DNA from: Anaeromyxobacteraceae bacterium
GTDB lineage: Bacteria; Myxococcota; Myxococcia; Myxococcales; Anaeromyxobacteraceae
Length of the DNA: 64,000 nt
Direction: 5' to 3'
NCBI GenBank assembly: GCA_047602405.1
Contig: JASGHJ010000002.1
Coordinates: 1,824,001-1,888,000 of the forward strand
Part shown: piece by piece, positions 1 through 64,000 of the stretch
Numbering within the stretch: the stretch's first letter is position 1
Layout of the letters: every line of letters begins with the position of its first letter
Notes under the pieces: model-generated
Told to the model about the DNA's origin: nothing
Databases searched by the model: none
Seen by the model: the letters and a program-made list of their open reading frames with translations, nothing else
Made by a program: the position numbers and the translations under genes

Positions 1-228
1 TTCGGCACCGACGTGGAGGTCAAGGCGCGGGTGGCGACCCTCGGCGGCTTCTCCGCGCACGCCGACGAGGCCGAGGTCGAGCGCTGGCTCGCGACCTTCC
101 CCTCGCGCCCGAAGCGCACCTTCCTCGTGCACGGCGAGCCCGCCGCGCTCGCCGCCGCGCGGGCGCGGATGGACCGCATGGGCTGGCCCGCCGAGGTGCC
201 CGCCCACCTGCAGGAGTTCGACCTGTGA
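1..228 (+). CDS. C-terminal fragment of MBL-fold / beta-CASP metallo-hydrolase (RNA-processing type); gene begins upstream of window
   Basis: Open frame from base 1; GFSAHAD and LVHGE motifs typical of the RNA-metabolising MBL C-terminus; stop overlaps next GTG (GTGA). Confidence 0.85.
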   Translation, partial: FGTDVEVKARVATLGGFSAHADEAEVERWLATFPSRPKRTFLVHGEPAALAAARARMDRMGWPAEVPAHLQEFDL

Positions 229-1493
229 GCCCTCGCCGGGCGCTCGTCCTCGCCGGTGGCGGCGCCCGGGGCGCGTACGGCGCCGGCGTCGTCCGCTACC
301 TCCGCGGCGAGCTCGCCCACGACCTCGGGCGCCAGCCGCGCCTCGACCTCCTCGCCGGGACGAGCATCGGCGCCATCAACGCCTGCTTCGTCGGCTCCAC
401 CGCGCACGCGCTCGACACCCAGGGAGAGGCGCTCGCCGACGTGTGGCGGAGCCTCAGGCTCGAGGAGGTCTTCCACTGGAGCGCGCTCGACCCGTGGGGC
501 CTCGCCCGACGGGCGTGGTCCTTCTACAAGGACCTGCGCAGCCCCGGCTCGCTCCTCCGGCTCTCCGACTTCGTGCAGCCCGACGCGCTCCGGCGCCTCG
601 TCGAGCAGCGCATCGACTGGGGCCGGCTGCACGAGAACGTGCGGCGGGGGCTCGTGCAGGCGCTCACGGTGATCGCGACCGACCTCGGCACCGGCAAGGC
701 GGTCGTCTTCGTCGAGTCGCGGGAGCGGCCGCCGGCGTTCCCCGACGATCCGAACGTCGAGGTGCGGGCCCGCCCGCTCGGGCCGGAGCACGCGCTCGCC
801 TCGGGCGCCCTCCCCCTCCTCTTCCGGCCCGTCTCGATCGAGGGCTCCTGGTTCTCCGACGGCTTCCTGAAGCAGAACGTGCCGCTCCTGCCCGTGCTCC
901 GGCTCGGGGCCGAGCGCATCCTGGTGGTCGTGCAGCGCGACCCGCCGCGCCCTCACCCCGAGCCGCGCCTCGACCCCGGCTCGCCCCCCACCACGGCCGC
1001 CCAGGTGGGCCGCGTGCTCTCCGCGCTCATGGTCGACGGGACCGACCGCGAGCTCGCCCGCATGCACGGCGTGAACGCGCTCCTCGACGAGGGCGAGCGG
1101 ACCTTCGGCGCCGGCTTCGCCGCCCGGCTCGCCGCGCTCGCGGAGCAGGGCCTGGGCTACCCGCTCGCGCGCGTGCAGGAGCTCGTGGTCCGCCCGTCGC
1201 AGGACCTCGGCGACATCGCCCGCGAGCACGCGCGGCGGCGGCTTCGGGCCATGCGCCCGGGCACGCTCGCCGCGCGGCTCCTGCGCCGCGCCGCGGAGGA
1301 GGCGGAGGGGCAGGACGACGGCTCGGCGGACCTCGCGAGCTACCTCCTCTTCGACCGCGACTACGCCGAGGACCTCATCGAGCTCGGCACGGCCGACGCC
1401 CGCGCGCGCCGCGAGGAGCTCGCCGCGTTCTTCGACGACGCCGGCGCCGCGGGCGAGGCCCCCCGCGCCGCGGCCGAGGCCCGCTCGGCGTGA
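225..1493 (+). CDS. Patatin-like phospholipase
   Basis: GGGARG oxyanion motif, GTSIG nucleophile elbow, DGF (DGG-like) motif. Confidence 0.9.
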   Translation: MSPRRALVLAGGGARGAYGAGVVRYLRGELAHDLGRQPRLDLLAGTSIGAINACFVGSTAHALDTQGEALADVWRSLRLEEVFHWSALDPWGLARRAWSFYKDLRSPGSLLRLSDFVQPDALRRLVEQRIDWGRLHENVRRGLVQALTVIATDLGTGKAVVFVESRERPPAFPDDPNVEVRARPLGPEHALASGALPLLFRPVSIEGSWFSDGFLKQNVPLLPVLRLGAERILVVVQRDPPRPHPEPRLDPGSPPTTAAQVGRVLSALMVDGTDRELARMHGVNALLDEGERTFGAGFAARLAALAEQGLGYPLARVQELVVRPSQDLGDIAREHARRRLRAMRPGTLAARLLRRAAEEAEGQDDGSADLASYLLFDRDYAEDLIELGTADARARREELAAFFDDAGAAGEAPRAAAEARSA

Positions 1494-2329
1494 GCCTCCT
1501 CCGCCCGGGCACGCTCCTCGACGGCGGGATGGCGACCGGCCTGTACGCCCGCGGCATGCCCCCGGAGGCGCTCCCGGAGGAGTGGGTGCTCGCGCGTCCG
1601 GAGGACGTCGCCGCCGTGCACGCCGGCCACTTCCGCGCCGGCGCCCGCGTCGTGCTCACGGCAACGTTCAACCTCGTGACGCCGCGGCTCTCCGCGCGCC
1701 TCGGCGAGGACAGGGACGGCCTCGTCGCGGCCACGGCGGTCGGGCTCGCCCGCGCGGCCGCCCCCGGCGCGCGCGTGGCGGGCGCGCTCGGGCCGACCGC
1801 CGTGCCGGGCGCCACGCCCGAGCTCGTCGCGGCGAGGTACGAGCTCGCGTGCCGCGCCCTCGCCGACGCCGGGGCCGACCTCGCCTGGCTCGAGACGCAG
1901 CTCGAGCTCGGCGAGGCGCTCGCGGCCCTCGCCGCCGCGCGGCGCGCGGGGCTCGCCGCGGTGGTCACCTTCACGTTCCGGGAGGAGCGCGGGCGCCTCG
2001 TCGGCGGCGACGGCGCGCCCGCCGAGGCCTGGCTGTCGGCCGCGGCCGCGCTCGGCGCGACGGCGGTGGGGGTGAACTGCGTGGCGGCGAGTCCCGCGCT
2101 CGCGCGGGTCGCCTTCGCGGCGCAGGCCCTCACGGTCCCCTTCGTCGTGAAGCCCAGCCCCGGGCCGCCGGGCGCGCTCCAGGCGCCGGAGGCGTTCGCG
2201 CGCGCGGTCGCGCCGGTGGTCGAGGCCGGGGCGCGCATCGTCGGCGGCTGCTGCGGCGCCGGGCCGGAGCACCTCGCCGCGCTCGCGCCGCTCGTGGCGG
2301 CGGCGGCCGCTCAGGTCGCGCGCGGGTAG
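1490..2329 (+). CDS. Homocysteine S-methyltransferase family protein
   Basis: GTG overlaps patatin stop; LLDGGMAT N-terminus, GVNC and GGCCG Zn-ligand motifs. Confidence 0.85.
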   Translation: MSLLRPGTLLDGGMATGLYARGMPPEALPEEWVLARPEDVAAVHAGHFRAGARVVLTATFNLVTPRLSARLGEDRDGLVAATAVGLARAAAPGARVAGALGPTAVPGATPELVAARYELACRALADAGADLAWLETQLELGEALAALAAARRAGLAAVVTFTFREERGRLVGGDGAPAEAWLSAAAALGATAVGVNCVAASPALARVAFAAQALTVPFVVKPSPGPPGALQAPEAFARAVAPVVEAGARIVGGCCGAGPEHLAALAPLVAAAAAQVARG

Positions 2330-3129
2330 CTGCCGAGCAGGATCAACCGGTCCACCCGGGACCGCACGCCCTCGAGCGCGGCGGCGCCGGCCGGGTCGAG
2401 CCGGTGCCCCTCGAAGTCCACGAAGAACACGTAGTGCCCGAGCGCCTGCTTCATGGGCCGGCTCTCGAGGCGCGAGAGGTTGATGCCGCGCCCGGCGAGC
2501 TCGCCCAGGATCTCGTGGAGCCCGCCCGGACGGTCGCGATCGAGGGTGAACGCGATGGACGTGCGGTCCGCGCCCGTGGGCGCCTCGTCGGCCCGGGCGA
2601 GGAGCAGGAAGCGCGTGACGTTCTCGGGCGAGTCCTGGATCCGCTCCGCGAGCGGCACGAGCCCGAACCTCGCCGCCGCGGCCCGGCCCGCGATGGCGGC
2701 GAGCCCCGGGCCGCCCTCGGCGACCTTCCGCGCGGCCTCGGCCGTCGAGAGCGTGGGCTCGAGGCCCACCCCGGGCAGGCGCTCGCGCAGGAACCGGGCG
2801 CACTGGCCGAGCGGCTGCGGGTGAGAGAGCACGCGGGTCACGCCGGCGAGCGACGCGCCCGCCCGCGCGAGCAGGTGCTGGTCCACGGGCAGGTTGAGCT
2901 CGCGGCGGACGAGCGGCCCCGGCTCGTGGACCATGAGGTCGAGCGTCGCGCCGACGCTGCCCTCGATGGAGTTCTCGACCGGGAGGAGCGCGCCGTCGAC
3001 CTCGCCCCGGCGCAGGGCCGCGTAGGCGTCGGCGAACGTCGGGAACGGCACCGCCTCGTGGGCGAGCTCGCACCGCGACACCGCCTCCTCGCTGAAGGTG
3101 CCCGGCGGACCGAGGTACGCGACGCGCAT
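2311..3129 (-). CDS. pheA: Prephenate dehydratase with ACT domain
   Basis: VAYLGPPGTFSEEA, PVENSIEGSV, NVTRF, ESRP motifs. Confidence 0.95.
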   Translation of the reverse strand: MRVAYLGPPGTFSEEAVSRCELAHEAVPFPTFADAYAALRRGEVDGALLPVENSIEGSVGATLDLMVHEPGPLVRRELNLPVDQHLLARAGASLAGVTRVLSHPQPLGQCARFLRERLPGVGLEPTLSTAEAARKVAEGGPGLAAIAGRAAAARFGLVPLAERIQDSPENVTRFLLLARADEAPTGADRTSIAFTLDRDRPGGLHEILGELAGRGINLSRLESRPMKQALGHYVFFVDFEGHRLDPAGAAALEGVRSRVDRLILLGSYPRAT

Positions 3130-3139
3130 CCTCGCGACC

Positions 3140-3820
3140 CTAGCACCTCTCCCCGGCGCGGGCGCCGAGGAAGCGCGCCACGACGTCCGGCAGCGCGCGG
3201 ACGTCGTCGGCCCACGCATCGGGGCGCGCCGTCGCGAGCGTCTCCCGGGTGCAGGCGCCCCAGGTGGCCGCGATCGAGAACACGCCGGCGGCGCGCGCGG
3301 CCTCGAGGTCGTGCACCGAGTCCCCGACGAGTACGGCCTCGGCGGGGGCGCGCTCGAGCCGCGCGAGCGCGACGAGCACCGGATCGGGGAACGGCTTCGC
3401 GCGGGGCGCGCTGTCGGCCCCCACGACCGCCCCGAGGTGCGGCAGGAGCCCGACGTGGCGGAGCGTGCGCAGCGCGCCGGCCTCGAGCTTGGCCGTCACG
3501 ATGCCGAGCGGGTGACCGGCCGCCGCGAACCCCGTCACCACCTCGACCGCGCCGGGGAAGGCCCGCGTGCGCGCGTCGTGCTCGGCCACCCAGAAGGCGC
3601 GGTAGCGGTCGAAGAGGCGGTCGACGTCCGAGGGGTCGCGCGCGAAGCCGGTGAGCTGGTCGCGGAGCGGCGTGCCGATGCCGGCGATCCACTCCGCGTC
3701 GGTCGGGCAGCGGCCGTAGCCCTCGAAGGCGTGCCGCACGGAGGCGAGGATGAACGGGATGGTGTCGACGAGCGTGCCGTCGAGGTCGAAGAGGATGGCG
3801 ATCGGGGCACGGGAGGACAA
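3140..3820 (-). CDS. HAD-superfamily hydrolase (PpaX / phosphoglycolate phosphatase-like)
   Basis: FDLDGTLVD motif I, KPFPDP, VGDSVHD; TTG start inferred. Confidence 0.9.
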   Translation of the reverse strand: MSSRAPIAILFDLDGTLVDTIPFILASVRHAFEGYGRCPTDAEWIAGIGTPLRDQLTGFARDPSDVDRLFDRYRAFWVAEHDARTRAFPGAVEVVTGFAAAGHPLGIVTAKLEAGALRTLRHVGLLPHLGAVVGADSAPRAKPFPDPVLVALARLERAPAEAVLVGDSVHDLEAARAAGVFSIAATWGACTRETLATARPDAWADDVRALPDVVARFLGARAGERC

Positions 3821-3886
3821 GCGGTCCCGGAGGATAGTGCAAAAGCCCTTCACGGCCGAGCGCCGGTGCGCATCGTACGGTCCGAC

Positions 3887-4366
3887 ATGACGGGCGCCGA
3901 CATCGTGGGGTTCACGGATGGGGAAGCGGTGGTGCTGGCGGTCCACGGGGCGTTCGACGGCGCGGCCGCCTGGACGCTCCGCCTGCGGATGGAGGAGCTC
4001 GGGGCGCGCCGCTTCCTCGTCGACCTCCATGGCGCCGAGGAGGCGTGCGACTTTGCCGCGGGGCTGCTCGCGTCGTGGAGCCGCCAGCACGCGCGCGTGA
4101 CGCTCACCTTCCGCACGGCCGACCCGGGTCACGCGCGGCTCCTCGAGGCCCATGGGCTCGAGGTGGCGCAGGTGGACCCTGACGGGTTGCCGCAGCGCTA
4201 TCGGCACGTACTTCTGCCCACGCCCGGGGTCCAGGGACAGCGCCGCGGACGGCCGCGGGCGAGAATCGCGTCACCCCCATGGACAACGTCCATTTCATCT
4301 CCGGAAGCACCCCGCTCTGCGGACGCGGCGACGCCCTCTGGTGCACCATCCTCCGCGAGGCCGTGA
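3887..4366 (+). CDS. STAS-like (anti-anti-sigma) domain protein; C-terminal extent uncertain
   Basis: VVLAVHGAFDGAAA...FLVDLHG pattern resembles STAS; low-complexity tail overlaps next ORF. Confidence 0.5.
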   Translation: MTGADIVGFTDGEAVVLAVHGAFDGAAAWTLRLRMEELGARRFLVDLHGAEEACDFAAGLLASWSRQHARVTLTFRTADPGHARLLEAHGLEVAQVDPDGLPQRYRHVLLPTPGVQGQRRGRPRARIASPPWTTSISSPEAPRSADAATPSGAPSSARP

Positions 4367-4476
4367 CCTGCCCCGGCTGTCTCGACCGGCTCCGCGCTGA
4401 CGAGGCGACCGGCGGGCGTACCCCGGGCGGCGCCCGGGGGGCCGCCGGCGCCGCGGTCGCCCCGCACGGACGTTGA
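4279..4476 (+). CDS. Small His/Cys-rich hypothetical protein (possible zinc finger)
   Basis: MDNVHF...LCG...WC...VTCPGCL; codon usage gene-like. Confidence 0.5.
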   Translation: MDNVHFISGSTPLCGRGDALWCTILREAVTCPGCLDRLRADEATGGRTPGGARGAAGAAVAPHGR

Positions 4477-4508
4477 CGGCGGGTCGAAGCCCGCCGACGA
4501 TGCGCGCC

Positions 4509-5879
4509 ATGCCGCGCACGCTCATCGAGCCCTTCCGCATCAAGTCGGTCGAGCCCATCCGCCAGACCACCCGCGCCGAGCGGGATCGCCTCCTCGCCGA
4601 GGCGAAGCTCAACCCCTTCCGGCTCCGGGCCGAGGACGTCCTCGTCGACCTCCTCACCGACTCGGGCACCGGCGCGATGAGCGCCGCCCAGTGGGCCGCC
4701 ATGATGAACGGCGACGAGAGCTACGCCGGCGCGCGGAGCTTCTTCCGGCTCGAGGCGGTGGTGCGGGAGCTCACCGGCTACCCGCACCTCGTGCCCACGC
4801 ACCAGGGGCGCGCCGCGGAGCGGATCCTCTTCTCGGTGGCCTGCAAGGCCGGGGACGTGGTCCCCTCCAACTGCCACTTCGACACCACCCGGGCGAACCT
4901 CGAGCACCAGGGCGTCGAGGCCCTCGACCTCGTGGTGCCCGAGGGGCTGCGGCCCGCGGAGGTCCACCCCTTCAAGGGCAACATCGACCTCGGGAGGGTC
5001 GAGGCGCTCCTCGCCCGGGACGGCGCGCGCGTGCCCTTCGGGATGATCACGCTCACGAACAACACCGGCGGCGGGCAGCCGGTGTCGATGGCGAACCTGC
5101 GCGCCTACGCGGACCTGCTCCACCGGCACGGGAAGCCCCTCGTCATCGACGCCTGCCGCTTCGCAGAGAACGCCATCTTCGTGAAGATGCGGGAGCCCGG
5201 GTACGCCGACCGCCCGGTGCGGGCGATCGCGCGCGAGGCGTTCGACCTCGCCGACGGCTGCACCATGAGCGCGAAGAAGGACGGCATGGTGAACATCGGC
5301 GGCTTCATCGCGCTCCGGAGCGACACCTGGCTCGAGGGCGTGCGGAACCTCCTCATCCTCACCGAGGGCTTCCCGACCTACGGCGGGCTCGCCGGACGGG
5401 ACCTCGAGGCCATGGCGGTCGGGCTCGAGGAGGTGGTCGACGAGGCCTACCTCCGCTATCGCCTCAGGACCGCGGAGTACCTCGGCGAGAAGCTCGAGGC
5501 GGCCGGCATCGGCTTCGTGAAGCCGACCGGCGGCCACGCGGTCTACCTCGACGCCCGCACCGTCGTGCCCCACCTGCCCGTCGAGCAGTACCCCGCCTGG
5601 GCGCTCTGCGCCGCGCTGTACCTCGAGGGCGGCATCCGGGGCGTCGAGATCGGCTCGGTGATGTTCGGCAAGCGCAGCGACGAGGGCGTCGAGAGCTACC
5701 ACGCGATGGAGCTCGTGCGGCTCGCGTTCCCGCGCCGGACCTACACGCAGGCGCACTTCGACTACGTCGCCGAGGTGCTGGCCGAGCTGAAGGCGCACGC
5801 GGGCTCCGTGCGGGGCGTCCGCATCGTGAAGCAGCCCCGCCTGCTCCGGCACTTCACCTGCGAGTGCGCCTGGGCCTGA
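4509..5879 (+). CDS. tnaA: Tryptophanase (beta-eliminating lyase family; tyrosine phenol-lyase not excluded)
   Basis: EPFRIKSVEP, DLLTDSGT, PTHQGR, MSAKKDG PLP-lysine motif, EGFPTYGGL. Confidence 0.85.
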   Translation: MPRTLIEPFRIKSVEPIRQTTRAERDRLLAEAKLNPFRLRAEDVLVDLLTDSGTGAMSAAQWAAMMNGDESYAGARSFFRLEAVVRELTGYPHLVPTHQGRAAERILFSVACKAGDVVPSNCHFDTTRANLEHQGVEALDLVVPEGLRPAEVHPFKGNIDLGRVEALLARDGARVPFGMITLTNNTGGGQPVSMANLRAYADLLHRHGKPLVIDACRFAENAIFVKMREPGYADRPVRAIAREAFDLADGCTMSAKKDGMVNIGGFIALRSDTWLEGVRNLLILTEGFPTYGGLAGRDLEAMAVGLEEVVDEAYLRYRLRTAEYLGEKLEAAGIGFVKPTGGHAVYLDARTVVPHLPVEQYPAWALCAALYLEGGIRGVEIGSVMFGKRSDEGVESYHAMELVRLAFPRRTYTQAHFDYVAEVLAELKAHAGSVRGVRIVKQPRLLRHFTCECAWA

Positions 5880-6017
5880 ACTTCGAGGGGCGCTCGGCGC
5901 GCCCCTCCCCGCCGAGCGGAGCTCGTCGGGGGCCCTCCCTGGCAGCGTGCGCGCGATATCCCGTGGCACAGGCGCCGACCTCGGCGCACATTCACCCTGT
6001 GACATGGTTGCCTGTCC

Positions 6018-6461
6018 GTGAACACGCACTTCCAGTGGCCGCGCCGAGGTGGTACGGATCGCGCTTCCACCCTCGACGGACCGACGGGGAGCCCCGTGGC
6101 CATCCACCTCAGCCGCCTCGACGCGCGCACCGCGCTGCTCGCCTCCCAGCTCGTGCCGGCGGCCCCGCGCCACGCGGACCTCCTGCCGGCGCTGCGCCGC
6201 TGGGGCGCCGAGGACATCGAGCTCGAGGGCTCGCAGATCGTCCGCCTCCTCGACGTGCTGCGCCTCACCGCGATCCCGGTCTCCCGGGCGGTCGTCCGCT
6301 CGGTGCCGAGCCCCGAGCTCCGCGAGGACGGCCAGGAGGAGCTCGCGCGGCTCCACAGCCTGGAGGCGACCCTCGCCGAGGCGCTCGCCGGGGACGACGA
6401 GCCGAGCGACGCGCTCTCGCTCGGGCCCGATCCCGCGTGCGAGGGGGCCGGCGAGGGCTGA
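6018..6461 (+). CDS. Hypothetical protein
   Basis: Gene-like codon bias, fills gap between tnaA and response regulator. Confidence 0.55.
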   Translation: MNTHFQWPRRGGTDRASTLDGPTGSPVAIHLSRLDARTALLASQLVPAAPRHADLLPALRRWGAEDIELEGSQIVRLLDVLRLTAIPVSRAVVRSVPSPELREDGQEELARLHSLEATLAEALAGDDEPSDALSLGPDPACEGAGEG

Positions 6462-6511
6462 GCCCCGCCGGAGGTATCGCCTCGTGGCAGGGCGCTGTAG
6501 CATGGCGCCGC

Positions 6512-7564
6512 GTGAGACGCCTCCTCCTCGTCGACGACTCCCGCACGGTCCGGGACGCCCTCCACACGGCGCTCGACCCGTACGGCTTCGAGCTCGTGGA
6601 CGCCGAGAACGGCGCGGTCGCGCTGCAGCACCTCGGGGCCTCGCACTTCGACCTCGCCTTCGTCGACCTCAACATGCCGGTGCTGGACGGCCCGGCGCTC
6701 GTGCGGATGATGCGCGCGCGGGGGATGGCGACGAAGGTCGTGCTCGTCACCTCGGGCGCGGACACCACGACCGTGGCGGGTGCCATCAAGTCGGGCGCGA
6801 GCGACTACGTCCAGAAGCCCTTCACGCCCGGGCAGATCCGGGACGTGGCCGCCAAGGTGCTCGGCCTCGATCCCGGCGAGTGGGTCGAGAGCCCCGCCGA
6901 CGTCGTCGTGCAGCACTCGAACCCCTGGGTGGCCGGCCGCCTGCGCGGCATCGTGCCGGCCCGGGTCCGGCTCCACGCGAGCGACACCCTCGCGAGGACG
7001 CTGGAGCTCGCCGAGGCGAAGCGCCCCGCGCTGGTCCTCCTCGACGAGGAGGTGCTCGAGGGCGACGTGGTCGCGGCCGCCGAGGTCGTCCGGAACGTGG
7101 TGCCCGGCGCGGCGATCTTCGCGCTCTCCGACAACGCCACGAAGGACCGCGCCTGGAAGCCCGAGGGCCCGCTCGACGGCCACCTGCCGCTCCTCATGGC
7201 GGAGCCCGTGGTGCGCGGGTTCCTCTACCCGATCTTCCTGAGGCCCCTCGTCTTCGGGGCCGGGACCGGCTCGCTCCGCTGCGCCGGCTTCGAGGGCGAG
7301 GCCACGTTCCACGACGCGTACTTCTCCGCCCTCGGCCGGGCCGTGCTCGACACCGCGGTGCGCGAGGACGTGACGCGGGACCTCGCGATCGACCTCACCC
7401 GCGTGCCGCCCTGGGAGCCGCGCATCGCCGCGCTCGTGGCGCTCCTGCGGGAGAAGCTCGACGAGCAGGGCCACGCGCCGACCTTCCGGGTCCCCGGCGC
7501 GCTGATCGCCCCCCTGAAGCACCGCCCGGAGCTCGCGCGGGCGCTGATCACCGGGCCGGCGTGA
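6512..7564 (+). CDS. Response regulator (REC domain, degenerate second REC, unknown C-terminal domain)
   Basis: LLLVDDS, FVDLNMPVLDG, GASDYVQKPF; second REC-like PALVLLD segment. Confidence 0.85.
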   Translation: MRRLLLVDDSRTVRDALHTALDPYGFELVDAENGAVALQHLGASHFDLAFVDLNMPVLDGPALVRMMRARGMATKVVLVTSGADTTTVAGAIKSGASDYVQKPFTPGQIRDVAAKVLGLDPGEWVESPADVVVQHSNPWVAGRLRGIVPARVRLHASDTLARTLELAEAKRPALVLLDEEVLEGDVVAAAEVVRNVVPGAAIFALSDNATKDRAWKPEGPLDGHLPLLMAEPVVRGFLYPIFLRPLVFGAGTGSLRCAGFEGEATFHDAYFSALGRAVLDTAVREDVTRDLAIDLTRVPPWEPRIAALVALLREKLDEQGHAPTFRVPGALIAPLKHRPELARALITGPA

Positions 7565-7636
7565 GCGAAGGTCTCGGGATCGCCTCCCGCCCGTCCGCAG
7601 AACCGCGATTCCCGTTCACTCCCAGAGAACCCGCAC

Positions 7637-7687
7637 CCGTTCGCCCCGAGCGTAGAGGCCGCGAAGCGGCCTCGGAGACGAGGGGCG
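7637..7687 (+). repeat. REP-like palindromic element, copy 1
   Basis: CCGTTCGCCCCGAGCGTAG followed by GAGGCCGC-GAA-GCGGCCTC hairpin; related copies at 53602-53644 and 59930-59963. Confidence 0.6.
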
Positions 7688-7754
7688 CCCCGCGGCTCCC
7701 GCCCTGGGACCCAGCGTTGCCGAACTTGAATTCGGCAGATGTTCGCCGACCGCC

Positions 7755-8603
7755 CTACAGCCGCGGCGCCCGGAACGGCGCCCCCATCACGAGCCGCGTC
7801 ACCCGGAACCGCTGCCCCGCGAACGGCGCCAGCAGCTCGAGCATCCGCGCGTCGTCCCCCCGCGGCTCCTCCGCGAGCGCCCAGCACACGAGCCGCGGCG
7901 CGTGCAGGTCGCCCACCAGCACCGCGTCCGGGTCGCCCGCCCCGTAGCCCAGCACCATCCCCACGGTCCATTCGCCGATCCCGTGGAGCGCGAGCAGCCG
8001 CTCCCGCAGCGCCGCGCGGTCGGCGCCGGCGAGGAACGGCCGCCGCGCTTCCTCCCGCGCGAGCGTCACGAGCGCCCGGCCCCGCTTCGGATCGACGCCG
8101 AGCCGCTCGAGCTCCCAGCCCGGCAGCCCGGCCACGACCGCCGGCGGCGGGAAGGCCGTGCCGAGCGGCCCGCGCGTCCCGTGCGAGAGCGCGATCCGCT
8201 TCCAGGAGAGCCGCGCGTCCTGCATCGTCACGCGCTGCTCGAGGATCGCCGCGCAGGCCACGTCGAAGCGCCAGGGCACCGGGACGAGCCGCAGCCCGCC
8301 GAGGCCGCGGTGCAGCCGCCGCACGAGCGCGTGCTCCGGCGCGAAGGTCGCGTGGCCGTCTTCGGGCGGGAGCACGGCGAGCCAGCCCGTGAGCACCGCG
8401 TCGGCGTCCGGCCCGTCGGCCTCCACCACCACCTCGCTGCCCTCGCGGTAGAGCGAGACCCGCACCGGCCCACCGGCGGCGTGGAACGTCTTCACGAGCC
8501 GGTCCGGCCCGAGCTGGGCCGTGGGATCGCCCATGCCCATGCGGTGCATCGCGAACGAGCGCTGCACGTCGAGCGGGGCGAAGGCGAGGCGGGCGGAGGG
8601 CAC
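7755..8603 (-). CDS. DNA-3-methyladenine glycosylase II family (AlkA-like HhH-GPD)
   Basis: AILEQRV, FPPPA, LLALHGIGEWT HhH motif, GDPDAVLVGD. Confidence 0.85.
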   Translation of the reverse strand: MPSARLAFAPLDVQRSFAMHRMGMGDPTAQLGPDRLVKTFHAAGGPVRVSLYREGSEVVVEADGPDADAVLTGWLAVLPPEDGHATFAPEHALVRRLHRGLGGLRLVPVPWRFDVACAAILEQRVTMQDARLSWKRIALSHGTRGPLGTAFPPPAVVAGLPGWELERLGVDPKRGRALVTLAREEARRPFLAGADRAALRERLLALHGIGEWTVGMVLGYGAGDPDAVLVGDLHAPRLVCWALAEEPRGDDARMLELLAPFAGQRFRVTRLVMGAPFRAPRL

Positions 8604-8653
8604 GTTCGCAGCATCGCACGGACCCCGGGGCCCCGGAGCGGCAGGCGCCCCCT

Positions 8654-9040
8654 TCAGAAGTCCCCGGACACGTAGCCGTCCTGCTCGACCCAGCAGACCC
8701 TGGGGTCGATGGACATGAGGAGGGCGTCGTCGCGGGAGAGGCCCGACACCGCGAACCCGGTGATGACCGTCCAGGTGGCGATCACCTTGCCGCCGTACTC
8801 CTGGACGAGGGCCGGCGCGACGGCCTCCGCGGACCCGCCGTTCAGCACGACGATCCACTGCCCAGGCACGCCGGACGAGTGGGGGACGAAGCGGTGCGGA
8901 GGTGCCCCCGGACCGCAGGCCGGATCGGGCGCGCTGTACGCGCGCGCCATCGCCTCCTCGCTCACCTTCGGGCGATCGACGGAGCCGCCGCAGGCGGTCA
9001 GCATGGCGAGAAAGGCGGCCGAAGGGAGCGCACGAGGCAT
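8654..9040 (-). CDS. Lipoprotein with stand-alone peptidase inhibitor I9 (subtilisin propeptide-like) domain
   Basis: Lipobox LTAC; PGQWIVVL...GGKV...GFAV...DPRVCWVEQD matches I9 propeptide pattern; stop follows immediately. Confidence 0.7.
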   Translation of the reverse strand: MPRALPSAAFLAMLTACGGSVDRPKVSEEAMARAYSAPDPACGPGAPPHRFVPHSSGVPGQWIVVLNGGSAEAVAPALVQEYGGKVIATWTVITGFAVSGLSRDDALLMSIDPRVCWVEQDGYVSGDF

Positions 9041-9218
9041 CGGAGCACCTCCGCGAGTACCCTACGACCTGGCGCTGGGAATTGACGGACCGTGCAGCGA
9101 GCCGCTCCATCCGTGCAGCCAGACGCTCGCCGCGCCTCGCGGCGCGGCCGGATACGAACCCTCTTGGGCCGCGCGCAGACGTCTGCGCGCGGCGGAGAAC
9201 CTCGCAGCAGCCAAAGAC

Positions 9219-9250
9219 GAAGCCCCGAGCCCTTGCGGACTCGGGGCTTC
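9219..9250 (-). terminator. Hairpin, probable intrinsic terminator downstream of duplicated tRNA 3' fragment
   Basis: 11-bp perfect stem GAAGCCCCGAG/CTCGGGGCTTC followed by GTCTTT on minus strand. Confidence 0.6.
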
Positions 9251-9252
9251 TC

Positions 9253-9289
9253 GTGTGGGCAGCACAGGGCTCTGAACCTGTGACCCTCC
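9253..9289 (-). repeat. Duplicated 3' end of tRNA-Val (att-like direct repeat)
   Basis: GTGTGGGCAGCACAGGGCTC[T]GAACCTGTGACCCTCC is identical to 10300-10335 except one inserted T in the T-loop. Confidence 0.9.
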
Positions 9290-9607
9290 GCAAGGACGCG
9301 CTCCCGTCGCCGTTTCATGCGGGACGATGAACTCGCCACGTTTCTGCGCACGATCGAGCCCGCGCACCCGCCCGGAGCGGCTCCGCCTCGTGAGGAAGCA
9401 GGGCGAGGCGGTACTGTTCGCGCTCGGGATCCTCCGCCGCTTGGGCGAACGCCCGAGCCAGAGGCGCTGGCGCGGTTCGATGAAGGCTGGGAACGCTGGA
9501 TCAGGAAGCCCGCCGCGTCCGCTCCGAACGCGACGGGTGGTGACGCGGGCGTGGACCGCGACACCTAGGCGGCGGGCGGGGTCGCAGTTGCGGCCCTGCC
9601 CGCGCGC

Positions 9608-10151
9608 TCAATGGCCCTCAGCCTCCTGATTGGGATCGGGAGATGGGCGGCGACGAGTCTCAAGGTACGGGGCCAGCGCCCGCATGAGGTCCAGTTCGGG
9701 ACTTCTGCCAGCCCTCGGGACATCCCCCCCCTTGAAGTAGAACTCGCGCTCCGTGTCCCCCACCCGAACGCGAAGCAGGAAATCGACGCCGTCGAATCGA
9801 GCAGTCCTGCGCGATGAAGCCCGACCTAAAGTTCTCCACGGTGTGCTCGTCTACGCTCGCAAGGCGGCGCCCGAGGCCGACCCTAGGATCGAGTTTGACC
9901 CGCCTGACGAGCCCCTTCGTAAGCCGCTGGATAGCCTCATCCCCGTGGACGAGCACGTACGCGTAGTAACCATCCCAGGCGCTCGCCTCCATGTAGACGA
10001 GGCGCTCGCCCGCGGGCGGAGGGTTCGCGGACATGAATCGTTCGACGCCCTGGGCCACCTTGTCCCCGTTGACGGTCGCGCAGGCGGACCCGAGCACAGC
10101 AACGGCGAGCGGCGCGATGAGCCTGAGCGTGATGAGCCTGAGGTGTTCCAT
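9608..10151 (-). CDS. Hypothetical lipoprotein (islet cargo); probable +1 frameshift at 9794-9798
   Basis: Signal peptide ending LGSAC; removing one base at GAATC gives protein-like C-terminus CSIDGVDFLLRVRVGDTEREFYF to stop at 9608. Confidence 0.55.
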
Positions 10152-10258
10152 GCCGGAAGCATGGCGCCCGCGTTGACCCAGAGTGCGGACTAGAATGGGG
10201 CCCTCTTGGGCCGTTCGCCCATCACCCAGGTTGTCACCTCTGGCCGCCCGGGAAAGGA

Positions 10259-10293
10259 AACGGGGGGTCAGCGATGTTCGCTAACCCCCCGTT
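10259..10293 (-). terminator. Hairpin, probable terminator directly downstream of tRNA-Val
   Basis: AACGGGGGG...CCCCCCGTT stem followed by TCCTTT on minus strand. Confidence 0.6.
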
Positions 10294-10302
10294 AACCTTG
10301 TG

Positions 10303-10374
10303 TGGGCAGCACAGGGCTCGAACCTGTGACCCTCCCCGTGTGAAGGGGATGCTCTACCGCTGAGCTAGCCGCCC
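10303..10374 (-). tRNA. tRNA-Val (anticodon CAC), CCA not encoded
   Basis: GGGCGGC acceptor, TAGCTCAGCGGTAGAGC D-arm, TCCCC-TTCACAC-GGGGA anticodon arm, GGTTCGAG T-arm. Confidence 0.95.
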
Positions 10375-10431
10375 GGGTGCTTCTGCTGTGTTACAGCGGA
10401 ACCGGTGAAACAACTGCTGAAACGGCGGCGG

Positions 10432-10460
10432 AGTATGCCGTCCGGTCGGGGGCCTGTCAA
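10432..10460 (-). promoter_or_regulatory. Sigma70-type promoter of tRNA-Val
   Basis: TTGACA-N17-CATACT upstream of the tRNA. Confidence 0.65.
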
Positions 10461-10805
10461 CGAGGCTTCGCAGGGCCCTTCCCGTTCGACCGGGGGTGGT
10501 CCTGCTCCTCGTCGGCGGCGTCCGCGGCGTCGGCCGCGAGCTGCTCGGAGAGCTCCCGGGCCTTGCGCTTGATGCGCGCGAGCTGCTTCGCGAGCTCCTG
10601 GTACTCCTCGCGCCCGGGCACGCCGGCGGCCTTCAGGAGCGCCGCCTGGGCCTCCTCGAGCTTCTCCTTGCCCTTCTGGGCCAGGCCGACGGCGGTCGCC
10701 ACGGCCTCCTTGCCGCGCGGGTCGTTCATCACGGTGTCCGCGGCCTTCACGACGAACTTCGTGCCCTGCTCGAGGATGAGAATCGGTGAGGCCCTTCTTC
10801 GACAT
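10457..10805 (-). CDS. Small helical hypothetical protein (phasin-like pattern); probable frameshift at 10780-10784
   Basis: MSKKGLTD joins (L)ILEQGTKFVVKAAD on removal of one base; GVPGREEYQELAKQLARI motif; coiled-coil tail. Confidence 0.6.
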
Positions 10806-10834
10806 GACTGTCCTGCCCTTCGAGGCGCCGCCCT

Positions 10835-11246
10835 TCATTGAAACTCGGTCGTGACCGCCGCCAGCGCGGCGTCCACCACCCGACGGTACTCCACCCGGCG
10901 GACGAGCGCCTCCAGAATCTCCCTCGACCCGCACCCGGCCCGACAGCGCCGCCTTCACCGGGTCCTCGCCCCGCATGACCGCCCGCCAGACGCCGTAGGG
11001 CGCCCGGAAGACGTAGGCGGGCTCGAGCTCGAGGAGATCGTCGGGGTCCGGCAGGAGGCGGCACCCGACCACCCGCCCGCCCTCGTGCCGCCCGTAGGCG
11101 GCGACGTCCCGGGGCCAGCCCGCGCCGTCCCGCCCGACCACGAGCCCGCCGTCGCGGCCCAGGCCCGCGAGCGCCCGCGGCAGCTCGGGCTGCCGGTTCA
11201 GCGCCTCGACGACGGCGGCGAGCCACTCCTTCGACGCGAACCGCAT
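10835..11246 (-). CDS. SCP2 sterol/lipid-binding domain protein; probable frameshift at 10915-10919
   Basis: MRFASKEW start; APYGVW...DPVKAALSGRVRVEGD(L) SCP2 signature. Confidence 0.75.
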
Positions 11247-11248
11247 GG

Positions 11249-12856
<1,608 letters not shown>

Positions 12857-12938
12857 CTCCCCGGATCCCTAGCACGGAATCCGGCCCACCCCCAGTCGTT
12901 GGCCCCGCCCTCCGCCCGCCGCGCGAGCGGTCGGCGCC

Positions 12939-15900
12939 CTACGGGGCCACGACGTAACGGGCGCGCACCTCGAGGTAGTCGAGGCTCACCTCCCCGTCGC
13001 CGGTGGCGCGCCCGGTGGCAGGCAACCGGCACTGCACGGGCAGGTGCTGCCCGAGCAGGTACTGGGAGGGCGCCGCGCCCAGCGGCACCGACCAGTCGAG
13101 CAGCGCGGGAGCGTCCGCGGTGGCGGCGTTGCCCGCGACGAGCTCCCAGCCCGAGCGCAGGGTGGCGCCGTAGGCCCGCCAGAGCGCGAGCGTCGCGCCG
13201 CGATCGGAGGCGCCCCGCGGAGCCCATGCGCCGCCGCAGGCCGCCCGCACGCGCAGCCCCGCGAGCGTCGCGAGGTCGAACCCGCCCGCGCCGAGGTCGA
13301 GGTCCGCGTGCACCGCCGGGCTCTTCGCCGGATCGAGCTCCGCCTCCCACAGCCCCCGGGACCACGGGTTGATCACGTCGCCGCTCCCGGCGTCTCCGCC
13401 GAAGAGCACGAGCGTCCGGCGCAGGGTGTCGTAGCCCATGCCGAAGCCCGCCCGCGGCGACGGGGGCGTCCCGTAGGTCGCGCGCTGGCGCCAGCGGGCG
13501 CCGTCCCACTCCCAGAAGTCGTTGAAGTAGGTGTAGGGGAACGCGCCCGTCCGTCCGCCGAACATCATGACGACGCCGCGGTCCGGGTCGTAGGCCATGC
13601 GGTGGTCGCACCGGGCGGCGGGCCAGGGCTCGCTGGCCGCGGGCTGCCTGCGCGTCCACGCGCCGACCGTGGGCGACGTGGCGTCACCGTCCCACTCCCA
13701 CAGCTCGTCGAGCGCGGTGGTCCCGGCGCAGCCGCCGAACGCCACGATGACCCCGCCCCGCACCGGGCTGTAGGCGAGCGCCGGAGCGCGCCGGGCGCCC
13801 GGCTGCGTCCCGCCCGCCGGCGTGCGGTCGAGCCAGGCGGCGCCGGTCCACTCCCAGACGCGGTTGTCCGAGCCGCCGAACAGCACGCCGCGTCCGCGGC
13901 CGAGATCCCAGGCCATCGCGGCGGGATCGCGCGTGCCCGGGTTCGAGGTCGACGCGAGCGTCGCCCAGCCGCCCGCCTCGGTCCACCGCGCCACGTCGTT
14001 GTTGGCGGTCGTGACGTAGCCGCCGAAGAGGAAGAACCTCCCGCCCGCGGCGGGATCGTACACGAGGGCCGAGTCGCGCCGGGCGGTCGTCGCGCCCGCG
14101 TTCCACCAGCGCGTCCCGTCCCAGCGGTAGTACTGGCCGATCGCGTCCACCGAGCCAGGCCCGGCCTGCCCGCCCACCACGTAACACCCGCCGCTCCCGA
14201 CCGGCGTGCACGCCAGCCCGGGACCGCGCACGGCGGCGGGCGGGCCCGGCGGCGTGGCCGGGCACGGCCACCCGGTCGCCGTCAGGCGGAGCTCGTAGGC
14301 GAAGATGCCGGACGTGAGGTCGCGGCCGCCGAAGAGCATCGTCGCGTGCGCGAGCGGGCTGTGGGCGAGCTGGATCGAGCGGCGCCGGATGGGCTCGCAG
14401 CCGGTGTACGGCCCGTTGATCGCGGCCCAGCCCTTCGACGTCCACCGGTAGGTGAGCTGCGTCTCGTCGTTGACGTAGCCGCCGGTCATCACCACCGCGC
14501 CGAGATCGGCGTCGTAGACCATCGCGTGGCCCGAGCGGGCCGGAGGTGCGACGGTCCCCGACCACGGGCTCCAGTCCTTCCCGTCCCAGAGCCAGGTGTC
14601 GGGGAGGTCGCCGCCCGCGCCCTTGCCGCCGAAGAGCACCACCTGCCCGAGCGCCGGGTCGTAGCCGAGGGCGTGCTCGGCGCGCGGCGCGAGCGCGGGC
14701 GGGACCGGCAGCGACCGCCAGCCCTTGCCGTCCCAGATCCACGCGTCCGCGAGCGGCGTGCCGGCTGCGTCCCTGCCGCCGACGAGCAGGACCTGCCCGC
14801 GATCCACGAGGTCCACCATCGCGGCCGCCCGGCGCGGCGACGGCCCCGCGCCCGTCGCGAAGCGCCGGCCCCAGGCGGAGCCGTTCCAGGTCCACAGGGC
14901 GTCGGTGGCGGTGGCGCCCGGGCCGCCGCCGAAGACGAGGACGACCGAGCGCGCGCTGTCGTAGACCATGGCGTGCCCCGACAGCGGGCCCGGCCCCTCC
15001 CCGGCGTACGGACGCGCGCGCCACGCGCCGTCCCACTCCCAGACGTCCGCGAGCGTCCCCTCGTTGGCGTTGCCGCCGTACATCACGATGACGCCGCGGC
15101 TCGGGTCGTAGGTCATCGCGTGGGCCTCGCGGGCCGGCGGCACCGGGGCGGCCTCACCGGCGACGGCGAACGGGATGCCGAACTCGGCGCGCAGGCCGGT
15201 CCCGTCGAGCCCGGCCACGGCGGCGTCGTCGCCGACGCGCACGGTGCGCTCGTCCACGTAGGTCGCCTGCGCCGCCGGCCGGGTCTCGAGGCGATGCGGC
15301 CCCGCGTCGCCCACGGTCCCGCGGAGGGTGCCGACCCACTCGACGTTCCGGACGGCCACCGGCGCGCTGGCGTTGCCCGCGTCGTCGAGGCCGCGCACCC
15401 AGACGCGGGGCGCATCGCTCGCGAGCGGCGTGCGCGGCCACGCGCCGCCCGCGCCCGGGGTGAGCTCCGCGAGCAGCCCGAACCCGTCCTTGCTCGCGAG
15501 CACCTGCACGCGGCGGAGCGGCGCGGCGCCGCCGAAGGAGAAGGTCCCGGCCGGCAGCGTCGCGCTCCCGCCCAGGGTGTCGGCCGGGGCGAGCTCGAAG
15601 TAGGGGCCGGCCGGCAGGACCCACCCGGCCACGGTCTCGCTCACCTGGTTGCCCGTGGGCGAGCGGACGAAGGTCACCGCACCCTGGTTCACGACGAGGG
15701 CCGGCGCGGCCTGCCGGACCACCACGGACGGGCCCGGCAGCGGGGCCGACGCGTTCCCGGCGGCGTCCCGCAGGGTCACGACGGTCGCGAGCGTGCCGGA
15801 GGAGGTCCCGGCGTTCGCGAGCCCGGTGAACGCGGCGGTCCCGGCGGCCCCGGACACGGCCGGGACGAAGTCCAGGCCGGCGGGCGCGGTGGTCTCGAGC

Positions 15901-16542
15901 GCCTGCAGCGCGGCGTCGGCGAGGGGCTCGTCCGCGTCGAGCTCGACCCTGATCTCGGTCCCGCCCGTGGCTGCGGCGAGGTCGGCCTCCGCGAGCGGGT
16001 TCGCCGGCCCGGGCAGGTACCTGACCCGGGCCGTGGTCAGGCCGGGCGGGGTGCGATTCGTAGGTCACGCTGCCGAGCGCGACCCCGAGGTTCTCGGCGC
16101 CCGTGGCGCCGACGAGGCTCGCGCTGACGGCGTACGTGCCCTCCGGCTCGGGGGTGCCGCCCTGACCGAAGCGGCGCCCGAGGACGTACCTCCGGCCGCT
16201 GGCGCTCACGACCTCGAGCGGGATGGAAGTCGTCCCGAGCGTCGCGACCACCTGGGGCGGCCCCGCGAGGTCGGCGGTGGCCTCGAGCTCGACCGTGAGG
16301 ATCCCTTGCGCCGCGAGGAGCGCGGGCTGGACCCGCGTCGAGGCCGCGACGAGCCCCGGGGCCGGGTCGCCGGCGCGCTCGGTCGAGACGCAGCGCTGGA
16401 TGGAGGAGCGGCACGTGAACCCCGACGGGCAATCCGCGTTGCGCTCGCACGTGACGAGGGCGCCGGGGTCGACCTCGAGCTTCGGGCTGCAGGCGAGGAG
16501 TAGCGCGGCGATGGCGACCAGACCCGCGAGCTGGGCTCTCAT
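12939..16542 (-). CDS. Large (~1200 aa) lipoprotein with Cys-rich N-terminus, Ig-like region and 12 Kelch-like repeats; probable frameshift at 16055-16059
   Basis: Lipobox LLAC; removing one base (TYD-RTPPG) joins the two ORFs; repeated R..H.M.YD..RG.V.LFGG...D.WEWDG..W. Confidence 0.75.
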
Positions 16543-16608
16543 GCGGGCGAGTGTACGGCAGGCCGCCCCCGGGGCGGGTGGCCCCCGGCAGGGTCCTCAG
16601 ATGACCAC

Positions 16609-18768
16609 TCAGAAGGGCACCCCGTCGTCCTCGTCGGGCCCGGGCGCGTCCGGCGCGGCCGGCCCGGGCTCCCCGAAGAGCGCCGGGATGACCCGGGGAT
16701 CGTGCCCGAGCACGGGGACCTCGGGCGCGCCGTCGAGCGCGGGCAGGTCCGCGCCCTCGTCGAGCTGCCAGCGCTCGAAGAGCGGCGGCTCGGCCGGGAG
16801 CTCCTCGAGGAACCGGGAGGCCTTCATGACGACGCGCTCGCGGTCGCGCGGCGCGGCGACGACCGGATACGTGAGGTAGAGCTCGTCGCGGGCCCGGGTG
16901 CAGGCGACGTAGAAGAGCCGGCGCTCCTCCTCCTCGCCCTCGAGGTCGCGCAGCGCCTGCGAGGACGGGAAGCGCCCGTCGGCGAGCCACACCAGGAAGA
17001 CGGCCCGCCACTCGAGCCCCTTCGCCTGGTGCACCGACGAGAGCACCATCTTCTCGTCCGGCTCGGAGCCTTCCGAGACCGTCTCTGCGCTGAGCTCGGT
17101 GAGGAGCGCGATCTCGGAGAGGAACGCGTCCATGTCCTGGTACGAGCGCGCGAACTCGGCGAGCTGCCGGACGTCCTCGATGCGCGAGTCGGCGTTCAGG
17201 AACTCGGCCTTGAGGAACTCCTCGTAGCCGTCGTCGAGCACCCGCTCGATGGACTCGCCGGGGAGGTCGCAGAGGGGCTTCCGCGACAGCCGCTCGAGGA
17301 GCTCCGCGAGCCGCGCGTAGCCCGCCCGGCCCTTCGCGGGCACGTGGCAGGCGACGTCCTTCGCGGTCAGCTCCTCGACCCTCCCCTGCCCCGTCCGCCG
17401 CCGGCCCGCGAAGGCGTGCCAGACGGCCTCGGCGGTGGCGGAGCCCACGCCCGGCGCGAGCCGCATGCACCGCTTGAAGGCGAGCTCGTCGCCCGGGTTG
17501 CGCGCGAAGCGCAGGTGGGCGAGCACGTCCTTCACGTGCGCCGCCTCGAAGAAGCGCACGCCGCTGCGGACGACGAACGGGATGCCCCGCCGCGCGAGCT
17601 CGAACTGGATCTCCATCGCGTGGTGGTGGGCCCGGTAGAGCACCGCGATCTCGGGCAGCGGGATGCCCTCGTCCCTGAGCTCGAGCACCCGCTGCGCCAC
17701 GAAGGCGGCCTGCTGCTGCACGTCGCGGCAGGGCACGACCGCCGGGAGGGTGCCGTCCTTGCGAACCGCGCTGAGCTCCTTCTCGAACTGCCGGACGTTC
17801 GCCGCGATCGAGGCGTTCGCGAGCGAGAGGATCTGCGGCGTGGAGCGGTAGTTGACGGTGAGGTCGAAGCGCCGCGCGTCCGGGTAGCGCTTCTCGAACT
17901 CGAGGATGTTCTCGAAGTGGGCGCCGCGGAACGAGTAGATGCTCTGCGCGTCGTCGCCGACCACGCAGAGGTTCCGGTGCCCGGCCGCGATGAGGTCGAC
18001 GACGTCGCCCTGCAGCCGGTTCGTGTCCTGGTACTCGTCCACGAGCACGTGCTGCCAGCGGGCCTGGAGCGCCTTGCGCACCGGCTCCTTCTCGGCGAGC
18101 AGGATCTTCCAGTTGAGGAGCAGGTCGTCGAAGTCCATCGCGTTCATCCCGTGCTTGCGCTCGTGGTAGCGCCGGGCGACGCGGAGGAGGTCGTCGGTCT
18201 GGGGGGCGAACTGCGGGCGGCGGACGGCGACGAGGTCGGCGAGCGGGGTCTGCGTGTTGATGGCCATCGACACGAGGTCGAGGACGACGTCGGCCTTCGG
18301 GAACCGGCGGGCGCCCACCGCGAGGCCGCAGTCGGCGATGGCGGCGCTCATGAGGTCGCGCGCGTCCTCCCGGTCCAGGATGGAGTAGCCGGGGCGGTAG
18401 CCGAGCTGGGCGCCGTGCTCGCGCAGCACCTGGTGGGCGACGTGGTGGAACGTGCCGCCGGTGAGGCGGCGGGCGTCCACACTGCCTCTCGAAGCACCGC
18501 ACAGCTCCTCGACGCGGCCGAGCATCTCGCGCGCGGCCTTGTTGGTGAACGTGAGGAGGAGGATCGCCTCCGGCTGGACGCCCTCCGCGAGGAGCCGGGC
18601 GACGCGCCAGGTGAGCGTGCGCGTCTTGCCGGAGCCCGCGCCGGCCACGACGAGGATCGGGCCGCCGCCCGCCTCGACCACGGCGATCTGCTGCTCGTTG
18701 AGCAGGCCCACGTAGTTGAGGGCGCGGGCGGGGACCGCGGCGGGCTTGAGCTGGTAGCGACGGGACAT
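16609..18768 (-). CDS. UvrD/PcrA/Rep family ATP-dependent DNA helicase
   Basis: AGAGSGKT, LVDEYQD, GDDAQSIYSFRGA, SVHQAKGLEW, EERRLFYVACTRA. Confidence 0.95.
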   Translation of the reverse strand: MSRRYQLKPAAVPARALNYVGLLNEQQIAVVEAGGGPILVVAGAGSGKTRTLTWRVARLLAEGVQPEAILLLTFTNKAAREMLGRVEELCGASRGSVDARRLTGGTFHHVAHQVLREHGAQLGYRPGYSILDREDARDLMSAAIADCGLAVGARRFPKADVVLDLVSMAINTQTPLADLVAVRRPQFAPQTDDLLRVARRYHERKHGMNAMDFDDLLLNWKILLAEKEPVRKALQARWQHVLVDEYQDTNRLQGDVVDLIAAGHRNLCVVGDDAQSIYSFRGAHFENILEFEKRYPDARRFDLTVNYRSTPQILSLANASIAANVRQFEKELSAVRKDGTLPAVVPCRDVQQQAAFVAQRVLELRDEGIPLPEIAVLYRAHHHAMEIQFELARRGIPFVVRSGVRFFEAAHVKDVLAHLRFARNPGDELAFKRCMRLAPGVGSATAEAVWHAFAGRRRTGQGRVEELTAKDVACHVPAKGRAGYARLAELLERLSRKPLCDLPGESIERVLDDGYEEFLKAEFLNADSRIEDVRQLAEFARSYQDMDAFLSEIALLTELSAETVSEGSEPDEKMVLSSVHQAKGLEWRAVFLVWLADGRFPSSQALRDLEGEEEERRLFYVACTRARDELYLTYPVVAAPRDRERVVMKASRFLEELPAEPPLFERWQLDEGADLPALDGAPEVPVLGHDPRVIPALFGEPGPAAPDAPGPDEDDGVPF

Positions 18769-18863
18769 ACGTTCAGGAGCGTCCACCCTACCAGCGACCT
18801 CCGACACCGCCGCTCCGACGGCAGCACCCCGGGAGTCCCGACTCGGTGGTACACCTCGCGGCC

Positions 18864-19364
18864 ATGGGAAAGTCCGGCGGCCTCATCCTGCTCGCCCTCG
18901 GCGGGCTCGTCGCCTCGCTCGCGGGCCAGACGACCTGGTCCACCTGGCAGAACCTCTCCGCGGGCCCCGTCGCCGCGACCGTCGCCTCGGCGCCGGCGGA
19001 GCGGTGGATCACGCTCGAGGACGCGGCGGTGCGCTGCGACACCCGCCGGACCGCCGGGCGCTCGGCGTTCTACGAGGCGTCCCCCAGGGCGGGCGGCGAG
19101 GTCTTCCTCGTGCAGGCGGCCGAGGACCAGCCGTGCGAGGGGCTGGTGCTCCAGGGCGGCTTCGGCCGCGACCGGCTGACGGCGGAGAACATCCGCTCCC
19201 GGCTCGGCGTCGAGCCGCCGAAGCAGGGCGACGCGCGGGTCTTCAACGTGCTCGGTCCCGACTTCATGAAGCGCGCGCTCTACGTCGCCGGCCCGATGTT
19301 CCTGCTCGGGCTCGCGACGATCGCGCTCGGCCTGCGCCGGTACCGCGCGGCGCAGCGTCAATAG
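18864..19364 (+). CDS. Hypothetical membrane protein
   Basis: N- and C-terminal hydrophobic segments flanking a two-Cys extracytoplasmic domain. Confidence 0.65.
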   Translation: MGKSGGLILLALGGLVASLAGQTTWSTWQNLSAGPVAATVASAPAERWITLEDAAVRCDTRRTAGRSAFYEASPRAGGEVFLVQAAEDQPCEGLVLQGGFGRDRLTAENIRSRLGVEPPKQGDARVFNVLGPDFMKRALYVAGPMFLLGLATIALGLRRYRAAQRQ

Positions 19365-21004
19365 TCGGCGTACACCGTGGCGTTGCCGGCGATCCCCACC
19401 GGCGGGCTCTGGCCGGAGATTGGCACGCGCGCGAGCGCCGCGAGCCTCAGCCCCACGTGCGGGTTGAAGGCGATCGCGCTGCCGAGCGAGAGCCCCGCCT
19501 CGTCCTGGAACAGCCCCAGCGACGACTCGTGCGAGTACGTCGCGCGGGCGGTGAGCCGGAGCGCCTCGCCCGCCCTCCAGCCGACCTGCGTGTAGGCGCT
19601 CCGGCCGTCGAGCCACCCGCGCTCCTCGAGGTAGCCGAGCACGAGATCGATCCGGTTCCCGAGCAGGCGCAGCGCGGAGAGCTCCGGGCCCACCCACGCC
19701 CGGTTCAGCTTCGAGTCGGTGTCGCGGGACGCGCCGCCCACGACCGCGAGGCGCAGGTACCGCCAGGCGTCGAACGAGACGAAGCCGTCGGCGGCGTCGC
19801 CGCGGCCCGGGTAGACCGAGGGCTCGAGCAGGCGGTCCGGCCACGCGAGCGCCTGGCGGCGCGCGCCCAGCCCGACGAGGAGGCTCTGGAACGGGTGCAG
19901 CGTGACGTCCACGCGGGCGAGGTCGAGCTTGCCGGGCGCGGAGACCTGCCCGCCGGCGCCGAGGCGCGCCTCCGCGTTGACGTCGACCGCCTTCGCCCAC
20001 GCCCGCGCGCCCAGGTCCACCTCGACGCGCGAGCCGAGCTCCGGCGACTTCACGAACGCGAGGCGCCCGTCGGTGGCGACCTGCACGCCGCTCGCGAACA
20101 CCTTGCCGATCGACCACGTCCCGCCCGCGGTCACCCGCTCGGTGCCGGGGGTGAGCGTGTCCGGCGCCGGCAGCGCGCCGGCGTAGAGGCCGAGGCGGGC
20201 CGGGCCGGTGTCGAACCGCGCCGACACGCCGTCCACCACCGTCGCGCCCAGGGCGCCGAAGGACCGCAGGCGGCCGGCCGAGAAGGTCGCGAAGGAGATC
20301 GGCGCGTTCACCTGCGCCTGCCAGACGTGGATGCGGGTGGCGGGCCCCTCCCCGAGGTCGTGCGAGTCGGGCACCCACCGCTCGGCGCGCGCGTCGAGGT
20401 CGAGCGTGAAGCGGCCGCCGACCGGGACGCCGTGGAGCATGACGTCGACGCGCGCGGCCTCGCGGTCCTGCCCCGGGCCGGTGGACGTCCAGGCCCAGGC
20501 AGAGAGCCCGAGCTCCGCGTTCCGGGCGGTGGGGCCGGCCGGCCGCGGGCCGGTCGCCTTGAAGACGACCTGCGGCAGCGGGGGCGCCGCCGCGACGAAC
20601 GAGGCCCGGCGCGCGAGCTCGTCGTCCTCGACCAGCGGCTCGAGCGTCTTCACCTCGCCGCCGGCCGGAGCGCCGGCCTGGAAGTATGCGTCGTCGCCCT
20701 TCCTGAGCCCGGCGACCGCGCACGAGGCGTTGTGATCTCCCACCTGGTCGACGGTGCAGCGCCCGACCACCTCGGCGCGGCGCTTGAAGGTGACCTGCTC
20801 GCCGAGCGACAGGCCGTCCACCGCGCCCGCGTCGAGGTAGGCGCGCGTGGCGGACAGGTAGACGACGTCGGCGGTGCCCGCCCTGTGGCTGGCGCGGCGC
20901 GGGCCGCCCTCCTCGAGCGGCGAGGCGCGCAGCACGACCGCCGGCGGGCGGGCGCCGGGCGCGAGGGCGACGAGAACGGCGAGGGCGAGGCCGAGGGTCT
21001 CCAT
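19358..21004 (-). CDS. Putative outer-membrane beta-barrel (porin) with N-terminal beta domain
   Basis: Signal peptide; long run of amphipathic beta-strand patterns; C-terminal aromatic (ATVYADY); last gene of the cytochrome operon. Confidence 0.7.
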   Translation of the reverse strand: METLGLALAVLVALAPGARPPAVVLRASPLEEGGPRRASHRAGTADVVYLSATRAYLDAGAVDGLSLGEQVTFKRRAEVVGRCTVDQVGDHNASCAVAGLRKGDDAYFQAGAPAGGEVKTLEPLVEDDELARRASFVAAAPPLPQVVFKATGPRPAGPTARNAELGLSAWAWTSTGPGQDREAARVDVMLHGVPVGGRFTLDLDARAERWVPDSHDLGEGPATRIHVWQAQVNAPISFATFSAGRLRSFGALGATVVDGVSARFDTGPARLGLYAGALPAPDTLTPGTERVTAGGTWSIGKVFASGVQVATDGRLAFVKSPELGSRVEVDLGARAWAKAVDVNAEARLGAGGQVSAPGKLDLARVDVTLHPFQSLLVGLGARRQALAWPDRLLEPSVYPGRGDAADGFVSFDAWRYLRLAVVGGASRDTDSKLNRAWVGPELSALRLLGNRIDLVLGYLEERGWLDGRSAYTQVGWRAGEALRLTARATYSHESSLGLFQDEAGLSLGSAIAFNPHVGLRLAALARVPISGQSPPVGIAGNATVYADY

Positions 21005-21007
21005 CCG

Positions 21008-21847
21008 TCAGTCTCCGTTGCCGGCCGGGTGGCACCGCAGGCAGGCGGCCGTCGCGTACTCGTAGCCCTGCCTGCCCGCGTGCTGCCGATCCATCTCGCT
21101 CCGCGAGTGGCAGCCGGAGCAGTCCTTCACCGAGAAGTCCGCGGCCCAGGGCCGGTCGGAGCGGAGCGAGGGATGGCAGGTGAGGCAGTTCCCGCCCCTC
21201 GCCGGGCCGTGCTTCCCCGACGCGATCCCGAACGGCTGGTGCGCCGACACCCGGTCCACCTGCCCTTCGCCGTGGCAGCGCACGCACTGCATCGAGCCGA
21301 AGGCGTACCCCGTCGTCGGGTCGGGCTTCACGAGCACGTGGGCGGACGCCATCGCCGGCTGCTCGTGGCCGTGGCAGCCGGCGCACCCGAGCACCTTCCG
21401 GTCCGTCGGCTGCACGTGGCAGTCGGCGCACCTCGCCGTGGCGTGCTTCGTCGCGGCGCCGATCGGGAAGTACTTCTGCGTGTGCACCGCCGGGTCGATG
21501 CCCGAGGCGGTCCCGTCGGAGTGGCAGAGCTTGCAGCCCTGGCTCGGCACGGACCGGTCCGCGGCCGAGAAATCCGGGAAGCCCGCCTGGCCCACGTGCT
21601 TCGCCTGGAGGTTCGCCGCGTCGGCCGCGGTGCCCGCGTGGCACGTCACGCAGTCGAACCTGCGGAACGTCTCGTAGGAGCCGTGGCACTCCTCGCACGA
21701 GACGCCGGCGTGGTTGCTCGCGGCCTCGATGGGGAAGTAACTCGCCCCGTGCGAGTCGCGCGACGGCATGGTGAGCCAGGGGGCGTTCCCCCCGTTGCAC
21801 GCCGCGAGCAGCGCCACGGCCGTGAGCGCGGAGAGGCGGGCCCTCAC
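21008..21847 (-). CDS. Nine-heme c-type cytochrome lipoprotein
   Basis: GTG overlaps upstream stop; lipobox LAAC; 9 CxxCH motifs in three tri-heme units. Confidence 0.9.
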   Translation of the reverse strand: MRARLSALTAVALLAACNGGNAPWLTMPSRDSHGASYFPIEAASNHAGVSCEECHGSYETFRRFDCVTCHAGTAADAANLQAKHVGQAGFPDFSAADRSVPSQGCKLCHSDGTASGIDPAVHTQKYFPIGAATKHATARCADCHVQPTDRKVLGCAGCHGHEQPAMASAHVLVKPDPTTGYAFGSMQCVRCHGEGQVDRVSAHQPFGIASGKHGPARGGNCLTCHPSLRSDRPWAADFSVKDCSGCHSRSEMDRQHAGRQGYEYATAACLRCHPAGNGD

Positions 21848-24682
21848 CTGCGCACCCCGCGCGACCCGCTCGCGGGCAGGCGCAGCCCGGCGCCGCCGGT
21901 GGAGAACTTGTGGCACTCGTAGCACTTGCGCTCCGTGCACGAGAAGCCGGCCACCTGCTCGTGCTCGGCGCAGGAGTGGCACGACTGGCACTTCGTCGTG
22001 TCGGTGAGGCAGGTGAGCGGCTTCGTGACGTCGACGCCCGGTGGGACGGACGCGTGGCAGTCGCGGCACCTCACGCCCGCGTGGCGGCCGCGCGAGAATC
22101 TCGAAGCAGGCGTCGTGGCCCGCGAGGCCCGAGGGCGAGAAGCCCCACGTCGAGTGGCACCGCTGGCAGGCGGTCGGGAACCCCGCGACCGCGTGGTCGA
22201 CGAGCGCCCCGCCGGCCTTCGCCCGGTCGAACTCGGCCTGGTGACACCCGAGGCACTCCCGCGTCGCGCGGGTGAACCCGAGGTCGCGGCGGTTCGCGTG
22301 GCACTGGTCGCACGCGGTGAAGGCGTGCTTGCCGGTGAGCGGGAAGTCGCTGCGCCGGTGCGCGTCGGCGTCGAAGCGGGTCGCGCGCCAGGAGGTGGCG
22401 TCGTGGCAGCGCTCGCAGCGCCCGCCGAGGCGGCCGGCGTGGACGTCGGCGTGGCAGGCCGCGCAGGCGCGCGGCACCGGCGCCTTGAAGGTGCGGTCCA
22501 CGTGGCAGCCGCCGCAGGCCGCGCGCTGGTGCGCGCCCTCGAGCGGGAAGCCGGTGCGGGCGTGGTCGAAGCCCTGGGCCTGCCAGCTCGCGGTCGAGTG
22601 GCAGGAGGCGCAGACGGTCTCGGTGGAGGCCGGCGCGGCGTCGGCCCGGGCGGTGCGGACCGACAGGTCGGGCGCGGGCGACGGGCGCGCGCCCCTCGCT
22701 GCCTGGGCGGAGCCCGCCGGCGCGGGCGCGGCCGCGCCGGGCGCCTGCATCGACGCGGGGAGCGAGAAGCCGCGGAACGCCCCCTTGTGGAAGTCGTCGT
22801 GGCAGGCCTGACAGGCGACCGGCACGGGCTTGTACCGGCGCGTCTCGACGCCGGCGACCTTCACGAGCCCGTGGCACCTCGCGCACTCGACCTTCTCGTG
22901 CTTGCCGTCGAGCACGAAGCGCGAGAACTGGGCCGTGTGCCGGAACTTGAGGTTCGGGTCCTTCCAGCCCGCCGAGACGTGGCAGCGGGCGCAGTCGGTC
23001 TGGCCCTTCACCGCGAGCTGACCCTGGTGGATGTCCGGGTGGCAGCCCGCGCAGGTGATCGGGAGCGGCTTGTACTTGATGGCGCCGTCCGGCCCGGTCT
23101 TGTGGCAGGAGCCGCAGGCCGCGTTCGTGTGCTTGCCGTCGAGCGGGAAGCGCGACTCCTTGTTGTGGTCGAACCGCACCTTCTTGAAGGACTCGAGCAC
23201 GTGGCAGGCCGCGCAGCCGGTGCCCGCGCCGGCGGTCGACGCCGCCGCGGTGAGCCGGGCGTCGAACTGGCCGCCGTGCGGATCGCGGTGGCAGGTGCGG
23301 CAGTCGCCCGCCCTCGGGATCGCGAGGAGCGCCTGGCTCACCTTCAGCGGGCGCTTGCGCCGCGCGAGCTCCTTCTTGATCGCCTCGGGGACCTTGCGCT
23401 CGAGGCGCGGGTCCTTCGGGTGGCAGAGCGCGCACGCCACGGCCTTGTGCGCGCCCTCGAGGCGGTACTCGAGCTTCGCGTGATCGGCGACGTCGAACTT
23501 CACCGGGAGGAAGCCGTTCACCGTGTGGCAGGCCTCGCAGTCCGGGCCGGCGGCCGGCGGGGCCGCGGCGATCACCGGCTGGACCTTGCCCTTCTTGCCC
23601 TTCCGGCCGCCCTCCAGCGACGCGTTCGCCGGCAGCGGCCCCGCGATGGCGAGCCGCGCGAGCTGGCCCTCGTGCGCGTCGAAGTGGCAGTCCGAGCACC
23701 TCCCGAACGCCATGTTCTTGAAGACGGCCTTCTGGCCCGCGAACGGCCCGTGGCACGCCGTGCACTTCACCTCGACGTGCTCGCCGCGCAGCGGGTAGCG
23801 GGTCTTGTCGTGGAACGCGCGCTCGGCGGCGGCGCCGGAGAGCTTCTTCCAGTCGGCCACCGTGTGGCAGCCCGCGCAGCGCTCGCCGAAGCGGCCGACG
23901 TGCGGGTCCTTGTGGCAGTCGGTGCAGTTGCCGAACTGGAGCCCGGTGTACTTCACGAACGCGGCCGCGTTCGCGAAGGCGACCTGGCCCGGCGCCGGCT
24001 TGCGCTGCTCGGGGTCCTGCTCCGGCTTGTGGCACTTCGCGCACTCGACGCGGGCGTGCTTGCCCTCGAGCGGGTACTTCGCCTTCGCGTGGACGAAGCC
24101 CCTCGCGGGCTTCCAGGCGTCCTCGCCGTGGCAGCGCTGGCAGTCGTTGCCGAGCTGGCCGCGGTGCTCGTCGGCGTGGCAGGCCGCGCAGGCGGCGGGC
24201 GCGCCGAGCCAGCTCTTCTTGCCGGGGTGCTTCTCGAGGAGCGCGAGCACGCCTGCGTCGGCGACGAGCCGGTGGTCGTGGCACTTCTCGCAGTCGGCCC
24301 GCCGGTGCCTCCCGCGCAGCTCGTAGCCGGTCCGGGCGTGGTCGAACCCCTTCCGGCCCTCCTTGCCCCAGTCGACGAGGGCGAAGTCGCGGCCCTGGTG
24401 CTCGTGGTGGCACTTCTCGCAGGCCTCGCCCGGCGGGAGCTTGCCGTGGAGCCCCTTGCCCCGGCCCATGAGCGCCTTCACCTCGCCGTGGCAGGCGAGG
24501 CACGCCTCCGGCGTGAGCTGCTTCCCGGCGGTGTGGCACTTCGTGCAGTTCTGGAGCCCCTCGTAGGCGGCGTGGGCCTTCGCGAGCTCGCCGGGCGAGA
24601 ACAGGTCGGCGCGCGCGGCGGCGGGAGCGGCGAGCGCGAGGGCGGCGGCGAGCGCCGCGGCGGATCGGCGGAGGAGGTTCAT
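21844..24682 (-). CDS. Giant multiheme cytochrome c (~945 aa, 30 CxxCH); probable frameshift at 22096-22100
   Basis: Sec signal MNLLRRSAAALAAALALAAPAAARA; 27 CxxCH before and 3 after the one-base insertion; repeating FDH..T.FPL.G.H units. Confidence 0.9.
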
Positions 24683-26910
24683 CGGTGGAGGAGCCCGTAG
24701 CCGAGGTAGAGCGACAGCCCGATGTGGGCGGCGATGACGAGGACGAGCAGCACGGCGAGCGTGGCGTGGAAGGCCCGCCAGGTGCGCAGGAGCCGCTTGA
24801 GGCTCCCGTAGAAGCGGATCTGCCAGCGCAGGGTCTCGAGCTTCAGGATCGCGAGCTTGAACGACTTGAACGCGAGCTTGTCGTCGAACCTGAACCGCAG
24901 GAAGAACAGGCGGACGCGCAGCCAGAGCGCCCCCGCCGGCAGCTCCAGGAAGAGGACCGCGAGGAAGCGGGTCTTCACCGGCGCCGTCGCCTTCGCGATG
25001 AGCGCGTGCGCCGACCCCGAGGCGCGCTCGGGGATGTCGGTGAACGAGCCGCGCAGGCGCTCGAAGTGCCCGAGCAGCTCGGAGAGCTCGAGCGACTTGC
25101 CGCCGTCGCCCGGCACGATGCCGTAGATGAACCGCCCGATGATGCCGGTCGTCACCACGACGACGAGCGAGCTCGCGGTGCCCGTGGCGAGCAGGTTGTT
25201 GGACTGGAAGGCCGCGTGGTACGCGATGACGAGCGGGCTCATGAACCCCACGAAGACGTGGAAGTCGAGCCAGCTCCCGATCTTCCCGAGCGCCGAGAGC
25301 GACTTCCAGCGCTTGCGGGCCGCGTAGAGGAAGTTCGAGAGCATGAACGCGGTCGCGGCGATGCCGACCGAGTGGCCCCACGTGCCGGCGGACTTGAGCG
25401 ACGGGTGCTCCGGGGAGGCCAGGCGGCCCGCGCGATCGAGGGGGTAGTAGTCGCGCCCCACCCACGCCAGCCCGGCGAGGATCGCGGCGCCCACCGCGAC
25501 GTAGGCGACGCGGGCCGCGACGCGCCCCTTCGACGTCTTCGGCCGGGCGAGCGCGCGGGGCAGGAGCCCGTTGCCGCCGATGACCACGTTGGGGCCGGTG
25601 TCGCCGAGCCCCTCGCCGTGGAACCGGCGCATCGTGATGCCCACCTTCGCGAGGAACTCGGTGGGCAGCTCGCCGCCGATGTTCACGATGACGAAGGTGT
25701 TCGGGAGGGTGACCGGGGTCCCGTCCCTGTCGAGGTCGACGGACTTCTCGCCGATCCGCGTCACCACGGACGGGAGCAACGCCTTGATCTTCCCCGCCGT
25801 CACGAGCTGGCCGAACTTCTTGCGGTTCGCCTCGCGGCAGCGGCCGAGCTCGGCGCCGCGGTACGAGAGCGTCACCTCGGCGGTGGACTCCTCGGCGAGC
25901 TGGATGGCGGCCTCGAGCGCGGCGTCGCCGCCGCCGACCACGAGGACCTTCTCGCCGTCGAACTGGTCGGGGTCCTTGAGGCCGTAGAGCACCTTCTCGG
26001 CCGCCTCGCCCTGCACCCCGAGCTTGCGCGGCGTGCCGCGGCGGCCGATCGCGAGCACGACCTTCGAGGCCTTCAGGGTCCCCTGGCTCGTCTTGACGGT
26101 GAAGTTCCCGTCCTCGCCCTCGATCTCGTTGACCTTGACGCCCTCCTCGACCCGCACGCCGACCTTCGCGAGGACCTTCTGCCAGGTCTCGAGGAGCTCC
26201 TCCTTCGAGATGCGCGCCTTCCCGACCCGGCCCGCGCCGCCCGGCAGCTCGACGGTCTCGGTCATCGTGACCTTGCGGCGCGGGTAGTGCGCGACCGAGC
26301 CGCCGACGGTCAGCTGCTCGAGGATGCGGTGCGGGACGCCCTTCGACTTCAGGCCCACGGCCGTCGCGATGCCGGCGGGGCCGGCGCCGACGATGACGAC
26401 CGGATCCTTCGCCCGGCCCACGAGCTCGGCGATCCGGTCCGCGACCTGGAGCCCCTGGGTGAGCGCGTTCTTGATGAGGCCCATCCCGCCGAGCTCGCCC
26501 ACCACGTGGAGGCCCGGGCGCGAGGACTCGAAGAACTCGTCGACCTCGGGGAGGTCGACGCCGCGCTCCGAGGAGCCGAACACGAGGCGGATGGCGTGGA
26601 CCGGACACTCGACGGCGCACTTGCCGTGGCCGATGCAGTGGTCGCCGTGAACGAGGCGCGCGGCGCCGTCGACGACGCCGAGGATGTCGCCCTCGGGGCA
26701 GGCCTTCAGGCAGGAGAGGCTTCCGATGCAGATGTCGGTGTCGATGACCGGGTGTAGGGACTTCGCGAGGTGCGCACCCCTCGCCTTCTTCTCCTCGAAG
26801 AGCTCCTCGTCGCGGCGCTGGCGCGCGCCGCGACGCGCGACGTGTACGATCCCGGCCACCGCGGTGACGAACGCAAGCGCGGCGACGATCGAAAGACTGA
26901 AAATGTCCAT
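24679..26910 (-). CDS. Membrane-bound ferredoxin / FAD-NAD(P)H oxidoreductase fused to putative di-heme b membrane domain
   Basis: N-terminal TM; CIGSLSCLKACP and CIGHGKCAVECP; GAGPAG and GGGDAA Rossmann motifs; C-terminal TMs with two H-x13-H helices. Confidence 0.85.
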   Translation of the reverse strand: MDIFSLSIVAALAFVTAVAGIVHVARRGARQRRDEELFEEKKARGAHLAKSLHPVIDTDICIGSLSCLKACPEGDILGVVDGAARLVHGDHCIGHGKCAVECPVHAIRLVFGSSERGVDLPEVDEFFESSRPGLHVVGELGGMGLIKNALTQGLQVADRIAELVGRAKDPVVIVGAGPAGIATAVGLKSKGVPHRILEQLTVGGSVAHYPRRKVTMTETVELPGGAGRVGKARISKEELLETWQKVLAKVGVRVEEGVKVNEIEGEDGNFTVKTSQGTLKASKVVLAIGRRGTPRKLGVQGEAAEKVLYGLKDPDQFDGEKVLVVGGGDAALEAAIQLAEESTAEVTLSYRGAELGRCREANRKKFGQLVTAGKIKALLPSVVTRIGEKSVDLDRDGTPVTLPNTFVIVNIGGELPTEFLAKVGITMRRFHGEGLGDTGPNVVIGGNGLLPRALARPKTSKGRVAARVAYVAVGAAILAGLAWVGRDYYPLDRAGRLASPEHPSLKSAGTWGHSVGIAATAFMLSNFLYAARKRWKSLSALGKIGSWLDFHVFVGFMSPLVIAYHAAFQSNNLLATGTASSLVVVVTTGIIGRFIYGIVPGDGGKSLELSELLGHFERLRGSFTDIPERASGSAHALIAKATAPVKTRFLAVLFLELPAGALWLRVRLFFLRFRFDDKLAFKSFKLAILKLETLRWQIRFYGSLKRLLRTWRAFHATLAVLLVLVIAAHIGLSLYLGYGLLHR

Positions 26911-27255
26911 GGCTTCCCGGCCGCTACCTTCGCCCCGGGGTGGATCGATCGCAAGGCCGCAATGCGTTCGAATCCTCACGGGTCGTGCGACCCGGTGCGC
27001 CATCCGCGCACCGGGCAAGATGCGAGATCGAGACATCGTCTCGACCCGCTCATTCACGCAGCGTACAGTCCGTCAGGCGCGAAAACTGGACGGAAGCCCG
27101 GCGTCGCCTAGCATCCGACCCCACGTCGCTGCCGACGCGAGCCGGACCGCCGTCGGCGCACGAAAGCCTGCCCCGCCCGCCCGGAGCACCGGGCCGGCAC
27201 CCCGAGAAGGGGTGCCGGCCCGGGCTCAGGTACGACGGATGACGGATGTGCGTTC

Positions 27256-28857
27256 TCAGCGGGTGAAGACGACCTCACCGCCGACGATCGTCGCGGCCAC
27301 GGGCAACGAGGACAGGTTCCCGACCGGAATCGAGAACACGTCTCCCTCGAACGCCGTGAGATCGGCGTCCAGGCCCTCCCGGATCATCCCGCGCCGACCG
27401 TCCGCGAAGCCCGCGAACGCCGCGCCGGCGGTGAACGCGCGCACCGCCTCCTCGCGCCCGAGCCGCTCGGCCGGGAGGAAGGGCGCCTTCGCGCCCGCGG
27501 GCGTGCGCGTCTCCGCGGCCACCAGCCCGCCCCGCGGGTCGGGCTCCTCGATGGGGAAGTCGGAGCCGAACGCGAGCGGGAGGCCGCGCGAGAGCGCGGT
27601 GCGCCACGCGTAAGCGCCGGCGAGCCGCGCCGAGCCCGCGCCGAGCCTCGCGGGCACCCACGGCGCGTCGCTCGTGCAGTGCGTCGGCTGCATGGAGGCG
27701 ATGACCCCGGCGGCCGCGAGGCCCGGCCAGTCGCCCGCGCTCACGATCTGCAGGTGCTCGATGCGGGGCCGGAGCGCCTTCACCGCCGGGCCCGCCCCCG
27801 CCCCGGTGATCGCGGCGAGGGCCTCCGCGACGCCGCGATCGCCGATGGCGTGGATCGCCGGCTGGAAGCCCGCCGCCACCACCGCCTTCACCTTCGCGCG
27901 CAGCACCTCCGGCGGCGTGACGAGGAGCCCGCGGTTGCCGGGATCGTCGGAGTACGCCTCGCGCAGCGCCGCGCCCCGGCTGCCGAGCGCGCCGTCCGCG
28001 TAGAGCTTCACGGCGCGCACCGTGAGCCGGCCCACCTCCGCGCCCTCCGCCTTCTGGCGCGCGAGCTCCCGCTCGAGCGCGGGCACCGGCACCTCGCCGT
28101 CGATCATCGCGTACACCCGGATCGGCAGCCTCCCCTCCCGCGCGAGCCGGCGGTACGCGTCGAGCGCGGCCGGCCCGACGCCCGCGTCGTGGGCGCCGGT
28201 CAGGCCGAGGCTCGCGAGCTCCCGCAGCCCGGCGAGGAGCCCGGCCTCGAGCTCGGCCGGCGTGGGGGCGGGGATCCGCGTCTCGAGCAGCTTCATGGCC
28301 TCGTCGACGAGCACGCCGGTCGGGTTGCCGTCCTGGTCGCGCAGGAGCTTCCCGCCCTCGGGGTCGGGCGTCCCCTTCCCGATGCCCGCCGCCGCGAGCG
28401 CCGCGCCGTTCGCCCAGGCGGCGTGGCCGTCGATGCGGCGCAGGTAGACCGGGCGATCCGGGATGGCCCTCGAGAGCGCCGCCGCGGTCGGGAACCGGCC
28501 CCCGGCCCACAGGTTCTGGTCCCAGCCGCGCCCGGTCACCCACGTGCCCGGCGGCACCGCCCGCGCGCGCTCGGCGGCCCTCGCCACGCACGCCTCCTCG
28601 GAGGTCGCGCCGTTGCAGGCGACGGACGCGCGGGCCTGCGCGAGCCCGAACACGTGGCCGTGGGCGTCGACGAGCCCCGGCACGACGCTGCCGACCTTCA
28701 GCCGCCGCACGCCGGGCCCCGCCTTCGCGGCGCAGGCCTCCACGGTGCCGGCGCAGGCGATCTTGCCGTCCCGCGCGAGGACGGCCTGGACGACGGGGCG
28801 GGAGGGGTCGAGGGTGTGGATGAGGCCGATGACGAGGAGCTCGGACGCCGTGGGCAT
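27256..28857 (-). CDS. Amidohydrolase family 3 (YtcJ-like)
   Basis: PGLVDAHGH, KLYADGALGSRGA, HAIGD, RIEHLQ, FGSDFP. Confidence 0.9.
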   Translation of the reverse strand: MPTASELLVIGLIHTLDPSRPVVQAVLARDGKIACAGTVEACAAKAGPGVRRLKVGSVVPGLVDAHGHVFGLAQARASVACNGATSEEACVARAAERARAVPPGTWVTGRGWDQNLWAGGRFPTAAALSRAIPDRPVYLRRIDGHAAWANGAALAAAGIGKGTPDPEGGKLLRDQDGNPTGVLVDEAMKLLETRIPAPTPAELEAGLLAGLRELASLGLTGAHDAGVGPAALDAYRRLAREGRLPIRVYAMIDGEVPVPALERELARQKAEGAEVGRLTVRAVKLYADGALGSRGAALREAYSDDPGNRGLLVTPPEVLRAKVKAVVAAGFQPAIHAIGDRGVAEALAAITGAGAGPAVKALRPRIEHLQIVSAGDWPGLAAAGVIASMQPTHCTSDAPWVPARLGAGSARLAGAYAWRTALSRGLPLAFGSDFPIEEPDPRGGLVAAETRTPAGAKAPFLPAERLGREEAVRAFTAGAAFAGFADGRRGMIREGLDADLTAFEGDVFSIPVGNLSSLPVAATIVGGEVVFTR

Positions 28858-30068
28858 CAGCGGGGCATAGCGTCCCCGGGCGATGCTGTCACGGCCTCCC
28901 TCGCGGTCCGGTCCCAGGTCGCGCGCTGCCGCCCCCGCAGGAAGCGCCACAGCCCCACCGCGAGCGCGGCGTGGATCCAGACGAAGTGCCGCGCCTGCCC
29001 CGCGAGGCCCCTCAGCCCGCGCGGGGCCCGGTCGCCGGCGAGCGCGAGCCCGTACCCGGCCGCCTGCGCCACGGCGAGCGTCCACCACGCCGCTCCGCCC
29101 CCGCCCACCACGCGCGCGAGGGTCCCGACGGCGACGGCGGCGAGCAGGAACGGCGACAGCCAGCGGAGCAGCTTGTGAGAGGCGAACGCGAACGCCACGA
29201 AGCCTGCGCCGGGATCGAGCGCCTCCGGATGGCGGACCAGGGCCTGCCAGTCGCCGGCGCCGATGCGGACCCGGCGCAGGAACTCCTGCCCGGTGTCCCC
29301 GGGCGTCTCCTCGCGCGCGACGGCGTCGGGCGCGAACGGCACCTTCCAGCCGCGGAGCGCGACCCGGAGCGGGACGACGAGGTCGTCCACGATGGTGTCG
29401 GGCTCGAGGGGCGTGAAGAGCAGCCGGCGGATCGCGTAGATGCCGCCGTTCGCGCCGACCACGCAGCCGTTCCGGCCCTCGAGGTACTTGAGCAGCGTCT
29501 CGTACTTCCAGTAGAGCCCCTCGCGCTCGACCGCCGAGGCGGGATCGACGAGCGCGAGCCGGCCCACCACCGCGCCGACCGCGGGATCCCGGAACGGCGC
29601 CACGAGGGCCCTCAGCGCGCCCGGGTCGAGCAGCACGTTCGCGTCGGTGAGCACCACGAGCTCGCCCCGCGCGAGGGGCACGAGCCGGGAGAGCGTCGCG
29701 GCCTTGCCGGCCCGCGGCGACTCGAACACGCGCACCCGCGCGTCCCCTGCGGCGCGCGCGCGCTCCGCCGTCCGGTCGGCGCAGCCGTCGCAGCCGACGA
29801 GGAGCTCGAGCCAATCCTGCGGCCAGTCGAGGGCGAGGGTGTTCCGGACCTTCCCGGCGATGCACGCCTCCTCGTCGAGCGCGGAGAGGACGACCGACAC
29901 GTGCGGGAGGGCCCCGGCGGGCGGGGTCCTGCGGCGGTCCTGCCCGCCCGCGAGCCAGCGCGCGGCCTCGACGGCGTCGCGCACACCCACGCCGAGCGCG
30001 AGCAGCACGAGGTAACCGATCCAGGCGTACAGCAGGAGCCCCAGCGAGGCCCAGACGACGAGCGCCAT
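28857..30068 (-). CDS. Glycosyltransferase family 2 with TM helices
   Basis: VLTDAN, GANGGIYAIRR, VDDL, RRVRI; N- and C-terminal TMs. Confidence 0.88.
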   Translation of the reverse strand: MALVVWASLGLLLYAWIGYLVLLALGVGVRDAVEAARWLAGGQDRRRTPPAGALPHVSVVLSALDEEACIAGKVRNTLALDWPQDWLELLVGCDGCADRTAERARAAGDARVRVFESPRAGKAATLSRLVPLARGELVVLTDANVLLDPGALRALVAPFRDPAVGAVVGRLALVDPASAVEREGLYWKYETLLKYLEGRNGCVVGANGGIYAIRRLLFTPLEPDTIVDDLVVPLRVALRGWKVPFAPDAVAREETPGDTGQEFLRRVRIGAGDWQALVRHPEALDPGAGFVAFAFASHKLLRWLSPFLLAAVAVGTLARVVGGGGAAWWTLAVAQAAGYGLALAGDRAPRGLRGLAGQARHFVWIHAALAVGLWRFLRGRQRATWDRTAREAVTASPGDAMPR

Positions 30069-30105
30069 GGCGCCACGCCGAGCAAGGCGCGGGCCAGGGC
30101 TCCGG

Positions 30106-31482
30106 CTACGGCTGAGGCGCGGGCTCGCTCGCGGGGGCTTGCCCCGCCGGGGACGGCTTCGGCACCGGCGAGGGGGCCGGCACGGGCGACGGCACGGCCG
30201 GCGGGCGGTTCTCCTCGAGGATCGGCCGGACGTCGGAGGACGGGGACGTCGTGAGCTCGGGCACCGCCGCGGGGATCGCCTCGACCCGCGCGCGACGGCG
30301 GGGCGGCGGCTCCTGGGCAGGCGCGTTCCCATCCTGGGCGACCGGGTTCACAGCCGGGGCAGGTGGCGGGGGCGGCGCGGTGAGCCGCTGCCTCAGGCGG
30401 CGGGCCCCCTCGTGACGCGCGTTGGCGGACAGCACGGCCTCCGCGGCGGCGAGCGCCTCGGTGGTGCGCCCGAGCGAAGCCTGCCCCCGGGCGAGCAGCC
30501 ACCGCGCGCGGAGCAGCTCCGGGTGGGCGGCGGCCAGGCCGGCGAGGCGCACGACGGCCCGGTCGCGGGCGTCCGCCGCGCCGTCGAGGTCGAGCGACGC
30601 CTCGGCGAGGTCAATCCACGGGTCGGGCTCGCCGCGGGCCCGGGCGGCGCTGGCGAGCGCGGCCACCCGCGGGCGCTCCCGCGCGCTCGCGGCCCCGAGC
30701 GCCTGCGCGCGGACGACGGCGGGCACCTCGGAGTCCCCGGGCGGCAGCGCGGCGAGCGCGGCGCGCGCGGAGGCGAGCAGCGCGGCGGCCTTGCCGAGGC
30801 GCGGGTCCTCGCCCTCGCCCGCCGCGGCATCGTCGGTGGCGTCCTCCCGCCACAGCTCCGCGCGGACGACGCGGGCGAGGGCGGCCGAGGCCACGTTGAC
30901 CGCCCGGCCCGGCTCCCGCCGCGCGGCGTCGTCGAGCTTCGCGATCGCGGCGTCCAGGCTCTGCGCGTCGTCGAGGGCGAGGAGCGCGAGCCCCTCCCCC
31001 CGCGCGCGCTCCGCGTCGGGGTCGGTGCGGTTCGCGAGGAACCACCAGGCGCCGCCGCCGAGGGCGAGCACGCCGGCGACGATCGCGGGGGCGAGCCACT
31101 TCCAGCGGGCGGTCCACTTCAGCCGCGACTCGAACGCGCCGACCTGATCCTTGCGCAGCACCGGGGCACGCACCGGCGCCTGCGAGGGGCCGGGCGTGGG
31201 GCGGTAGACCTGCGGGCTCGCGGACCGCGTGCGGTCGGACGCGGGCGCGCGCAGGCCCGGGGTCGGCCGCGGGGGCGGCTCCGGAGCGGGCTCCGCGGGC
31301 GCGGGGCCCGGGGGCGAGCCCTGCAAGGCCGGCAACCCCACGAGCGTCCGTCCGGCGGCTCGCGGCGGGTACGCCACGAACACGTTCTCACACTTCGTGC
31401 ACTGGACCGGCGCCCCTTCCGGCGCGAGCACGGTCTCGTCGAGCTCGTAGACGGTGGAGCAGCGCTCGCAGCGGATCAGCAA
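30106..31482 (-). CDS. MJ0042-type zinc-ribbon membrane protein with TPR-like extracytoplasmic domain
   Basis: CERCSTVYEL...VQCTKCENVF, Pro-rich linker, one TM, helical repeats. Confidence 0.75.
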   Translation of the reverse strand: MLIRCERCSTVYELDETVLAPEGAPVQCTKCENVFVAYPPRAAGRTLVGLPALQGSPPGPAPAEPAPEPPPRPTPGLRAPASDRTRSASPQVYRPTPGPSQAPVRAPVLRKDQVGAFESRLKWTARWKWLAPAIVAGVLALGGGAWWFLANRTDPDAERARGEGLALLALDDAQSLDAAIAKLDDAARREPGRAVNVASAALARVVRAELWREDATDDAAAGEGEDPRLGKAAALLASARAALAALPPGDSEVPAVVRAQALGAASARERPRVAALASAARARGEPDPWIDLAEASLDLDGAADARDRAVVRLAGLAAAHPELLRARWLLARGQASLGRTTEALAAAEAVLSANARHEGARRLRQRLTAPPPPPAPAVNPVAQDGNAPAQEPPPRRRARVEAIPAAVPELTTSPSSDVRPILEENRPPAVPSPVPAPSPVPKPSPAGQAPASEPAPQP

Positions 31483-31506
31483 CTCGGCCTCCAGGGATGC
31501 GGCAGG

Positions 31507-31929
31507 CTACTCCACTCCGGCCGGGGCCGCCACGGAGCCGATCGCGAGGTGCGGCCGGGCACGCTCGAGCCGGACCCGGCCGATACCGCGCACCCGGAGG
31601 AGCTCCTCGGGCCGCGCGAAGGGGCCGTTCCGCTCCCGGTCCTCGACGATCGCGCGGGCGAGGGCCGGGGAGAGCCCCGGCAGGTCGGCGAGCTCGCGGA
31701 CGCCTGCCCGGTTCGGATCGACCGGGAGCCCGAGCGCGAGGCGCTCGTCCTGGGCGAGGGGCCGGCCTTCCCCGGGGTCCGTCGCACAGCCCAGCCAGCC
31801 GCGCGGCGGACGCCCCCTCCCCTCCGGCGCGGCGCAGGGCGGGCGGGGCTCCGGGCGCTCCAACCAGGCGCGGATCGGCGCCTCCGCGACGGCGGCGGCG
31901 AGCAGGGACGCGAGGGCGAGGCGGCGCAT
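31507..31929 (-). CDS. ComEA-like helix-hairpin-helix protein
   Basis: VDPNRA..EL..LPGL...LARAIV..RERNGPF...EELLRVRGIG. Confidence 0.85.
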   Translation of the reverse strand: MRRLALASLLAAAVAEAPIRAWLERPEPRPPCAAPEGRGRPPRGWLGCATDPGEGRPLAQDERLALGLPVDPNRAGVRELADLPGLSPALARAIVEDRERNGPFARPEELLRVRGIGRVRLERARPHLAIGSVAAPAGVE

Positions 31930-31969
31930 GGCCGGTCGCCTAGCAAGCCCCGTACCCCAGGCCCGGGTT

Positions 31970-33193
31970 CTACTTCGCCGGCGCGTCGAGCCCGAAGGCC
32001 GTGTGGAGCTCGCGGACGGCGAGCTCCATGAACTTCGAGGCGATGACCATCGAGACCTTGATCTCGGAGGTCGAGATCATCTCGATGTTGATGCCCGCCG
32101 CGGCGAGCACCTCGAACGCCTTCGCGGCGACGCCCGCGTGGTTGCGCATGCCCACGCCGACGATGGAGACCTTCGCGATGGTCTCGTCGGTCTCGACCTT
32201 CTCGGCACCGACCTCCGCCATCACCCGCTTCACGATCTCGAGGGCCTTCGCGAGGTCGGTCTTCGGGACGGTGAAGGTGAGGTCGGTCTTGCCGTGCACG
32301 CCCACGTTCTGGACGATGAGGTCGACGATGATGTTGGCGTCGGCGAGCGGCTTGAAGACGCGCGAGGCGACGCCCGGCTTGTCGGACACGCCGCGCACCG
32401 CGATCTTGGCCTCGCTCTTGTCGTAGGCGATGCCGCTCACCACCAGGTGTTCCATTTCGTCGTCCTCCGGGCAGACCAGCGTCCCGGGGTCCTGGGTGAA
32501 GCTCGACTTCACCCAGAGCGGGACGGCGTACTTCATGGCGAACTCGACCGAGCGGATGTGCAGCACCTTGGCGCCGGCGCCGGCGAGCTCGAGCATCTCC
32601 TCGTAGGAGATGCGGTCGAGCTTGCGGGCCTCCGGCACGATGTTCGGGTCGGTGGTGTAGACGCCGTCGACGTCGGTGTAGATCTCGCAGGCGTCGGCGT
32701 TGATGGCGGCGGCGACGGCGACCGCGGTCGTGTCGGAGCCGCCGCGGCCGAGCGTCGTGATGTTGCCGTCCGCGTCCTCGCCCTGGAACCCGGCCACCAC
32801 GGCGATCTCGCCCTTGTCGAGCGCCGCCATCAGGCGCTCCTTGTCGATCGACTGGATGCGGGCCTTCGAGAAGGCGCTGTCGGTCAGGATGCGGACCTGC
32901 GGGCCGGTGAACGAGCGGGCCATCCCGCCCAGCGACTGGATCGCGAGCGCCGTGAGGCCGATGGTGACCTGCTCGCCGGTGGCGGCGACGACGTCCTGCT
33001 CGCGCTCGTCCGGCCGCGGGCTCGCGGCGTTCACGAGCTTGAGGAGGCGGTTCGTCTCGCCGGACATGGCCGAGACCACGACCACGATCTTGTTGCCGGC
33101 CTGCTGGGCGGCGAGCGCCCGCGTCGCGACGTTCCGGATGCGGTCGATGTCGGCGACGGAGGTGCCGCCGTACTTCTGCACGATGAGCGCCAC
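31970..33193 (-). CDS. lysC: Aspartate kinase
   Basis: [32 protein letters not shown], two ACT domains. Confidence 0.96.
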
Positions 33194-33238
33194 GCGGGTC
33201 CCTCGGGGAACGGCCCGGCTGACTGACCAGGGCCGGGC

Positions 33239-33267
33239 AGTCTAGGAACCCCTGCGGGGCCTGTCAA
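33239..33267 (-). promoter_or_regulatory. Sigma70-type promoter of lysC
   Basis: TTGACA-N17-TAGACT ~45 bp upstream of start. Confidence 0.6.
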
Positions 33268-33347
33268 CGCGCCGCGCCACCTCCTCGCCGCCCGGACCGC
33301 GCAGCTTTCGCTGCTTTCGCCCCGGAGGCGGGGTAGAACGCCCGGCC

Positions 33348-34885
33348 ATGCGAAGGGTCCTGCTCGACGGTGAGACGCTGAAGCTGGAGGAGGTCGTGGC
33401 CGTGGCGCGCGGTGAGGCCCGGGCGGAGCTCTCGCCCGACGCCCGCCTCCGGGTCCGGCGGTCGCGCGCGCTCGTCGAGGCGCGGCTCGAGGACGGCGAG
33501 CCGCACTACGGCATCAACACCGGCTTCGGCACCCTCGCCGAGGTCCGCATCGACCGCGCCGACCTCGAGAAGCTGCAGCGCAACCTCGTGCTCTCCCACG
33601 CCGCCGGCGTCGGCGCGCCCCTGCCCCTCCACGAGGCGCGCGCGCTCATCGTGCTGCGCGCGAACGTGCTCGCGAAGGGCGCCTCGGGGATCCGCGAGCA
33701 GACGCTCGACCTCCTCGTGCAGATGCTCGAGAAGGGCATCGTCCCGTACGTGCCCGAGCGCGGCTCGGTGGGCGCCTCGGGCGACCTCGCGCCGCTCGCG
33801 CACCTCGCGCTCGCGGTGATCGGCGAGGGCGAGGTGTTCTGGGCGCCCCCGGGCGCCGAGCCCGCCCGGATGTCCGCGGGGGAGGCGCTCGCGAGGGCGG
33901 GGCTGAAGCCGGCGGTGCTCGAGCCGAAGGAGGGCCTCGCGCTCGTGAACGGCACGCAGGCGATGGCGGCCGTGGGCACCCACGCGCTCGTCCGCGCCGA
34001 GCGGCTCGCCCGCGTGGCCGACCTCGCCGGGGCCATGACGCTCGAGGGGCTCCTCGGCTCGCACCGGCCCTTCGAGCCGGCCATCCAGGCGGTGCGCGGG
34101 CAGCCCGGGCAGATCGAGGCCGCCGCGCACCTCCGGGCGCTGCTGCAGGCTCGGAGATCAACGCCTCGCACCAGGGCCCCGACTGCCACAAGGTGCAGGA
34201 CCCCTACTCGCTCCGCTGCATGCCGCAGGTGCACGGCGCCGCGCGCGACGGGATCGGCTTCGCCCGCGGCGTGCTCGCCCGGGAGATCAACGCGGCGACC
34301 GACAACCCGCTCGTCTTCCCGGGCGACTCCGGGAACCCCGCCGACGGCGACATCGTGTCCGGCGGCAACTTCCACGGCCAGCCGGTGGCGCTCGCGCTCG
34401 ACGTGCTCGCGATCGCGATCTCGCACCTCGCCGCGATCTCCGAGCGGCGCGTCGAGCAGCTCGTGAACCCGTCGCTCTCGAACCTCCCGCCGTTCCTGGC
34501 GCCGAACCCGGGGCTCAACTCGGGCTACATGATCGCGCAGGTCACCTCGGCGGCGCTCGTCTCCGAGAACAAGGTGCTCTGCCACCCGGCCTCGGTGGAC
34601 TCGATCCCGTCGTCGGCCGGCCGCGAGGACCACGTCTCGATGGGCATGGCCGCGGCGCTGAAGGCCCGCCAGGTCGTCGAGAACGTCCGCACCTGCCTCG
34701 CGATCGAGCTCCTCGTCGCGGCGCAGGCGATCGACCTGCGCAAGCCGCTCCAGCCGGCCGCGCGGATCGCCGAGGCGCACGCGAAGATCCGCGCGGTCGC
34801 GCCCCGCCTCGAGGCGGACCGCACGCTGCACAAGGACATCGAGGCGGTCGCGCGGCTGGTGGACGACGGGGAGCTGGACCTGTAG
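33348..34885 (+). CDS. hutH: Histidine ammonia-lyase; one-base deletion near 34149
   Basis: [20 protein letters not shown] (ASG MIO), [21 protein letters not shown]; halves in different frames. Confidence 0.92.
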
Positions 34886-34961
34886 CGCGAGGAGCGGCAC
34901 GGCGCCTCCGGCCGCGCTATGACCCGGGGCGAGCCGGGACCCCGACCGGGAGGATCACCCC

Positions 34962-35234
34962 GTGTGCCGCAACATCCGCGTCCTCTACCACTTCGAGCCC
35001 CCCACCACCCCCGAGGAGGTGCAGGCTGCGGCGCTGCAGTACGTCCGGAAGGTGAGCGGCCTGCCGAAGCCGTCCGCGGCGGACCACGCCGCCTTCGACC
35101 GCGCGGTCCGCGAGGTCGCCCGGGCGACCGAGAAGCTGCTCGAGGGGCTCACGGCGCAGACGGCCGTGCGTACCCGCGAGGGAGAGCGCGAGAAGGCGCG
35201 GGCCCGGTTCGAGCGCCGCAGCCGCAGCTCTTAG
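34962..35234 (+). CDS. DUF2277 family protein
   Basis: MCRNI.VL..FEPPTT.EEV.AAALQYVRKVSG signature. Confidence 0.8.
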   Translation: MCRNIRVLYHFEPPTTPEEVQAAALQYVRKVSGLPKPSAADHAAFDRAVREVARATEKLLEGLTAQTAVRTREGEREKARARFERRSRSS

Positions 35235-37063
35235 GCGTGGGCGGCCGGCGCCCCCGCGACGGGCGGTGAGGCCTCGTCGTCGACCGGCTCGGCGACCGGG
35301 AGCCTGACGCGGAACTCGGCGCCTCGCCCCGCCCCGGCGCTGTGGGCCTCGACCTCGCCTCCGTGCAGGACCGCGATCCCCTTCACGAGCGCGAGGCCGA
35401 GCCCGAGCCCGCCGTGGGCGCGTCCGGGGCCCAGCGGACCCTGCGTGAACGGCTCGAAGAGCGAGTCGATCACCTCGGGGGCGATGCCTGCGCCGGTGTC
35501 CACGACCGAGACGATCGCCTGGTCCCCCTCGAGCTCGAGCCCGAGCCGGACGGCGCCCCCGCGCGGCGTGAAGCGGGCCGCGTTCTGCAGGAGGTTGCGC
35601 AGCACCTGCGAGAGGCGGACCTCGTCGCCGCTCAGCGGCACGGGTGACGCGGGCATCGCGACCGTCAGGCTCACCCCGGCGTCCTCGAACTGCGCGCGGT
35701 GGTCCTCCCCCGCGCGGCGGACGACCTCGGCGAGATCGAGCGGCCGCTTCAGGAGCTGGATCTTCCCGCGGGCGATCCGGCTCACGTCGAGGAGGTCGTC
35801 GACGAGCCGGGTGAGGTGGGCCACCTGCCGCCCGATGATCGCCTGCGACCGCCGCGACGGCTCGGAGCCCGGCGGCACGCGCTCGAGGATCGCGAGCGAG
35901 TTGCGGATGGGCGCGAGCGGGTTCCGCAGCTCGTGGGAGAGCACGGCCAGGAACTGGTCCTTGCGGCGGTCCGCCTCCCGCAAGGACGCCATCGCGGCCT
36001 CGAGCCGGCGGCGCTCGAGCGCGAGCCCGTTCGCCATCTCGACGAACGTCCCCGAGACCGCCCGCACCTCGTCCGGCCCGGCGTCGACCGGCTCGACCGC
36101 CCGGCCCTCCTTCCAGGCGGCGGCCTGCCGGGAGAGGCGCCGGAGCGGCTCCGCAATCCAGCGCCCGATCACCACCGAGGCGACGAGCCCGCCGAGCGCG
36201 AGCACCAGCACGACCGCCCCGCGCACCGCGAGGTCCCGCCACAGGGGCGCCATCACCACCGAGACCGGCGTGGCGGCCCGGACGACCCAGCCCCCAACGC
36301 CGGCGGGCACCACCGCCGCGACGCGCCGGTCGCGCTCGATGTCCGAGACGTCGATGCCGGTCGCCTCCTCGCCCGCGAGCGCCCGGGCCACGAGCGGCAT
36401 CGACACGGGCACCTGCCGGTGGCTCCAGCCCCCGTGCTGCAGGGCGGTGCGGTGGACGAGCCGGCCGTTCCCGTCGATCACGCTCACCGTCGCCTGGCGC
36501 GGACGCAGCCCCGCGAGCGCGCGCTGATCGAGCCGGTCCGGCTCGACGACGGCGACCACCAGGTGGTCGAGGGCGCCGCGTTCGTCGCGGATGGCGATGG
36601 CGAGGCCGAACACCGGCTGGCCGTCCACCCGGGACGGGGTGATCCCGCCGAGCGCGCGCTCCGCGCCGGCCTGGATGGCCCGGAAGTAGTCGCGGTCCGA
36701 GACGTCGATGCCGACGGCGCGCGGGTCGCTCGCGGCGATCACCTTCCCTGCGGCGTCCGCCCAGAGGAACCAGCGCACGGCCGGGCGCTTCCCCGCCGCC
36801 CGCGCCAGCAAGCGACGCGTGGCCTCCCGATCGACGCCCTGCTGTGAAGCCGCCGCGCCCAGGATGGCGGCCTCGTCCCCGAGCCCGTCCACGTAGGCCT
36901 GGAACGAGGAGGCGGCCGCGCGGGCGAGGTCCAGGTTGGACGCCTCCTCCGCCTCGAGCCTCGCGCGGGACGCCCAGAGCCCGGCCGCGATCGACGTCAC
37001 CGCCATGGGCACGGCCCACGCGAGCGCAAGGAGGAGGAGCCGGCTGCGGATGGTCCGCGGCAT
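35231..37063 (-). CDS. Sensor histidine kinase (Cache sensor, HAMP, HisKA, HATPase)
   Basis: SDRDYF Cache motif, LSHELRNPL, NLLQNAARFT, DTGAGI, GLGLGL. Confidence 0.92.
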   Translation of the reverse strand: MPRTIRSRLLLLALAWAVPMAVTSIAAGLWASRARLEAEEASNLDLARAAASSFQAYVDGLGDEAAILGAAASQQGVDREATRRLLARAAGKRPAVRWFLWADAAGKVIAASDPRAVGIDVSDRDYFRAIQAGAERALGGITPSRVDGQPVFGLAIAIRDERGALDHLVVAVVEPDRLDQRALAGLRPRQATVSVIDGNGRLVHRTALQHGGWSHRQVPVSMPLVARALAGEEATGIDVSDIERDRRVAAVVPAGVGGWVVRAATPVSVVMAPLWRDLAVRGAVVLVLALGGLVASVVIGRWIAEPLRRLSRQAAAWKEGRAVEPVDAGPDEVRAVSGTFVEMANGLALERRRLEAAMASLREADRRKDQFLAVLSHELRNPLAPIRNSLAILERVPPGSEPSRRSQAIIGRQVAHLTRLVDDLLDVSRIARGKIQLLKRPLDLAEVVRRAGEDHRAQFEDAGVSLTVAMPASPVPLSGDEVRLSQVLRNLLQNAARFTPRGGAVRLGLELEGDQAIVSVVDTGAGIAPEVIDSLFEPFTQGPLGPGRAHGGLGLGLALVKGIAVLHGGEVEAHSAGAGRGAEFRVRLPVAEPVDDEASPPVAGAPAAHA

Positions 37064-37161
37064 TCACGCCTCGGGCAGGTGTCGTCCCTCGCACCACGCG
37101 CGGTCACCCTGTCCGCGGATGTGAACGCACCGCGCGGCGGCCGGGATTCCCGGGGCCGGCG

Positions 37162-38247
37162 TCAGCGCACGGCGAGCCGCACGGCGCGGCGCAGCCCGGG
37201 GTAGCGCAGCCGCTCGAGCGCCTCCGCCGGCGTGAGCCACGCCTGCTCGACGTGCTCGCTCGAGAGCGCGACGCGGGCGTCCGCCGGCACCCTCGCCACG
37301 AAGGCGGTCTCCTCGACGAGCCGCACCCCGGCGCCCTTCGTGTACGAGAGGAGCGGATCGATCCCGAAACCGTGGGTGTAGCCGAGCGGCGAGACGGCGG
37401 CGTCGAGCCCGGTCTCCTCGAGGAGCTCGCGCCGGGCGGCGACCTCGGTGGCCTCGCCGGGCTCGATGCGCCCGGTGACGGGCTGCCAGAACCCTCCCCG
37501 CTCCTCGTTCCGGCGCAGGACGAGCACCTTGCCGTCCGCCCGCACGACCACCACCGAGACCGTCCGGACCTCGAGCGCGCGCTCCTCGCGGGTGCGGCCC
37601 AGGGTCTCGGCGAGGTGCCCGGCGAGCTGCTGCTCGACCGCCGCCAGCTCCGGCGCGGCCCGGCCGCGGCGCTCGAGCTCCTCCGCGAGGCTCGTCACCC
37701 CGAGGCGCGGGTCGGAGATCCCGCACGGCACGATCACCTGGAAGTGCCGCATGTCCGGGCGCACGTTGAACGCGAGCCCGTGCGAGGTGATCCAGCGCGA
37801 GAGGTGCACGCCGACCGCGCCGATCTTCTTCCAGCCCACCCAGGCGCCGCGGTGCTCCTCGTGGCGGCCCGCCTCGACGCCGTGGTCGGCGCAGGTGCGG
37901 ATCATCGCCTCCTCGAGCGCGGCCACGTACTTGCGGACGTCGGGGCGGTCGGAGAGATCGACCACCGGGTAGCCGACGATCTGGCCGGGCCCGTGGTAGG
38001 TGACGTCGCCGCCGCGGTCGGTCTCGTGGAGCTCGAAGCCCTGCGACTCGAGCCACGCCGGCGCGGCGAGGATGTTCTTCCGCTCGGCGGCGCGGCCGAG
38101 GGTGAGCACCGGGGGGTGCTCGAGCAGGAACAGCCAGTCGACGTCGGGCGGCGTCCTCGCGCGCACGGCGTCGCCCGCGAGCTTCATGAGCGCGAGCCCG
38201 TCCTGGTACTCGCAGCGGCCGAGGCGGTAGGTGCGGAGGGTCCTCAA
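37162..38247 (-). CDS. lipB: Lipoyl(octanoyl) transferase LipB fused to C-terminal Nudix hydrolase
   Basis: LEHPPVLTLG, DRGGDVTYHGPGQ, IVPCG; Nudix box GRIEPGEATEVAARRELLEETGL. Confidence 0.92.
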   Translation of the reverse strand: MRTLRTYRLGRCEYQDGLALMKLAGDAVRARTPPDVDWLFLLEHPPVLTLGRAAERKNILAAPAWLESQGFELHETDRGGDVTYHGPGQIVGYPVVDLSDRPDVRKYVAALEEAMIRTCADHGVEAGRHEEHRGAWVGWKKIGAVGVHLSRWITSHGLAFNVRPDMRHFQVIVPCGISDPRLGVTSLAEELERRGRAAPELAAVEQQLAGHLAETLGRTREERALEVRTVSVVVVRADGKVLVLRRNEERGGFWQPVTGRIEPGEATEVAARRELLEETGLDAAVSPLGYTHGFGIDPLLSYTKGAGVRLVEETAFVARVPADARVALSSEHVEQAWLTPAEALERLRYPGLRRAVRLAVR

Positions 38248-38250
38248 GCG

Positions 38251-39693
38251 CTACGCCCGCGCCTCGGCGCCGTCCTTCTTCGGGCGCTCCGGGCGGTTGA
38301 GGGCGTGGATGGCCTCGCCCAGCGCGGCCTTGCAGGCCTCCATGAAGGCCTCGGAGAGCGTCGGGTGGGCGTGGATGGTGAGCGCCACGTCCTCCACGTA
38401 GGCGCCCATCTCGAGGGCGAGGGCGGCCTCGGCGATGAGGTCGGACGCCTCGGGGCCGACCATCGTCACGCCCAGGAGGAGCTTCGTGTTCCGGTCGCCG
38501 ACGACCTTCACGAACCCCTCGGTGTGGTCGATGGCGATGGCGCGGCCGAGCGCGCCGAAGGCGAACTTGCCCACGATGGGATCGTGGCCGGCCTTCCGGG
38601 CCTCCTCCTCGCTCATCCCGACGGTGCCGATCTCCGGATCGGTGAACACGGCGCCCGGGAGCGCCTGCCAGTCGCGGGCCGACTTCATGCCGGCGATGAC
38701 CTCGGCGGCGATCTCGCCCTCCTTCGACGCCTTGTGCGCGAGGAACGGCGCGCCGGTGACGTCCCCGATGGCGAAGATCGAGGGGACGTTCGTGCGGTAC
38801 TGCGCGTCCACCTCGATGAACCCGCGCTGCGAGATCTTCACGCCGACCTTGTCGAGGCCGAGCCCGTCCGCGTTCGGGCGGAAGCCGACGCCGACGAGGA
38901 TCTTGTCGGCGGCGATGACCTCCTCCTTGCCGTCGATCTCCGCCTTCACGAGGAGCTCGCCGCCCTTCTTCTCGTAGCCCTTCGCCTTCGCGTTCACGTG
39001 GACCGTGACCTCGCGCTGGCGCAGGCCCTTCTGGACGAGCCGGACGGCCTCGGGATCGATGCCGTTCAGGATCGCCGGCAGGGCCTCGAGGAAGGTCACC
39101 TTCGTGCCGAGCTTCGCGTACACCGTGCCGAGCTCCATCCCGATGATGCCGCCGCCGATGACGACGAGGCGCTTCGGCAGCTCGGGGAGGTCGACGGCCT
39201 GCTCGGCGGTCCAGACGTCCTTGCCGTCGTGCTTGAAGCCCGGGATCTCGATGGGCCGCGCGCCCGTCGCGACGATGAAGGCGCCCGCCTCGACGCGGGT
39301 GGCCTGGCCGTTCTCCACGACCTCGACGGCGTTCGGGGCGACGAAGGTCGCGGTGCCCTTGATGACCTCGACGCCGTTGCCCTTCTCGAGCTGGCCGACG
39401 CCGCCGACGAGCTTCTTCACGACCTTGTTCTTGAACTCGCGGAGCTTCGCGATGTCGACCTTCGGCGCGTCGACGAGGATGCCGCGGTCGGCGGCGCCCT
39501 TCACCTCCTCGACGAGGTTCGCGGCGGCGATGAGCGCCTTCGAGGGGATGCACCCCCAGTTCAGGCAGACGCCGCCGAGCGCGCCCTTGTCGACGAGGGC
39601 GGTCTTCTTCCCGAGCTGCGCGAGGCGGATGGCGGCGACGTAGCCGCCGGGGCCCGCACCGATCACGACGGCGTCGAAGGTCTTCTGGGTCAT
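38251..39693 (-). CDS. lpdA: Dihydrolipoyl dehydrogenase (E3)
   Basis: GAGPGGYVAAIR, GGVCLNWGCIPSK, HAHPTLSE. Confidence 0.96.
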   Translation of the reverse strand: MTQKTFDAVVIGAGPGGYVAAIRLAQLGKKTALVDKGALGGVCLNWGCIPSKALIAAANLVEEVKGAADRGILVDAPKVDIAKLREFKNKVVKKLVGGVGQLEKGNGVEVIKGTATFVAPNAVEVVENGQATRVEAGAFIVATGARPIEIPGFKHDGKDVWTAEQAVDLPELPKRLVVIGGGIIGMELGTVYAKLGTKVTFLEALPAILNGIDPEAVRLVQKGLRQREVTVHVNAKAKGYEKKGGELLVKAEIDGKEEVIAADKILVGVGFRPNADGLGLDKVGVKISQRGFIEVDAQYRTNVPSIFAIGDVTGAPFLAHKASKEGEIAAEVIAGMKSARDWQALPGAVFTDPEIGTVGMSEEEARKAGHDPIVGKFAFGALGRAIAIDHTEGFVKVVGDRNTKLLLGVTMVGPEASDLIAEAALALEMGAYVEDVALTIHAHPTLSEAFMEACKAALGEAIHALNRPERPKKDGAEARA

Positions 39694-39754
39694 AGGGGTC
39701 TCCGGTCGTTCCGGGGGCCTTCGTATAGCGCGGAGGACCCTCCCGAAACAGGGC

Positions 39755-41552
39755 CTATTTGTGGTGGAGTTCCGAGGAGATCCAGGCGTCGATCCGCCGC
39801 TCCAGCACGTCGAGCGGCAGGGTGCCCGCGAGCAGCACCGCGTCGTGGAAGCCCCGGACGTCGAAGCGCGGGCCGAGCGCCCTCTCCGCGCGCGTGCGCA
39901 GCTCGCGGATCCTGAGCTGGCCGACCTTGTACGCGAGGGCCTGGCCGGGCGTCGCGATGTACCGGTCGATTCTCGTTCGTCGCGTCGAGCTCCTGGCGCG
40001 GCGAGTTCTCGAGGAAGTACGCGAGCGCCCGATCTCGGGTCCAGCCCTTCAGGTGCATGCCGGTGTCGACGACGAGCCGCACCGCCCGCCACATCTCGTA
40101 GGCGAGCTGGCCGAAGGCATCGTACGGGTCCTCGTAGAGCCCGAGCTCGTAGCCGAGCGTCTCGCAGTACAGCGCCCAGCCCTCGCCGAAGGCCATGTGG
40201 TAGCCGTAGCGCCGGAACTCGGGCAGCCCCGGCGCCTCGAAGGCGAGCGCGGTCTGCAGGTGGTGCCCGGGCACGGCCTCGTGCAGCGTGAGCGGCACCA
40301 TCTCCCAGATCGGGCGGGTCTCGGGGCGGTAGAGGTTGACGAGGTACGTGCCGGCCCTGGAGCCGTCCATCGCGCCCTGGAAGTAGAAGCCGGTGGTCGC
40401 GTCGGGCGCCATCGCCGCGGGCGTGGGCTCGACGCCGTACGGCATGCGCGGCAGGGTGCGGAAGAGCTTCACGAGCGTGGGGTCGATGCGCTTCGCGAGG
40501 TCGCGGTAGTGGCGCAGGAGCGCCTCGGGCGTCGGCTCGTAGAAGCGCGGGTCCTTGCGCAGGAACGCGAAGAACTCGGCGAGGCTGCCCTTGAAGCCGG
40601 TGCTCGCCTTCACGCGCTCCATCTCGCCGCGCAGGCGCGCGACCTCGGAGAGGCCGAGCTGGTGCAGCGTCTCCGGCGCGAGGTCGGTGGTCGTCGAGCG
40701 GCGGGCCCAGTACGCGTAGAGCTTCTCGCCGTCCTTCCACCGACCGATGCCGACCGCCTCTGGCGCCGCCGGGACGTAGACGTCGCCGAGGAAAGCGCGG
40801 AAGCGCGCGAGCGCGGGGCGCACCACGTCGTTCACCGCCGCCGCGGCCGCCTTCGCGAGCCGCGCCTGGTCGGCCGCCGGCACCGACGCGGGCATGTGCA
40901 CGAACGGTTCGTACCAGCCGCTCTTCTCGAGCGGCTCGGCGAGCTGCCGGTCCACCTGCCCCGGGATGCGCTCGAGCACGACCTTCGCCGGCACCATCCC
41001 GCGGGCCACGCCCTCCTTCAGGAGCGCGACGGTCTGGTCGACGTAGGTGCCGAACGACTCGAGCCGCTGCAGCCACTCCTCGTGGTCGGCGACCGTCTCG
41101 AAGCGCAGCTGGCCGGCGAGCTCGTAGGCGGCCTGCACGCCGGGGAGCTGGCGCACGCCCTCCGGGAGCCCGGCCTGCGGGCTGACCGCGACGGCGTGCC
41201 AGCCGAGATCGTGGGCCTCGGCCCAGAGCTGGTGGTCCCGGCGGAGGAGCTCGGCGTTCAGGCGGTCCTCGGCGGAGAGCTTGCCCGCGAGGAGCGCGTC
41301 GAGCTTCTTCACGAGCTCGCCGTCGTGCTTCCGGCGCGCCGCGATGGCGTCGGCGGAGAGATTGTCCCAGCGGCCGTTCCAGCGGCGGTCGCCGATGATC
41401 GAGGCGTAGGTGGGCGACTCGTGGAGCTCGTGGTTCCAGTCGTCCGCGATGAGCTTCGCGAGCACGGGGGACTCCGTCGGTTTCCTGGAGGGTGCGCCCG
41501 GGGGCGCTGCGACGAGAAGCGCGGCGGCCACGGCGAGGGGGAGCGAACTCAT
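39755..41552 (-). CDS. DUF885 family secreted protein; probable frameshift at 39968-39972
   Basis: Signal peptide; [26 protein letters not shown]; restored [19 protein letters not shown]. Confidence 0.88.
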
Positions 41553-41609
41553 CGACAGGGTGTAACATGGCAGGCACTCCAGTTCAGGCGTCGCCGCCCG
41601 GAGGATCCT

Positions 41610-42224
41610 CTGCCCTCGCGTGTCCTCGTCCTTGCCTGCCTCACCCTCTCGGTCTGTCCGGCCTCGGCCCGGGGCGCGGGAGGCGGACCGGTCTGGATCG
41701 TGGGGACCGGCTGGGACCACGGGTTCAGCCAGATTGCCGAGGTCCGGTTCACGAACGGCGCCACCTCCACGCTCGAGGCGAACGGCGGCTACACCACCTA
41801 CGCCGGCGCCTCCTTCCTGCCGGCCCTCGACGGGCGGCTCGCGACCCGGGTGACCGCCGGGTTCAAGTACGACGCCATCCGGGCGCGCAACGGATCGGTG
41901 AGCTACCGCGCCTTCCCGCTCGAGGTGAGCGAGCGGCTCGATCTCGGCCCGCTGCGCCTCGGCCTCGGCGCGTCCCTCGTGGTGGGGCCCCGGCTCTCCG
42001 GGCGGCTCGACTCGCAGTCGGCCCACCAGGACCTCAGGACCTCGCTCGGGCTCGTCGGCCGCCTCGCCTGCGCCTTCCCCTGCCCGAGCGGTGCCTGCGA
42101 GCTCGAGCTCGGCGCGCGCGGCGTGCTGCAGCGGTTCCAGGCCTCCTCGGGCGGCCCCGCGACCGACGCGAACGCGATCGGGCTCTACGCCGAGGTCCAC
42201 CTCGGCGGCGGGAGGAAGCCGTGA
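41610..42224 (+). CDS. Hypothetical small outer-membrane beta-barrel-like protein (start uncertain, possibly CTG)
   Basis: GGAGGA RBS before CTG; signal-like N-terminus; amphipathic beta-strands. Confidence 0.55.
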   Translation: MPSRVLVLACLTLSVCPASARGAGGGPVWIVGTGWDHGFSQIAEVRFTNGATSTLEANGGYTTYAGASFLPALDGRLATRVTAGFKYDAIRARNGSVSYRAFPLEVSERLDLGPLRLGLGASLVVGPRLSGRLDSQSAHQDLRTSLGLVGRLACAFPCPSGACELELGARGVLQRFQASSGGPATDANAIGLYAEVHLGGGRKP

Positions 42225-44770
42225 CGCGCGGCGCGCTCGGCTCGGCCGCGCTCGCGGCGGCGCTCGCGCTCGCGGGCTGCGACGTGACGTACCCGTGGAC
42301 CTCGAAGACGACGCCGCGTCCCCGGGTCGCGGTCTCGATGCCGAGCATCGACCTCACGCTCGGCGTCGACGTGCTGCAGCCGGAGCCGCTGACGTTCCGC
42401 ATCTCCGACACTCCGGTCCACGCCTGGTTGGAGGCGGAAGCCGCCTTCCACCTCGCCTCCGAGGCCGTCTTCGCCTCCACCGATCTCGTGATCGCGCCCG
42501 CCGTGCCCGCCTCGCTCGGGCTCGGCCTGCACGAGGGGACGCTCTGGCTGCACGTCTACGTCCCGGTGGAGAGCAGCCTCGCCGAGGTGAAGGGCAGCCC
42601 GTTCCGCGTCCACTACGCGTACCTCGTGACGCCGCCGCCGCTCACCACCGCCACGACCTCGATCACGCTCACCGGGCCCGCCGGCGGGCCGGTGCTCGAG
42701 GCGACCGTCCAGCTCGACGGACCGTCCAGCGCAGGAGATTGGTCCGCGACGATCGAGCCGGCCGATCAGTCGCTCACGGTCTCACCGGAGTCCGGCGACA
42801 CGCTGCCCGCCACCCTCACGGTGCGCGCATCGGCCACCCCGGCCCGGCTCTTCACCGGAGAGCTGCGCCTGTGGCGGCGCGGCAGCACCACCCGGATCCC
42901 GCTCACCGTCGCCGTGCGCCCGCCACCGCTCGTGGCGCCCGCGGCGCCGGTCGGGCTGAGCGTCGTCCACGGGCGCGAGGGCGGGGTACCGGATCTGACC
43001 TTCGAGGTCGGCACGAGCACCGGCGCGCCCTGCGCCATCCGCGGGTACTTCACCACCGACCCACAGGGCCCGTCGGGTTGGTTCGGCGCGCTCCAGCTTC
43101 CCGCGAATGCGCCCGGCACGGTCCGGCTGCGCATGAGCGGCGCGGATGCACCCGGGACCTTCAGAGGCACGATCGTCGTCGAACCGCTCGACTGCCTCGG
43201 CGGTCCACTGGTCATCCCGGTCGACCTCGTCCTGAAGGACGGAGCGATCTCCTTCCCGACCTACCGCCTCTTCTACATGCTGAACCTGGCCTCGCCAGCC
43301 GCGGCGGCGGTGCGCAGCATCCCCGTGACGTCGAGTGTCCCCGGGACGGCCATCTCCGTGGCACTCGAGAAGGGGTTCCTGACCGAGCAGCCCTGGCTCA
43401 TCGCGACCCCCGCCTCGGCGGTCCCCGCCCCGGCGATCACGCTCGAGGTGAAGGTCGACCCTGCCGCGCTCTCCTCCGGCGTCCAGGGCAACGCGGACAT
43501 GTCCGTGGCCGTCTCCTGGCACGAGCCGGATGGGGCCGCCGTCACGCGTCGCATCCCTGTGGGCCGGTTCACGTACTTCCCCGCGCCCACGGTCGTCGAG
43601 CCTCCCGCCGTCGCAGCCGGGCCCGTCACCGTGGGCGGCGAGGACGTGCCTTGTGACATCGCGAACCCGGTGATGTTCGGTGACTCAGCCGCCGTCGCGA
43701 TGAGCTGTCTCTACCCGGGCACCGTCCGCGCGACCCCACCGGCGCTGCCTCCCGGCGACTACCCGGTCTGGCTCGGCAACGCCGTCGGGGTGCGCCGCGA
43801 AGGCGCGCGTGTGACCTTGCTCGCCCCCGCGCCGCGCGCCGCGGCCTCCTGGCCGACCCCCGGCCGCACCACCCGCGTGTTCTTCGACGAACGCCGGCGC
43901 GCGCTCTACACGATTCACCCGGATGCGGGGAAGCTGGTGCGTCGGCTCGAGGCCGGCGGCTGGGCCGCCGAGGATCTCACCCTGTCCGGCCTGAGGGACG
44001 CGGCCCTGGATTCGGGCGGGACACGCCTGATCGCGTTCACCGGCACCGGCGTACGCAGCGTGGATCCGGTGACGCTCGCAGTCGCGGACGCCGCCTACCC
44101 GGGCGATCCGGTCGACCCCTCGGCGGGCACCTGGGACTGGACGCTCGCGCCCTCGATCTTCGGGCACACGCTGGCCATCCCGGGCGAGGCGGCGGCATGC
44201 GGCACGGGAGGCTGCACGTCGTACATGGTGCTCGGCGGCAGCGCCGGCTGGGCCATCTGGCGCTACCGCCCGTTCACGGGGGCGGTCACGGCGCCCTCCG
44301 GGGACCTCACCCGGACCCTGGTGGCCAGCCGGGCCTCCTCCGGGCCCGCGCTTCTCTTCAAGTACGACGAACTCTCCGGGAGCGAGGTGCCGGGCCTCTC
44401 CCTCGACGCGAGCGCCCTCGCGCTCGACCGCCTCGGCACGCGGATCCTGGCGCTCGCAGCCGGGCCCTCCGGGACGTCCACGCGCCTCCTCACCGAGGCC
44501 TACGCGGACGTGCCGGGCGCCCTGCCCACCTCCACCGAGGCGGCGCTCCTCGTCGCCGACGGGACGCGCGCGATCACCTTCGACGGCGCGGCCCGGACGG
44601 TCCGCGTCTTCGACCTCGCGGCGCCGCTCGACGCGGGCACGTTCCACGAGGCCGCGTCCGCCTCGCTCGTGGCCGATCCGGGCGCCGGGGTGGTGCTGGC
44701 GCTCTCCGGCGACGAGCGCACGCTCTTCGTCGCGGGCGACGCTCGCCTCGTGGTGGTCCCGCTGCCGTGA
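42221..44770 (+). CDS. Large lipoprotein with Ig/BACON/IPT-like domains and C-terminal beta-propeller
   Basis: Lipobox LAGC; beta-rich repeats; propeller-like C-terminus; atypical codon usage. Confidence 0.7.
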   Translation: MTRGALGSAALAAALALAGCDVTYPWTSKTTPRPRVAVSMPSIDLTLGVDVLQPEPLTFRISDTPVHAWLEAEAAFHLASEAVFASTDLVIAPAVPASLGLGLHEGTLWLHVYVPVESSLAEVKGSPFRVHYAYLVTPPPLTTATTSITLTGPAGGPVLEATVQLDGPSSAGDWSATIEPADQSLTVSPESGDTLPATLTVRASATPARLFTGELRLWRRGSTTRIPLTVAVRPPPLVAPAAPVGLSVVHGREGGVPDLTFEVGTSTGAPCAIRGYFTTDPQGPSGWFGALQLPANAPGTVRLRMSGADAPGTFRGTIVVEPLDCLGGPLVIPVDLVLKDGAISFPTYRLFYMLNLASPAAAAVRSIPVTSSVPGTAISVALEKGFLTEQPWLIATPASAVPAPAITLEVKVDPAALSSGVQGNADMSVAVSWHEPDGAAVTRRIPVGRFTYFPAPTVVEPPAVAAGPVTVGGEDVPCDIANPVMFGDSAAVAMSCLYPGTVRATPPALPPGDYPVWLGNAVGVRREGARVTLLAPAPRAAASWPTPGRTTRVFFDERRRALYTIHPDAGKLVRRLEAGGWAAEDLTLSGLRDAALDSGGTRLIAFTGTGVRSVDPVTLAVADAAYPGDPVDPSAGTWDWTLAPSIFGHTLAIPGEAAACGTGGCTSYMVLGGSAGWAIWRYRPFTGAVTAPSGDLTRTLVASRASSGPALLFKYDELSGSEVPGLSLDASALALDRLGTRILALAAGPSGTSTRLLTEAYADVPGALPTSTEAALLVADGTRAITFDGAARTVRVFDLAAPLDAGTFHEAASASLVADPGAGVVLALSGDERTLFVAGDARLVVVPLP

Positions 44771-45033
44771 AGGCCCGCAAGCGCGCCTGGCGCGTCTACA
44801 TCGTCCGCTGCGCGGACGGCTCGCTCTACACGGGCTGCACGAACGATCTCGCGCGCCGCGTCGCGGCGCACTCGGCGGGCAAGGGCGCGCGCTACACGCG
44901 GTCGCGTCGGCCGGTGGTGCTGGTCTGGTCGGCGCGCGCGAAGGACCGGAGCGCCGCGCTGCGGCGCGAGGCACGGCTGAAGCTGCTCACCCGGGCGGAG
45001 AAGCTCGCGCTCGTGGCGGGCGCGCGGCGCTGA
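44767..45033 (+). CDS. GIY-YIG nuclease family protein (YhbQ/YazA-like)
   Basis: VYIVRCADGSLYTGCTNDLARR...GARYTRSRRPV...EARLK. Confidence 0.88.
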   Translation: MKARKRAWRVYIVRCADGSLYTGCTNDLARRVAAHSAGKGARYTRSRRPVVLVWSARAKDRSAALRREARLKLLTRAEKLALVAGARR

Positions 45034-45100
45034 CGGTGTCGCGGGCGGGCCGGACGAACCTCCACCAAGGGTAGGTGAAGGCTGCTAGGGTGGGAACCGC

Positions 45101-45872
45101 ATGCGCGCCCTCGGTCCCCTCGCGCTCTGCGCGATCCTCGCCTCGGCCTGCCGGGAGGACCCCGCCCCCGCCCCCGCCCCCGCGCGACCGGTCCCGGCCT
45201 ACGCCGGCGTGGAGATCCGCACGAGCAGCGAGGCCCCGATCGTCCTCCGCTCGAGCACGGTGCCGCGCGACGCATCCCGTCTCGACGACGGGTGGATCCG
45301 CCTGTACGCGAACGGTGCGGACGCCCCGGACGGCGAGCTCCTCCTGAACGGCGTCGCGGTGCCGAAGAGGCCGGACACCTCCCTTCCCATCTGGGACGCC
45401 GCCGGGCTCGAGGTGCCGGGCGCCGGCCCTGGCTCGACGCTCGTGCTGGACGCGAAGGTGGGCGAGCTCACCGGGCGGCACGTCTTCGACTGCCCGCCCG
45501 CGGTGTCGAATCTCAATCTCGCCCGACCCGATGGTGCCTGGCCAGCCGGTCACCATCCGCTGGACGGGCGAGCTCTGGTGGAACGGACCGCTCTCGATCG
45601 CCCCCGACCCCGAGGTCGCGATCTGCTACGTGGGGAAGCCCGAGTACGAGTGGGTGGTCTCGTGCAGCACGGCGTGGACGGTCCCCGCCCGCGACGTGTC
45701 GGAGGTCACGCTCGTGCCCCCGATCAGCTACCAGGGGGACGGGTACGCCATCCAGGTCGACATCCCTGGGCGGCTCACGCAGGCGCAGTACCCCGCGCCC
45801 CCGGAGCTGCACTGGCACAGCGGGGAGTGCGTCCTGCGGCAGGTCGTGCCGGTCGCGTCGGTCCCGCCGTGA
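45101..45872 (+). CDS. Hypothetical lipoprotein; probable frameshift at 45508-45512
   Basis: Lipobox-like LASAC; removing one A joins to PDPMVPGQPVTIRW frame ending 45872. Confidence 0.6.
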
Positions 45873-46025
45873 GGCCGCATCAGCAGCCCCCCGGCTCGAA
45901 CGACGTGTTCCAGGCCACGAGCCCCTCGCGGCCGTAGACCTTCTGGACCTCGATGCGCAGGCCCGGCACGAGGTGCTGCTGGCGCGCCTCGACCGGGCGT
46001 GAGAGCCCGTGGCGCGGCCGAGGGT

Positions 46026-46631
46026 TCACACCCGCCGATACTCGATGTAGCGGGCGGTCTCCTCGGCGACTTCCTTCCCGCACACGCGCTCGACGATCCG
46101 GAACGCCATGTCGATGCCGGCGGACACGCCGGCGGAGGTCACGACGCCGTCCTCGACGAACCGGGCGCCGCGCTCGACGGTGATGGTCGGGTCGAGCGAG
46201 GCGAGGAGGTCGAGCGAGGCCCAGTGCGTGGTGGCCCGCTTGCCGGCGAGCAGGCCGGCCTTCGCGTACAGGAGCGCGCCGGTGCAGACCGAGGTGACGA
46301 GGTCCGCCTTCGCGGCCGTCGCGCGGATCCAGTCGAGCATCGGCGCATCGTTCAGGAGCGTCCGGGTGCCGAAGCCGCCCGGGACGACGAGGAGGTCAAT
46401 GTGCGGCGCGTCCTTGAAGCCGTGGCGCGGCACCACCTCGAGGTCGCCGGTGGCGCGGACGGGCGCCCGCGTGGCGGCCACGGTGAACACGTCGAAGGGC
46501 GCCGAGTCGTAGGTGCGGCGGGAGTCGGTGCCCGGCACGGTCCGCGTCCGGGAGAACACCTCGAACGGGCCCGCGAAGTCGAGGACCTCGACGTTGTCGA
46601 ACACCAGGATCCCGGTCCGCAGCCGCTCCAT
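46026..46631 (-). CDS. DJ-1/PfpI family protein
   Basis: EVLDFAGPFEVF, VPGG.GTR, SVCTGA, TSAGVSAGID. Confidence 0.9.
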   Translation of the reverse strand: MERLRTGILVFDNVEVLDFAGPFEVFSRTRTVPGTDSRRTYDSAPFDVFTVAATRAPVRATGDLEVVPRHGFKDAPHIDLLVVPGGFGTRTLLNDAPMLDWIRATAAKADLVTSVCTGALLYAKAGLLAGKRATTHWASLDLLASLDPTITVERGARFVEDGVVTSAGVSAGIDMAFRIVERVCGKEVAEETARYIEYRRV

Positions 46632-46640
46632 CGCGTACCC

Positions 46641-47958
46641 CTAGGCCATCTGCAGGAAGAAGCAGGCTCGGGTCCTCGAGGTGCTTGATGACCTCGTAGC
46701 AGAACGCCGCCGCCTCGTGGCCGTCGATGACCCGGTGGTCGCAGGTGATGGATACGTTCATCATCTGGCGGACGACGATCTGCCCGCCCCGCACGACCGG
46801 GGTCTCGCGCATCCGGTAGAGCCCGAGGATCGAGACCTCCGGGTAGTTGATCACCGGGGTCGCGAACATGCCGCCGAGCGCGCCCAGGCTGGTGATCGTG
46901 AAGGTCGAGCGGCCCATGTCCTCCGGGCGCATCCGGCCGGCCTTCGAGTCGGCGGCGAGCCGCTCGATCTCCCGGGCGAGCTCGACGATGGTGCGGCGGT
47001 CCACGCCGCGCACGACCGGCACGACGAGGCCGGCGTCGGTCGCCGAGGCGAGCCCGAGGTCCCAGCGCCGGTGCAGGACGAGCTCGTGCTTCTCGTCGTC
47101 CATGGTGGCGTTGAGCTTCGGGAAGCGGCGCAGCGCGGCCACCACCGCCTTCATCACGAAGGGCAGGAACGTGACCTTCACGCCCTCCCCCTTCGCGGCG
47201 GCGGCGAGCTTCTCGCGGACCTTCACGAGCTCGGTGACGTCGCACTGCTCGACGAAGGTGAAGTGGGCGGCGGTGTGCGTCGAGCGCGCCATGTTCTCGG
47301 CGATGCGCTTGCGCAGGCCCTTCAGCGGCATGCGCTCGTCCGGCCCGGCCTGCACCGGCGGGAGCGGCGCGCGCACGGGCGCCGGCTGCTCGGCGGGGGC
47401 GGCCCACGCCGAGTGCTGCACCTCGTTCTTGCCGTGGCCGTTCGTGCCGCCGCGGGCGGCGAGGAGGTCGTCCTTCGTGACCCGCCCGCCCTGCCCCGTG
47501 CCCGGGACCACCTGGAGGTCCACGCCGAGCTCGCGCGCCATGGCGCGGACCGCGGGCGTGGCGAGGGCCTTCTGGCCGGGCGGCCTGCCCCCGGCGCCCT
47601 GAGGTGCGCCGGCACCGGCGCCGGGAGGCCGCATCGGGACCACCGGCGCGGGCGCCGCCCCGGCACCGGCGGGCGCGGCGGCGGCCTTCGCGGCCGGCGC
47701 GGACGCGGCGGCGGCCGAGCCCTCCACCTCGAGCTCCACGAGCGGCGCGTGCACCTTCGCGATGTCGCCGACCTTCCAGAACAGCTGGACCACCTTGCCG
47801 CGCTTCGGCGACGGGATGGTCACGGTCGCCTTGTCGGTCATGACCTCGACGAGCGGCTGGTCCTCGACCACCGCGTCGCCGGGCTTCACGAACCACTGCT
47901 GGACCTCGGCCTCGACGACGCCCTCGCCGATGTCCGGGAGCTCGAGCTTGTAACTCAT
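46641..47958 (-). CDS. Dihydrolipoamide acyltransferase (E2) of 2-oxoacid dehydrogenase; probable frameshift at 46656-46663 just before stop
   Basis: EVMTDKA lipoyl motif, ATPAVR..AR E3-binding domain, DHRVIDG catalytic motif; restored end DPSLLFLQMA*. Confidence 0.92.
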
Positions 47959-47968
47959 GGTGTGGCTC

Positions 47969-48943
<975 letters not shown>

Positions 48944-48970
48944 GGCACTCTCCCCGGTCGGCGGTGGCTG

Positions 48971-50185
48971 CTACTCGTTGTGGCGCGGGTTCGCGACGCG
49001 CGGGTCGTCGGCCATGGCGGCCTCGAGCTCGGCGAGCTGCTCGCGCAGCTGCGGGGTCGGCTCGGCGTACACGTCCTCGAAGAGCGACTCGACCGGCGGC
49101 TTCGCCGGGTGGGCCTCGGACTCCTTCAGCGCCCGCTGGATCTCGTCGCGGATCGTGGCGCGCATCGCCTCGTCGGCGGCGTCGTCGAGGACGCCCCTCG
49201 CGCGCAGGTACTTCTTCATCCGCTGGATGGGGTCCTTGCGGCGCCACGGCTCCACGAGGTCCGCGGGGCGGTAGGCGCGCGGGTCGTCGGAGGTCGAGTG
49301 GCCCTCGACGCGGTACGTGACGCACTCGAGGAGCGTCGGGCCCTCGCCGCGGGCGCCGCGGGCGCGGGCGCGCACCGTCGCGGCGTGCACGGCGAGGAGG
49401 TCGTTGCCGTCGACGCGCTCGCCGTGGATGCCGTAGGCGATCGCCTTCTGCGCGAAGGTCTCCGAGCCGGTCTGCTTCTCGCGGGGGAGCGAGATGGCCC
49501 ACCCGTTGTTGCGGCAGACGAAGACGACGCCGGACTTCCGGACCGAGGCGAAGTTGACGCCGGTGTGGAAGTCGTTCGCGGAGGTGGCGCCCTCGCCGAA
49601 GTAGACGACCGGCACCATCGCCTCGCCCCGGAGCCGCGCGGCCCAGGCGGTGCCCACCGCCTGGGGCACCTGGGTCGCGATCGGCGAGCTGATCGAGACG
49701 TAGCGCCCCGCCGCGTACGCCTCGTGGCAGGGCATCTGGCGGCCCTTGCCGAGGTCGGCGGCGTTGCGGAAGAGGTCGTTCATGAAGGTGACGAGCGGCA
49801 TGCCGCGGAGCAGCGCCGCGCCGTGCTCGCGGTAGCACGGGAAGATCCAGTCGCCGTCGGCCATGGCCGCGGCGGTGCCCCACACCGTGGCCTCCTCGCC
49901 GATGGAGCCGATGTAGAAGCCGATGCGGCCCTGGCGCTGGAGCGTGATCATCCGCTCGTCGAGCGTGCGGTTGAGCACCATGCCCCGGTACAGCTCGAGC
50001 GCCCTCGCGTCCGGGAGCGTCACCTCGGAGGGATCGACGAGCACCCCACCCTCGTCGTCGAGGACGCGGTAGAGCGGGAACTCGTCCGTCCAGCGCCCGG
50101 CCTCGGCGGACGGGCCGGGCGCGGGTGCGCCCTTGTCCTTGCGGTGCCGCGTCGATACGGGACCCACGTCGTGCTCTCGGCGCAT
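48971..50185 (-). CDS. 2-oxoacid dehydrogenase E1 alpha (branched-chain type likely)
   Basis: LQRQGRIGFY, GRQMPCH, FGEGATS...NNGWAIS TPP motif, HSTSDD. Confidence 0.93.
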   Translation of the reverse strand: MRREHDVGPVSTRHRKDKGAPAPGPSAEAGRWTDEFPLYRVLDDEGGVLVDPSEVTLPDARALELYRGMVLNRTLDERMITLQRQGRIGFYIGSIGEEATVWGTAAAMADGDWIFPCYREHGAALLRGMPLVTFMNDLFRNAADLGKGRQMPCHEAYAAGRYVSISSPIATQVPQAVGTAWAARLRGEAMVPVVYFGEGATSANDFHTGVNFASVRKSGVVFVCRNNGWAISLPREKQTGSETFAQKAIAYGIHGERVDGNDLLAVHAATVRARARGARGEGPTLLECVTYRVEGHSTSDDPRAYRPADLVEPWRRKDPIQRMKKYLRARGVLDDAADEAMRATIRDEIQRALKESEAHPAKPPVESLFEDVYAEPTPQLREQLAELEAAMADDPRVANPRHNE

Positions 50186-50195
50186 GGAGGACTCC

Positions 50196-51212
50196 CTACG
50201 GGACCGGCGAGGGCGCTGCGGCGCTGCGCTCTCGGCGTGAGGCGATCTCGCCGCGGAGGAACAGCTCCGCGGCGCGGTAGCTCGAGCGGACGAGCGGCCC
50301 GCTCGCGACGTAGCGGAAGCCGAGCGCCTTGCCGGCCTGCTCGAAGGCCCGGAAGCGCTCGGGCCGGACGTACTCGACGACGGGCAGGTGCCAGGCGCTC
50401 GGGCGGAGGTACTGGCCGAGCGTGAGGATCTCGACGCCGTGGGCGCGGAGGTCGCGCATCGCCTCGGCGATCTCCTCGTCGGTCTCGCCGAGCCCGACCA
50501 TGATCGACGACTTCGTCACGATGGACGGGAACTCCGCCTTCATGCGGGCGAGCACCCCGAGCGTCTGATCGTAGCTCGCCCGCGCGTCCCGGACGGCGGG
50601 GGTGAGGCGCCGCACGGTCTCGAGGTTGTTCGCGAAGACGTGCGGCGCGGCGCGGCCCACGGTGCGCACCGCGTCCGCGTCGCCGCGGAAGTCCGGGGTC
50701 AGCACCTCGACGAGGAGGTCCGGGATCCCGCGCAGCCGTCGGATGGCGTCGGCGAAGTGCGCGGCGCCGCCGTCGGGGAGGTCGTCCCGGTCGACGCTGG
50801 TCACGACGATGTAGTCGAGGCCGAGCGTCGCGATGGCCTCGGCGAGGTGGCGCGGCTCGTCGGGGTCGAGGGCGGGCGGGCGCGCGGCGGTCTTCACGTT
50901 GCAGAAGCGGCAGCCGCGGGTGCAGACGTCGCCCATCAGCATCACCGTCGCGGTCCCGCCGCCCCAGCACTCCGCCACGTTGGGACAGTGCGCCTCGGCG
51001 CAGACGGTGTGCAGCTTGAGGCCCCGCAGGGTCTCCTTCACCTTCTGGTACCGCTCCCCGCCTGGCACGTCGACGCGCAGCCAGGAGGGCTTGCGCGCGT
51101 CGCGCGGCAGCCCACGTTCGCGGAGGTCCTGGGCGATCTCCCGCCGGCTCGTGGGCAGGCTGGTGGAGTCGCCCGCGAGGACCGGCAGGCTGGAGCGAAT
51201 GGAATCGTCCAT
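50196..51212 (-). CDS. lipA: Lipoyl synthase
   Basis: [24 protein letters not shown] motifs. Confidence 0.96.
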
Positions 51213-51401
51213 GGGATCGCGCCCGATTTAGCGATGGAATCCTTCGGGGTCAAGCAGCGGACGCCCCCGCCCCCTCAGGTGCGGGGAAGCGTGGGACAGG
51301 ACGGCTACGAGGGGAGCCGCGGCTCGCATGCTATACTGCCGCCTCCCCCTTTAGGGTTGCCCTTCTCGCCGTCCTCTCGCGGGGTTCCAGCACCTCAGGA
51401 C

Positions 51402-52481
51402 ATGTCCGAGCAGACCACCACCACCGAACCCACGCGCATCCTCATCGTCGACGACGACACCGCGGTGCGGGACGTCATCAGCGTGCTCCTCCGGGAGGAG
51501 GGCTACGCCTGCACCTCCGTGAACTCGGCCGAGGCCGCCCTCGACGCAGCGCGACAGACCGAGTACCCGCTCGTCATCAGCGACGTGCGCATGCCGGGCA
51601 AGGACGGCTTCTGGCTGCTCGACCGCGTGCGCGAGTCCTACCCGGACACCGCGGTCATCATGCTGACCGCCTACGGCGACACCGAGGCGGCCGTCGAGTG
51701 CCTGCGGAACGGCGCCGCCGACTACCTCCTCAAGCCGCCGAAGGTCACCGACCTCATCCGCGCCATCGAGCGGGCCCTGGGGCGCCGCCGGCTCGAGCTC
51801 GCCCGGCACCGCTACCGGCGCAGCCTCGAGAACCGCGTCCGCGAGAAGACGGCCGAGCTCTCGAAGACCCTCCACGACCTCGAGAACACCTACTCCCAGA
51901 CCCTCTGGTCGCTCGTGCTCGCGCTCGACGCCCGGGAGCACGAGACCGGCGACCACTCGCAGCGGGTCGTCCGCTACACGCTCGCGATCGCCCGCCGGCT
52001 CGGGATCACCGAGAAGGACCTGCCTGACATCGGCCGCGGCGCCCTGCTCCACGACATCGGCAAGATCGGCGTGCCGGACGCCATCCTCCTGAAGCCCGGC
52101 AAGCTGACGCCGGAGGAGTGGACCGAGATGCGCCGGCACCCGCACATCGGCCACTCCATCCTGCGGAGCATCGACTTCCTCGACGTGCCCGCCGAGATCG
52201 TGCTCTGCCATCAGGAGCGGTTCGACGGCCGGGGCTACCCCCGGGGCCTCTCCGGGGAGGCCATCCCGGTGGGCGCCCGGATCTTCGCCATCGCCGACAC
52301 CTTCGACGCGATGACGAACGACCGCCCCTACCGCAAGGGCCAGGGCATCGAGGCCGCCCGGGCGGAGATCGCCCGCTATGCCGGCACCCAGTTCGACCCC
52401 CGTGCGGCCGAGGCCTTCCTGTCGATGACCGACCGGGACATCGCAGAGATCTCCAAGCCCTCGCAGAAGCCGCCGATCTAG
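51402..52481 (+). CDS. Response regulator with HD-GYP cyclic-dinucleotide phosphodiesterase domain
   Basis: ILIVDDD REC; HDIGKIG; HQERFDGRGYP. Confidence 0.92.
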   Translation: MSEQTTTTEPTRILIVDDDTAVRDVISVLLREEGYACTSVNSAEAALDAARQTEYPLVISDVRMPGKDGFWLLDRVRESYPDTAVIMLTAYGDTEAAVECLRNGAADYLLKPPKVTDLIRAIERALGRRRLELARHRYRRSLENRVREKTAELSKTLHDLENTYSQTLWSLVLALDAREHETGDHSQRVVRYTLAIARRLGITEKDLPDIGRGALLHDIGKIGVPDAILLKPGKLTPEEWTEMRRHPHIGHSILRSIDFLDVPAEIVLCHQERFDGRGYPRGLSGEAIPVGARIFAIADTFDAMTNDRPYRKGQGIEAARAEIARYAGTQFDPRAAEAFLSMTDRDIAEISKPSQKPPI

Positions 52482-52576
52482 GGGTCCCGGCGGCCCGGCC
52501 GGGCCGACCCGAACACAAGGTGAACCCGCACTCTTTTCGCCGCGCCGCCCCGTGCGCGCGGGGGTCCTATTCTGTT

Positions 52577-53599
52577 ATGGGACCCTCCGTGGCTACCCCG
52601 GACAACAGCCCGCCGAGCGGCACCGGTCGCGAGCGCCTCGTCGACGCCCAGGGCCGTCAGATCCGCTACCTGCGCCTCTCGCTGACGGACCGCTGCAACT
52701 TCCGCTGCAGCTACTGCTCCCCGCTCGGCGTGGACGACCCGCGCGACGACCCGCTCACTCGCCCCGAGGCGGCGCGGCTGGTCGGGATCTTCGCGAAGCT
52801 CGGCGTCGAGCGCGTCCGCCTCACCGGCGGCGAGCCCACCCTCCGGCGCGACCTCGTCGACGTCGTGCGCGACATCTCGAGCACGCCGGGCATCGCCGAG
52901 GTGGCGATGACGACGAACGGCCAGTTCCTGTCGGAGCTGGCGGCGCCGCTCAAGGCGGCCGGCCTGACGCGCCTCAACGTCTCGCTCGACACGCTCGTGC
53001 CCGAGAAGCTGAAGAAGCTCTCCGGCAAGGCCGCGACCCTCGACCGGATCATGCGCGGCCTCGCCGCCGCGCAGCGCGAGGGCTTCGCGTCGATGAAAGT
53101 GAACGTGGTGGTCGTGAAGGGCGTGAACGACGACGAGCTCGCCGCCCTCGCCCGGTTCGCCTGGCAGCACGGCGCGACGCCGCGCTTCATCGAGCTCATG
53201 CCGTTCGGCGACGGCGAGCCCATCCCGACCGCCGAGGTGAAGAAGCTCCTCGAGGCGGGCGGCATCGCGCTCGACAAGGACGACACGCGCGGCTGGGGCC
53301 CGGCCTACCACATGCGCGGCCGCACCGCCGACGGCGCCACCGGGCTCGTGGGCTTCATCGGCGCGATGACCGAGAACTTCTGCGAGGGCTGCAACCGGGT
53401 CCGCGTGGGCGCCGACGGCTCGCTCCGCGCGTGCCTGGGCGGCCGCGACCGCGTGCCGCTCAAGGACTACCTGCGCAACGGGACGCCGGACGCGGAGATC
53501 GAGGAGAAGATCCGCACCGCGCTCATGCTGAAGCACCCGCACCACGAGATGGCGCCGGGCAAGAAGACGCTGCTGCCGATGATCGGGTACGGCGGGTAG
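52577..53599 (+). CDS. moaA: GTP 3',8-cyclase (molybdenum cofactor biosynthesis)
   Basis: YLRLSLTDRCNFRCSYC, FCEGCNRVR...CL, C-terminal GG. Confidence 0.93.
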   Translation: MGPSVATPDNSPPSGTGRERLVDAQGRQIRYLRLSLTDRCNFRCSYCSPLGVDDPRDDPLTRPEAARLVGIFAKLGVERVRLTGGEPTLRRDLVDVVRDISSTPGIAEVAMTTNGQFLSELAAPLKAAGLTRLNVSLDTLVPEKLKKLSGKAATLDRIMRGLAAAQREGFASMKVNVVVVKGVNDDELAALARFAWQHGATPRFIELMPFGDGEPIPTAEVKKLLEAGGIALDKDDTRGWGPAYHMRGRTADGATGLVGFIGAMTENFCEGCNRVRVGADGSLRACLGGRDRVPLKDYLRNGTPDAEIEEKIRTALMLKHPHHEMAPGKKTLLPMIGYGG

Positions 53600-53601
53600 A
53601 C

Positions 53602-53644
53602 CGTCTTCCACGCCGGCGCTTCGCGCCTGCGCTCGGGACGAGCG
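53602..53644 (-). repeat. REP-like palindromic element, copy 2
   Basis: Minus strand CGCTCGTCCCGAGCGCAG plus GGCGC-GAA-GCGCC hairpin, between convergent genes. Confidence 0.5.
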
Positions 53645-53647
53645 AGG

Positions 53648-54064
53648 CTACGCGGCGGCGCGGGGCTTCACGTTCGCGCGGATCCACTCGACGATCGCCT
53701 GGGTGGGCGAGCCGGGGAGGAACACCTCGGCGACGCCCTTCTCCTTCAGCTTCGGCACGTCGTCCTGCGGGATGATCCCGCCGCCGAACACCACCACGTC
53801 GCTCGCCTTCTGCTCCCGGAGGAGGTCGATGACGGCGGGGAAGAGCGTCATGTGGGCGCCGGACATGATCGAGAGGCCGATCGCGTCGACGTCCTCCTGG
53901 ATGGCCGCGGCGACGATCATCTCCGGGGTCTGGTGCAGCCCGGTGTAGATGACCTCGAAGCCGGCGTCGCGCAGCGCGCGGGCGATGATCTTCGCGCCGC
54001 GGTCGTGGCCGTCGAGCCCGGGCTTCGCGACGACGATGCGGAGGGGGCGCTGGGTCGAGGTCAT
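53648..54064 (-). CDS. icmB: Cobalamin-binding small subunit of acyl-CoA mutase
   Basis: [12 protein letters not shown] (DxHxxG), [14 protein letters not shown]; symbol inferred from partner subunit. Confidence 0.8.
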
Positions 54065-54805
54065 GTCGGCTTCTCCAGGACGGCGACGAGGTCCGGCGCG
54101 CCTGCGCCGGTGCTTCCGGCCGTGCTCGTGAGCTCCACCACGCGGAGGCCGCACGCGACGGCGAGGGCGCTCCACTCGGCCGGTCTGTAGTACCGCAACT
54201 CGGCGGTCCCTTCCACAACCGTTCCATCGGAGCGGATCATCCGGCGAGCACACCGATCGACCCCGCGTGCTGCGTCGAACGCGCTCTCCTCCTCCACCCG
54301 CCCGCCGCCCGGCAGATCGCGCGCCGCCGACTCCCGCGGGTGCGCGGCGAGGCGCAGCGGGTTCCCGTGCTGGACGACGATCCGCCCACCCCGCCGCACC
54401 GCGCGTGCGAGCCCCGCGAGCGCCGCCGCGTTCGCCGCGTCGTCGAACATGAAGAAGCGAGGCGTACCAGGAATAGGCGCCGGCGAAGACCTCCGCACGC
54501 ACCGGGAGCGCGCGCACGTCCGCGCGCACGACCGCCGTGCCGCCCGGCAGGCCCAGCGCGCGGGCGCGGGCGAGGTACGGGCCGGAGGCGTCGACGCCCA
54601 GGGCCCGGAGGCCGCGGCCCGCGAGGCCCCGCAGGTGCCGCCCGTGCCCGCACCCGGCGTCGAGCACGCGGTCGCCCGGCCTCACCCCGAGCAGCCGCGC
54701 GACGAGGCCCGCCTCGAGCGCCGACAGCGCCGGCGTGAGGAGATCCTCGACCGAGGCGAGGTAGAGGTCGCCGTAGTAGCCGGCGCTCCAGTGCGGCGCG
54801 GTCAC
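54061..54805 (-). CDS. Class I SAM-dependent methyltransferase; probable frameshift at 54451-54458
   Basis: [11 protein letters not shown] motif I; restored WYASLFMFDD continues to stop overlapping the small-subunit start. Confidence 0.8.
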
Positions 54806-56572
<1,767 letters not shown>

Positions 56573-56793
56573 CGGCAGTGCCTCCGGGTGAAAGCTTCGG
56601 GGTGTTCGAGCCGGAGGCATCCTAGCCGCGCGCGGGCCCGAAAGCAGGTTCGCCTGCGGCCCGAGGCGGGGCCTCGAACCCCGGCAGGGGGCCCCACCTG
56701 CCGGGGCTCGGAAAGGCCCTCACCTCACGGGAGGTTGCGAGCGGAGCCTCCCCCTCCTACTCGCTGACTTCCCCGTCGATCCAGGAGCCCTCC

Positions 56794-58078
56794 ATGGCCT
56801 TCCCCCGTGGCGCACCCCGCTTCGCCTCCTCGCTCCTCCTCGCCGCCGCCCTCGCGGGCTGCGGGAGCTCGAACGACAACAAGGGCAGCTCCGGACCCGA
56901 TCTCTGCGCGGGCGTCTCCGGCGCTTGCCTCGGGTTCGCCGCCGGCACGAGCGCCGCGTCGATCCGCGACAGGATGGCGACCGCCTCGGCGGGCACGACC
57001 TTCGTGTTCGACACCGGCACCTTCAAGTTCGACCTGCCGCTCGAGGTCACCGTCGCGAACGCGACGATCCGCGGCGCCGGCCGCGACGCGACGCTCCTCG
57101 ACTTCAAGGGCGCCTCCGGCTCCGAGGGCGTGTTCGCCACCGGCGACGGCTTCACCCTGAAGGACCTCGCGATCCGGGACACCGCGGGGAACGGCGTGAA
57201 GATCGTCGGCGCCGACAAGGTGACCCTCCGGAACGTGAAGGTGACCTGGACCGACCCGGACGGCACGAAGCACGGCGGCTACGGCATCTACCCCGTGCAG
57301 TCGTCGCACGTCCTCGTGGAGAACTGCTTCACCTCGGGCGCCACCGACACCGGCATCTACGTCGGCCAGTCGCAGGACATCATCGTCCGAAACAACGAGA
57401 CCACCGGCAACGTCGCCGGCATCGAGATCGAGAACAGCTACCGCGCCGACGTGCACGGCAACGACTCGCACGGCAACACCGGCGGGATCCTGGTGTTCGA
57501 CCTGCCCGGGCTCCAGCAGCAGGGCGGCAACCACGTGCGCGTGTACGAGAACACCGTCTCGTCGAACAACACCGGCAACTTCGGGCCCGCGGGGAGCACC
57601 GTCGCCCTCGTGCCGGCCGGCGCCGGCATCGTCGTGATGGCGAACCACGACGTCGAGATCTTCTCGAACACCGTGAGCGGCAACCAGACCGCGGCCATCT
57701 CGGTCATCAGCTACGCCATCACCGGGCTCACCATCCCCGACGGCTACGACCCGTTCCCGAAGAACGTGTACATCCACGACAACACGCTCTCGAACAACGG
57801 GACCAGCCCCGACTCGAGCGTCGATCCTCGGCGGGCTGCTCGCCCTCCTCCAGGCGACCGCGCTCGATCACAACCCCATCCCCGACGTCGTGTGGGACGG
57901 CATCCTGAGCCCCGCCGACACCGGCACGAACCCGCGCGGCCTCTGCGTGAAGGCCCCGGCGACCTTCTTCTCGCTCGGCGCCACCTTCACCGCGGGCGGC
58001 CCCGAGTTCCACCCGTCGGTCGACGCCACCGACCACCGCTGCACCCAGACGGCCCTGCCGGCCGTCACGGCGTGGTGA
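56794..58078 (+). CDS. Parallel beta-helix lipoprotein; probable frameshift near 57823-57827
   Basis: Lipobox LAGC; YGIYPVQS, GIYVGQS, NVAGIEIENS, NTGGILVFDLP; restored PDVVWDG C-terminus. Confidence 0.82.
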
Positions 58079-59184
58079 CCCGCGCCCTCACGGCGGCGAC
58101 GCTCCTCTCGCTCCTCTCGCTCCTCGCGGCCTGCGGCGGCGGCAAGTCCGGCGCCGCCTGCACGCCGCCCGGGGCCGGGTTCGATCCGGAGCACCCGCCG
58201 GAGCTGCTCTCGTCGCTGTGCCTGCTCGAGCCCTCGCCCGGCGCGGTGAGGCCGCGCCCGGGGGTCGTGCCCTACGATCTCAACACGCCGCTCTTCTCGG
58301 ACTACGCCCAGAAGACGCGGGCGATTCGGTTCCCTCCCGGCGCCGGCGCGGCCTACACGGCGTCGGGGCCGCTCGACCTGCCGGTGGGCACCATCGTCGC
58401 GAAGACCTTCGCGCTCGCGCCGGACCAGCGGACGCCCGCCGCGGGCCGCAGGCTCGTCGAGACCCGGCTCCTCGTGCGCACCGCGACCGGCTGGCGCGGC
58501 TACCCGTACGTCTGGAACGACGCCGGCGACGACGCCGTCTTCACGCCCGGGGGGCGCGTCCTGACGTACCCGATGACGACGCCGTCGGGCGCGAAGGTGA
58601 CCTCGAGCTACCTCATCCCGAGCCTCACCCAGTGCGCGCGGTGCCACGCCGACGACACGAGCGGGCCGCTGCACCTCATCGGCCCCACCGCGGCCAACCT
58701 GAACCGGGACCTCACCTACCCCGACGGCACGAGCGCGAACCAGCTCGCGCGCTGGGCCGCGGACGGCCACCTCACCGGCGCCCCGGCGCCGGCCGCCGCC
58801 CCGCGGCTCGCCGCCGCCCACGACCCCGCGAGCGGGACGATCGACGCGCGCGCCCGGGCCTGGCTGCACGTCAACTGCGCCTTCTGCCACAACGACACCG
58901 GCCTCGCGCGCACCTCGGGCCTGCACCTCGGCGTCGACGTGACGGACCCCTACGTCCTCGGGGTGTGCAAGCCTCCCGTGGCCGCCGGCCCCGGCTCCGG
59001 CGGGCGCCACTTCGACCTCGTGCCCGGCCAGCCGGACGCGTCGATCCTGGTGTACCGGCTCGAGGCGACCGACCCCGCCGCGGTGATGCCGCAGGTCGGC
59101 CGGAGCGTCGTGGACGAGGAGGACGTGCAGCTGCTCCGGGACTGGGTCACCGGGCTCGCCGGAGGCCCCTGCCCCTCACCCTGA
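58075..59184 (+). CDS. SO2930-family diheme c-type cytochrome lipoprotein
   Basis: Lipobox LAAC; YDLNTPLFSDYAQK, ETRLL, CARCH and CAFCH, MPQVGR. Confidence 0.82.
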   Translation: MTRALTAATLLSLLSLLAACGGGKSGAACTPPGAGFDPEHPPELLSSLCLLEPSPGAVRPRPGVVPYDLNTPLFSDYAQKTRAIRFPPGAGAAYTASGPLDLPVGTIVAKTFALAPDQRTPAAGRRLVETRLLVRTATGWRGYPYVWNDAGDDAVFTPGGRVLTYPMTTPSGAKVTSSYLIPSLTQCARCHADDTSGPLHLIGPTAANLNRDLTYPDGTSANQLARWAADGHLTGAPAPAAAPRLAAAHDPASGTIDARARAWLHVNCAFCHNDTGLARTSGLHLGVDVTDPYVLGVCKPPVAAGPGSGGRHFDLVPGQPDASILVYRLEATDPAAVMPQVGRSVVDEEDVQLLRDWVTGLAGGPCPSP

Positions 59185-59192
59185 GCCCGTCC

Positions 59193-59222
59193 TTGACGAC
59201 CCTCGCCCCGAGGCCCTATAAA
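59193..59222 (+). promoter_or_regulatory. Sigma70-type promoter of tRNA-Met
   Basis: TTGACG-N18-TATAAA ~20 bp upstream of tRNA. Confidence 0.55.
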
Positions 59223-59241
59223 CCCGCGTTCTTCGGGTCTC

Positions 59242-59318
59242 GGTGAGGTAGCTCAGTCGGCTAGAGCGGGGGTCTCATAATCCCCAGGTCGAGAGTTCGA
59301 TTCTCTCCCTCACCACCA
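59242..59318 (+). tRNA. tRNA-Met (CAT), elongator type (Ile2 not fully excluded)
   Basis: GGTGAGG/CCTCACC acceptor with paired 1-72, CTCATAA anticodon loop, GTTCGATTC T-loop, encoded CCA. Confidence 0.92.
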
Positions 59319-59325
59319 TCTGCAC

Positions 59326-59357
59326 CGACGGCCGCCGCGAGGCGGCCGTCGTGTTTT
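59326..59357 (+). terminator. Intrinsic terminator after tRNA-Met
   Basis: CGACGGCCGCC-GCGA-GGCGGCCGTCG stem-loop followed by TGTTTT. Confidence 0.85.
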
Positions 59358-59390
59358 CGGACCCGGCGGCGCGATAGACTCTCCGTCACG

Positions 59391-59921
59391 GTGGCGAGGA
59401 CGTACGCGAAGGCCTGGAGTGACCTGCTCCGGCGGCGAGTGATCACAACCGTCGCCCCGTTCGCTGGGTTCATCGCCGTGGCCTCCCTCTTCGGACCCGG
59501 CGCGGGGTTCGTGGCGTTCGTGGTGGCCATGCTCCTCGGCAACGCCTGGGCGAGCCGGTTCCGCTGCCCGCGCTGCGAGGGTGAGCCCTGGTGGATGAGG
59601 GACGGCTTCGGCTCGCGCTGCAAGGCCTGCGGGCTCGAGGACGATGAGGTCCCCGACCCCTGCGCCATCTGCGACGGCCTCCTCGAGGCCTTCGCGCTCG
59701 ACTCCCCGGAGCGCGTCGCGGAGATCGCGGCGAGCGTCCTCCCGCTCGTGGAGCGCGGCAGGCTCGAGCAGGTCAACGGGGCGCCGGCCCTGAGCGAGGT
59801 CGCGCGTGGCGGTCACCACGGGCCGGTCGACCTCCGGCTCCGATGCGCGGGGTGCCACTTCGAGTACCGGCTCCAGGCGGACGAGGCCGGGCGGGGCCGG
59901 TGGCGCTTGCAGGGGCGCTGA
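59391..59921 (+). CDS. Hypothetical membrane protein with four CxxC motifs
   Basis: Two TM segments then CPRC, CKAC, CAIC, CAGC. Confidence 0.6.
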   Translation: MARTYAKAWSDLLRRRVITTVAPFAGFIAVASLFGPGAGFVAFVVAMLLGNAWASRFRCPRCEGEPWWMRDGFGSRCKACGLEDDEVPDPCAICDGLLEAFALDSPERVAEIAASVLPLVERGRLEQVNGAPALSEVARGGHHGPVDLRLRCAGCHFEYRLQADEAGRGRWRLQGR

Positions 59922-59929
59922 CCCAGCGC

Positions 59930-59963
59930 GCCGCCTCGCGGCGGCTACGCTCGGGACGAACGG
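59930..59963 (-). repeat. REP-like palindromic element, copy 3
   Basis: Minus strand CCGTTCGTCCCGAGCGTAG plus GCCGCC-GCGA-GGCGGC hairpin. Confidence 0.6.
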
Positions 59964-60003
59964 ATTGCAGGTCAGGCGATTGTGCCGCTGCTAGAGTTCC
60001 CGG

Positions 60004-61107
60004 GTGCCCCGCCCCTCTCCCGACGTCGTCCGCCTCTTCGCCGCGCGGGCGCTCCGGATGTTCGCGTACGGGCTCTTCTCCATCGTGCTCGTGCTGCACC
60101 TCTCGGCGGCCGGGCTCGACGGGCCGGCGGTCGGGCTCCTCCTCACGCTCACGCTCCTCGGCGACACGGCGGTCTCCTTCGTGCTCACGACCCGCGCCGA
60201 CCGGTGGGGGCGCCGGCGCACGCTGCTCCTCGGCGCGGCGCTCTCGCAGGAGCTGCCCGCCGGGGCGCGCACCGGCGTGTTCGCCTGGTACCAGCTCGCG
60301 GGGTCGCTCGCGACCGCCGCGGGGGCGCTCGCGGGGGGCGCGCTCGCCGAGGGGCTGCAGCGGCGCGGCCTCGCCCCGCTCACGAGCTACCAGGCCGTCA
60401 TGGCGGCGTACGGCCTGGCGGGGCTCCTCCTCGCGGCGATCTTCGCGGGGCTCTCCGCGCGCGTCGAGGCCCCGGGCCGCGCGGCGCCGGCCGGCGCCCG
60501 GGCCCCGTGGCTCGGGCTCCACCGCTCGCGCGGCGTGGTGGCGCGGCTCTCCGGCCTGTTCGCGGTCGACGCGTTCGCGGGCGGCTTCGTCGTCCAGAGC
60601 TTCGTCGCGTGGTGGTTCCACGTCCGCTTCGGCCTCGGGCCCGCGGCCCTGGGCGGGATCTTCCTCGGCGCGAACGTGCTCGCCGGGCTCTCGGCGCTCT
60701 CCGCGGCCTGGCTCGCGCGCCGCTTCGGCCTCGTGAACACGATGGTCTTCACGCACCTGCCGTCGAACGTGCTGCTCGCCGCCGTGCCGTTCATGCCGAC
60801 GCTGCCCCTCGCGATCGGCGTCCTCCTCGTGCGGTTCTCCATCTCCCAGATGGACGTCCCCACGCGGCAGGCGTTCACGATGGCGGTGGTCGCGCCGGAC
60901 GAGCGGTCCTCGGCCGCGGGCGTCACCGGGATCGCGCGCACCGTCGGCGCGGCCCTCTCTCCCCTCGCGGCCGGACCGCTGTACGCGGTGCCCGCCCTCG
61001 CGTTCCTCCCCTTCGTCCTCTCTGGCGCGCTGAAGGTCGGGTACGACGTCGCGCTGTGGCGGAGCTTCCGCGCGCACGGGGCGGAGGAAGACGCGGAAGC
61101 GCCCTGA
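60004..61107 (+). CDS. MFS transporter (possibly with internal in-frame deletion)
   Basis: ADRWGRRR motif A, NTMVFTHLPSN, SQMDVPTRQ; only 367 aa. Confidence 0.85.
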   Translation: MPRPSPDVVRLFAARALRMFAYGLFSIVLVLHLSAAGLDGPAVGLLLTLTLLGDTAVSFVLTTRADRWGRRRTLLLGAALSQELPAGARTGVFAWYQLAGSLATAAGALAGGALAEGLQRRGLAPLTSYQAVMAAYGLAGLLLAAIFAGLSARVEAPGRAAPAGARAPWLGLHRSRGVVARLSGLFAVDAFAGGFVVQSFVAWWFHVRFGLGPAALGGIFLGANVLAGLSALSAAWLARRFGLVNTMVFTHLPSNVLLAAVPFMPTLPLAIGVLLVRFSISQMDVPTRQAFTMAVVAPDERSSAAGVTGIARTVGAALSPLAAGPLYAVPALAFLPFVLSGALKVGYDVALWRSFRAHGAEEDAEAP

Positions 61108-61422
61108 ATCAGGGCCCCTCGCCCCCTCGGGCGACGCCCGGGGTCGCCCGGGGTCCGCACGCAGGGTTTGCGGCGTGTCGCCACGGATGACCCAGGGTGA
61201 GTCACCGCCCATGGCACCCGGTTCTGGCAGGCCGCCCGCGGGCCGGGTGGGTGATCGCCGCACACGCACGGAGGCCCCCGGACTCACGGGGTTTCACGGA
61301 ATGTGGCGATCCGCCTCTGGTCGTCGACTGGACTGATGGTCATACGGCACGCATCGTGGAAAGACCCGCGACGGGTGCCGGAGGTCGTCGACCGCTCCGA
61401 GCCACCGCCGAGGGACTCGCCG

Positions 61423-63987
61423 ATGACGCTCAAGGTCCGACTGCTCCTCCTCTGCGCCATCTTCGCCGCTGGCCTCGCCATCGTCTCCGCGATCGCGCTC
61501 CGCACGGTCGCGGTCGTGCGGGTGAACGGCCCCTTCTACGAGCGGATCGTCACCGGGAAGGCGCTGCTCTCCGACGTCCGGGTCCCGGCGCTCACCGGCG
61601 CCGAGGCGCTGCTCGTCGCGCAGCAGCTCGCCGACGAGACCGACGAGGACGCGATCGAGAAGCTCGCGGCCCGCGCGACCGAGGCGCACAAGCGTTTCGA
61701 CGAGACCGCGGCGAGCTGGGCGAACCGGCTCGACGCCGACGAGAAGGCCAGGGTCGAGGAGCTCGAGAAGAAGGCCATGCCCTTCTTCCACACCCTCCAG
61801 AACGAGCTCCTCCCCGCCACCCGCAGCGGCAAGATCCAGGCGACGCAGGCGGCGCTCGACCGGACCCGCAAGGCCTACGCCGACTTCTCGGCGTACGGCG
61901 CCGAGGTCGTCCAGTTCCTCGATCAGCGGCAGCGCGAGCACGAGGCGGCCGCAGCCGCGGCCGTGGTGCAGGGCAACTGGGTGCTCGGCCTCGCGATCCT
62001 CGCCGTCCTGCTGTCGGGTAGCGCCTTCGCCTACGGCGTCATCCAGCGCATCGGGCGGTCGGTGGGCGGGCTCGTCGACCAGACGCACCGGCTCACCGAG
62101 GCGGTGGCCGAGGGCGATCTCACGCTGCGCGCGGACCCCGCCGCGGTCGATCCCGAGTTCCGGCCCATGGTCGCCGGCGTCAACGAGACCGTGGACGCGC
62201 TCGTCCGCCCCCTCGAGGTGACCGCCGGGTACGTCGAGCGCATCAGCCAGGGCGACGTGCCGCCCCCGGTGACGGAGGACTGGCACGGCGACTTCGACCA
62301 GGTGAAGCAGAACCTCAACCGCTGCATCGCCGCGGTGAACGCCCTCGTCGACGACGCGGGCCACCTCGCCGAGGCCGGGGCGGCCGGACAGCTCCAGGCA
62401 CGCGCCGACGCCTCGCGGCACCAGGGCTCGTTCCGCCGCGTGGTCGAGGGCGTGAACGCCACGCTCGACGCCGTGGTCCGCCCGGTGCGCGACGCCGCCG
62501 AGCGGGTCGAGCGCCTCTCCCGCGGCGAGATCCCCGAGGACATCCGCGATGCGTGGGCCGGCGACCTCTCCCGGCTCAAGGACGCCCTCAACCGCTGCTT
62601 CGCGTCGGTCCGCGCCCTCTCCGAGGACGCCCGCCGGCTCGCGACCGCCGGCGCCGAGGGCCGGCTCGACGTCCGCGCCGACGGCACCCGCCACGCGGGC
62701 GACTTCCGGGCCATCGTCGAGGGCGTCAACGCCACGCTCGACGCCGTCGTCGGCCCGCTCCGCGAGGCCGCCGCCGCCATCGAGGCGCTCTCGAAGGGCG
62801 AGGCGAGGAAGGGCGTCGGCGTCGCCTGGAAGGGCGAGTTCGTCACGCTGCGCGCGGCGCTCGAGCGCTCGACGGCGGCGGTGGGCGGCCTCGTGCAGGA
62901 CGCCTCCGCGGTCGCCCGCGGCGCCGCGGCCGGCCAGCTCTCCCTGCGCGCCGACGCGGCCCGGCACCTGGGCGAGTTCCGCGCCATCGTCGAGCAGCTC
63001 AACAAGACGCTCGACGCCGTGGGGGCCCCCGCCGCCGCCACCGCGCACGCGCTCGAGCGGCTCGCCCGCCGCGACATGACCGCGCGGGTGGACGGCGCCT
63101 ACGAGGGCGATCACGCCCGCACGCAGGTCGCGCTGGACGAGGCGGCGAGCGCGCTGCAGGAGGCCCTCCTGCAGGTGCGGACCGCGGTGAGCCAGGTCGC
63201 GAACGCGGCCGTCCAGATCGCCTCGACGGCCCAGTCCGTCTCGCAGGGCGCGACCACCCAGGCGGCCTCGCTCGAGCGGACCACCTCCGACCTCGGGGCG
63301 CTCGCCGGCGGCACGCGCGAGGCGGCCGACCAGGCGAAGGCGGCGGACGGGCTCGTGCGCGAGGCGGCCGGCGCCGCCCGCACCGGCGCGGTCGCGGTGG
63401 AGCGCATGGGCGAGTCGATGCAGCGGATCCGCCAGAGCGCCGAGAGCACCTCGGCGATCATCAAGGACATCAACGAGATCGCCTTCCAGACGAACCTGCT
63501 CGCCCTCAACGCCGCGGTCGAGGCCGCGCGCGCGGGCGACGCGGGCCGCGGCTTCGCGGTGGTCGCCGAGGAGGTCCGGGCGCTCGCGATGCGGTCGAAG
63601 GAGGCCGCGCAGAAGACCGAGGCGCTCATCCACCAGTCGGTCGAGCAGTCGATGAAGGGCGAGCAGGCCGCGAAGGACGTCTCCGCGCGGCTCGCCGACA
63701 TCGTCCGCGCGGTCGACGGCTCCACCGAGCGCGTCGGGCGCATCACGACCCTCATGGGCGACCAGGTCCGGCGCGCCGACGGCCTCTCCGCCACCATGGG
63801 CGAGGTCGACAAGGTCACGCAGCAGAACGCCGCGAGCGCCGAGGAGGCGTCCGCCGCGGCCGAGGAGCTCTCCGCCCAGGCCCAGGAGCTCGAGGGGCTG
63901 GTCGGGAGGTTCGAGCTCGGCGACGGGGCCGCCCCCGCGGGCGCCGCGCCGCGGCGTCGCCTCGCCTCACGCCGGGAGCTCTCATGA
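61423..63987 (+). CDS. Methyl-accepting chemotaxis protein with poly-HAMP array
   Basis: Two TMs, tandem HAMP repeats, [20 protein letters not shown]...[10 protein letters not shown] signalling hairpin. Confidence 0.94.
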
Positions 63988-64000
63988 GCCGCCTCGCCTT

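Follow-up and report, generated by a model that had tools for sequence, protein, structure and literature searches.

A Myxococcota operon fusing a flavin-FeS enzyme to the membrane protein of a PCC3-type porin-cytochrome cluster: a putative NADPH-fed wire across both membranes

The porin-cytochrome conduits studied to date are, to our knowledge, thought to be fed from the quinone pool. The locus considered here, found in a window of 64,000 nucleotides (the whole stretch of DNA that was analysed) from an Anaeromyxobacteraceae bacterium, raises the question of whether such a conduit could be charged directly by a cytoplasmic pyridine nucleotide, and in which direction the electrons would flow.

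Organisation of the operon and its cytochromes and barrel

Four genes, A to D, all on the minus strand, are linked in one operon at 19358..26910. The features are as follows.

24679..26910, minus strand: gene A, 743 aa, flavin/FeS enzyme plus five-helix membrane domain
26602..26730, minus strand: ferredoxin-like domain of A, atypical motifs C61-S64-C67-C71 and C92-H95-C98-C102, Fer4 Pfam matches
25606..26601, minus strand: FAD/NADPH domain of A, TrxR/Bdr-type, circularly permuted
24682..25524, minus strand: PCC3/PCC4-type inner-membrane domain of A (C-terminal ~285 aa), predicted di-haem b from motif match
21844..24682, minus strand: gene B, multihaem cytochrome c (secreted), its frame broken by a single additional base
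22097..22098, no strand assigned: one-base insertion relative to relatives, from alignment with them
21008..21847, minus strand: gene C, 279 aa, GTG start, 9-haem lipoprotein cytochrome c
19358..21004, minus strand: gene D, predicted outer-membrane protein, N-terminal beta domain plus barrel

The operon is genuine and conserved. By six-frame count, 39 of the 42 CxxCH motifs of the window fall inside it, so that their clustering is not a matter of chance. The four co-oriented genes of the original prediction, the ATGA overlap at the A/B junction (24679-24682) and the 3-bp gap at the C/D junction (TGA-CGG-ATG) were all confirmed in the sequence, but the GTGA at 21844-21847 joins the stop of B to the start of C solely when B is read as in relatives, not in the deposited sequence. 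Likewise, the predicted total of 39 motifs stood, nine of them in C, but not the single 30-haem open reading frame, as deposited B holds 27 motifs in its start frame while the last three, together with the TGA at 21844-21846, lie in another frame. A pattern search returned no sigma-70 promoter and no minus-strand terminator, which is uninformative at 74% GC.

Read as deposited, the start frame of B continues through C as a single open reading frame of 1224 aa with 36 motifs. The extra base at 22097/22098 is probably an assembly error, since it is absent from relatives: it is missing from the contigs of close relatives in three of four runs, and the locus L001 (95% identical) has an intact gene with 30 motifs. 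That the base is real, the locus of this strain being damaged or altered and encoding a 36-haem B-C read-through whose 10-haem module is short of its final three haems, is improbable; the deposited sequence does read that way, and none of the sequencing runs found contains the strain (best share of words, 0.14), but besides the testimony of the relatives, two unrelated genes within 25 kb are likewise broken by single-base indels relative to L001 (16058 and 34148), and along the shifted frame GC3 remains close to 1.0 as far as the old stop. A genuine 36-haem B-C fusion was rejected.

In the restored frame, gene B comprises a 20-haem and a 10-haem module separated by an Ala/Pro linker, with 30.5 aa per haem, and this 20+10 set is kept in 75 of 81 loci (as split genes in 59, fused in 16). 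Gene C carries its nine CxxCH behind a lipobox (LLAAC, Cys17); with a homologue in only ~28 of 79 loci by a crude pattern, it appears to be accessory, being missing from most related loci. Both the 10-haem module of B and lipoprotein C are candidates for the extracellular multihaem cytochrome.

Regarding gene D, the expectation of a transmembrane beta-barrel was borne out by a model with a 22-strand barrel and a small N-terminal beta domain (pLDDT 85.5 from a 67-row alignment, 34.5 for the single-sequence model), and the protein ends in a C-terminal aromatic residue. The best structural match of the model is FyuA (VIA Z 18.0, rmsd 5.1, 345 aligned), with MtrB at rank 21 (Z 14.9, rmsd 5.5, 331 aligned). 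A TonB-dependent receptor was rejected, as there is no such match in Pfam or NCBIfam and any barrel of 22 strands would show this resemblance; in these libraries, which reportedly include an MtrB model, D matches no family, that of the MtrB/PioB porins included, and 67 of its relatives gave one weak unrelated match.

A permuted flavin-FeS enzyme joined to a membrane domain

Gene A, with at least 120 full-length relatives (58-95% identity), runs from an N-terminal membrane anchor (aa 3-22) through two FeS motifs and a flavin domain to the membrane domain. In both FeS motifs the second Cys is substituted (S64 and H95), and all eight motif positions are invariant in 46/46 aligned relatives, the His being also present in stand-alone copies of the flavoprotein (5/5 and 16/16). 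The flavin domain is permuted: aa 104-156 correspond to the normally C-terminal FAD segment, here placed before the GxGxxG fold, and can be aligned (E 3e-9) to the C-terminus of a relative lacking the permutation. Its best solved relatives are 7a76, Bdr/YpdA (7a7b) and TrxR-type FNRs (E 1e-44 to 1e-21), which share with A the missing CxxC and the NADPH-type motifs, in A GGGDxA and (S)YR351, but are soluble, non-permuted and devoid of fused FeS or membrane domains. The TrxR CxxC is absent from the flavin domain of A, in which aa 286-335 contain no Cys at all. A scores 148.9 bits against the YpdA equivalog TIGR04018 (cut-off 339.9) and 64.9 against the thioredoxin reductase equivalog (cut-off 343), and a thioredoxin reductase was ruled out on this score and the lack of a redox CxxC. 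The NAD(P)H input originally proposed thus holds as an idea and, from the TrxR/Bdr-type motifs, can be narrowed to a probable NADPH.

The membrane domain displays W547-x3-H551-x13-H565 on TM3, T588GIIG on TM4 and W711-x3-H715-x13-H729 on TM5. Among aligned relatives, H551, H565 and H729 are kept in 46/46 and H715 in 45/46, with Thr in place of the Ser of SGXXG in 45/46; among 57 wider relatives, the four His are invariant. The motif and topology suggest that the domain carries two b haems. A sequence search of solved structures gave no match to it, and PF01794 does not match A but weakly matches 12 of the 57 relatives (best E 1e-4). As in the FRD superfamily, the four candidate haem-ligand His lie on TM3 and TM5, and retention of all four is the pattern of the dehydrogenase-coupled long FRD forms (PMC3591440).

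The same signature defines the inner-membrane protein found in PCC3 and PCC4 (He, Barco, Emerson and Roden, 2017; PMC5566968), that of PCC3 being of ~300 aa with five helices, WX3HX13H on TM3 and TM5 and SGXXG on TM4. An inner-membrane partner within the operon, which had been put forward as the novelty of the locus, is therefore not new.

Relation to PCC3, PCC4 and other electron-transfer systems

PCC3-type loci were taken as those fitting the published description, and Sideroxydans lithotrophicus ES-1, whose clusters Slit_0867-0870 and Slit_1446-1449 are also treated by Hoover et al. (PMC9900912), was compared through the annotation and peptides of Slit_0866. The operon shares with PCC3 a gene order in which the membrane protein is followed by a periplasmic cytochrome of ~20 haems, then by another cytochrome and the barrel, as well as the doubled WX3HX13H and the (S/T)GxxG in A, whose membrane domain matches a stand-alone PCC3-type protein with an hhalign probability of 98%. 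The 20-haem module of B, at ~30 residues per haem, fits the PCC3 cytochrome of about 21 (21-27) haems and low residue-to-haem ratio; it aligns end to end with 21- and 24-haem PCC3-type cytochromes (29-31% over ~620 aa), and its profile matches the cytochrome adjoining the membrane gene in 15/15 PCC3-type loci. Unlike in PCC3, the flavin-FeS enzyme is fused to the membrane protein, the 20 and 10 haems are fused and lipoprotein C is added. D shows no detectable homology to the PCC3 barrel (hhalign probability 2%, one GR..x..DG stretch in common; its family profile matches 0/14 PCC3-type porins at E 1e-5), nor is the comparison significant with a 538-aa gene of Emticicia (0.9%) or with locus L255 (37%). 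PCC3 comes from Proteobacteria, with a published model centred on the quinone pool, the present operon from Myxococcota. Judging from these sequence comparisons, the operon is a variant of PCC3.

With PCC4 it has in common the membrane-protein motif and, upstream, genes for FeS and "other redox-active" proteins (PMC5566968), but PCC4 cytochromes hold 4, 5 and 10 haems against 30 (20+10) and 9 here. PCC4-like loci (L213-L216, L222, L223) encode, adjacent to the membrane protein or joined with it, a protein with TrxR-like (non-permuted), cNMP and FeS parts, whereas in A the flavin domain is permuted and a cNMP domain is lacking. In the literature searched, most subscription journals lying outside its scope, neither the fusion nor a flavoprotein subunit of PCC3 was described; the union of a PCC3/PCC4-type membrane domain with a permuted, CxxC-less FAD-NADPH domain and a pair of atypical FeS sites was not found in print, although Supplementary Figure 4 of He et al. 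may already depict pyridine-nucleotide oxidoreductase domains for PCC4.

MtrCAB of Shewanella and OmbB-OmaB-OmcB of Geobacter share with the operon a barrel, a periplasmic cytochrome and a lipoprotein cytochrome, and mto operons include CymA/MtoC (PMC5566968). The operon nonetheless stays below the curated cut-offs of the DmsE/MtrA decahaem (TIGR03508, 42.6 bits against 192) and MtrC (TIGR03507, 24.8 against 209) families, and the Anaeromyxobacter pcc cluster, which comprises two genes and 12-14 haems, is distinct from it (Shi et al., 2014). Alike in their mode of action are FRD/NOX and MsrPQ, in which b haems on His pairs of TM3 and TM5 are supplied from NAD(P)H in the cytoplasm by way of flavin, and electrons exit the membrane; in MsrQ, electrons come from a cytosolic NADH oxidoreductase (PMC12525009). 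NOX and long FRE dehydrogenases are C-terminal and of FNR fold (PMC3591440), that of A N-terminal, TrxR/Bdr-type and with FeS; the acceptor in FRD/MsrPQ is a molybdoenzyme, O2 or a metal ion, and would be a multihaem chain and barrel for A.

Homologous clusters do exist in other genomes, as the original prediction had allowed. The fused gene occurs across Myxococcota; of the 102 loci with sufficient upstream DNA, 98 have the flavin-FeS and membrane domains in one open reading frame and the other four have them side by side. Where the downstream DNA suffices, 46 of 49 loci have a barrel and at least 20 haems. The unfused flavoprotein, which retains its own membrane anchor, and the PCC3-type membrane protein are carried by the same 4 of 301 genomes and, in a second set, by the same 23 of 351, the flavoprotein standing head to head with the PCC3-type cluster at 22 of 24 places. 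In Emticicia the split form lies in one gene run. In other words, the system is not confined to this genome and is the fused form of a flavoprotein accompanying PCC3-type clusters. Cultured carriers are Anaeromyxobacter oryzae Red232, A. dehalogenans, Emticicia oligotrophica and S. lithotrophicus ES-1; in the latter, Slit_0866, a 430-aa FAD-dependent oxidoreductase, lies beside the PCC3 porin Slit_0867, and its detected peptides (PMC12016527) fit the flavoprotein family.

Some observations tell against an NADPH-fed wire, namely four fused A genes with no nearby cytochromes (L023, L050, L114, L165), the closing of a ccm operon by the flavoprotein in two proteobacterial loci (L211, L249) and the lack of a flavoprotein beside the better expressed ES-1 cluster Slit_1446-1449 (PMC12016527). 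Further points against it are the frequency of PCC3 in iron oxidisers, the lack of significant homology of D to PCC3 porins and the frameshift of B in the assembly.

Electron source and direction

The reading somewhat favoured here is that of a NOX/MsrQ-like outward wire, in which a PCC3-type set with a fused flavin-FeS enzyme would export electrons of cytoplasmic NADPH without quinol. Hydride from NADPH would reach the FAD of A and, there being no CxxC for a thiol route, leave as single electrons through the two FeS centres to a putative cytoplasm-side haem b (H551/H715), then to a periplasm-side one (H565/H729). The N-terminal haems of B would accept them, its 20-haem module crossing the periplasm and its 10-haem module inserting in barrel D, with lipoprotein C as an optional extension. 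As in NADPH oxidases, the membrane potential would aid export and be dissipated. A direct wire from the N-side to the P-side would thereby favour export with no energy conservation, which makes it doubtful that extracellular acceptors and donors are equal options, as had been suggested. Consuming rather than generating proton-motive force, the wire would act on acceptors outside the cell (Fe(III), humics, other metals) as their reductase or as a redox valve, rather than as an energy-conserving substitute for CymA or ImcH.

It is rather unlikely that the membrane domain is quinone-active, the wire being linked to the quinone pool with the flavin-FeS part as a side entry (an NADPH:quinone branch) or modulator. 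He et al. hypothesised that the PCC3 membrane protein trades electrons with the quinone pool (PMC5566968); MsrQ, of the same superfamily, binds ubiquinone (PMC12525009), so that a quinone site in A is possible; Slit_1446-1449 has no flavoprotein alongside, and 14 of 57 members of the membrane family match Ni_hydr_CYTB weakly. Yet the fusion in 98/102 loci and the 23/23 co-occurrence are hard to square with a dispensable branch, and periplasm-side quinol oxidation would need no second haem site, while both are kept.

An inward wire, through which a donor outside the cell (an Fe(II) mineral, humics in reduced form, a partner cell or a cathode) would reduce NADP+ directly for biosynthesis, is very improbable. 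TrxR-type FNRs are reversible. PCC3 is frequent among iron oxidisers, for which an inward flow has been proposed, and levels of Slit_0866 on late magnetite exceed those on Fe(II)-citrate (log2 2.4 and 2.6; q 0.018 and 0.003; 5 peptides; PMC12016527). With the FAD of TrxR-type/Bdr-like enzymes near -0.24 to -0.29 V and the membrane potential opposing inward flow, a donor below roughly -0.45 V would nevertheless be required. Many carriers, moreover, are heterotrophs. Fe(II) itself is far more positive than that value.

Equally poor are the chances that A is a service reductase, reducing haem or apocytochrome thiols for maturation of the giant cytochromes or charging them as an electron store or oxidant shield, with the wire fed otherwise: the ccm operons of L211 and L249, the ccsBA heading the Emticicia cluster and a nearest solved relative that is a disulfide reductase (Bdr) are set against the rarity of maturation genes, matched at 2 of the 141 related loci, most of which are of fused type, against CcsBA homologues elsewhere in this genome, and a membrane protein that abuts a cytochrome with a conserved N-terminal module even in short, porin-less sets of 6-8 haems.

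Extending the NADPH-fed outward wire to the class, PCC3-type conduits could tentatively, and with some doubt, be regarded as five-part, quinone-independent, NADPH oxidase-like exporters across both membranes, with the fused Myxococcota gene as the Rosetta stone that reveals a subunit missed on account of its mostly divergent transcription. PCC3 clusters, described in the literature as functionally unverified, serve as candidate iron-oxidation genes; from the conserved NADPH-type flavoprotein, which is fused here and a neighbour elsewhere, one would expect another source of electrons, outward flow and no conservation of energy, and as fused gene A holds the entire inner-membrane step within one polypeptide, this prediction is directly testable. 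If the class is NADPH-fed in this way, the view of how these widespread clusters are powered would change: PCC3 in iron oxidisers would be a reductase or redox valve rather than an Fe(II) oxidase, and a second basic design of extracellular electron transfer would exist in bacteria.

Operon layout and the reading frame of gene B

Four minus-strand genes had been predicted at 19358-26910; all are present, and both the ATGA overlap and the gap of 3 bp are confirmed:

24679-26910, minus strand: gene A, flavin-FeS part and membrane domain, 743 aa
start at 24682, minus strand: gene B, multihaem cytochrome, 27 CxxCH motifs in the start frame
21008-21847, minus strand: gene C, lipoprotein cytochrome, 279 aa
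19358-21004, minus strand: gene D, predicted barrel, 548 aa

Counted in all six frames, 39 of the 42 CxxCH motifs of the window fall in this operon. The 30-haem ORF originally predicted for gene B is recovered if two frames are joined, only 27 motifs being in frame as deposited: the coding signal (GC3 near 1.0) switches frame after about residue 862, the shifted frame supplies 3 further CxxCH motifs and a stop at 21844-21846, and the start frame continues into gene C (1224 aa, 36 motifs). In the closest locus, L001, the counterpart is intact (940 aa, 30 motifs), and one base at 22097 is omitted in 3/4 runs of contigs from relatives, i.e. not from the source strain. Single-base indels relative to L001 also occur at 16058 and 34148, each disrupting an unrelated gene, and the latter was taken as a sign that the assembly contains indel errors. 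The genes concerned are a long secreted kelch-repeat/Ig-like lipoprotein gene (15154-16542 and 12939-16064, minus strand), which an extra base at ~16058 appears to divide in two, and a histidine ammonia-lyase-like gene, named from its translation (33348-34885, plus strand), which is interrupted where one base is missing at ~34148. The extra base in gene B is likely an assembly error, a real lesion being quite improbable. As the nearest relative among the collected genomes is an Anaeromyxobacter MAG (95% identity), the host would be Anaeromyxobacter-like. Its genome holds 35 open frames with at least four CxxCH; further 29-30-haem genes and two clusters are among them (G000 C1:1815252-1819022, C2:1159182-1162886, C2:2076058-2104896 and C1:319469-332234).

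Gene A, a flavin-FeS protein fused to a membrane domain

Gene A opens with a helix (residues 3-22) followed by RRGARQRR, and its loops after TM2, before TM1 and before TM5 are Lys/Arg-rich, so that residues 23-465 are predicted to be cytoplasmic by the positive-inside rule. In each of two ferredoxin-type motifs, another residue replaces the second Cys (S64 and H95, invariant in 46/46 relatives). The flavin domain, whose closest solved structures are Bdr/YpdA and TrxR-type ferredoxin-NADP+ reductases, scores under the YpdA and TrxR cut-offs and is devoid of the TrxR CxxC; it is circularly permuted, residues 104-156 matching what in a non-permuted relative is the C-terminal end (E 3e-9). It also carries GGGDxA and an invariant Arg351, which we take to be of the NADPH type.

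The last ~285 residues form five helices, with W-x3-H-x13-H on both TM3 and TM5 and TGIIG on TM4. In the accessible text of He et al. 2017 (PMC5566968), exactly this signature defines the inner-membrane protein (IMP) of the porin-cytochrome c cluster classes PCC3 and PCC4, which is likened to a ferric reductase domain and proposed to have two b haems and quinone activity; the main text makes no mention of 'flavo', 'pyridine' or 'FAD'. By topology, H551 and H715 would lie on the cytoplasmic side and H565 and H729 on the periplasmic side. Further conserved periplasm-side residues, H502 and H513 (25372-25407, minus strand; H513 invariant in 46/46), could be ligands of another cofactor or a docking point for the first haem of gene B.

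With 3065 representatives at E <= 0.001, the IMP family is a large one, many of its members standing alone at ~290-300 aa. Some fused A proteins contain a ~200-aa insertion (L161 and L163, with P0182 and P0219 listed alongside), P0219 has an FHA domain, P0307 is an IMP fused to a Ser/Thr kinase and cNMP-binding domains occur in PCC4-like partner proteins, all of which suggests regulated electron entry.

Cytochromes, barrel and distribution across relatives

Signal-peptide-like N-termini were read by eye in gene B and in 10-haem relatives, as was a lipobox in gene C and its homologues. Gene D belongs to no Pfam or NCBIfam family; the 22 strands, after a small beta domain, of its model (67 sequences, pLDDT 85.5) support the beta-barrel originally predicted. 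The model most closely resembles outer-membrane barrels (FyuA, with Z 18.0, rmsd 5.1 and 345 aligned), MtrB ranking 21 (Z 14.9), and the final residue is aromatic in most relatives.

The IMP profile matches 28/42 genomes of the window's family and 91/301 of its phylum (78 at E <= 2e-47); this count takes in the unpublished genome G181, which underlies nothing else here. Similarity to gene A or its IMP served to collect 124 loci, a biased and partly redundant set. Where 1.5 kb upstream is available (102 loci), a single ORF holds flavin-FeS and IMP in 98; where 6 kb downstream is available (49 loci), D accompanies at least 20 haems in 46, which bears out the expected co-occurrence in other genomes. 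Out of 141 loci examined, 81 have both IMP and D, with 20- and 10-haem genes separate in 59, a fused 30-haem gene in 16, other counts in 4 and incomplete genes in 2. As the two are separate in most loci, gene B is a fusion of 20- and 10-haem modules; gene C, as judged from a C-like lipoprotein in about 28/79 loci (crude pattern), is accessory. In L001, B and C are separated by an additional small gene for a 3-haem lipoprotein (15051-15383), C there being 7-haem, and related 25-30-haem genes adjoin the operon in L015, L028, L160, L168 and L169.

In four loci no cytochrome genes lie close to the fused A gene (L023, L050, L114, L165). That of L050 lies amid genes reading like heavy-metal RND efflux (2772-17196), an RND pump adjoins a PCC3-type locus (L210/L249) and on a Methylophaga plasmid an IMP set lies within a mercury/copper region (L230); these neighbours hint weakly at a role in metal reduction or resistance.

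Elsewhere the flavoprotein is a separate gene. An Emticicia oligotrophica plasmid carries, in this order, ccsBA, IMP, flavin-FeS, 23-haem, 40-haem and a 538-aa unknown. In the phylum of G301 (Pseudomonadota, 301 genomes), the 4 genomes with a close IMP (E <= 4e-41) are also the 4 with the full-length permuted flavoprotein; in the order of G602 (351 genomes), a close IMP (E <= 7e-40, the next being 7e-32) and the full-length flavoprotein (E <= 1e-146) share the same 23; one further genome, which lacks an IMP match, has a disrupted gene for the flavoprotein. Because the thresholds follow gaps that appeared once the search was done, G602 belongs to both samples and related genomes are not independent of one another, no P value is given for this co-occurrence. 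In the order of G602, the two genes stand head to head at 22/24 places (412-1111 bp between match ends). Among 16 of 25 such places fetched for layout, 15 hold an IMP, a cytochrome with 21 or 24 haems (split in two in L261) and a further cytochrome of 10-62 haems, with a porin gene in 14, L267 being cut by a contig end. This layout is that published for PCC3, with periplasmic cytochromes of 21, 24 and 27 haems in the accessible part of PMC9900912, and the 20-haem module of gene B aligns end to end with the 21-/24-haem cytochromes. Against the flavoprotein as a PCC3 partner, the Sideroxydans lithotrophicus cluster Slit_1446-1449, the better detected of the two in that species, has an HD hydrolase and an aldolase as its neighbours.

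More distant IMPs adjoin or are fused to a TrxR-like, cNMP and FeS protein with an 8-10-haem cytochrome, or, on Alteromonas and Methylophaga plasmids, accompany a gene annotated as 2Fe-2S protein and a 7-haem cytochrome, following the same logic. In Alteromonas macleodii, such a set lies upstream of hydrogenase genes (L231:9974-13457).

Relation to known systems and direction of electron flow

With the IMP, periplasmic cytochrome and gene order of PCC3 and a predicted barrel in the cluster, the operon is best classed as a variant of that class, itself of putative function; it is a member of neither PCC4 nor MtrCAB. The 10-haem module and gene C are candidates for the extracellular cytochrome, and no significant match links gene D to PCC3-type porins (hhalign probability 2%). 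In its accessible text, the Anaeromyxobacter pcc cluster of Shi et al. 2014 (PMC4245776) is a different gene set, and neither operon nor flavoprotein is described in the accessible parts of PMC2330069, PMC7399161, PMC6295460, 10.1101/2025.02.27.639646 and 10.1101/2024.09.20.614158. No report of a flavin-FeS/IMP fusion was found in the literature searched; Supplementary Figure 4 of He et al. may show such domains for PCC4.

The simplest chain, in which cofactor binding, NADPH preference, subunit contacts and direction are all predicted, would run from NADPH via FAD, FeS and two b haems to B, the barrel and the outside. In the accessible texts, the FRD forms that retain all four His are the dehydrogenase-coupled ones (PMC3591440), and MsrQ receives electrons from a cytosolic NADH oxidoreductase, its ubiquinone not being the donor (PMC12525009). 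Related FADs lie at -0.24 to -0.29 V according to literature abstracts.

A quinone-linked IMP, as He et al. propose, is unlikely here. Inward flow, which requires a very low-potential donor, is very unlikely. An equally low probability is given to a maturation or storage role: maturation genes stand beside the flavoprotein gene in 2 proteobacterial loci and in the Emticicia set, against which such genes match only 2/141 related loci. Electrons passing from the negative to the positive side are aided by, and spend, the membrane potential, a proton being released inside. Given this cost and the donor needed for inward flow, there is a somewhat better than even chance that the operon is an outward NADPH-fed reductase or redox valve rather than a respiratory energy-conserving step; its operation would resemble that of NOX/FRE or MsrPQ, with a porin-cytochrome conduit added.

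What the first reader, a model, noticed from the sequence alone, without database searches (positions are those of the whole stretch)
24679..26910. Unusual fused oxidoreductase: non-canonical FeS ligands, apparently permuted TrxR-like fold, di-heme b membrane domain
Seen: both ferredoxin motifs replace the second Cys (CIGSLSCLKACP with Ser; CIGHGKCAVECP with His). The segment ESSRPGLHVVGE resembles the T-x-PG-hh-x-GD FAD motif that normally lies at the C-terminus of thioredoxin-reductase-like proteins, but here precedes GAGPAG. GGGDAA followed by SYRG suggests NADPH preference, and there is no redox CxxC. The C-terminal TMs contain two H-x13-H helices (FHVFVGFMSPLVIAYH; FHATLAVLLVLVIAAH), the spacing used for two transmembrane b hemes in ferric-reductase-like domains. 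Inference: a one-polypeptide NADPH-FAD-FeS-heme b transmembrane chain with 3Fe-4S or Ser/His-ligated clusters.
Basis: partly seen in the sequence, partly recalled or inferred. Interest (0 to 1): 0.75.

Follow-up and report, generated by a model that had tools for sequence, protein, structure and literature searches.

The report
NADPH entry to a cytochrome conduit
One conserved gene joins a rearranged flavin-enzyme fold, two unusual iron-sulfur motifs and a membrane domain predicted to hold two haems, and it heads an operon of large haem proteins and a predicted outer-membrane pore, so it likely carries electrons from NADPH in the cell out to the cell surface, a route not yet tested.

Summary
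The 743-aa gene reads: membrane anchor, ferredoxin, YpdA/TrxR-type flavoprotein, five-helix membrane domain.

The flavoprotein is circularly permuted: residues 171-428 match YpdA model positions 2-262, and the segment in front matches 271-314. His95 and the four helix histidines are near-invariant. Ser64 is not family-wide (Cys in 32 of 50 unfused relatives), so a [3Fe-4S] cluster is likelier than a Ser ligand.

The membrane domain carries the motifs of the inner-membrane protein of the predicted PCC3 porin-cytochrome clusters (He et al. 2017). The gene heads an operon with 30- and 9-haem cytochromes and a predicted barrel; gene, large cytochrome and barrel occur in the same 17 of 40 relatives. 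Distant relatives encode flavoprotein and membrane protein as separate neighbours. One such flavoprotein, Slit_0866, lies beside a type PCC3 cluster of Sideroxydans ES-1 and was not mentioned in any main text searched.

Best reading (0.55): NADPH to FAD, Fe-S, two b haems, c haems and out, bypassing quinone. Cofactors, direction and acceptor are untested. The scan reported this family before on other DNA (at least six notes).

The parts
24679..26910 (-). Fused gene P0001, 743 aa: anchor, ferredoxin, permuted TrxR-type flavoprotein, di-haem-type membrane domain
   Evidence: 120 listed relatives at 58-95% identity over most of the length
26839..26904 (-). N-terminal membrane anchor, residues 3-24, predicted N-out/C-in
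   Evidence: hydropathy; in 50 sequences with the helix, mean K/R 0.12 before and 4.38 after, more after in 50 of 50
26581..26754 (-). Two-cluster ferredoxin domain, residues 53-110, with six Cys, Ser64 and His95
   Evidence: Pfam Fer4_10 E 5.9e-10; conservation
26419..26562 (-). Displaced C-terminal piece of the TrxR/YpdA fold, residues 117-164 (G-E in place of the G-D motif, then the closing helix)
   Evidence: homologous segments match YpdA model 271-314; profile hits C-terminal motif of 17 of 20 listed PDB sequences
25615..26409 (-). FAD- and NAD(P)H-binding core, residues 168-432
   Evidence: Pyr_redox_3 E 1.5e-41; model 168-432 on YpdA 7A7B 3-269, Z 22.2, rmsd 4.0, 262 aligned
24700..25530 (-). 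Five-helix membrane domain, residues 461-737, PCC3-type inner-membrane protein, with a helical cytoplasmic insertion (about 600-710)
25216..25272 (-). Helix 3 motif W547-x3-H551-x13-H565
   Evidence: 102 of 102 fused, 32 of 32 stand-alone for both His
24724..24780 (-). Helix 5 motif W711-x3-H715-x13-H729
   Evidence: 102 of 102 fused; 28 of 32 stand-alone, the other four being gaps
21844..24682 (-). Exported multihaem cytochrome, 30 CxxCH (27 before and 3 after an extra base at 22097); start overlaps the stop of P0001
21008..21847 (-). Predicted lipoprotein cytochrome, 279 aa, 9 CxxCH
   Evidence: the lipobox-like start is read from the sequence, not from a predictor
19358..21004 (-). 548-aa protein, predicted outer-membrane beta-barrel; no Pfam or NCBIfam family
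   Evidence: conserved as last gene of the operon; same 17 of 40 relatives as P0001; barrel nature inferred, crude alternation count only

Best explanation
The protein is likely the cytoplasmic entry and inner-membrane crossing of a PCC3-type porin-cytochrome conduit: NADPH would reduce FAD, single electrons would pass through two Fe-S clusters and two predicted b haems to the exported 30-haem cytochrome, and from there through the predicted barrel and lipoprotein cytochrome to an acceptor outside the cell, likely without quinone. Shown: domain order, permutation, motif conservation, operon, co-occurrence, fused and split forms. Inferred: cofactors; one [3Fe-4S] cluster (C61, C67, C102) and one His-ligated [4Fe-4S] cluster (C92, H95, C98, C71), by the usual ferredoxin ligand pattern (recalled); haem pairs H551/H715 inside and H565/H729 outside, by analogy with NOX2; NADPH over NADH; outward direction. 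Electrons leaving the cytoplasm are pulled by the membrane potential and leave a proton inside, so this route would spend proton-motive force rather than make it (general bioenergetics, recalled). It would serve as an NADPH overflow or a way to reduce acceptors too low in potential for menaquinol.
For: Of 136 loci, 68 are fused, 50 unfused and 18 cut or broken. Of 17 unfused loci with 3 kb on both sides, 16 have a separate membrane-domain gene and 16 a cytochrome with 10 or more haems; of 38 such fused loci, 30 have the cytochrome and 29 the barrel. Gene, cytochrome and barrel are in the same 17 of 40 relatives and in none of the other 23 (kin are not independent). All 8 fused loci without a neighbouring cytochrome have a homologue of it elsewhere in the genome. 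No CxxC and no YpdA gating Tyr, but a fused ferredoxin. Positive-inside pattern puts flavin part cytoplasmic and helices 3 and 5 parallel. Y350-R351 in all 103 fused and 50 of 50 unfused sequences, as in the NADP(H)-binding YRR of NfnB and DsrL-2. Precedent for NAD(P)H feeding a di-haem membrane domain: NOX/FRE and MsrQ-like proteins with NAD-binding domains. Both ES-1 PCC3 clusters fall on Fe(II) against thiosulfate. Orthologues occur in Fe(III)-reducing Anaeromyxobacter isolates.
Against: No member has been assayed in the papers found. 8 of 38 fused loci lack a neighbouring cytochrome. The second ES-1 PCC3 cluster (Slit_1446-1449), the better detected one, has an HD hydrolase and an aldolase as neighbours, not this flavoprotein, so the membrane protein can stand without an adjacent flavoprotein. 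Slit_0866 belongs to an autotrophic Fe(II) oxidiser and is higher on magnetite than on Fe(II)-citrate late in growth (log2 2.35 and 2.55), which suits uptake as well. The third residue of YRR is Arg in only 4 of 103 fused and 3 of 50 unfused sequences. The membrane model has no clear structural relative. A quinone site was not excluded. This strain's 30-haem gene carries an extra base.
Confidence: 0.55

Rival explanations
1. The membrane domain is a quinone-reactive cytochrome b, as He et al. proposed for PCC3. The fusion would be an NADPH:menaquinone oxidoreductase, or a three-way junction between NADPH, the quinone pool and the c-haem wire.
For: Published model for this membrane family. One ES-1 cluster has no adjacent flavoprotein. 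Eight fused genes stand apart from cytochrome genes. A fifth conserved His near the outer face (H513, 101 of 102; Tyr in 24 of 32 stand-alone proteins) could line a quinone site.
Against: A second, outer haem and the tight link to an exported cytochrome are not needed to reduce quinone from the cytoplasm; the separated genes still share a genome with the cytochrome.
Confidence: 0.18
2. The chain runs inward: electrons from a mineral, electrode or partner cell enter through barrel and cytochromes and reduce NAD(P)+ at the flavin.
For: PCC3 was defined in Fe(II) oxidisers. Slit_0866 and the PCC3 porins rise on magnetite late in growth. TrxR-type ferredoxin:NADP+ reductases are close structural relatives.
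Against: Inward flow works against both the redox gap and the membrane potential, so it needs a donor near or below -0.5 V (recalled bioenergetics). PCC3 transcripts fall on Fe(II). Slit_0866 was weakly identified (5 peptides, score 3.8, zero intensity in many samples), and its cluster was 'largely not detected'.
Confidence: 0.13
3. It works like an NADPH oxidase or assimilatory ferric reductase: the outer haem reduces O2 or chelated Fe(III) in the periplasm, and the cytochromes are optional.
For: T588-G589 in helix 4 is invariant in the fused clade (102 of 102; Ser-Gly in 32 of 32 stand-alone), recalling the Thr-Gly of the NOX signature. Weak Ferric_reduct match. The cassette occurs in Emticicia and Myxococcus-type records.
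Against: The NOX His-119 position is Gln in 83 of 102 and His was not among its five commonest residues. Equivalence of the Thr-Gly positions was not tested. Perfect co-occurrence with cytochrome and barrel in 40 relatives argues for a protein acceptor.
Confidence: 0.08
4. The flavin reduces a small cytoplasmic substrate, as YpdA reduces bacillithiol disulfide without cysteines, and the haem chain is a second electron source for it.
For: YpdA is the closest solved relative by sequence and fold.
Against: 148.9 bits against a YpdA cut-off of 339.9; YpdA Cys14 and gating Tyr align to Ala179 and Arg291; no YpdA over cut-off in 151 genomes searched in the phylum.
Confidence: 0.06

Closest known systems
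PCC3 porin-cytochrome cluster and its inner-membrane protein (He et al. 2017, PMC5566968; predicted, untested)
   Same: Five helices, two W-x3-H-x13-H motifs on helices 3 and 5, S/T-G-x-x-G on helix 4; very large multihaem cytochromes and a barrel in one cluster; unfused relatives sit beside 21-24-haem cytochromes, the PCC3 numbers; Slit_0866 adjoins Slit_0867-0870.
   Different: PCC3 is described as four genes with a quinone-linked membrane protein in Proteobacteria; here a ferredoxin-flavoprotein is fused in front, Thr replaces Ser in the motif, the host is Anaeromyxobacter-like, and the barrel model built from this clade found no barrel in the 17 unfused loci.
YpdA/Bdr bacillithiol disulfide reductase (7A76, 7A7B) and TrxR-type ferredoxin:NADP+ reductases
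   Same: Same two-domain FAD/NAD(P)H fold, no redox CxxC; Z 22.2 over 262 residues.
   Different: Circularly permuted, Glu for Asp in the G-D motif, fused ferredoxin and membrane anchor, below the family cut-off, YpdA Cys14 and gating Tyr absent.
Ferric reductase domain superfamily: NOX, FRE, MsrQ-like with NAD-binding domain (PMC3591440, PMC8238504)
   Same: Works-like model: cytoplasmic NAD(P)H to flavin to two membrane haems held by His pairs on helices 3 and 5.
   Different: Those use an FNR-type dehydrogenase module behind the membrane domain; here a TrxR-type module with Fe-S clusters lies in front, Pfam score is below cut-off, the NOX His-119 is absent, and the outlet appears to be a cytochrome wire.
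Geobacter-type Pcc and Shewanella-type Mtr conduits (PMC4245776)
   Same: Periplasmic cytochrome, barrel and surface cytochrome.
   Different: The Pcc cluster reported for Anaeromyxobacter has two genes and a 12-14-haem cytochrome; those conduits are fed by quinol oxidases (recalled), not by a fused NAD(P)H module.

Membership tests
PCC3/PCC4 inner-membrane protein | Five transmembrane helices | tested here: met
   alignment hydropathy windows 465-483, 513-531, 550-568, 573-591, 716-734; helices in model, pLDDT 89.6
PCC3/PCC4 inner-membrane protein | W-x3-H-x13-H on helices 3 and 5 | tested here: met
PCC3/PCC4 inner-membrane protein | SGxxG on helix 4 | tested here: inconclusive
   TGxxG in 102 of 102 fused, SGxxG in 32 of 32 stand-alone homologues: a conserved variant, not the literal motif
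PCC3 cluster | Cluster of membrane protein, periplasmic multihaem cytochrome, surface multihaem cytochrome and porin | tested here: met
   window operon and relatives; localisation and barrel nature are predicted from sequence only
PCC3 cluster | Direct sequence homology to the type proteins of Sideroxydans ES-1 | tested here: inconclusive
   full type sequences could not be fetched; five published peptides of neighbour Slit_0866 map to this flavoprotein family, three identically; type membrane protein and porin not aligned
YpdA/Bdr | TIGR04018 score above 339.9 bits | tested here: not met
   148.9 bits
YpdA/Bdr | Cys14 in the FAD motif and gating Tyr128/133 | tested here: not met
   align to Ala179 and Arg291; Cys14 is not universal in YpdA by the same paper
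Thioredoxin reductase | Redox CxxC in the NADPH domain | tested here: not met
   0 of 103 and 0 of 51
Two-dinucleotide-binding-domain flavoproteins | All five motifs present (FAD glycine motif, ATG, NAD(P) glycine motif, GxxP, GD) | tested here: met
   175-180, 287-289, 326-331, 413-416, 138-139 as G-E
Two-dinucleotide-binding-domain flavoproteins | Canonical motif order with GD last | tested here: not met
   G-E motif precedes the FAD motif in 100 of 103 and 50 of 51; 50 unfused proteins end 22-33 residues after GGxxP: permuted member of the fold
Ferric reductase domain (PF01794) | Pfam score above 28 bits | tested here: not met
   15.8 bits, E 0.015 on the domain alone; 8 of 35 members match at E<0.1, best 0.0013
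Ferric reductase domain (PF01794) | Four His on helices 3 and 5 | tested here: met
Ferric reductase domain (PF01794) | Shared fold with solved NOX/FRE/MsrQ structures | tested here: inconclusive
   no Foldseek match at E<=0.001; wide search best Z 10.1 to helical sensor bundles, cytochrome b561 5OC0 Z 8.4, rmsd 3.5, 135 aligned
NOX | His-119 four residues after the second helix-3 His | tested here: not met
   Gln in 83 of 102 fused; His in 2 of 32 stand-alone
Any of the above | Bound b haems, Fe-S clusters, FAD and NAD(P)H turnover | not testable with these tools
   needs purified protein

The most novel reading that the evidence does not exclude
PCC3-type conduits are not iron oxidases but NADPH exporters: a circularly permuted TrxR-fold flavoprotein with a His-ligated ferredoxin is their overlooked fifth component, fused to the membrane protein in Myxococcota and Acidobacteriota. 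Together they form an independently built NADPH-oxidase analogue that uses the membrane potential to push low-potential electrons past the quinone pool to minerals, humics or partner cells that menaquinol cannot reduce.
Probability: 0.35. Interest if true: 0.86.

Novelty: new variant of a known kind. Interest (0 to 1): 0.67.

Why it matters
PCC3 has been a candidate iron-oxidation conduit since 2017 with no known partner at the inner membrane and no functional test in the papers read. A fused NAD(P)H module names that partner, argues for outward flow and gives a single-polypeptide assay. Orthologues exist in cultured strains (A. dehalogenans, ABC82437.1; A. oryzae; Sideroxydans Slit_0866). If true, genome surveys that count PCC3 as an Fe(II)-oxidation marker would need revision, and a quinone-independent export route would be added to extracellular electron transfer. 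The family is large (8,000 of 8,000 scored candidates at E<=1e-30) and offers a natural circular permutation of the TrxR fold.

Tried and rejected
Ser-ligated cluster as a family trait: rejected, position 64 is Cys 32, Ser 14, Thr 2, Ile 1 and one other of 50 unfused proteins. 'Always next to a cytochrome': rejected, 8 of 38. Periplasmic flavin domain: rejected on charge pattern; no topology predictor was available. In-frame fusion of the two cytochromes (36 haems in one frame): rejected as the effect of one extra base.

Single-sequence tests of the displaced segment were weak: best flavoprotein hit E 0.48 behind a designed repeat protein, no NCBIfam hit; only profiles and homologues showed it. 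YpdA loci could not be fetched from the phylum (0 of 151) or from plasmids. The membrane domain found no significant match in PDB by sequence, Foldseek or the wide structural search; no NOX, FRE or MsrQ chain was among the 50 listed rows, which excludes nothing. Atlas neighbours were unnamed clusters. My strand-alternation count separated barrels poorly from controls. No sigma-70 promoter or informative terminator. No RNA holder was listed. The complex prediction and the search of 50% representatives were not available, so docking of the flavin part on the membrane part and the full range of the family are untested. Model coordinates could not be read, so His distances are unmeasured.

Literature searches that found no description of this flavoprotein, its fusion or its permutation: (open-access library only). 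Supplementary Figure 4 of He et al. (domains of the PCC4 redox genes) was not visible, and its Table 6 lists unnamed 'other redox proteins' of 412-805 aa; either may touch this family.
Full report
OBSERVATION. Window 24679-26910 (-) is one frame of 743 aa. The best relative is a named Anaeromyxobacter sp. protein at 95% identity, and 120 listed relatives at 58-95% share the architecture. The genome holds one copy. Pfam finds a ferredoxin at 53-103 and Pyr_redox_3 at 172-427, and nothing on the C-terminal third of the whole protein.

PERMUTATION. In this flavoprotein superfamily the motifs run FAD glycine motif, ATG, NAD(P) glycine motif, GxxP, GD (PMC1924876, passages). Here residues 171-428 match YpdA model positions 2-262 of 316. 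The AlphaFold model (pLDDT 80.5, pTM 0.71) aligns 168-432 to 7A7B 3-269 with Z 22.2. The missing end lies in front: of 62 homologous segments for residues about 116-165, 30 match the YpdA model at E<0.1 (best 3.4e-5), and in the 5 of 10 segments scanned singly that hit YpdA the match falls within positions 270-314. A profile of the segment lists 20 PDB sequences at E<=1; 17 are flavoproteins of this fold, hit at their C-terminal motif, each individually weak (best E 0.044). The window's own segment alone gives no significant hit. The G-E motif precedes the FAD motif in 100 of 103 fused and 50 of 51 sequences of the unfused set, and all 50 unfused proteins end 22-33 residues after GGxxP. The two matches are complementary and do not overlap, so the permutation is established at sequence level. 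That the segment packs into the FAD domain could not be read from the model.

IRON-SULFUR LIGANDS. His95 is invariant: 120 of 120, 102 of 102 (these sets overlap) and 50 of 50 unfused. Ser64 is invariant in fused proteins, but in unfused ones the position is Cys 32, Ser 14, Thr 2, Ile 1 and one other (Ala). On a midpoint-rooted FastTree of 86 of 120 flavoprotein domains, Cys is confined to the clade that mostly pairs with proteobacterial-type membrane proteins. A position that tolerates Ile and Ala is unlikely to be a required ligand, so I infer a [3Fe-4S] cluster here and a His-ligated [4Fe-4S] cluster at the second site. Ser or Thr ligation has been proposed for DsrL (PMC7596348, passages) and is not excluded.

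COENZYME. There is no CxxC. Y350-R351 is invariant and the glycine motif ends in Ala in 102 of 103. YRR marks NADP(H) use in NfnB and DsrL-2, but the second Arg is present in only 4 of 103 fused proteins; a basic residue at 359 is conserved. NADPH is likely, not shown.

MEMBRANE DOMAIN AND TOPOLOGY. He et al. 2017 (PMC5566968; passages, sections 16 and 18, Table 6, text of Image 1) define the PCC3/PCC4 inner-membrane protein by five helices, W-x3-H-x13-H on helices 3 and 5, and SGxxG on helix 4. P0001 has all of these, with Thr for Ser. The four His are kept in 102 of 102 fused proteins; one locus with an aberrant C-terminus (L052, Gln at 715) was left out of that alignment. In 32 stand-alone homologues the first pair is in 32 and the second in 28, the rest being gaps. 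Mean K/R counts are 5.5 after the anchor, 6.2 before helix 1, 5.7 between helices 2 and 3, 0.2 between 3 and 4, and 5.5 before helix 5; the loop between helices 1 and 2 also holds 4.3 over 25 residues, which weakens the contrast. This puts the flavin part inside and helices 3 and 5 parallel, as in NOX2 (PMC3591440, passages and section 14). Pfam Ferric_reduct matches only weakly (15.8 bits against 28; 8 of 35 members). The domain model (pLDDT 89.6) has no Foldseek match at E<=0.001. In the wide search, cytochrome b561 (5OC0, Z 8.4) and a designed two-haem bundle (7AH0, Z 7.6) rank below unrelated helical bundles, which is inconclusive.

CONTEXT. The gene's stop overlaps the start of a 30-haem exported cytochrome, followed by a 9-haem predicted lipoprotein and a 548-aa predicted barrel. 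One extra base at 22097 breaks the cytochrome gene; it is absent in L006 and in three of four related runs, and the fourth lacks a base nearby at 22084, so an assembly error is likely. Of 136 loci (56, 80), 68 are fused, 50 unfused and 18 cut or broken. With 3 kb on both sides, 30 of 38 fused loci have a cytochrome of 10 or more haems and 29 the barrel; 16 of 17 unfused loci have a separate membrane-protein gene and 16 the cytochrome, in varied order and orientation. The 8 fused exceptions, plus one broken locus and one control, all have a cytochrome homologue elsewhere in the genome (10 of 10, E<=7.8e-30). Among 40 relatives, gene, barrel and cytochrome occur in the same 17 and in none of the other 23; some of the 23 are incomplete and kin are not independent. 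An Emticicia plasmid carries ccsA, a 281-aa hypothetical gene, the unfused flavoprotein, two cytochromes and a 538-aa hypothetical gene in a row.

LINK TO THE TYPE PCC3. L095, L102, L109 and L115 show membrane protein, 21-haem cytochrome, second cytochrome and a 696-821-aa barrel-like gene, with the flavoprotein beside them; 21, 24 and 27 haems are the PCC3 numbers (PMC9900912, passages). In Sideroxydans ES-1 one cluster is Slit_0867-0870 (PMC8788666, passages; supplement listed, not read). The proteome supplement of PMC12016527 lists Slit_0866 as a 430-aa pyridine nucleotide-disulfide oxidoreductase. Its five peptides map in order to family positions 109, 214, 283, 296 and 422, three of them identical to unfused members, with best scores above the maximum of 150 background frames. 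The main text never names it, nor does any main text in the library searched. Against a fixed pairing, the second cluster Slit_1446-1449 has no such neighbour. Both clusters fall on Fe(II) against thiosulfate. Slit_0866 is weakly detected and higher on magnetite late in growth (log2 2.35, q 0.018; 2.55, q 0.003), as are both porins. My loci were fetched by the flavoprotein, so I cannot say what share of PCC3 clusters have it.

MECHANISM. The simplest chain is NADPH, FAD, two Fe-S clusters, inner and outer b haem, c-haem wire, barrel, surface cytochrome. The ferredoxin explains the loss of CxxC: it would take single electrons from the flavin. Direction is inferred. YpdA's flavin lies at -242 mV, 82 mV above NADPH (bioRxiv 10.1101/2020.12.02.408641, passages). 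Outward flow is helped by the membrane potential and inward flow opposed by it (recalled bioenergetics), so export costs proton-motive force but could reach acceptors below menaquinol. I give this 0.55, a quinone-linked role 0.18, uptake 0.13, oxidase or ferric reductase 0.08 and a YpdA-like role 0.06.

COMPARISON AND NOVELTY. It works like NOX/FRE and MsrQ-like systems with NAD-binding domains (PMC8238504, passages) but fails their membership tests. It is not YpdA or TrxR. Its membrane part fits the PCC3 definition. Passages of PMC7399161, bioRxiv 10.1101/2025.02.27.639646, PMC2330069 and PMC4245776 do not describe the flavoprotein; the Pcc cluster reported for Anaeromyxobacter is a different two-gene one. 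Eight searches found no description of the fusion or the permutation; subscription papers and unseen supplements may hold one. The scan noted this family on other DNA at least six times with much the same reading (unchecked AI notes, not support). Verdict: real, a new variant of a predicted kind, interest 0.67.

Noticed in passing
window 22097: One extra base splits the 30-haem cytochrome gene and puts its first part in frame with the downstream lipoprotein cytochrome; absent in L006 and three related runs, probably an assembly error.
   Followed up: yes
window 21785-21844: Related runs carry 408 bases where the window has 58, so the lipoprotein cytochrome has a shorter N-terminus here.
   Followed up: partly
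window 33348-34885 (+): A histidine ammonia-lyase-like gene (label recalled) appears as two overlapping frames, 33348-34466 and 34193-34885, suggesting another single-base error.
   Followed up: no
window 12939-16542 (-): A lipoprotein-like start (15154-16542) and a 972-aa repeat-rich frame (12939-15857) look like two halves of one frameshifted surface protein.
   Followed up: no
G000 C1:1815255-1819022, C2:1159185-1162886, C2:2093315-2096941: Three more frames with 29-30 CxxCH elsewhere in the genome; relatives L025, L026, L028, L029, L035 carry a 29-30-haem gene right behind the barrel gene.
   Followed up: no
window 25372-25374 (H513) and 25144-25149 (T588-G589): A fifth His near the outer face is kept in 101 of 102 fused proteins and is Tyr in 24 of 32 stand-alone ones; helix 4 has Thr-Gly in fused and Ser-Gly in stand-alone proteins.
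   Followed up: partly
L038, L043, L044, L049, L050, L052 at about 9860-12100: Acidobacteriota/Thermoanaerobaculia carry the fused gene alone, several with a small divergent gene of about 131-151 aa upstream.
   Followed up: partly
L040:12368-17314: A 1,649-aa frame with 63 CxxCH directly behind the fused gene.
   Followed up: no
L142 (NC_018749.1, Emticicia oligotrophica plasmid pEMTOL02) 8034-19832: The cassette with its own ccsA gene lies on a 100-kb plasmid typed non-mobilizable.
   Followed up: partly
window 16609-18807, 27256-28854, 30106-31482 (all -): Flanking genes: UvrD helicase, amidohydrolase 3 and a zinc-ribbon membrane protein; no link to the operon seen.
   Followed up: no
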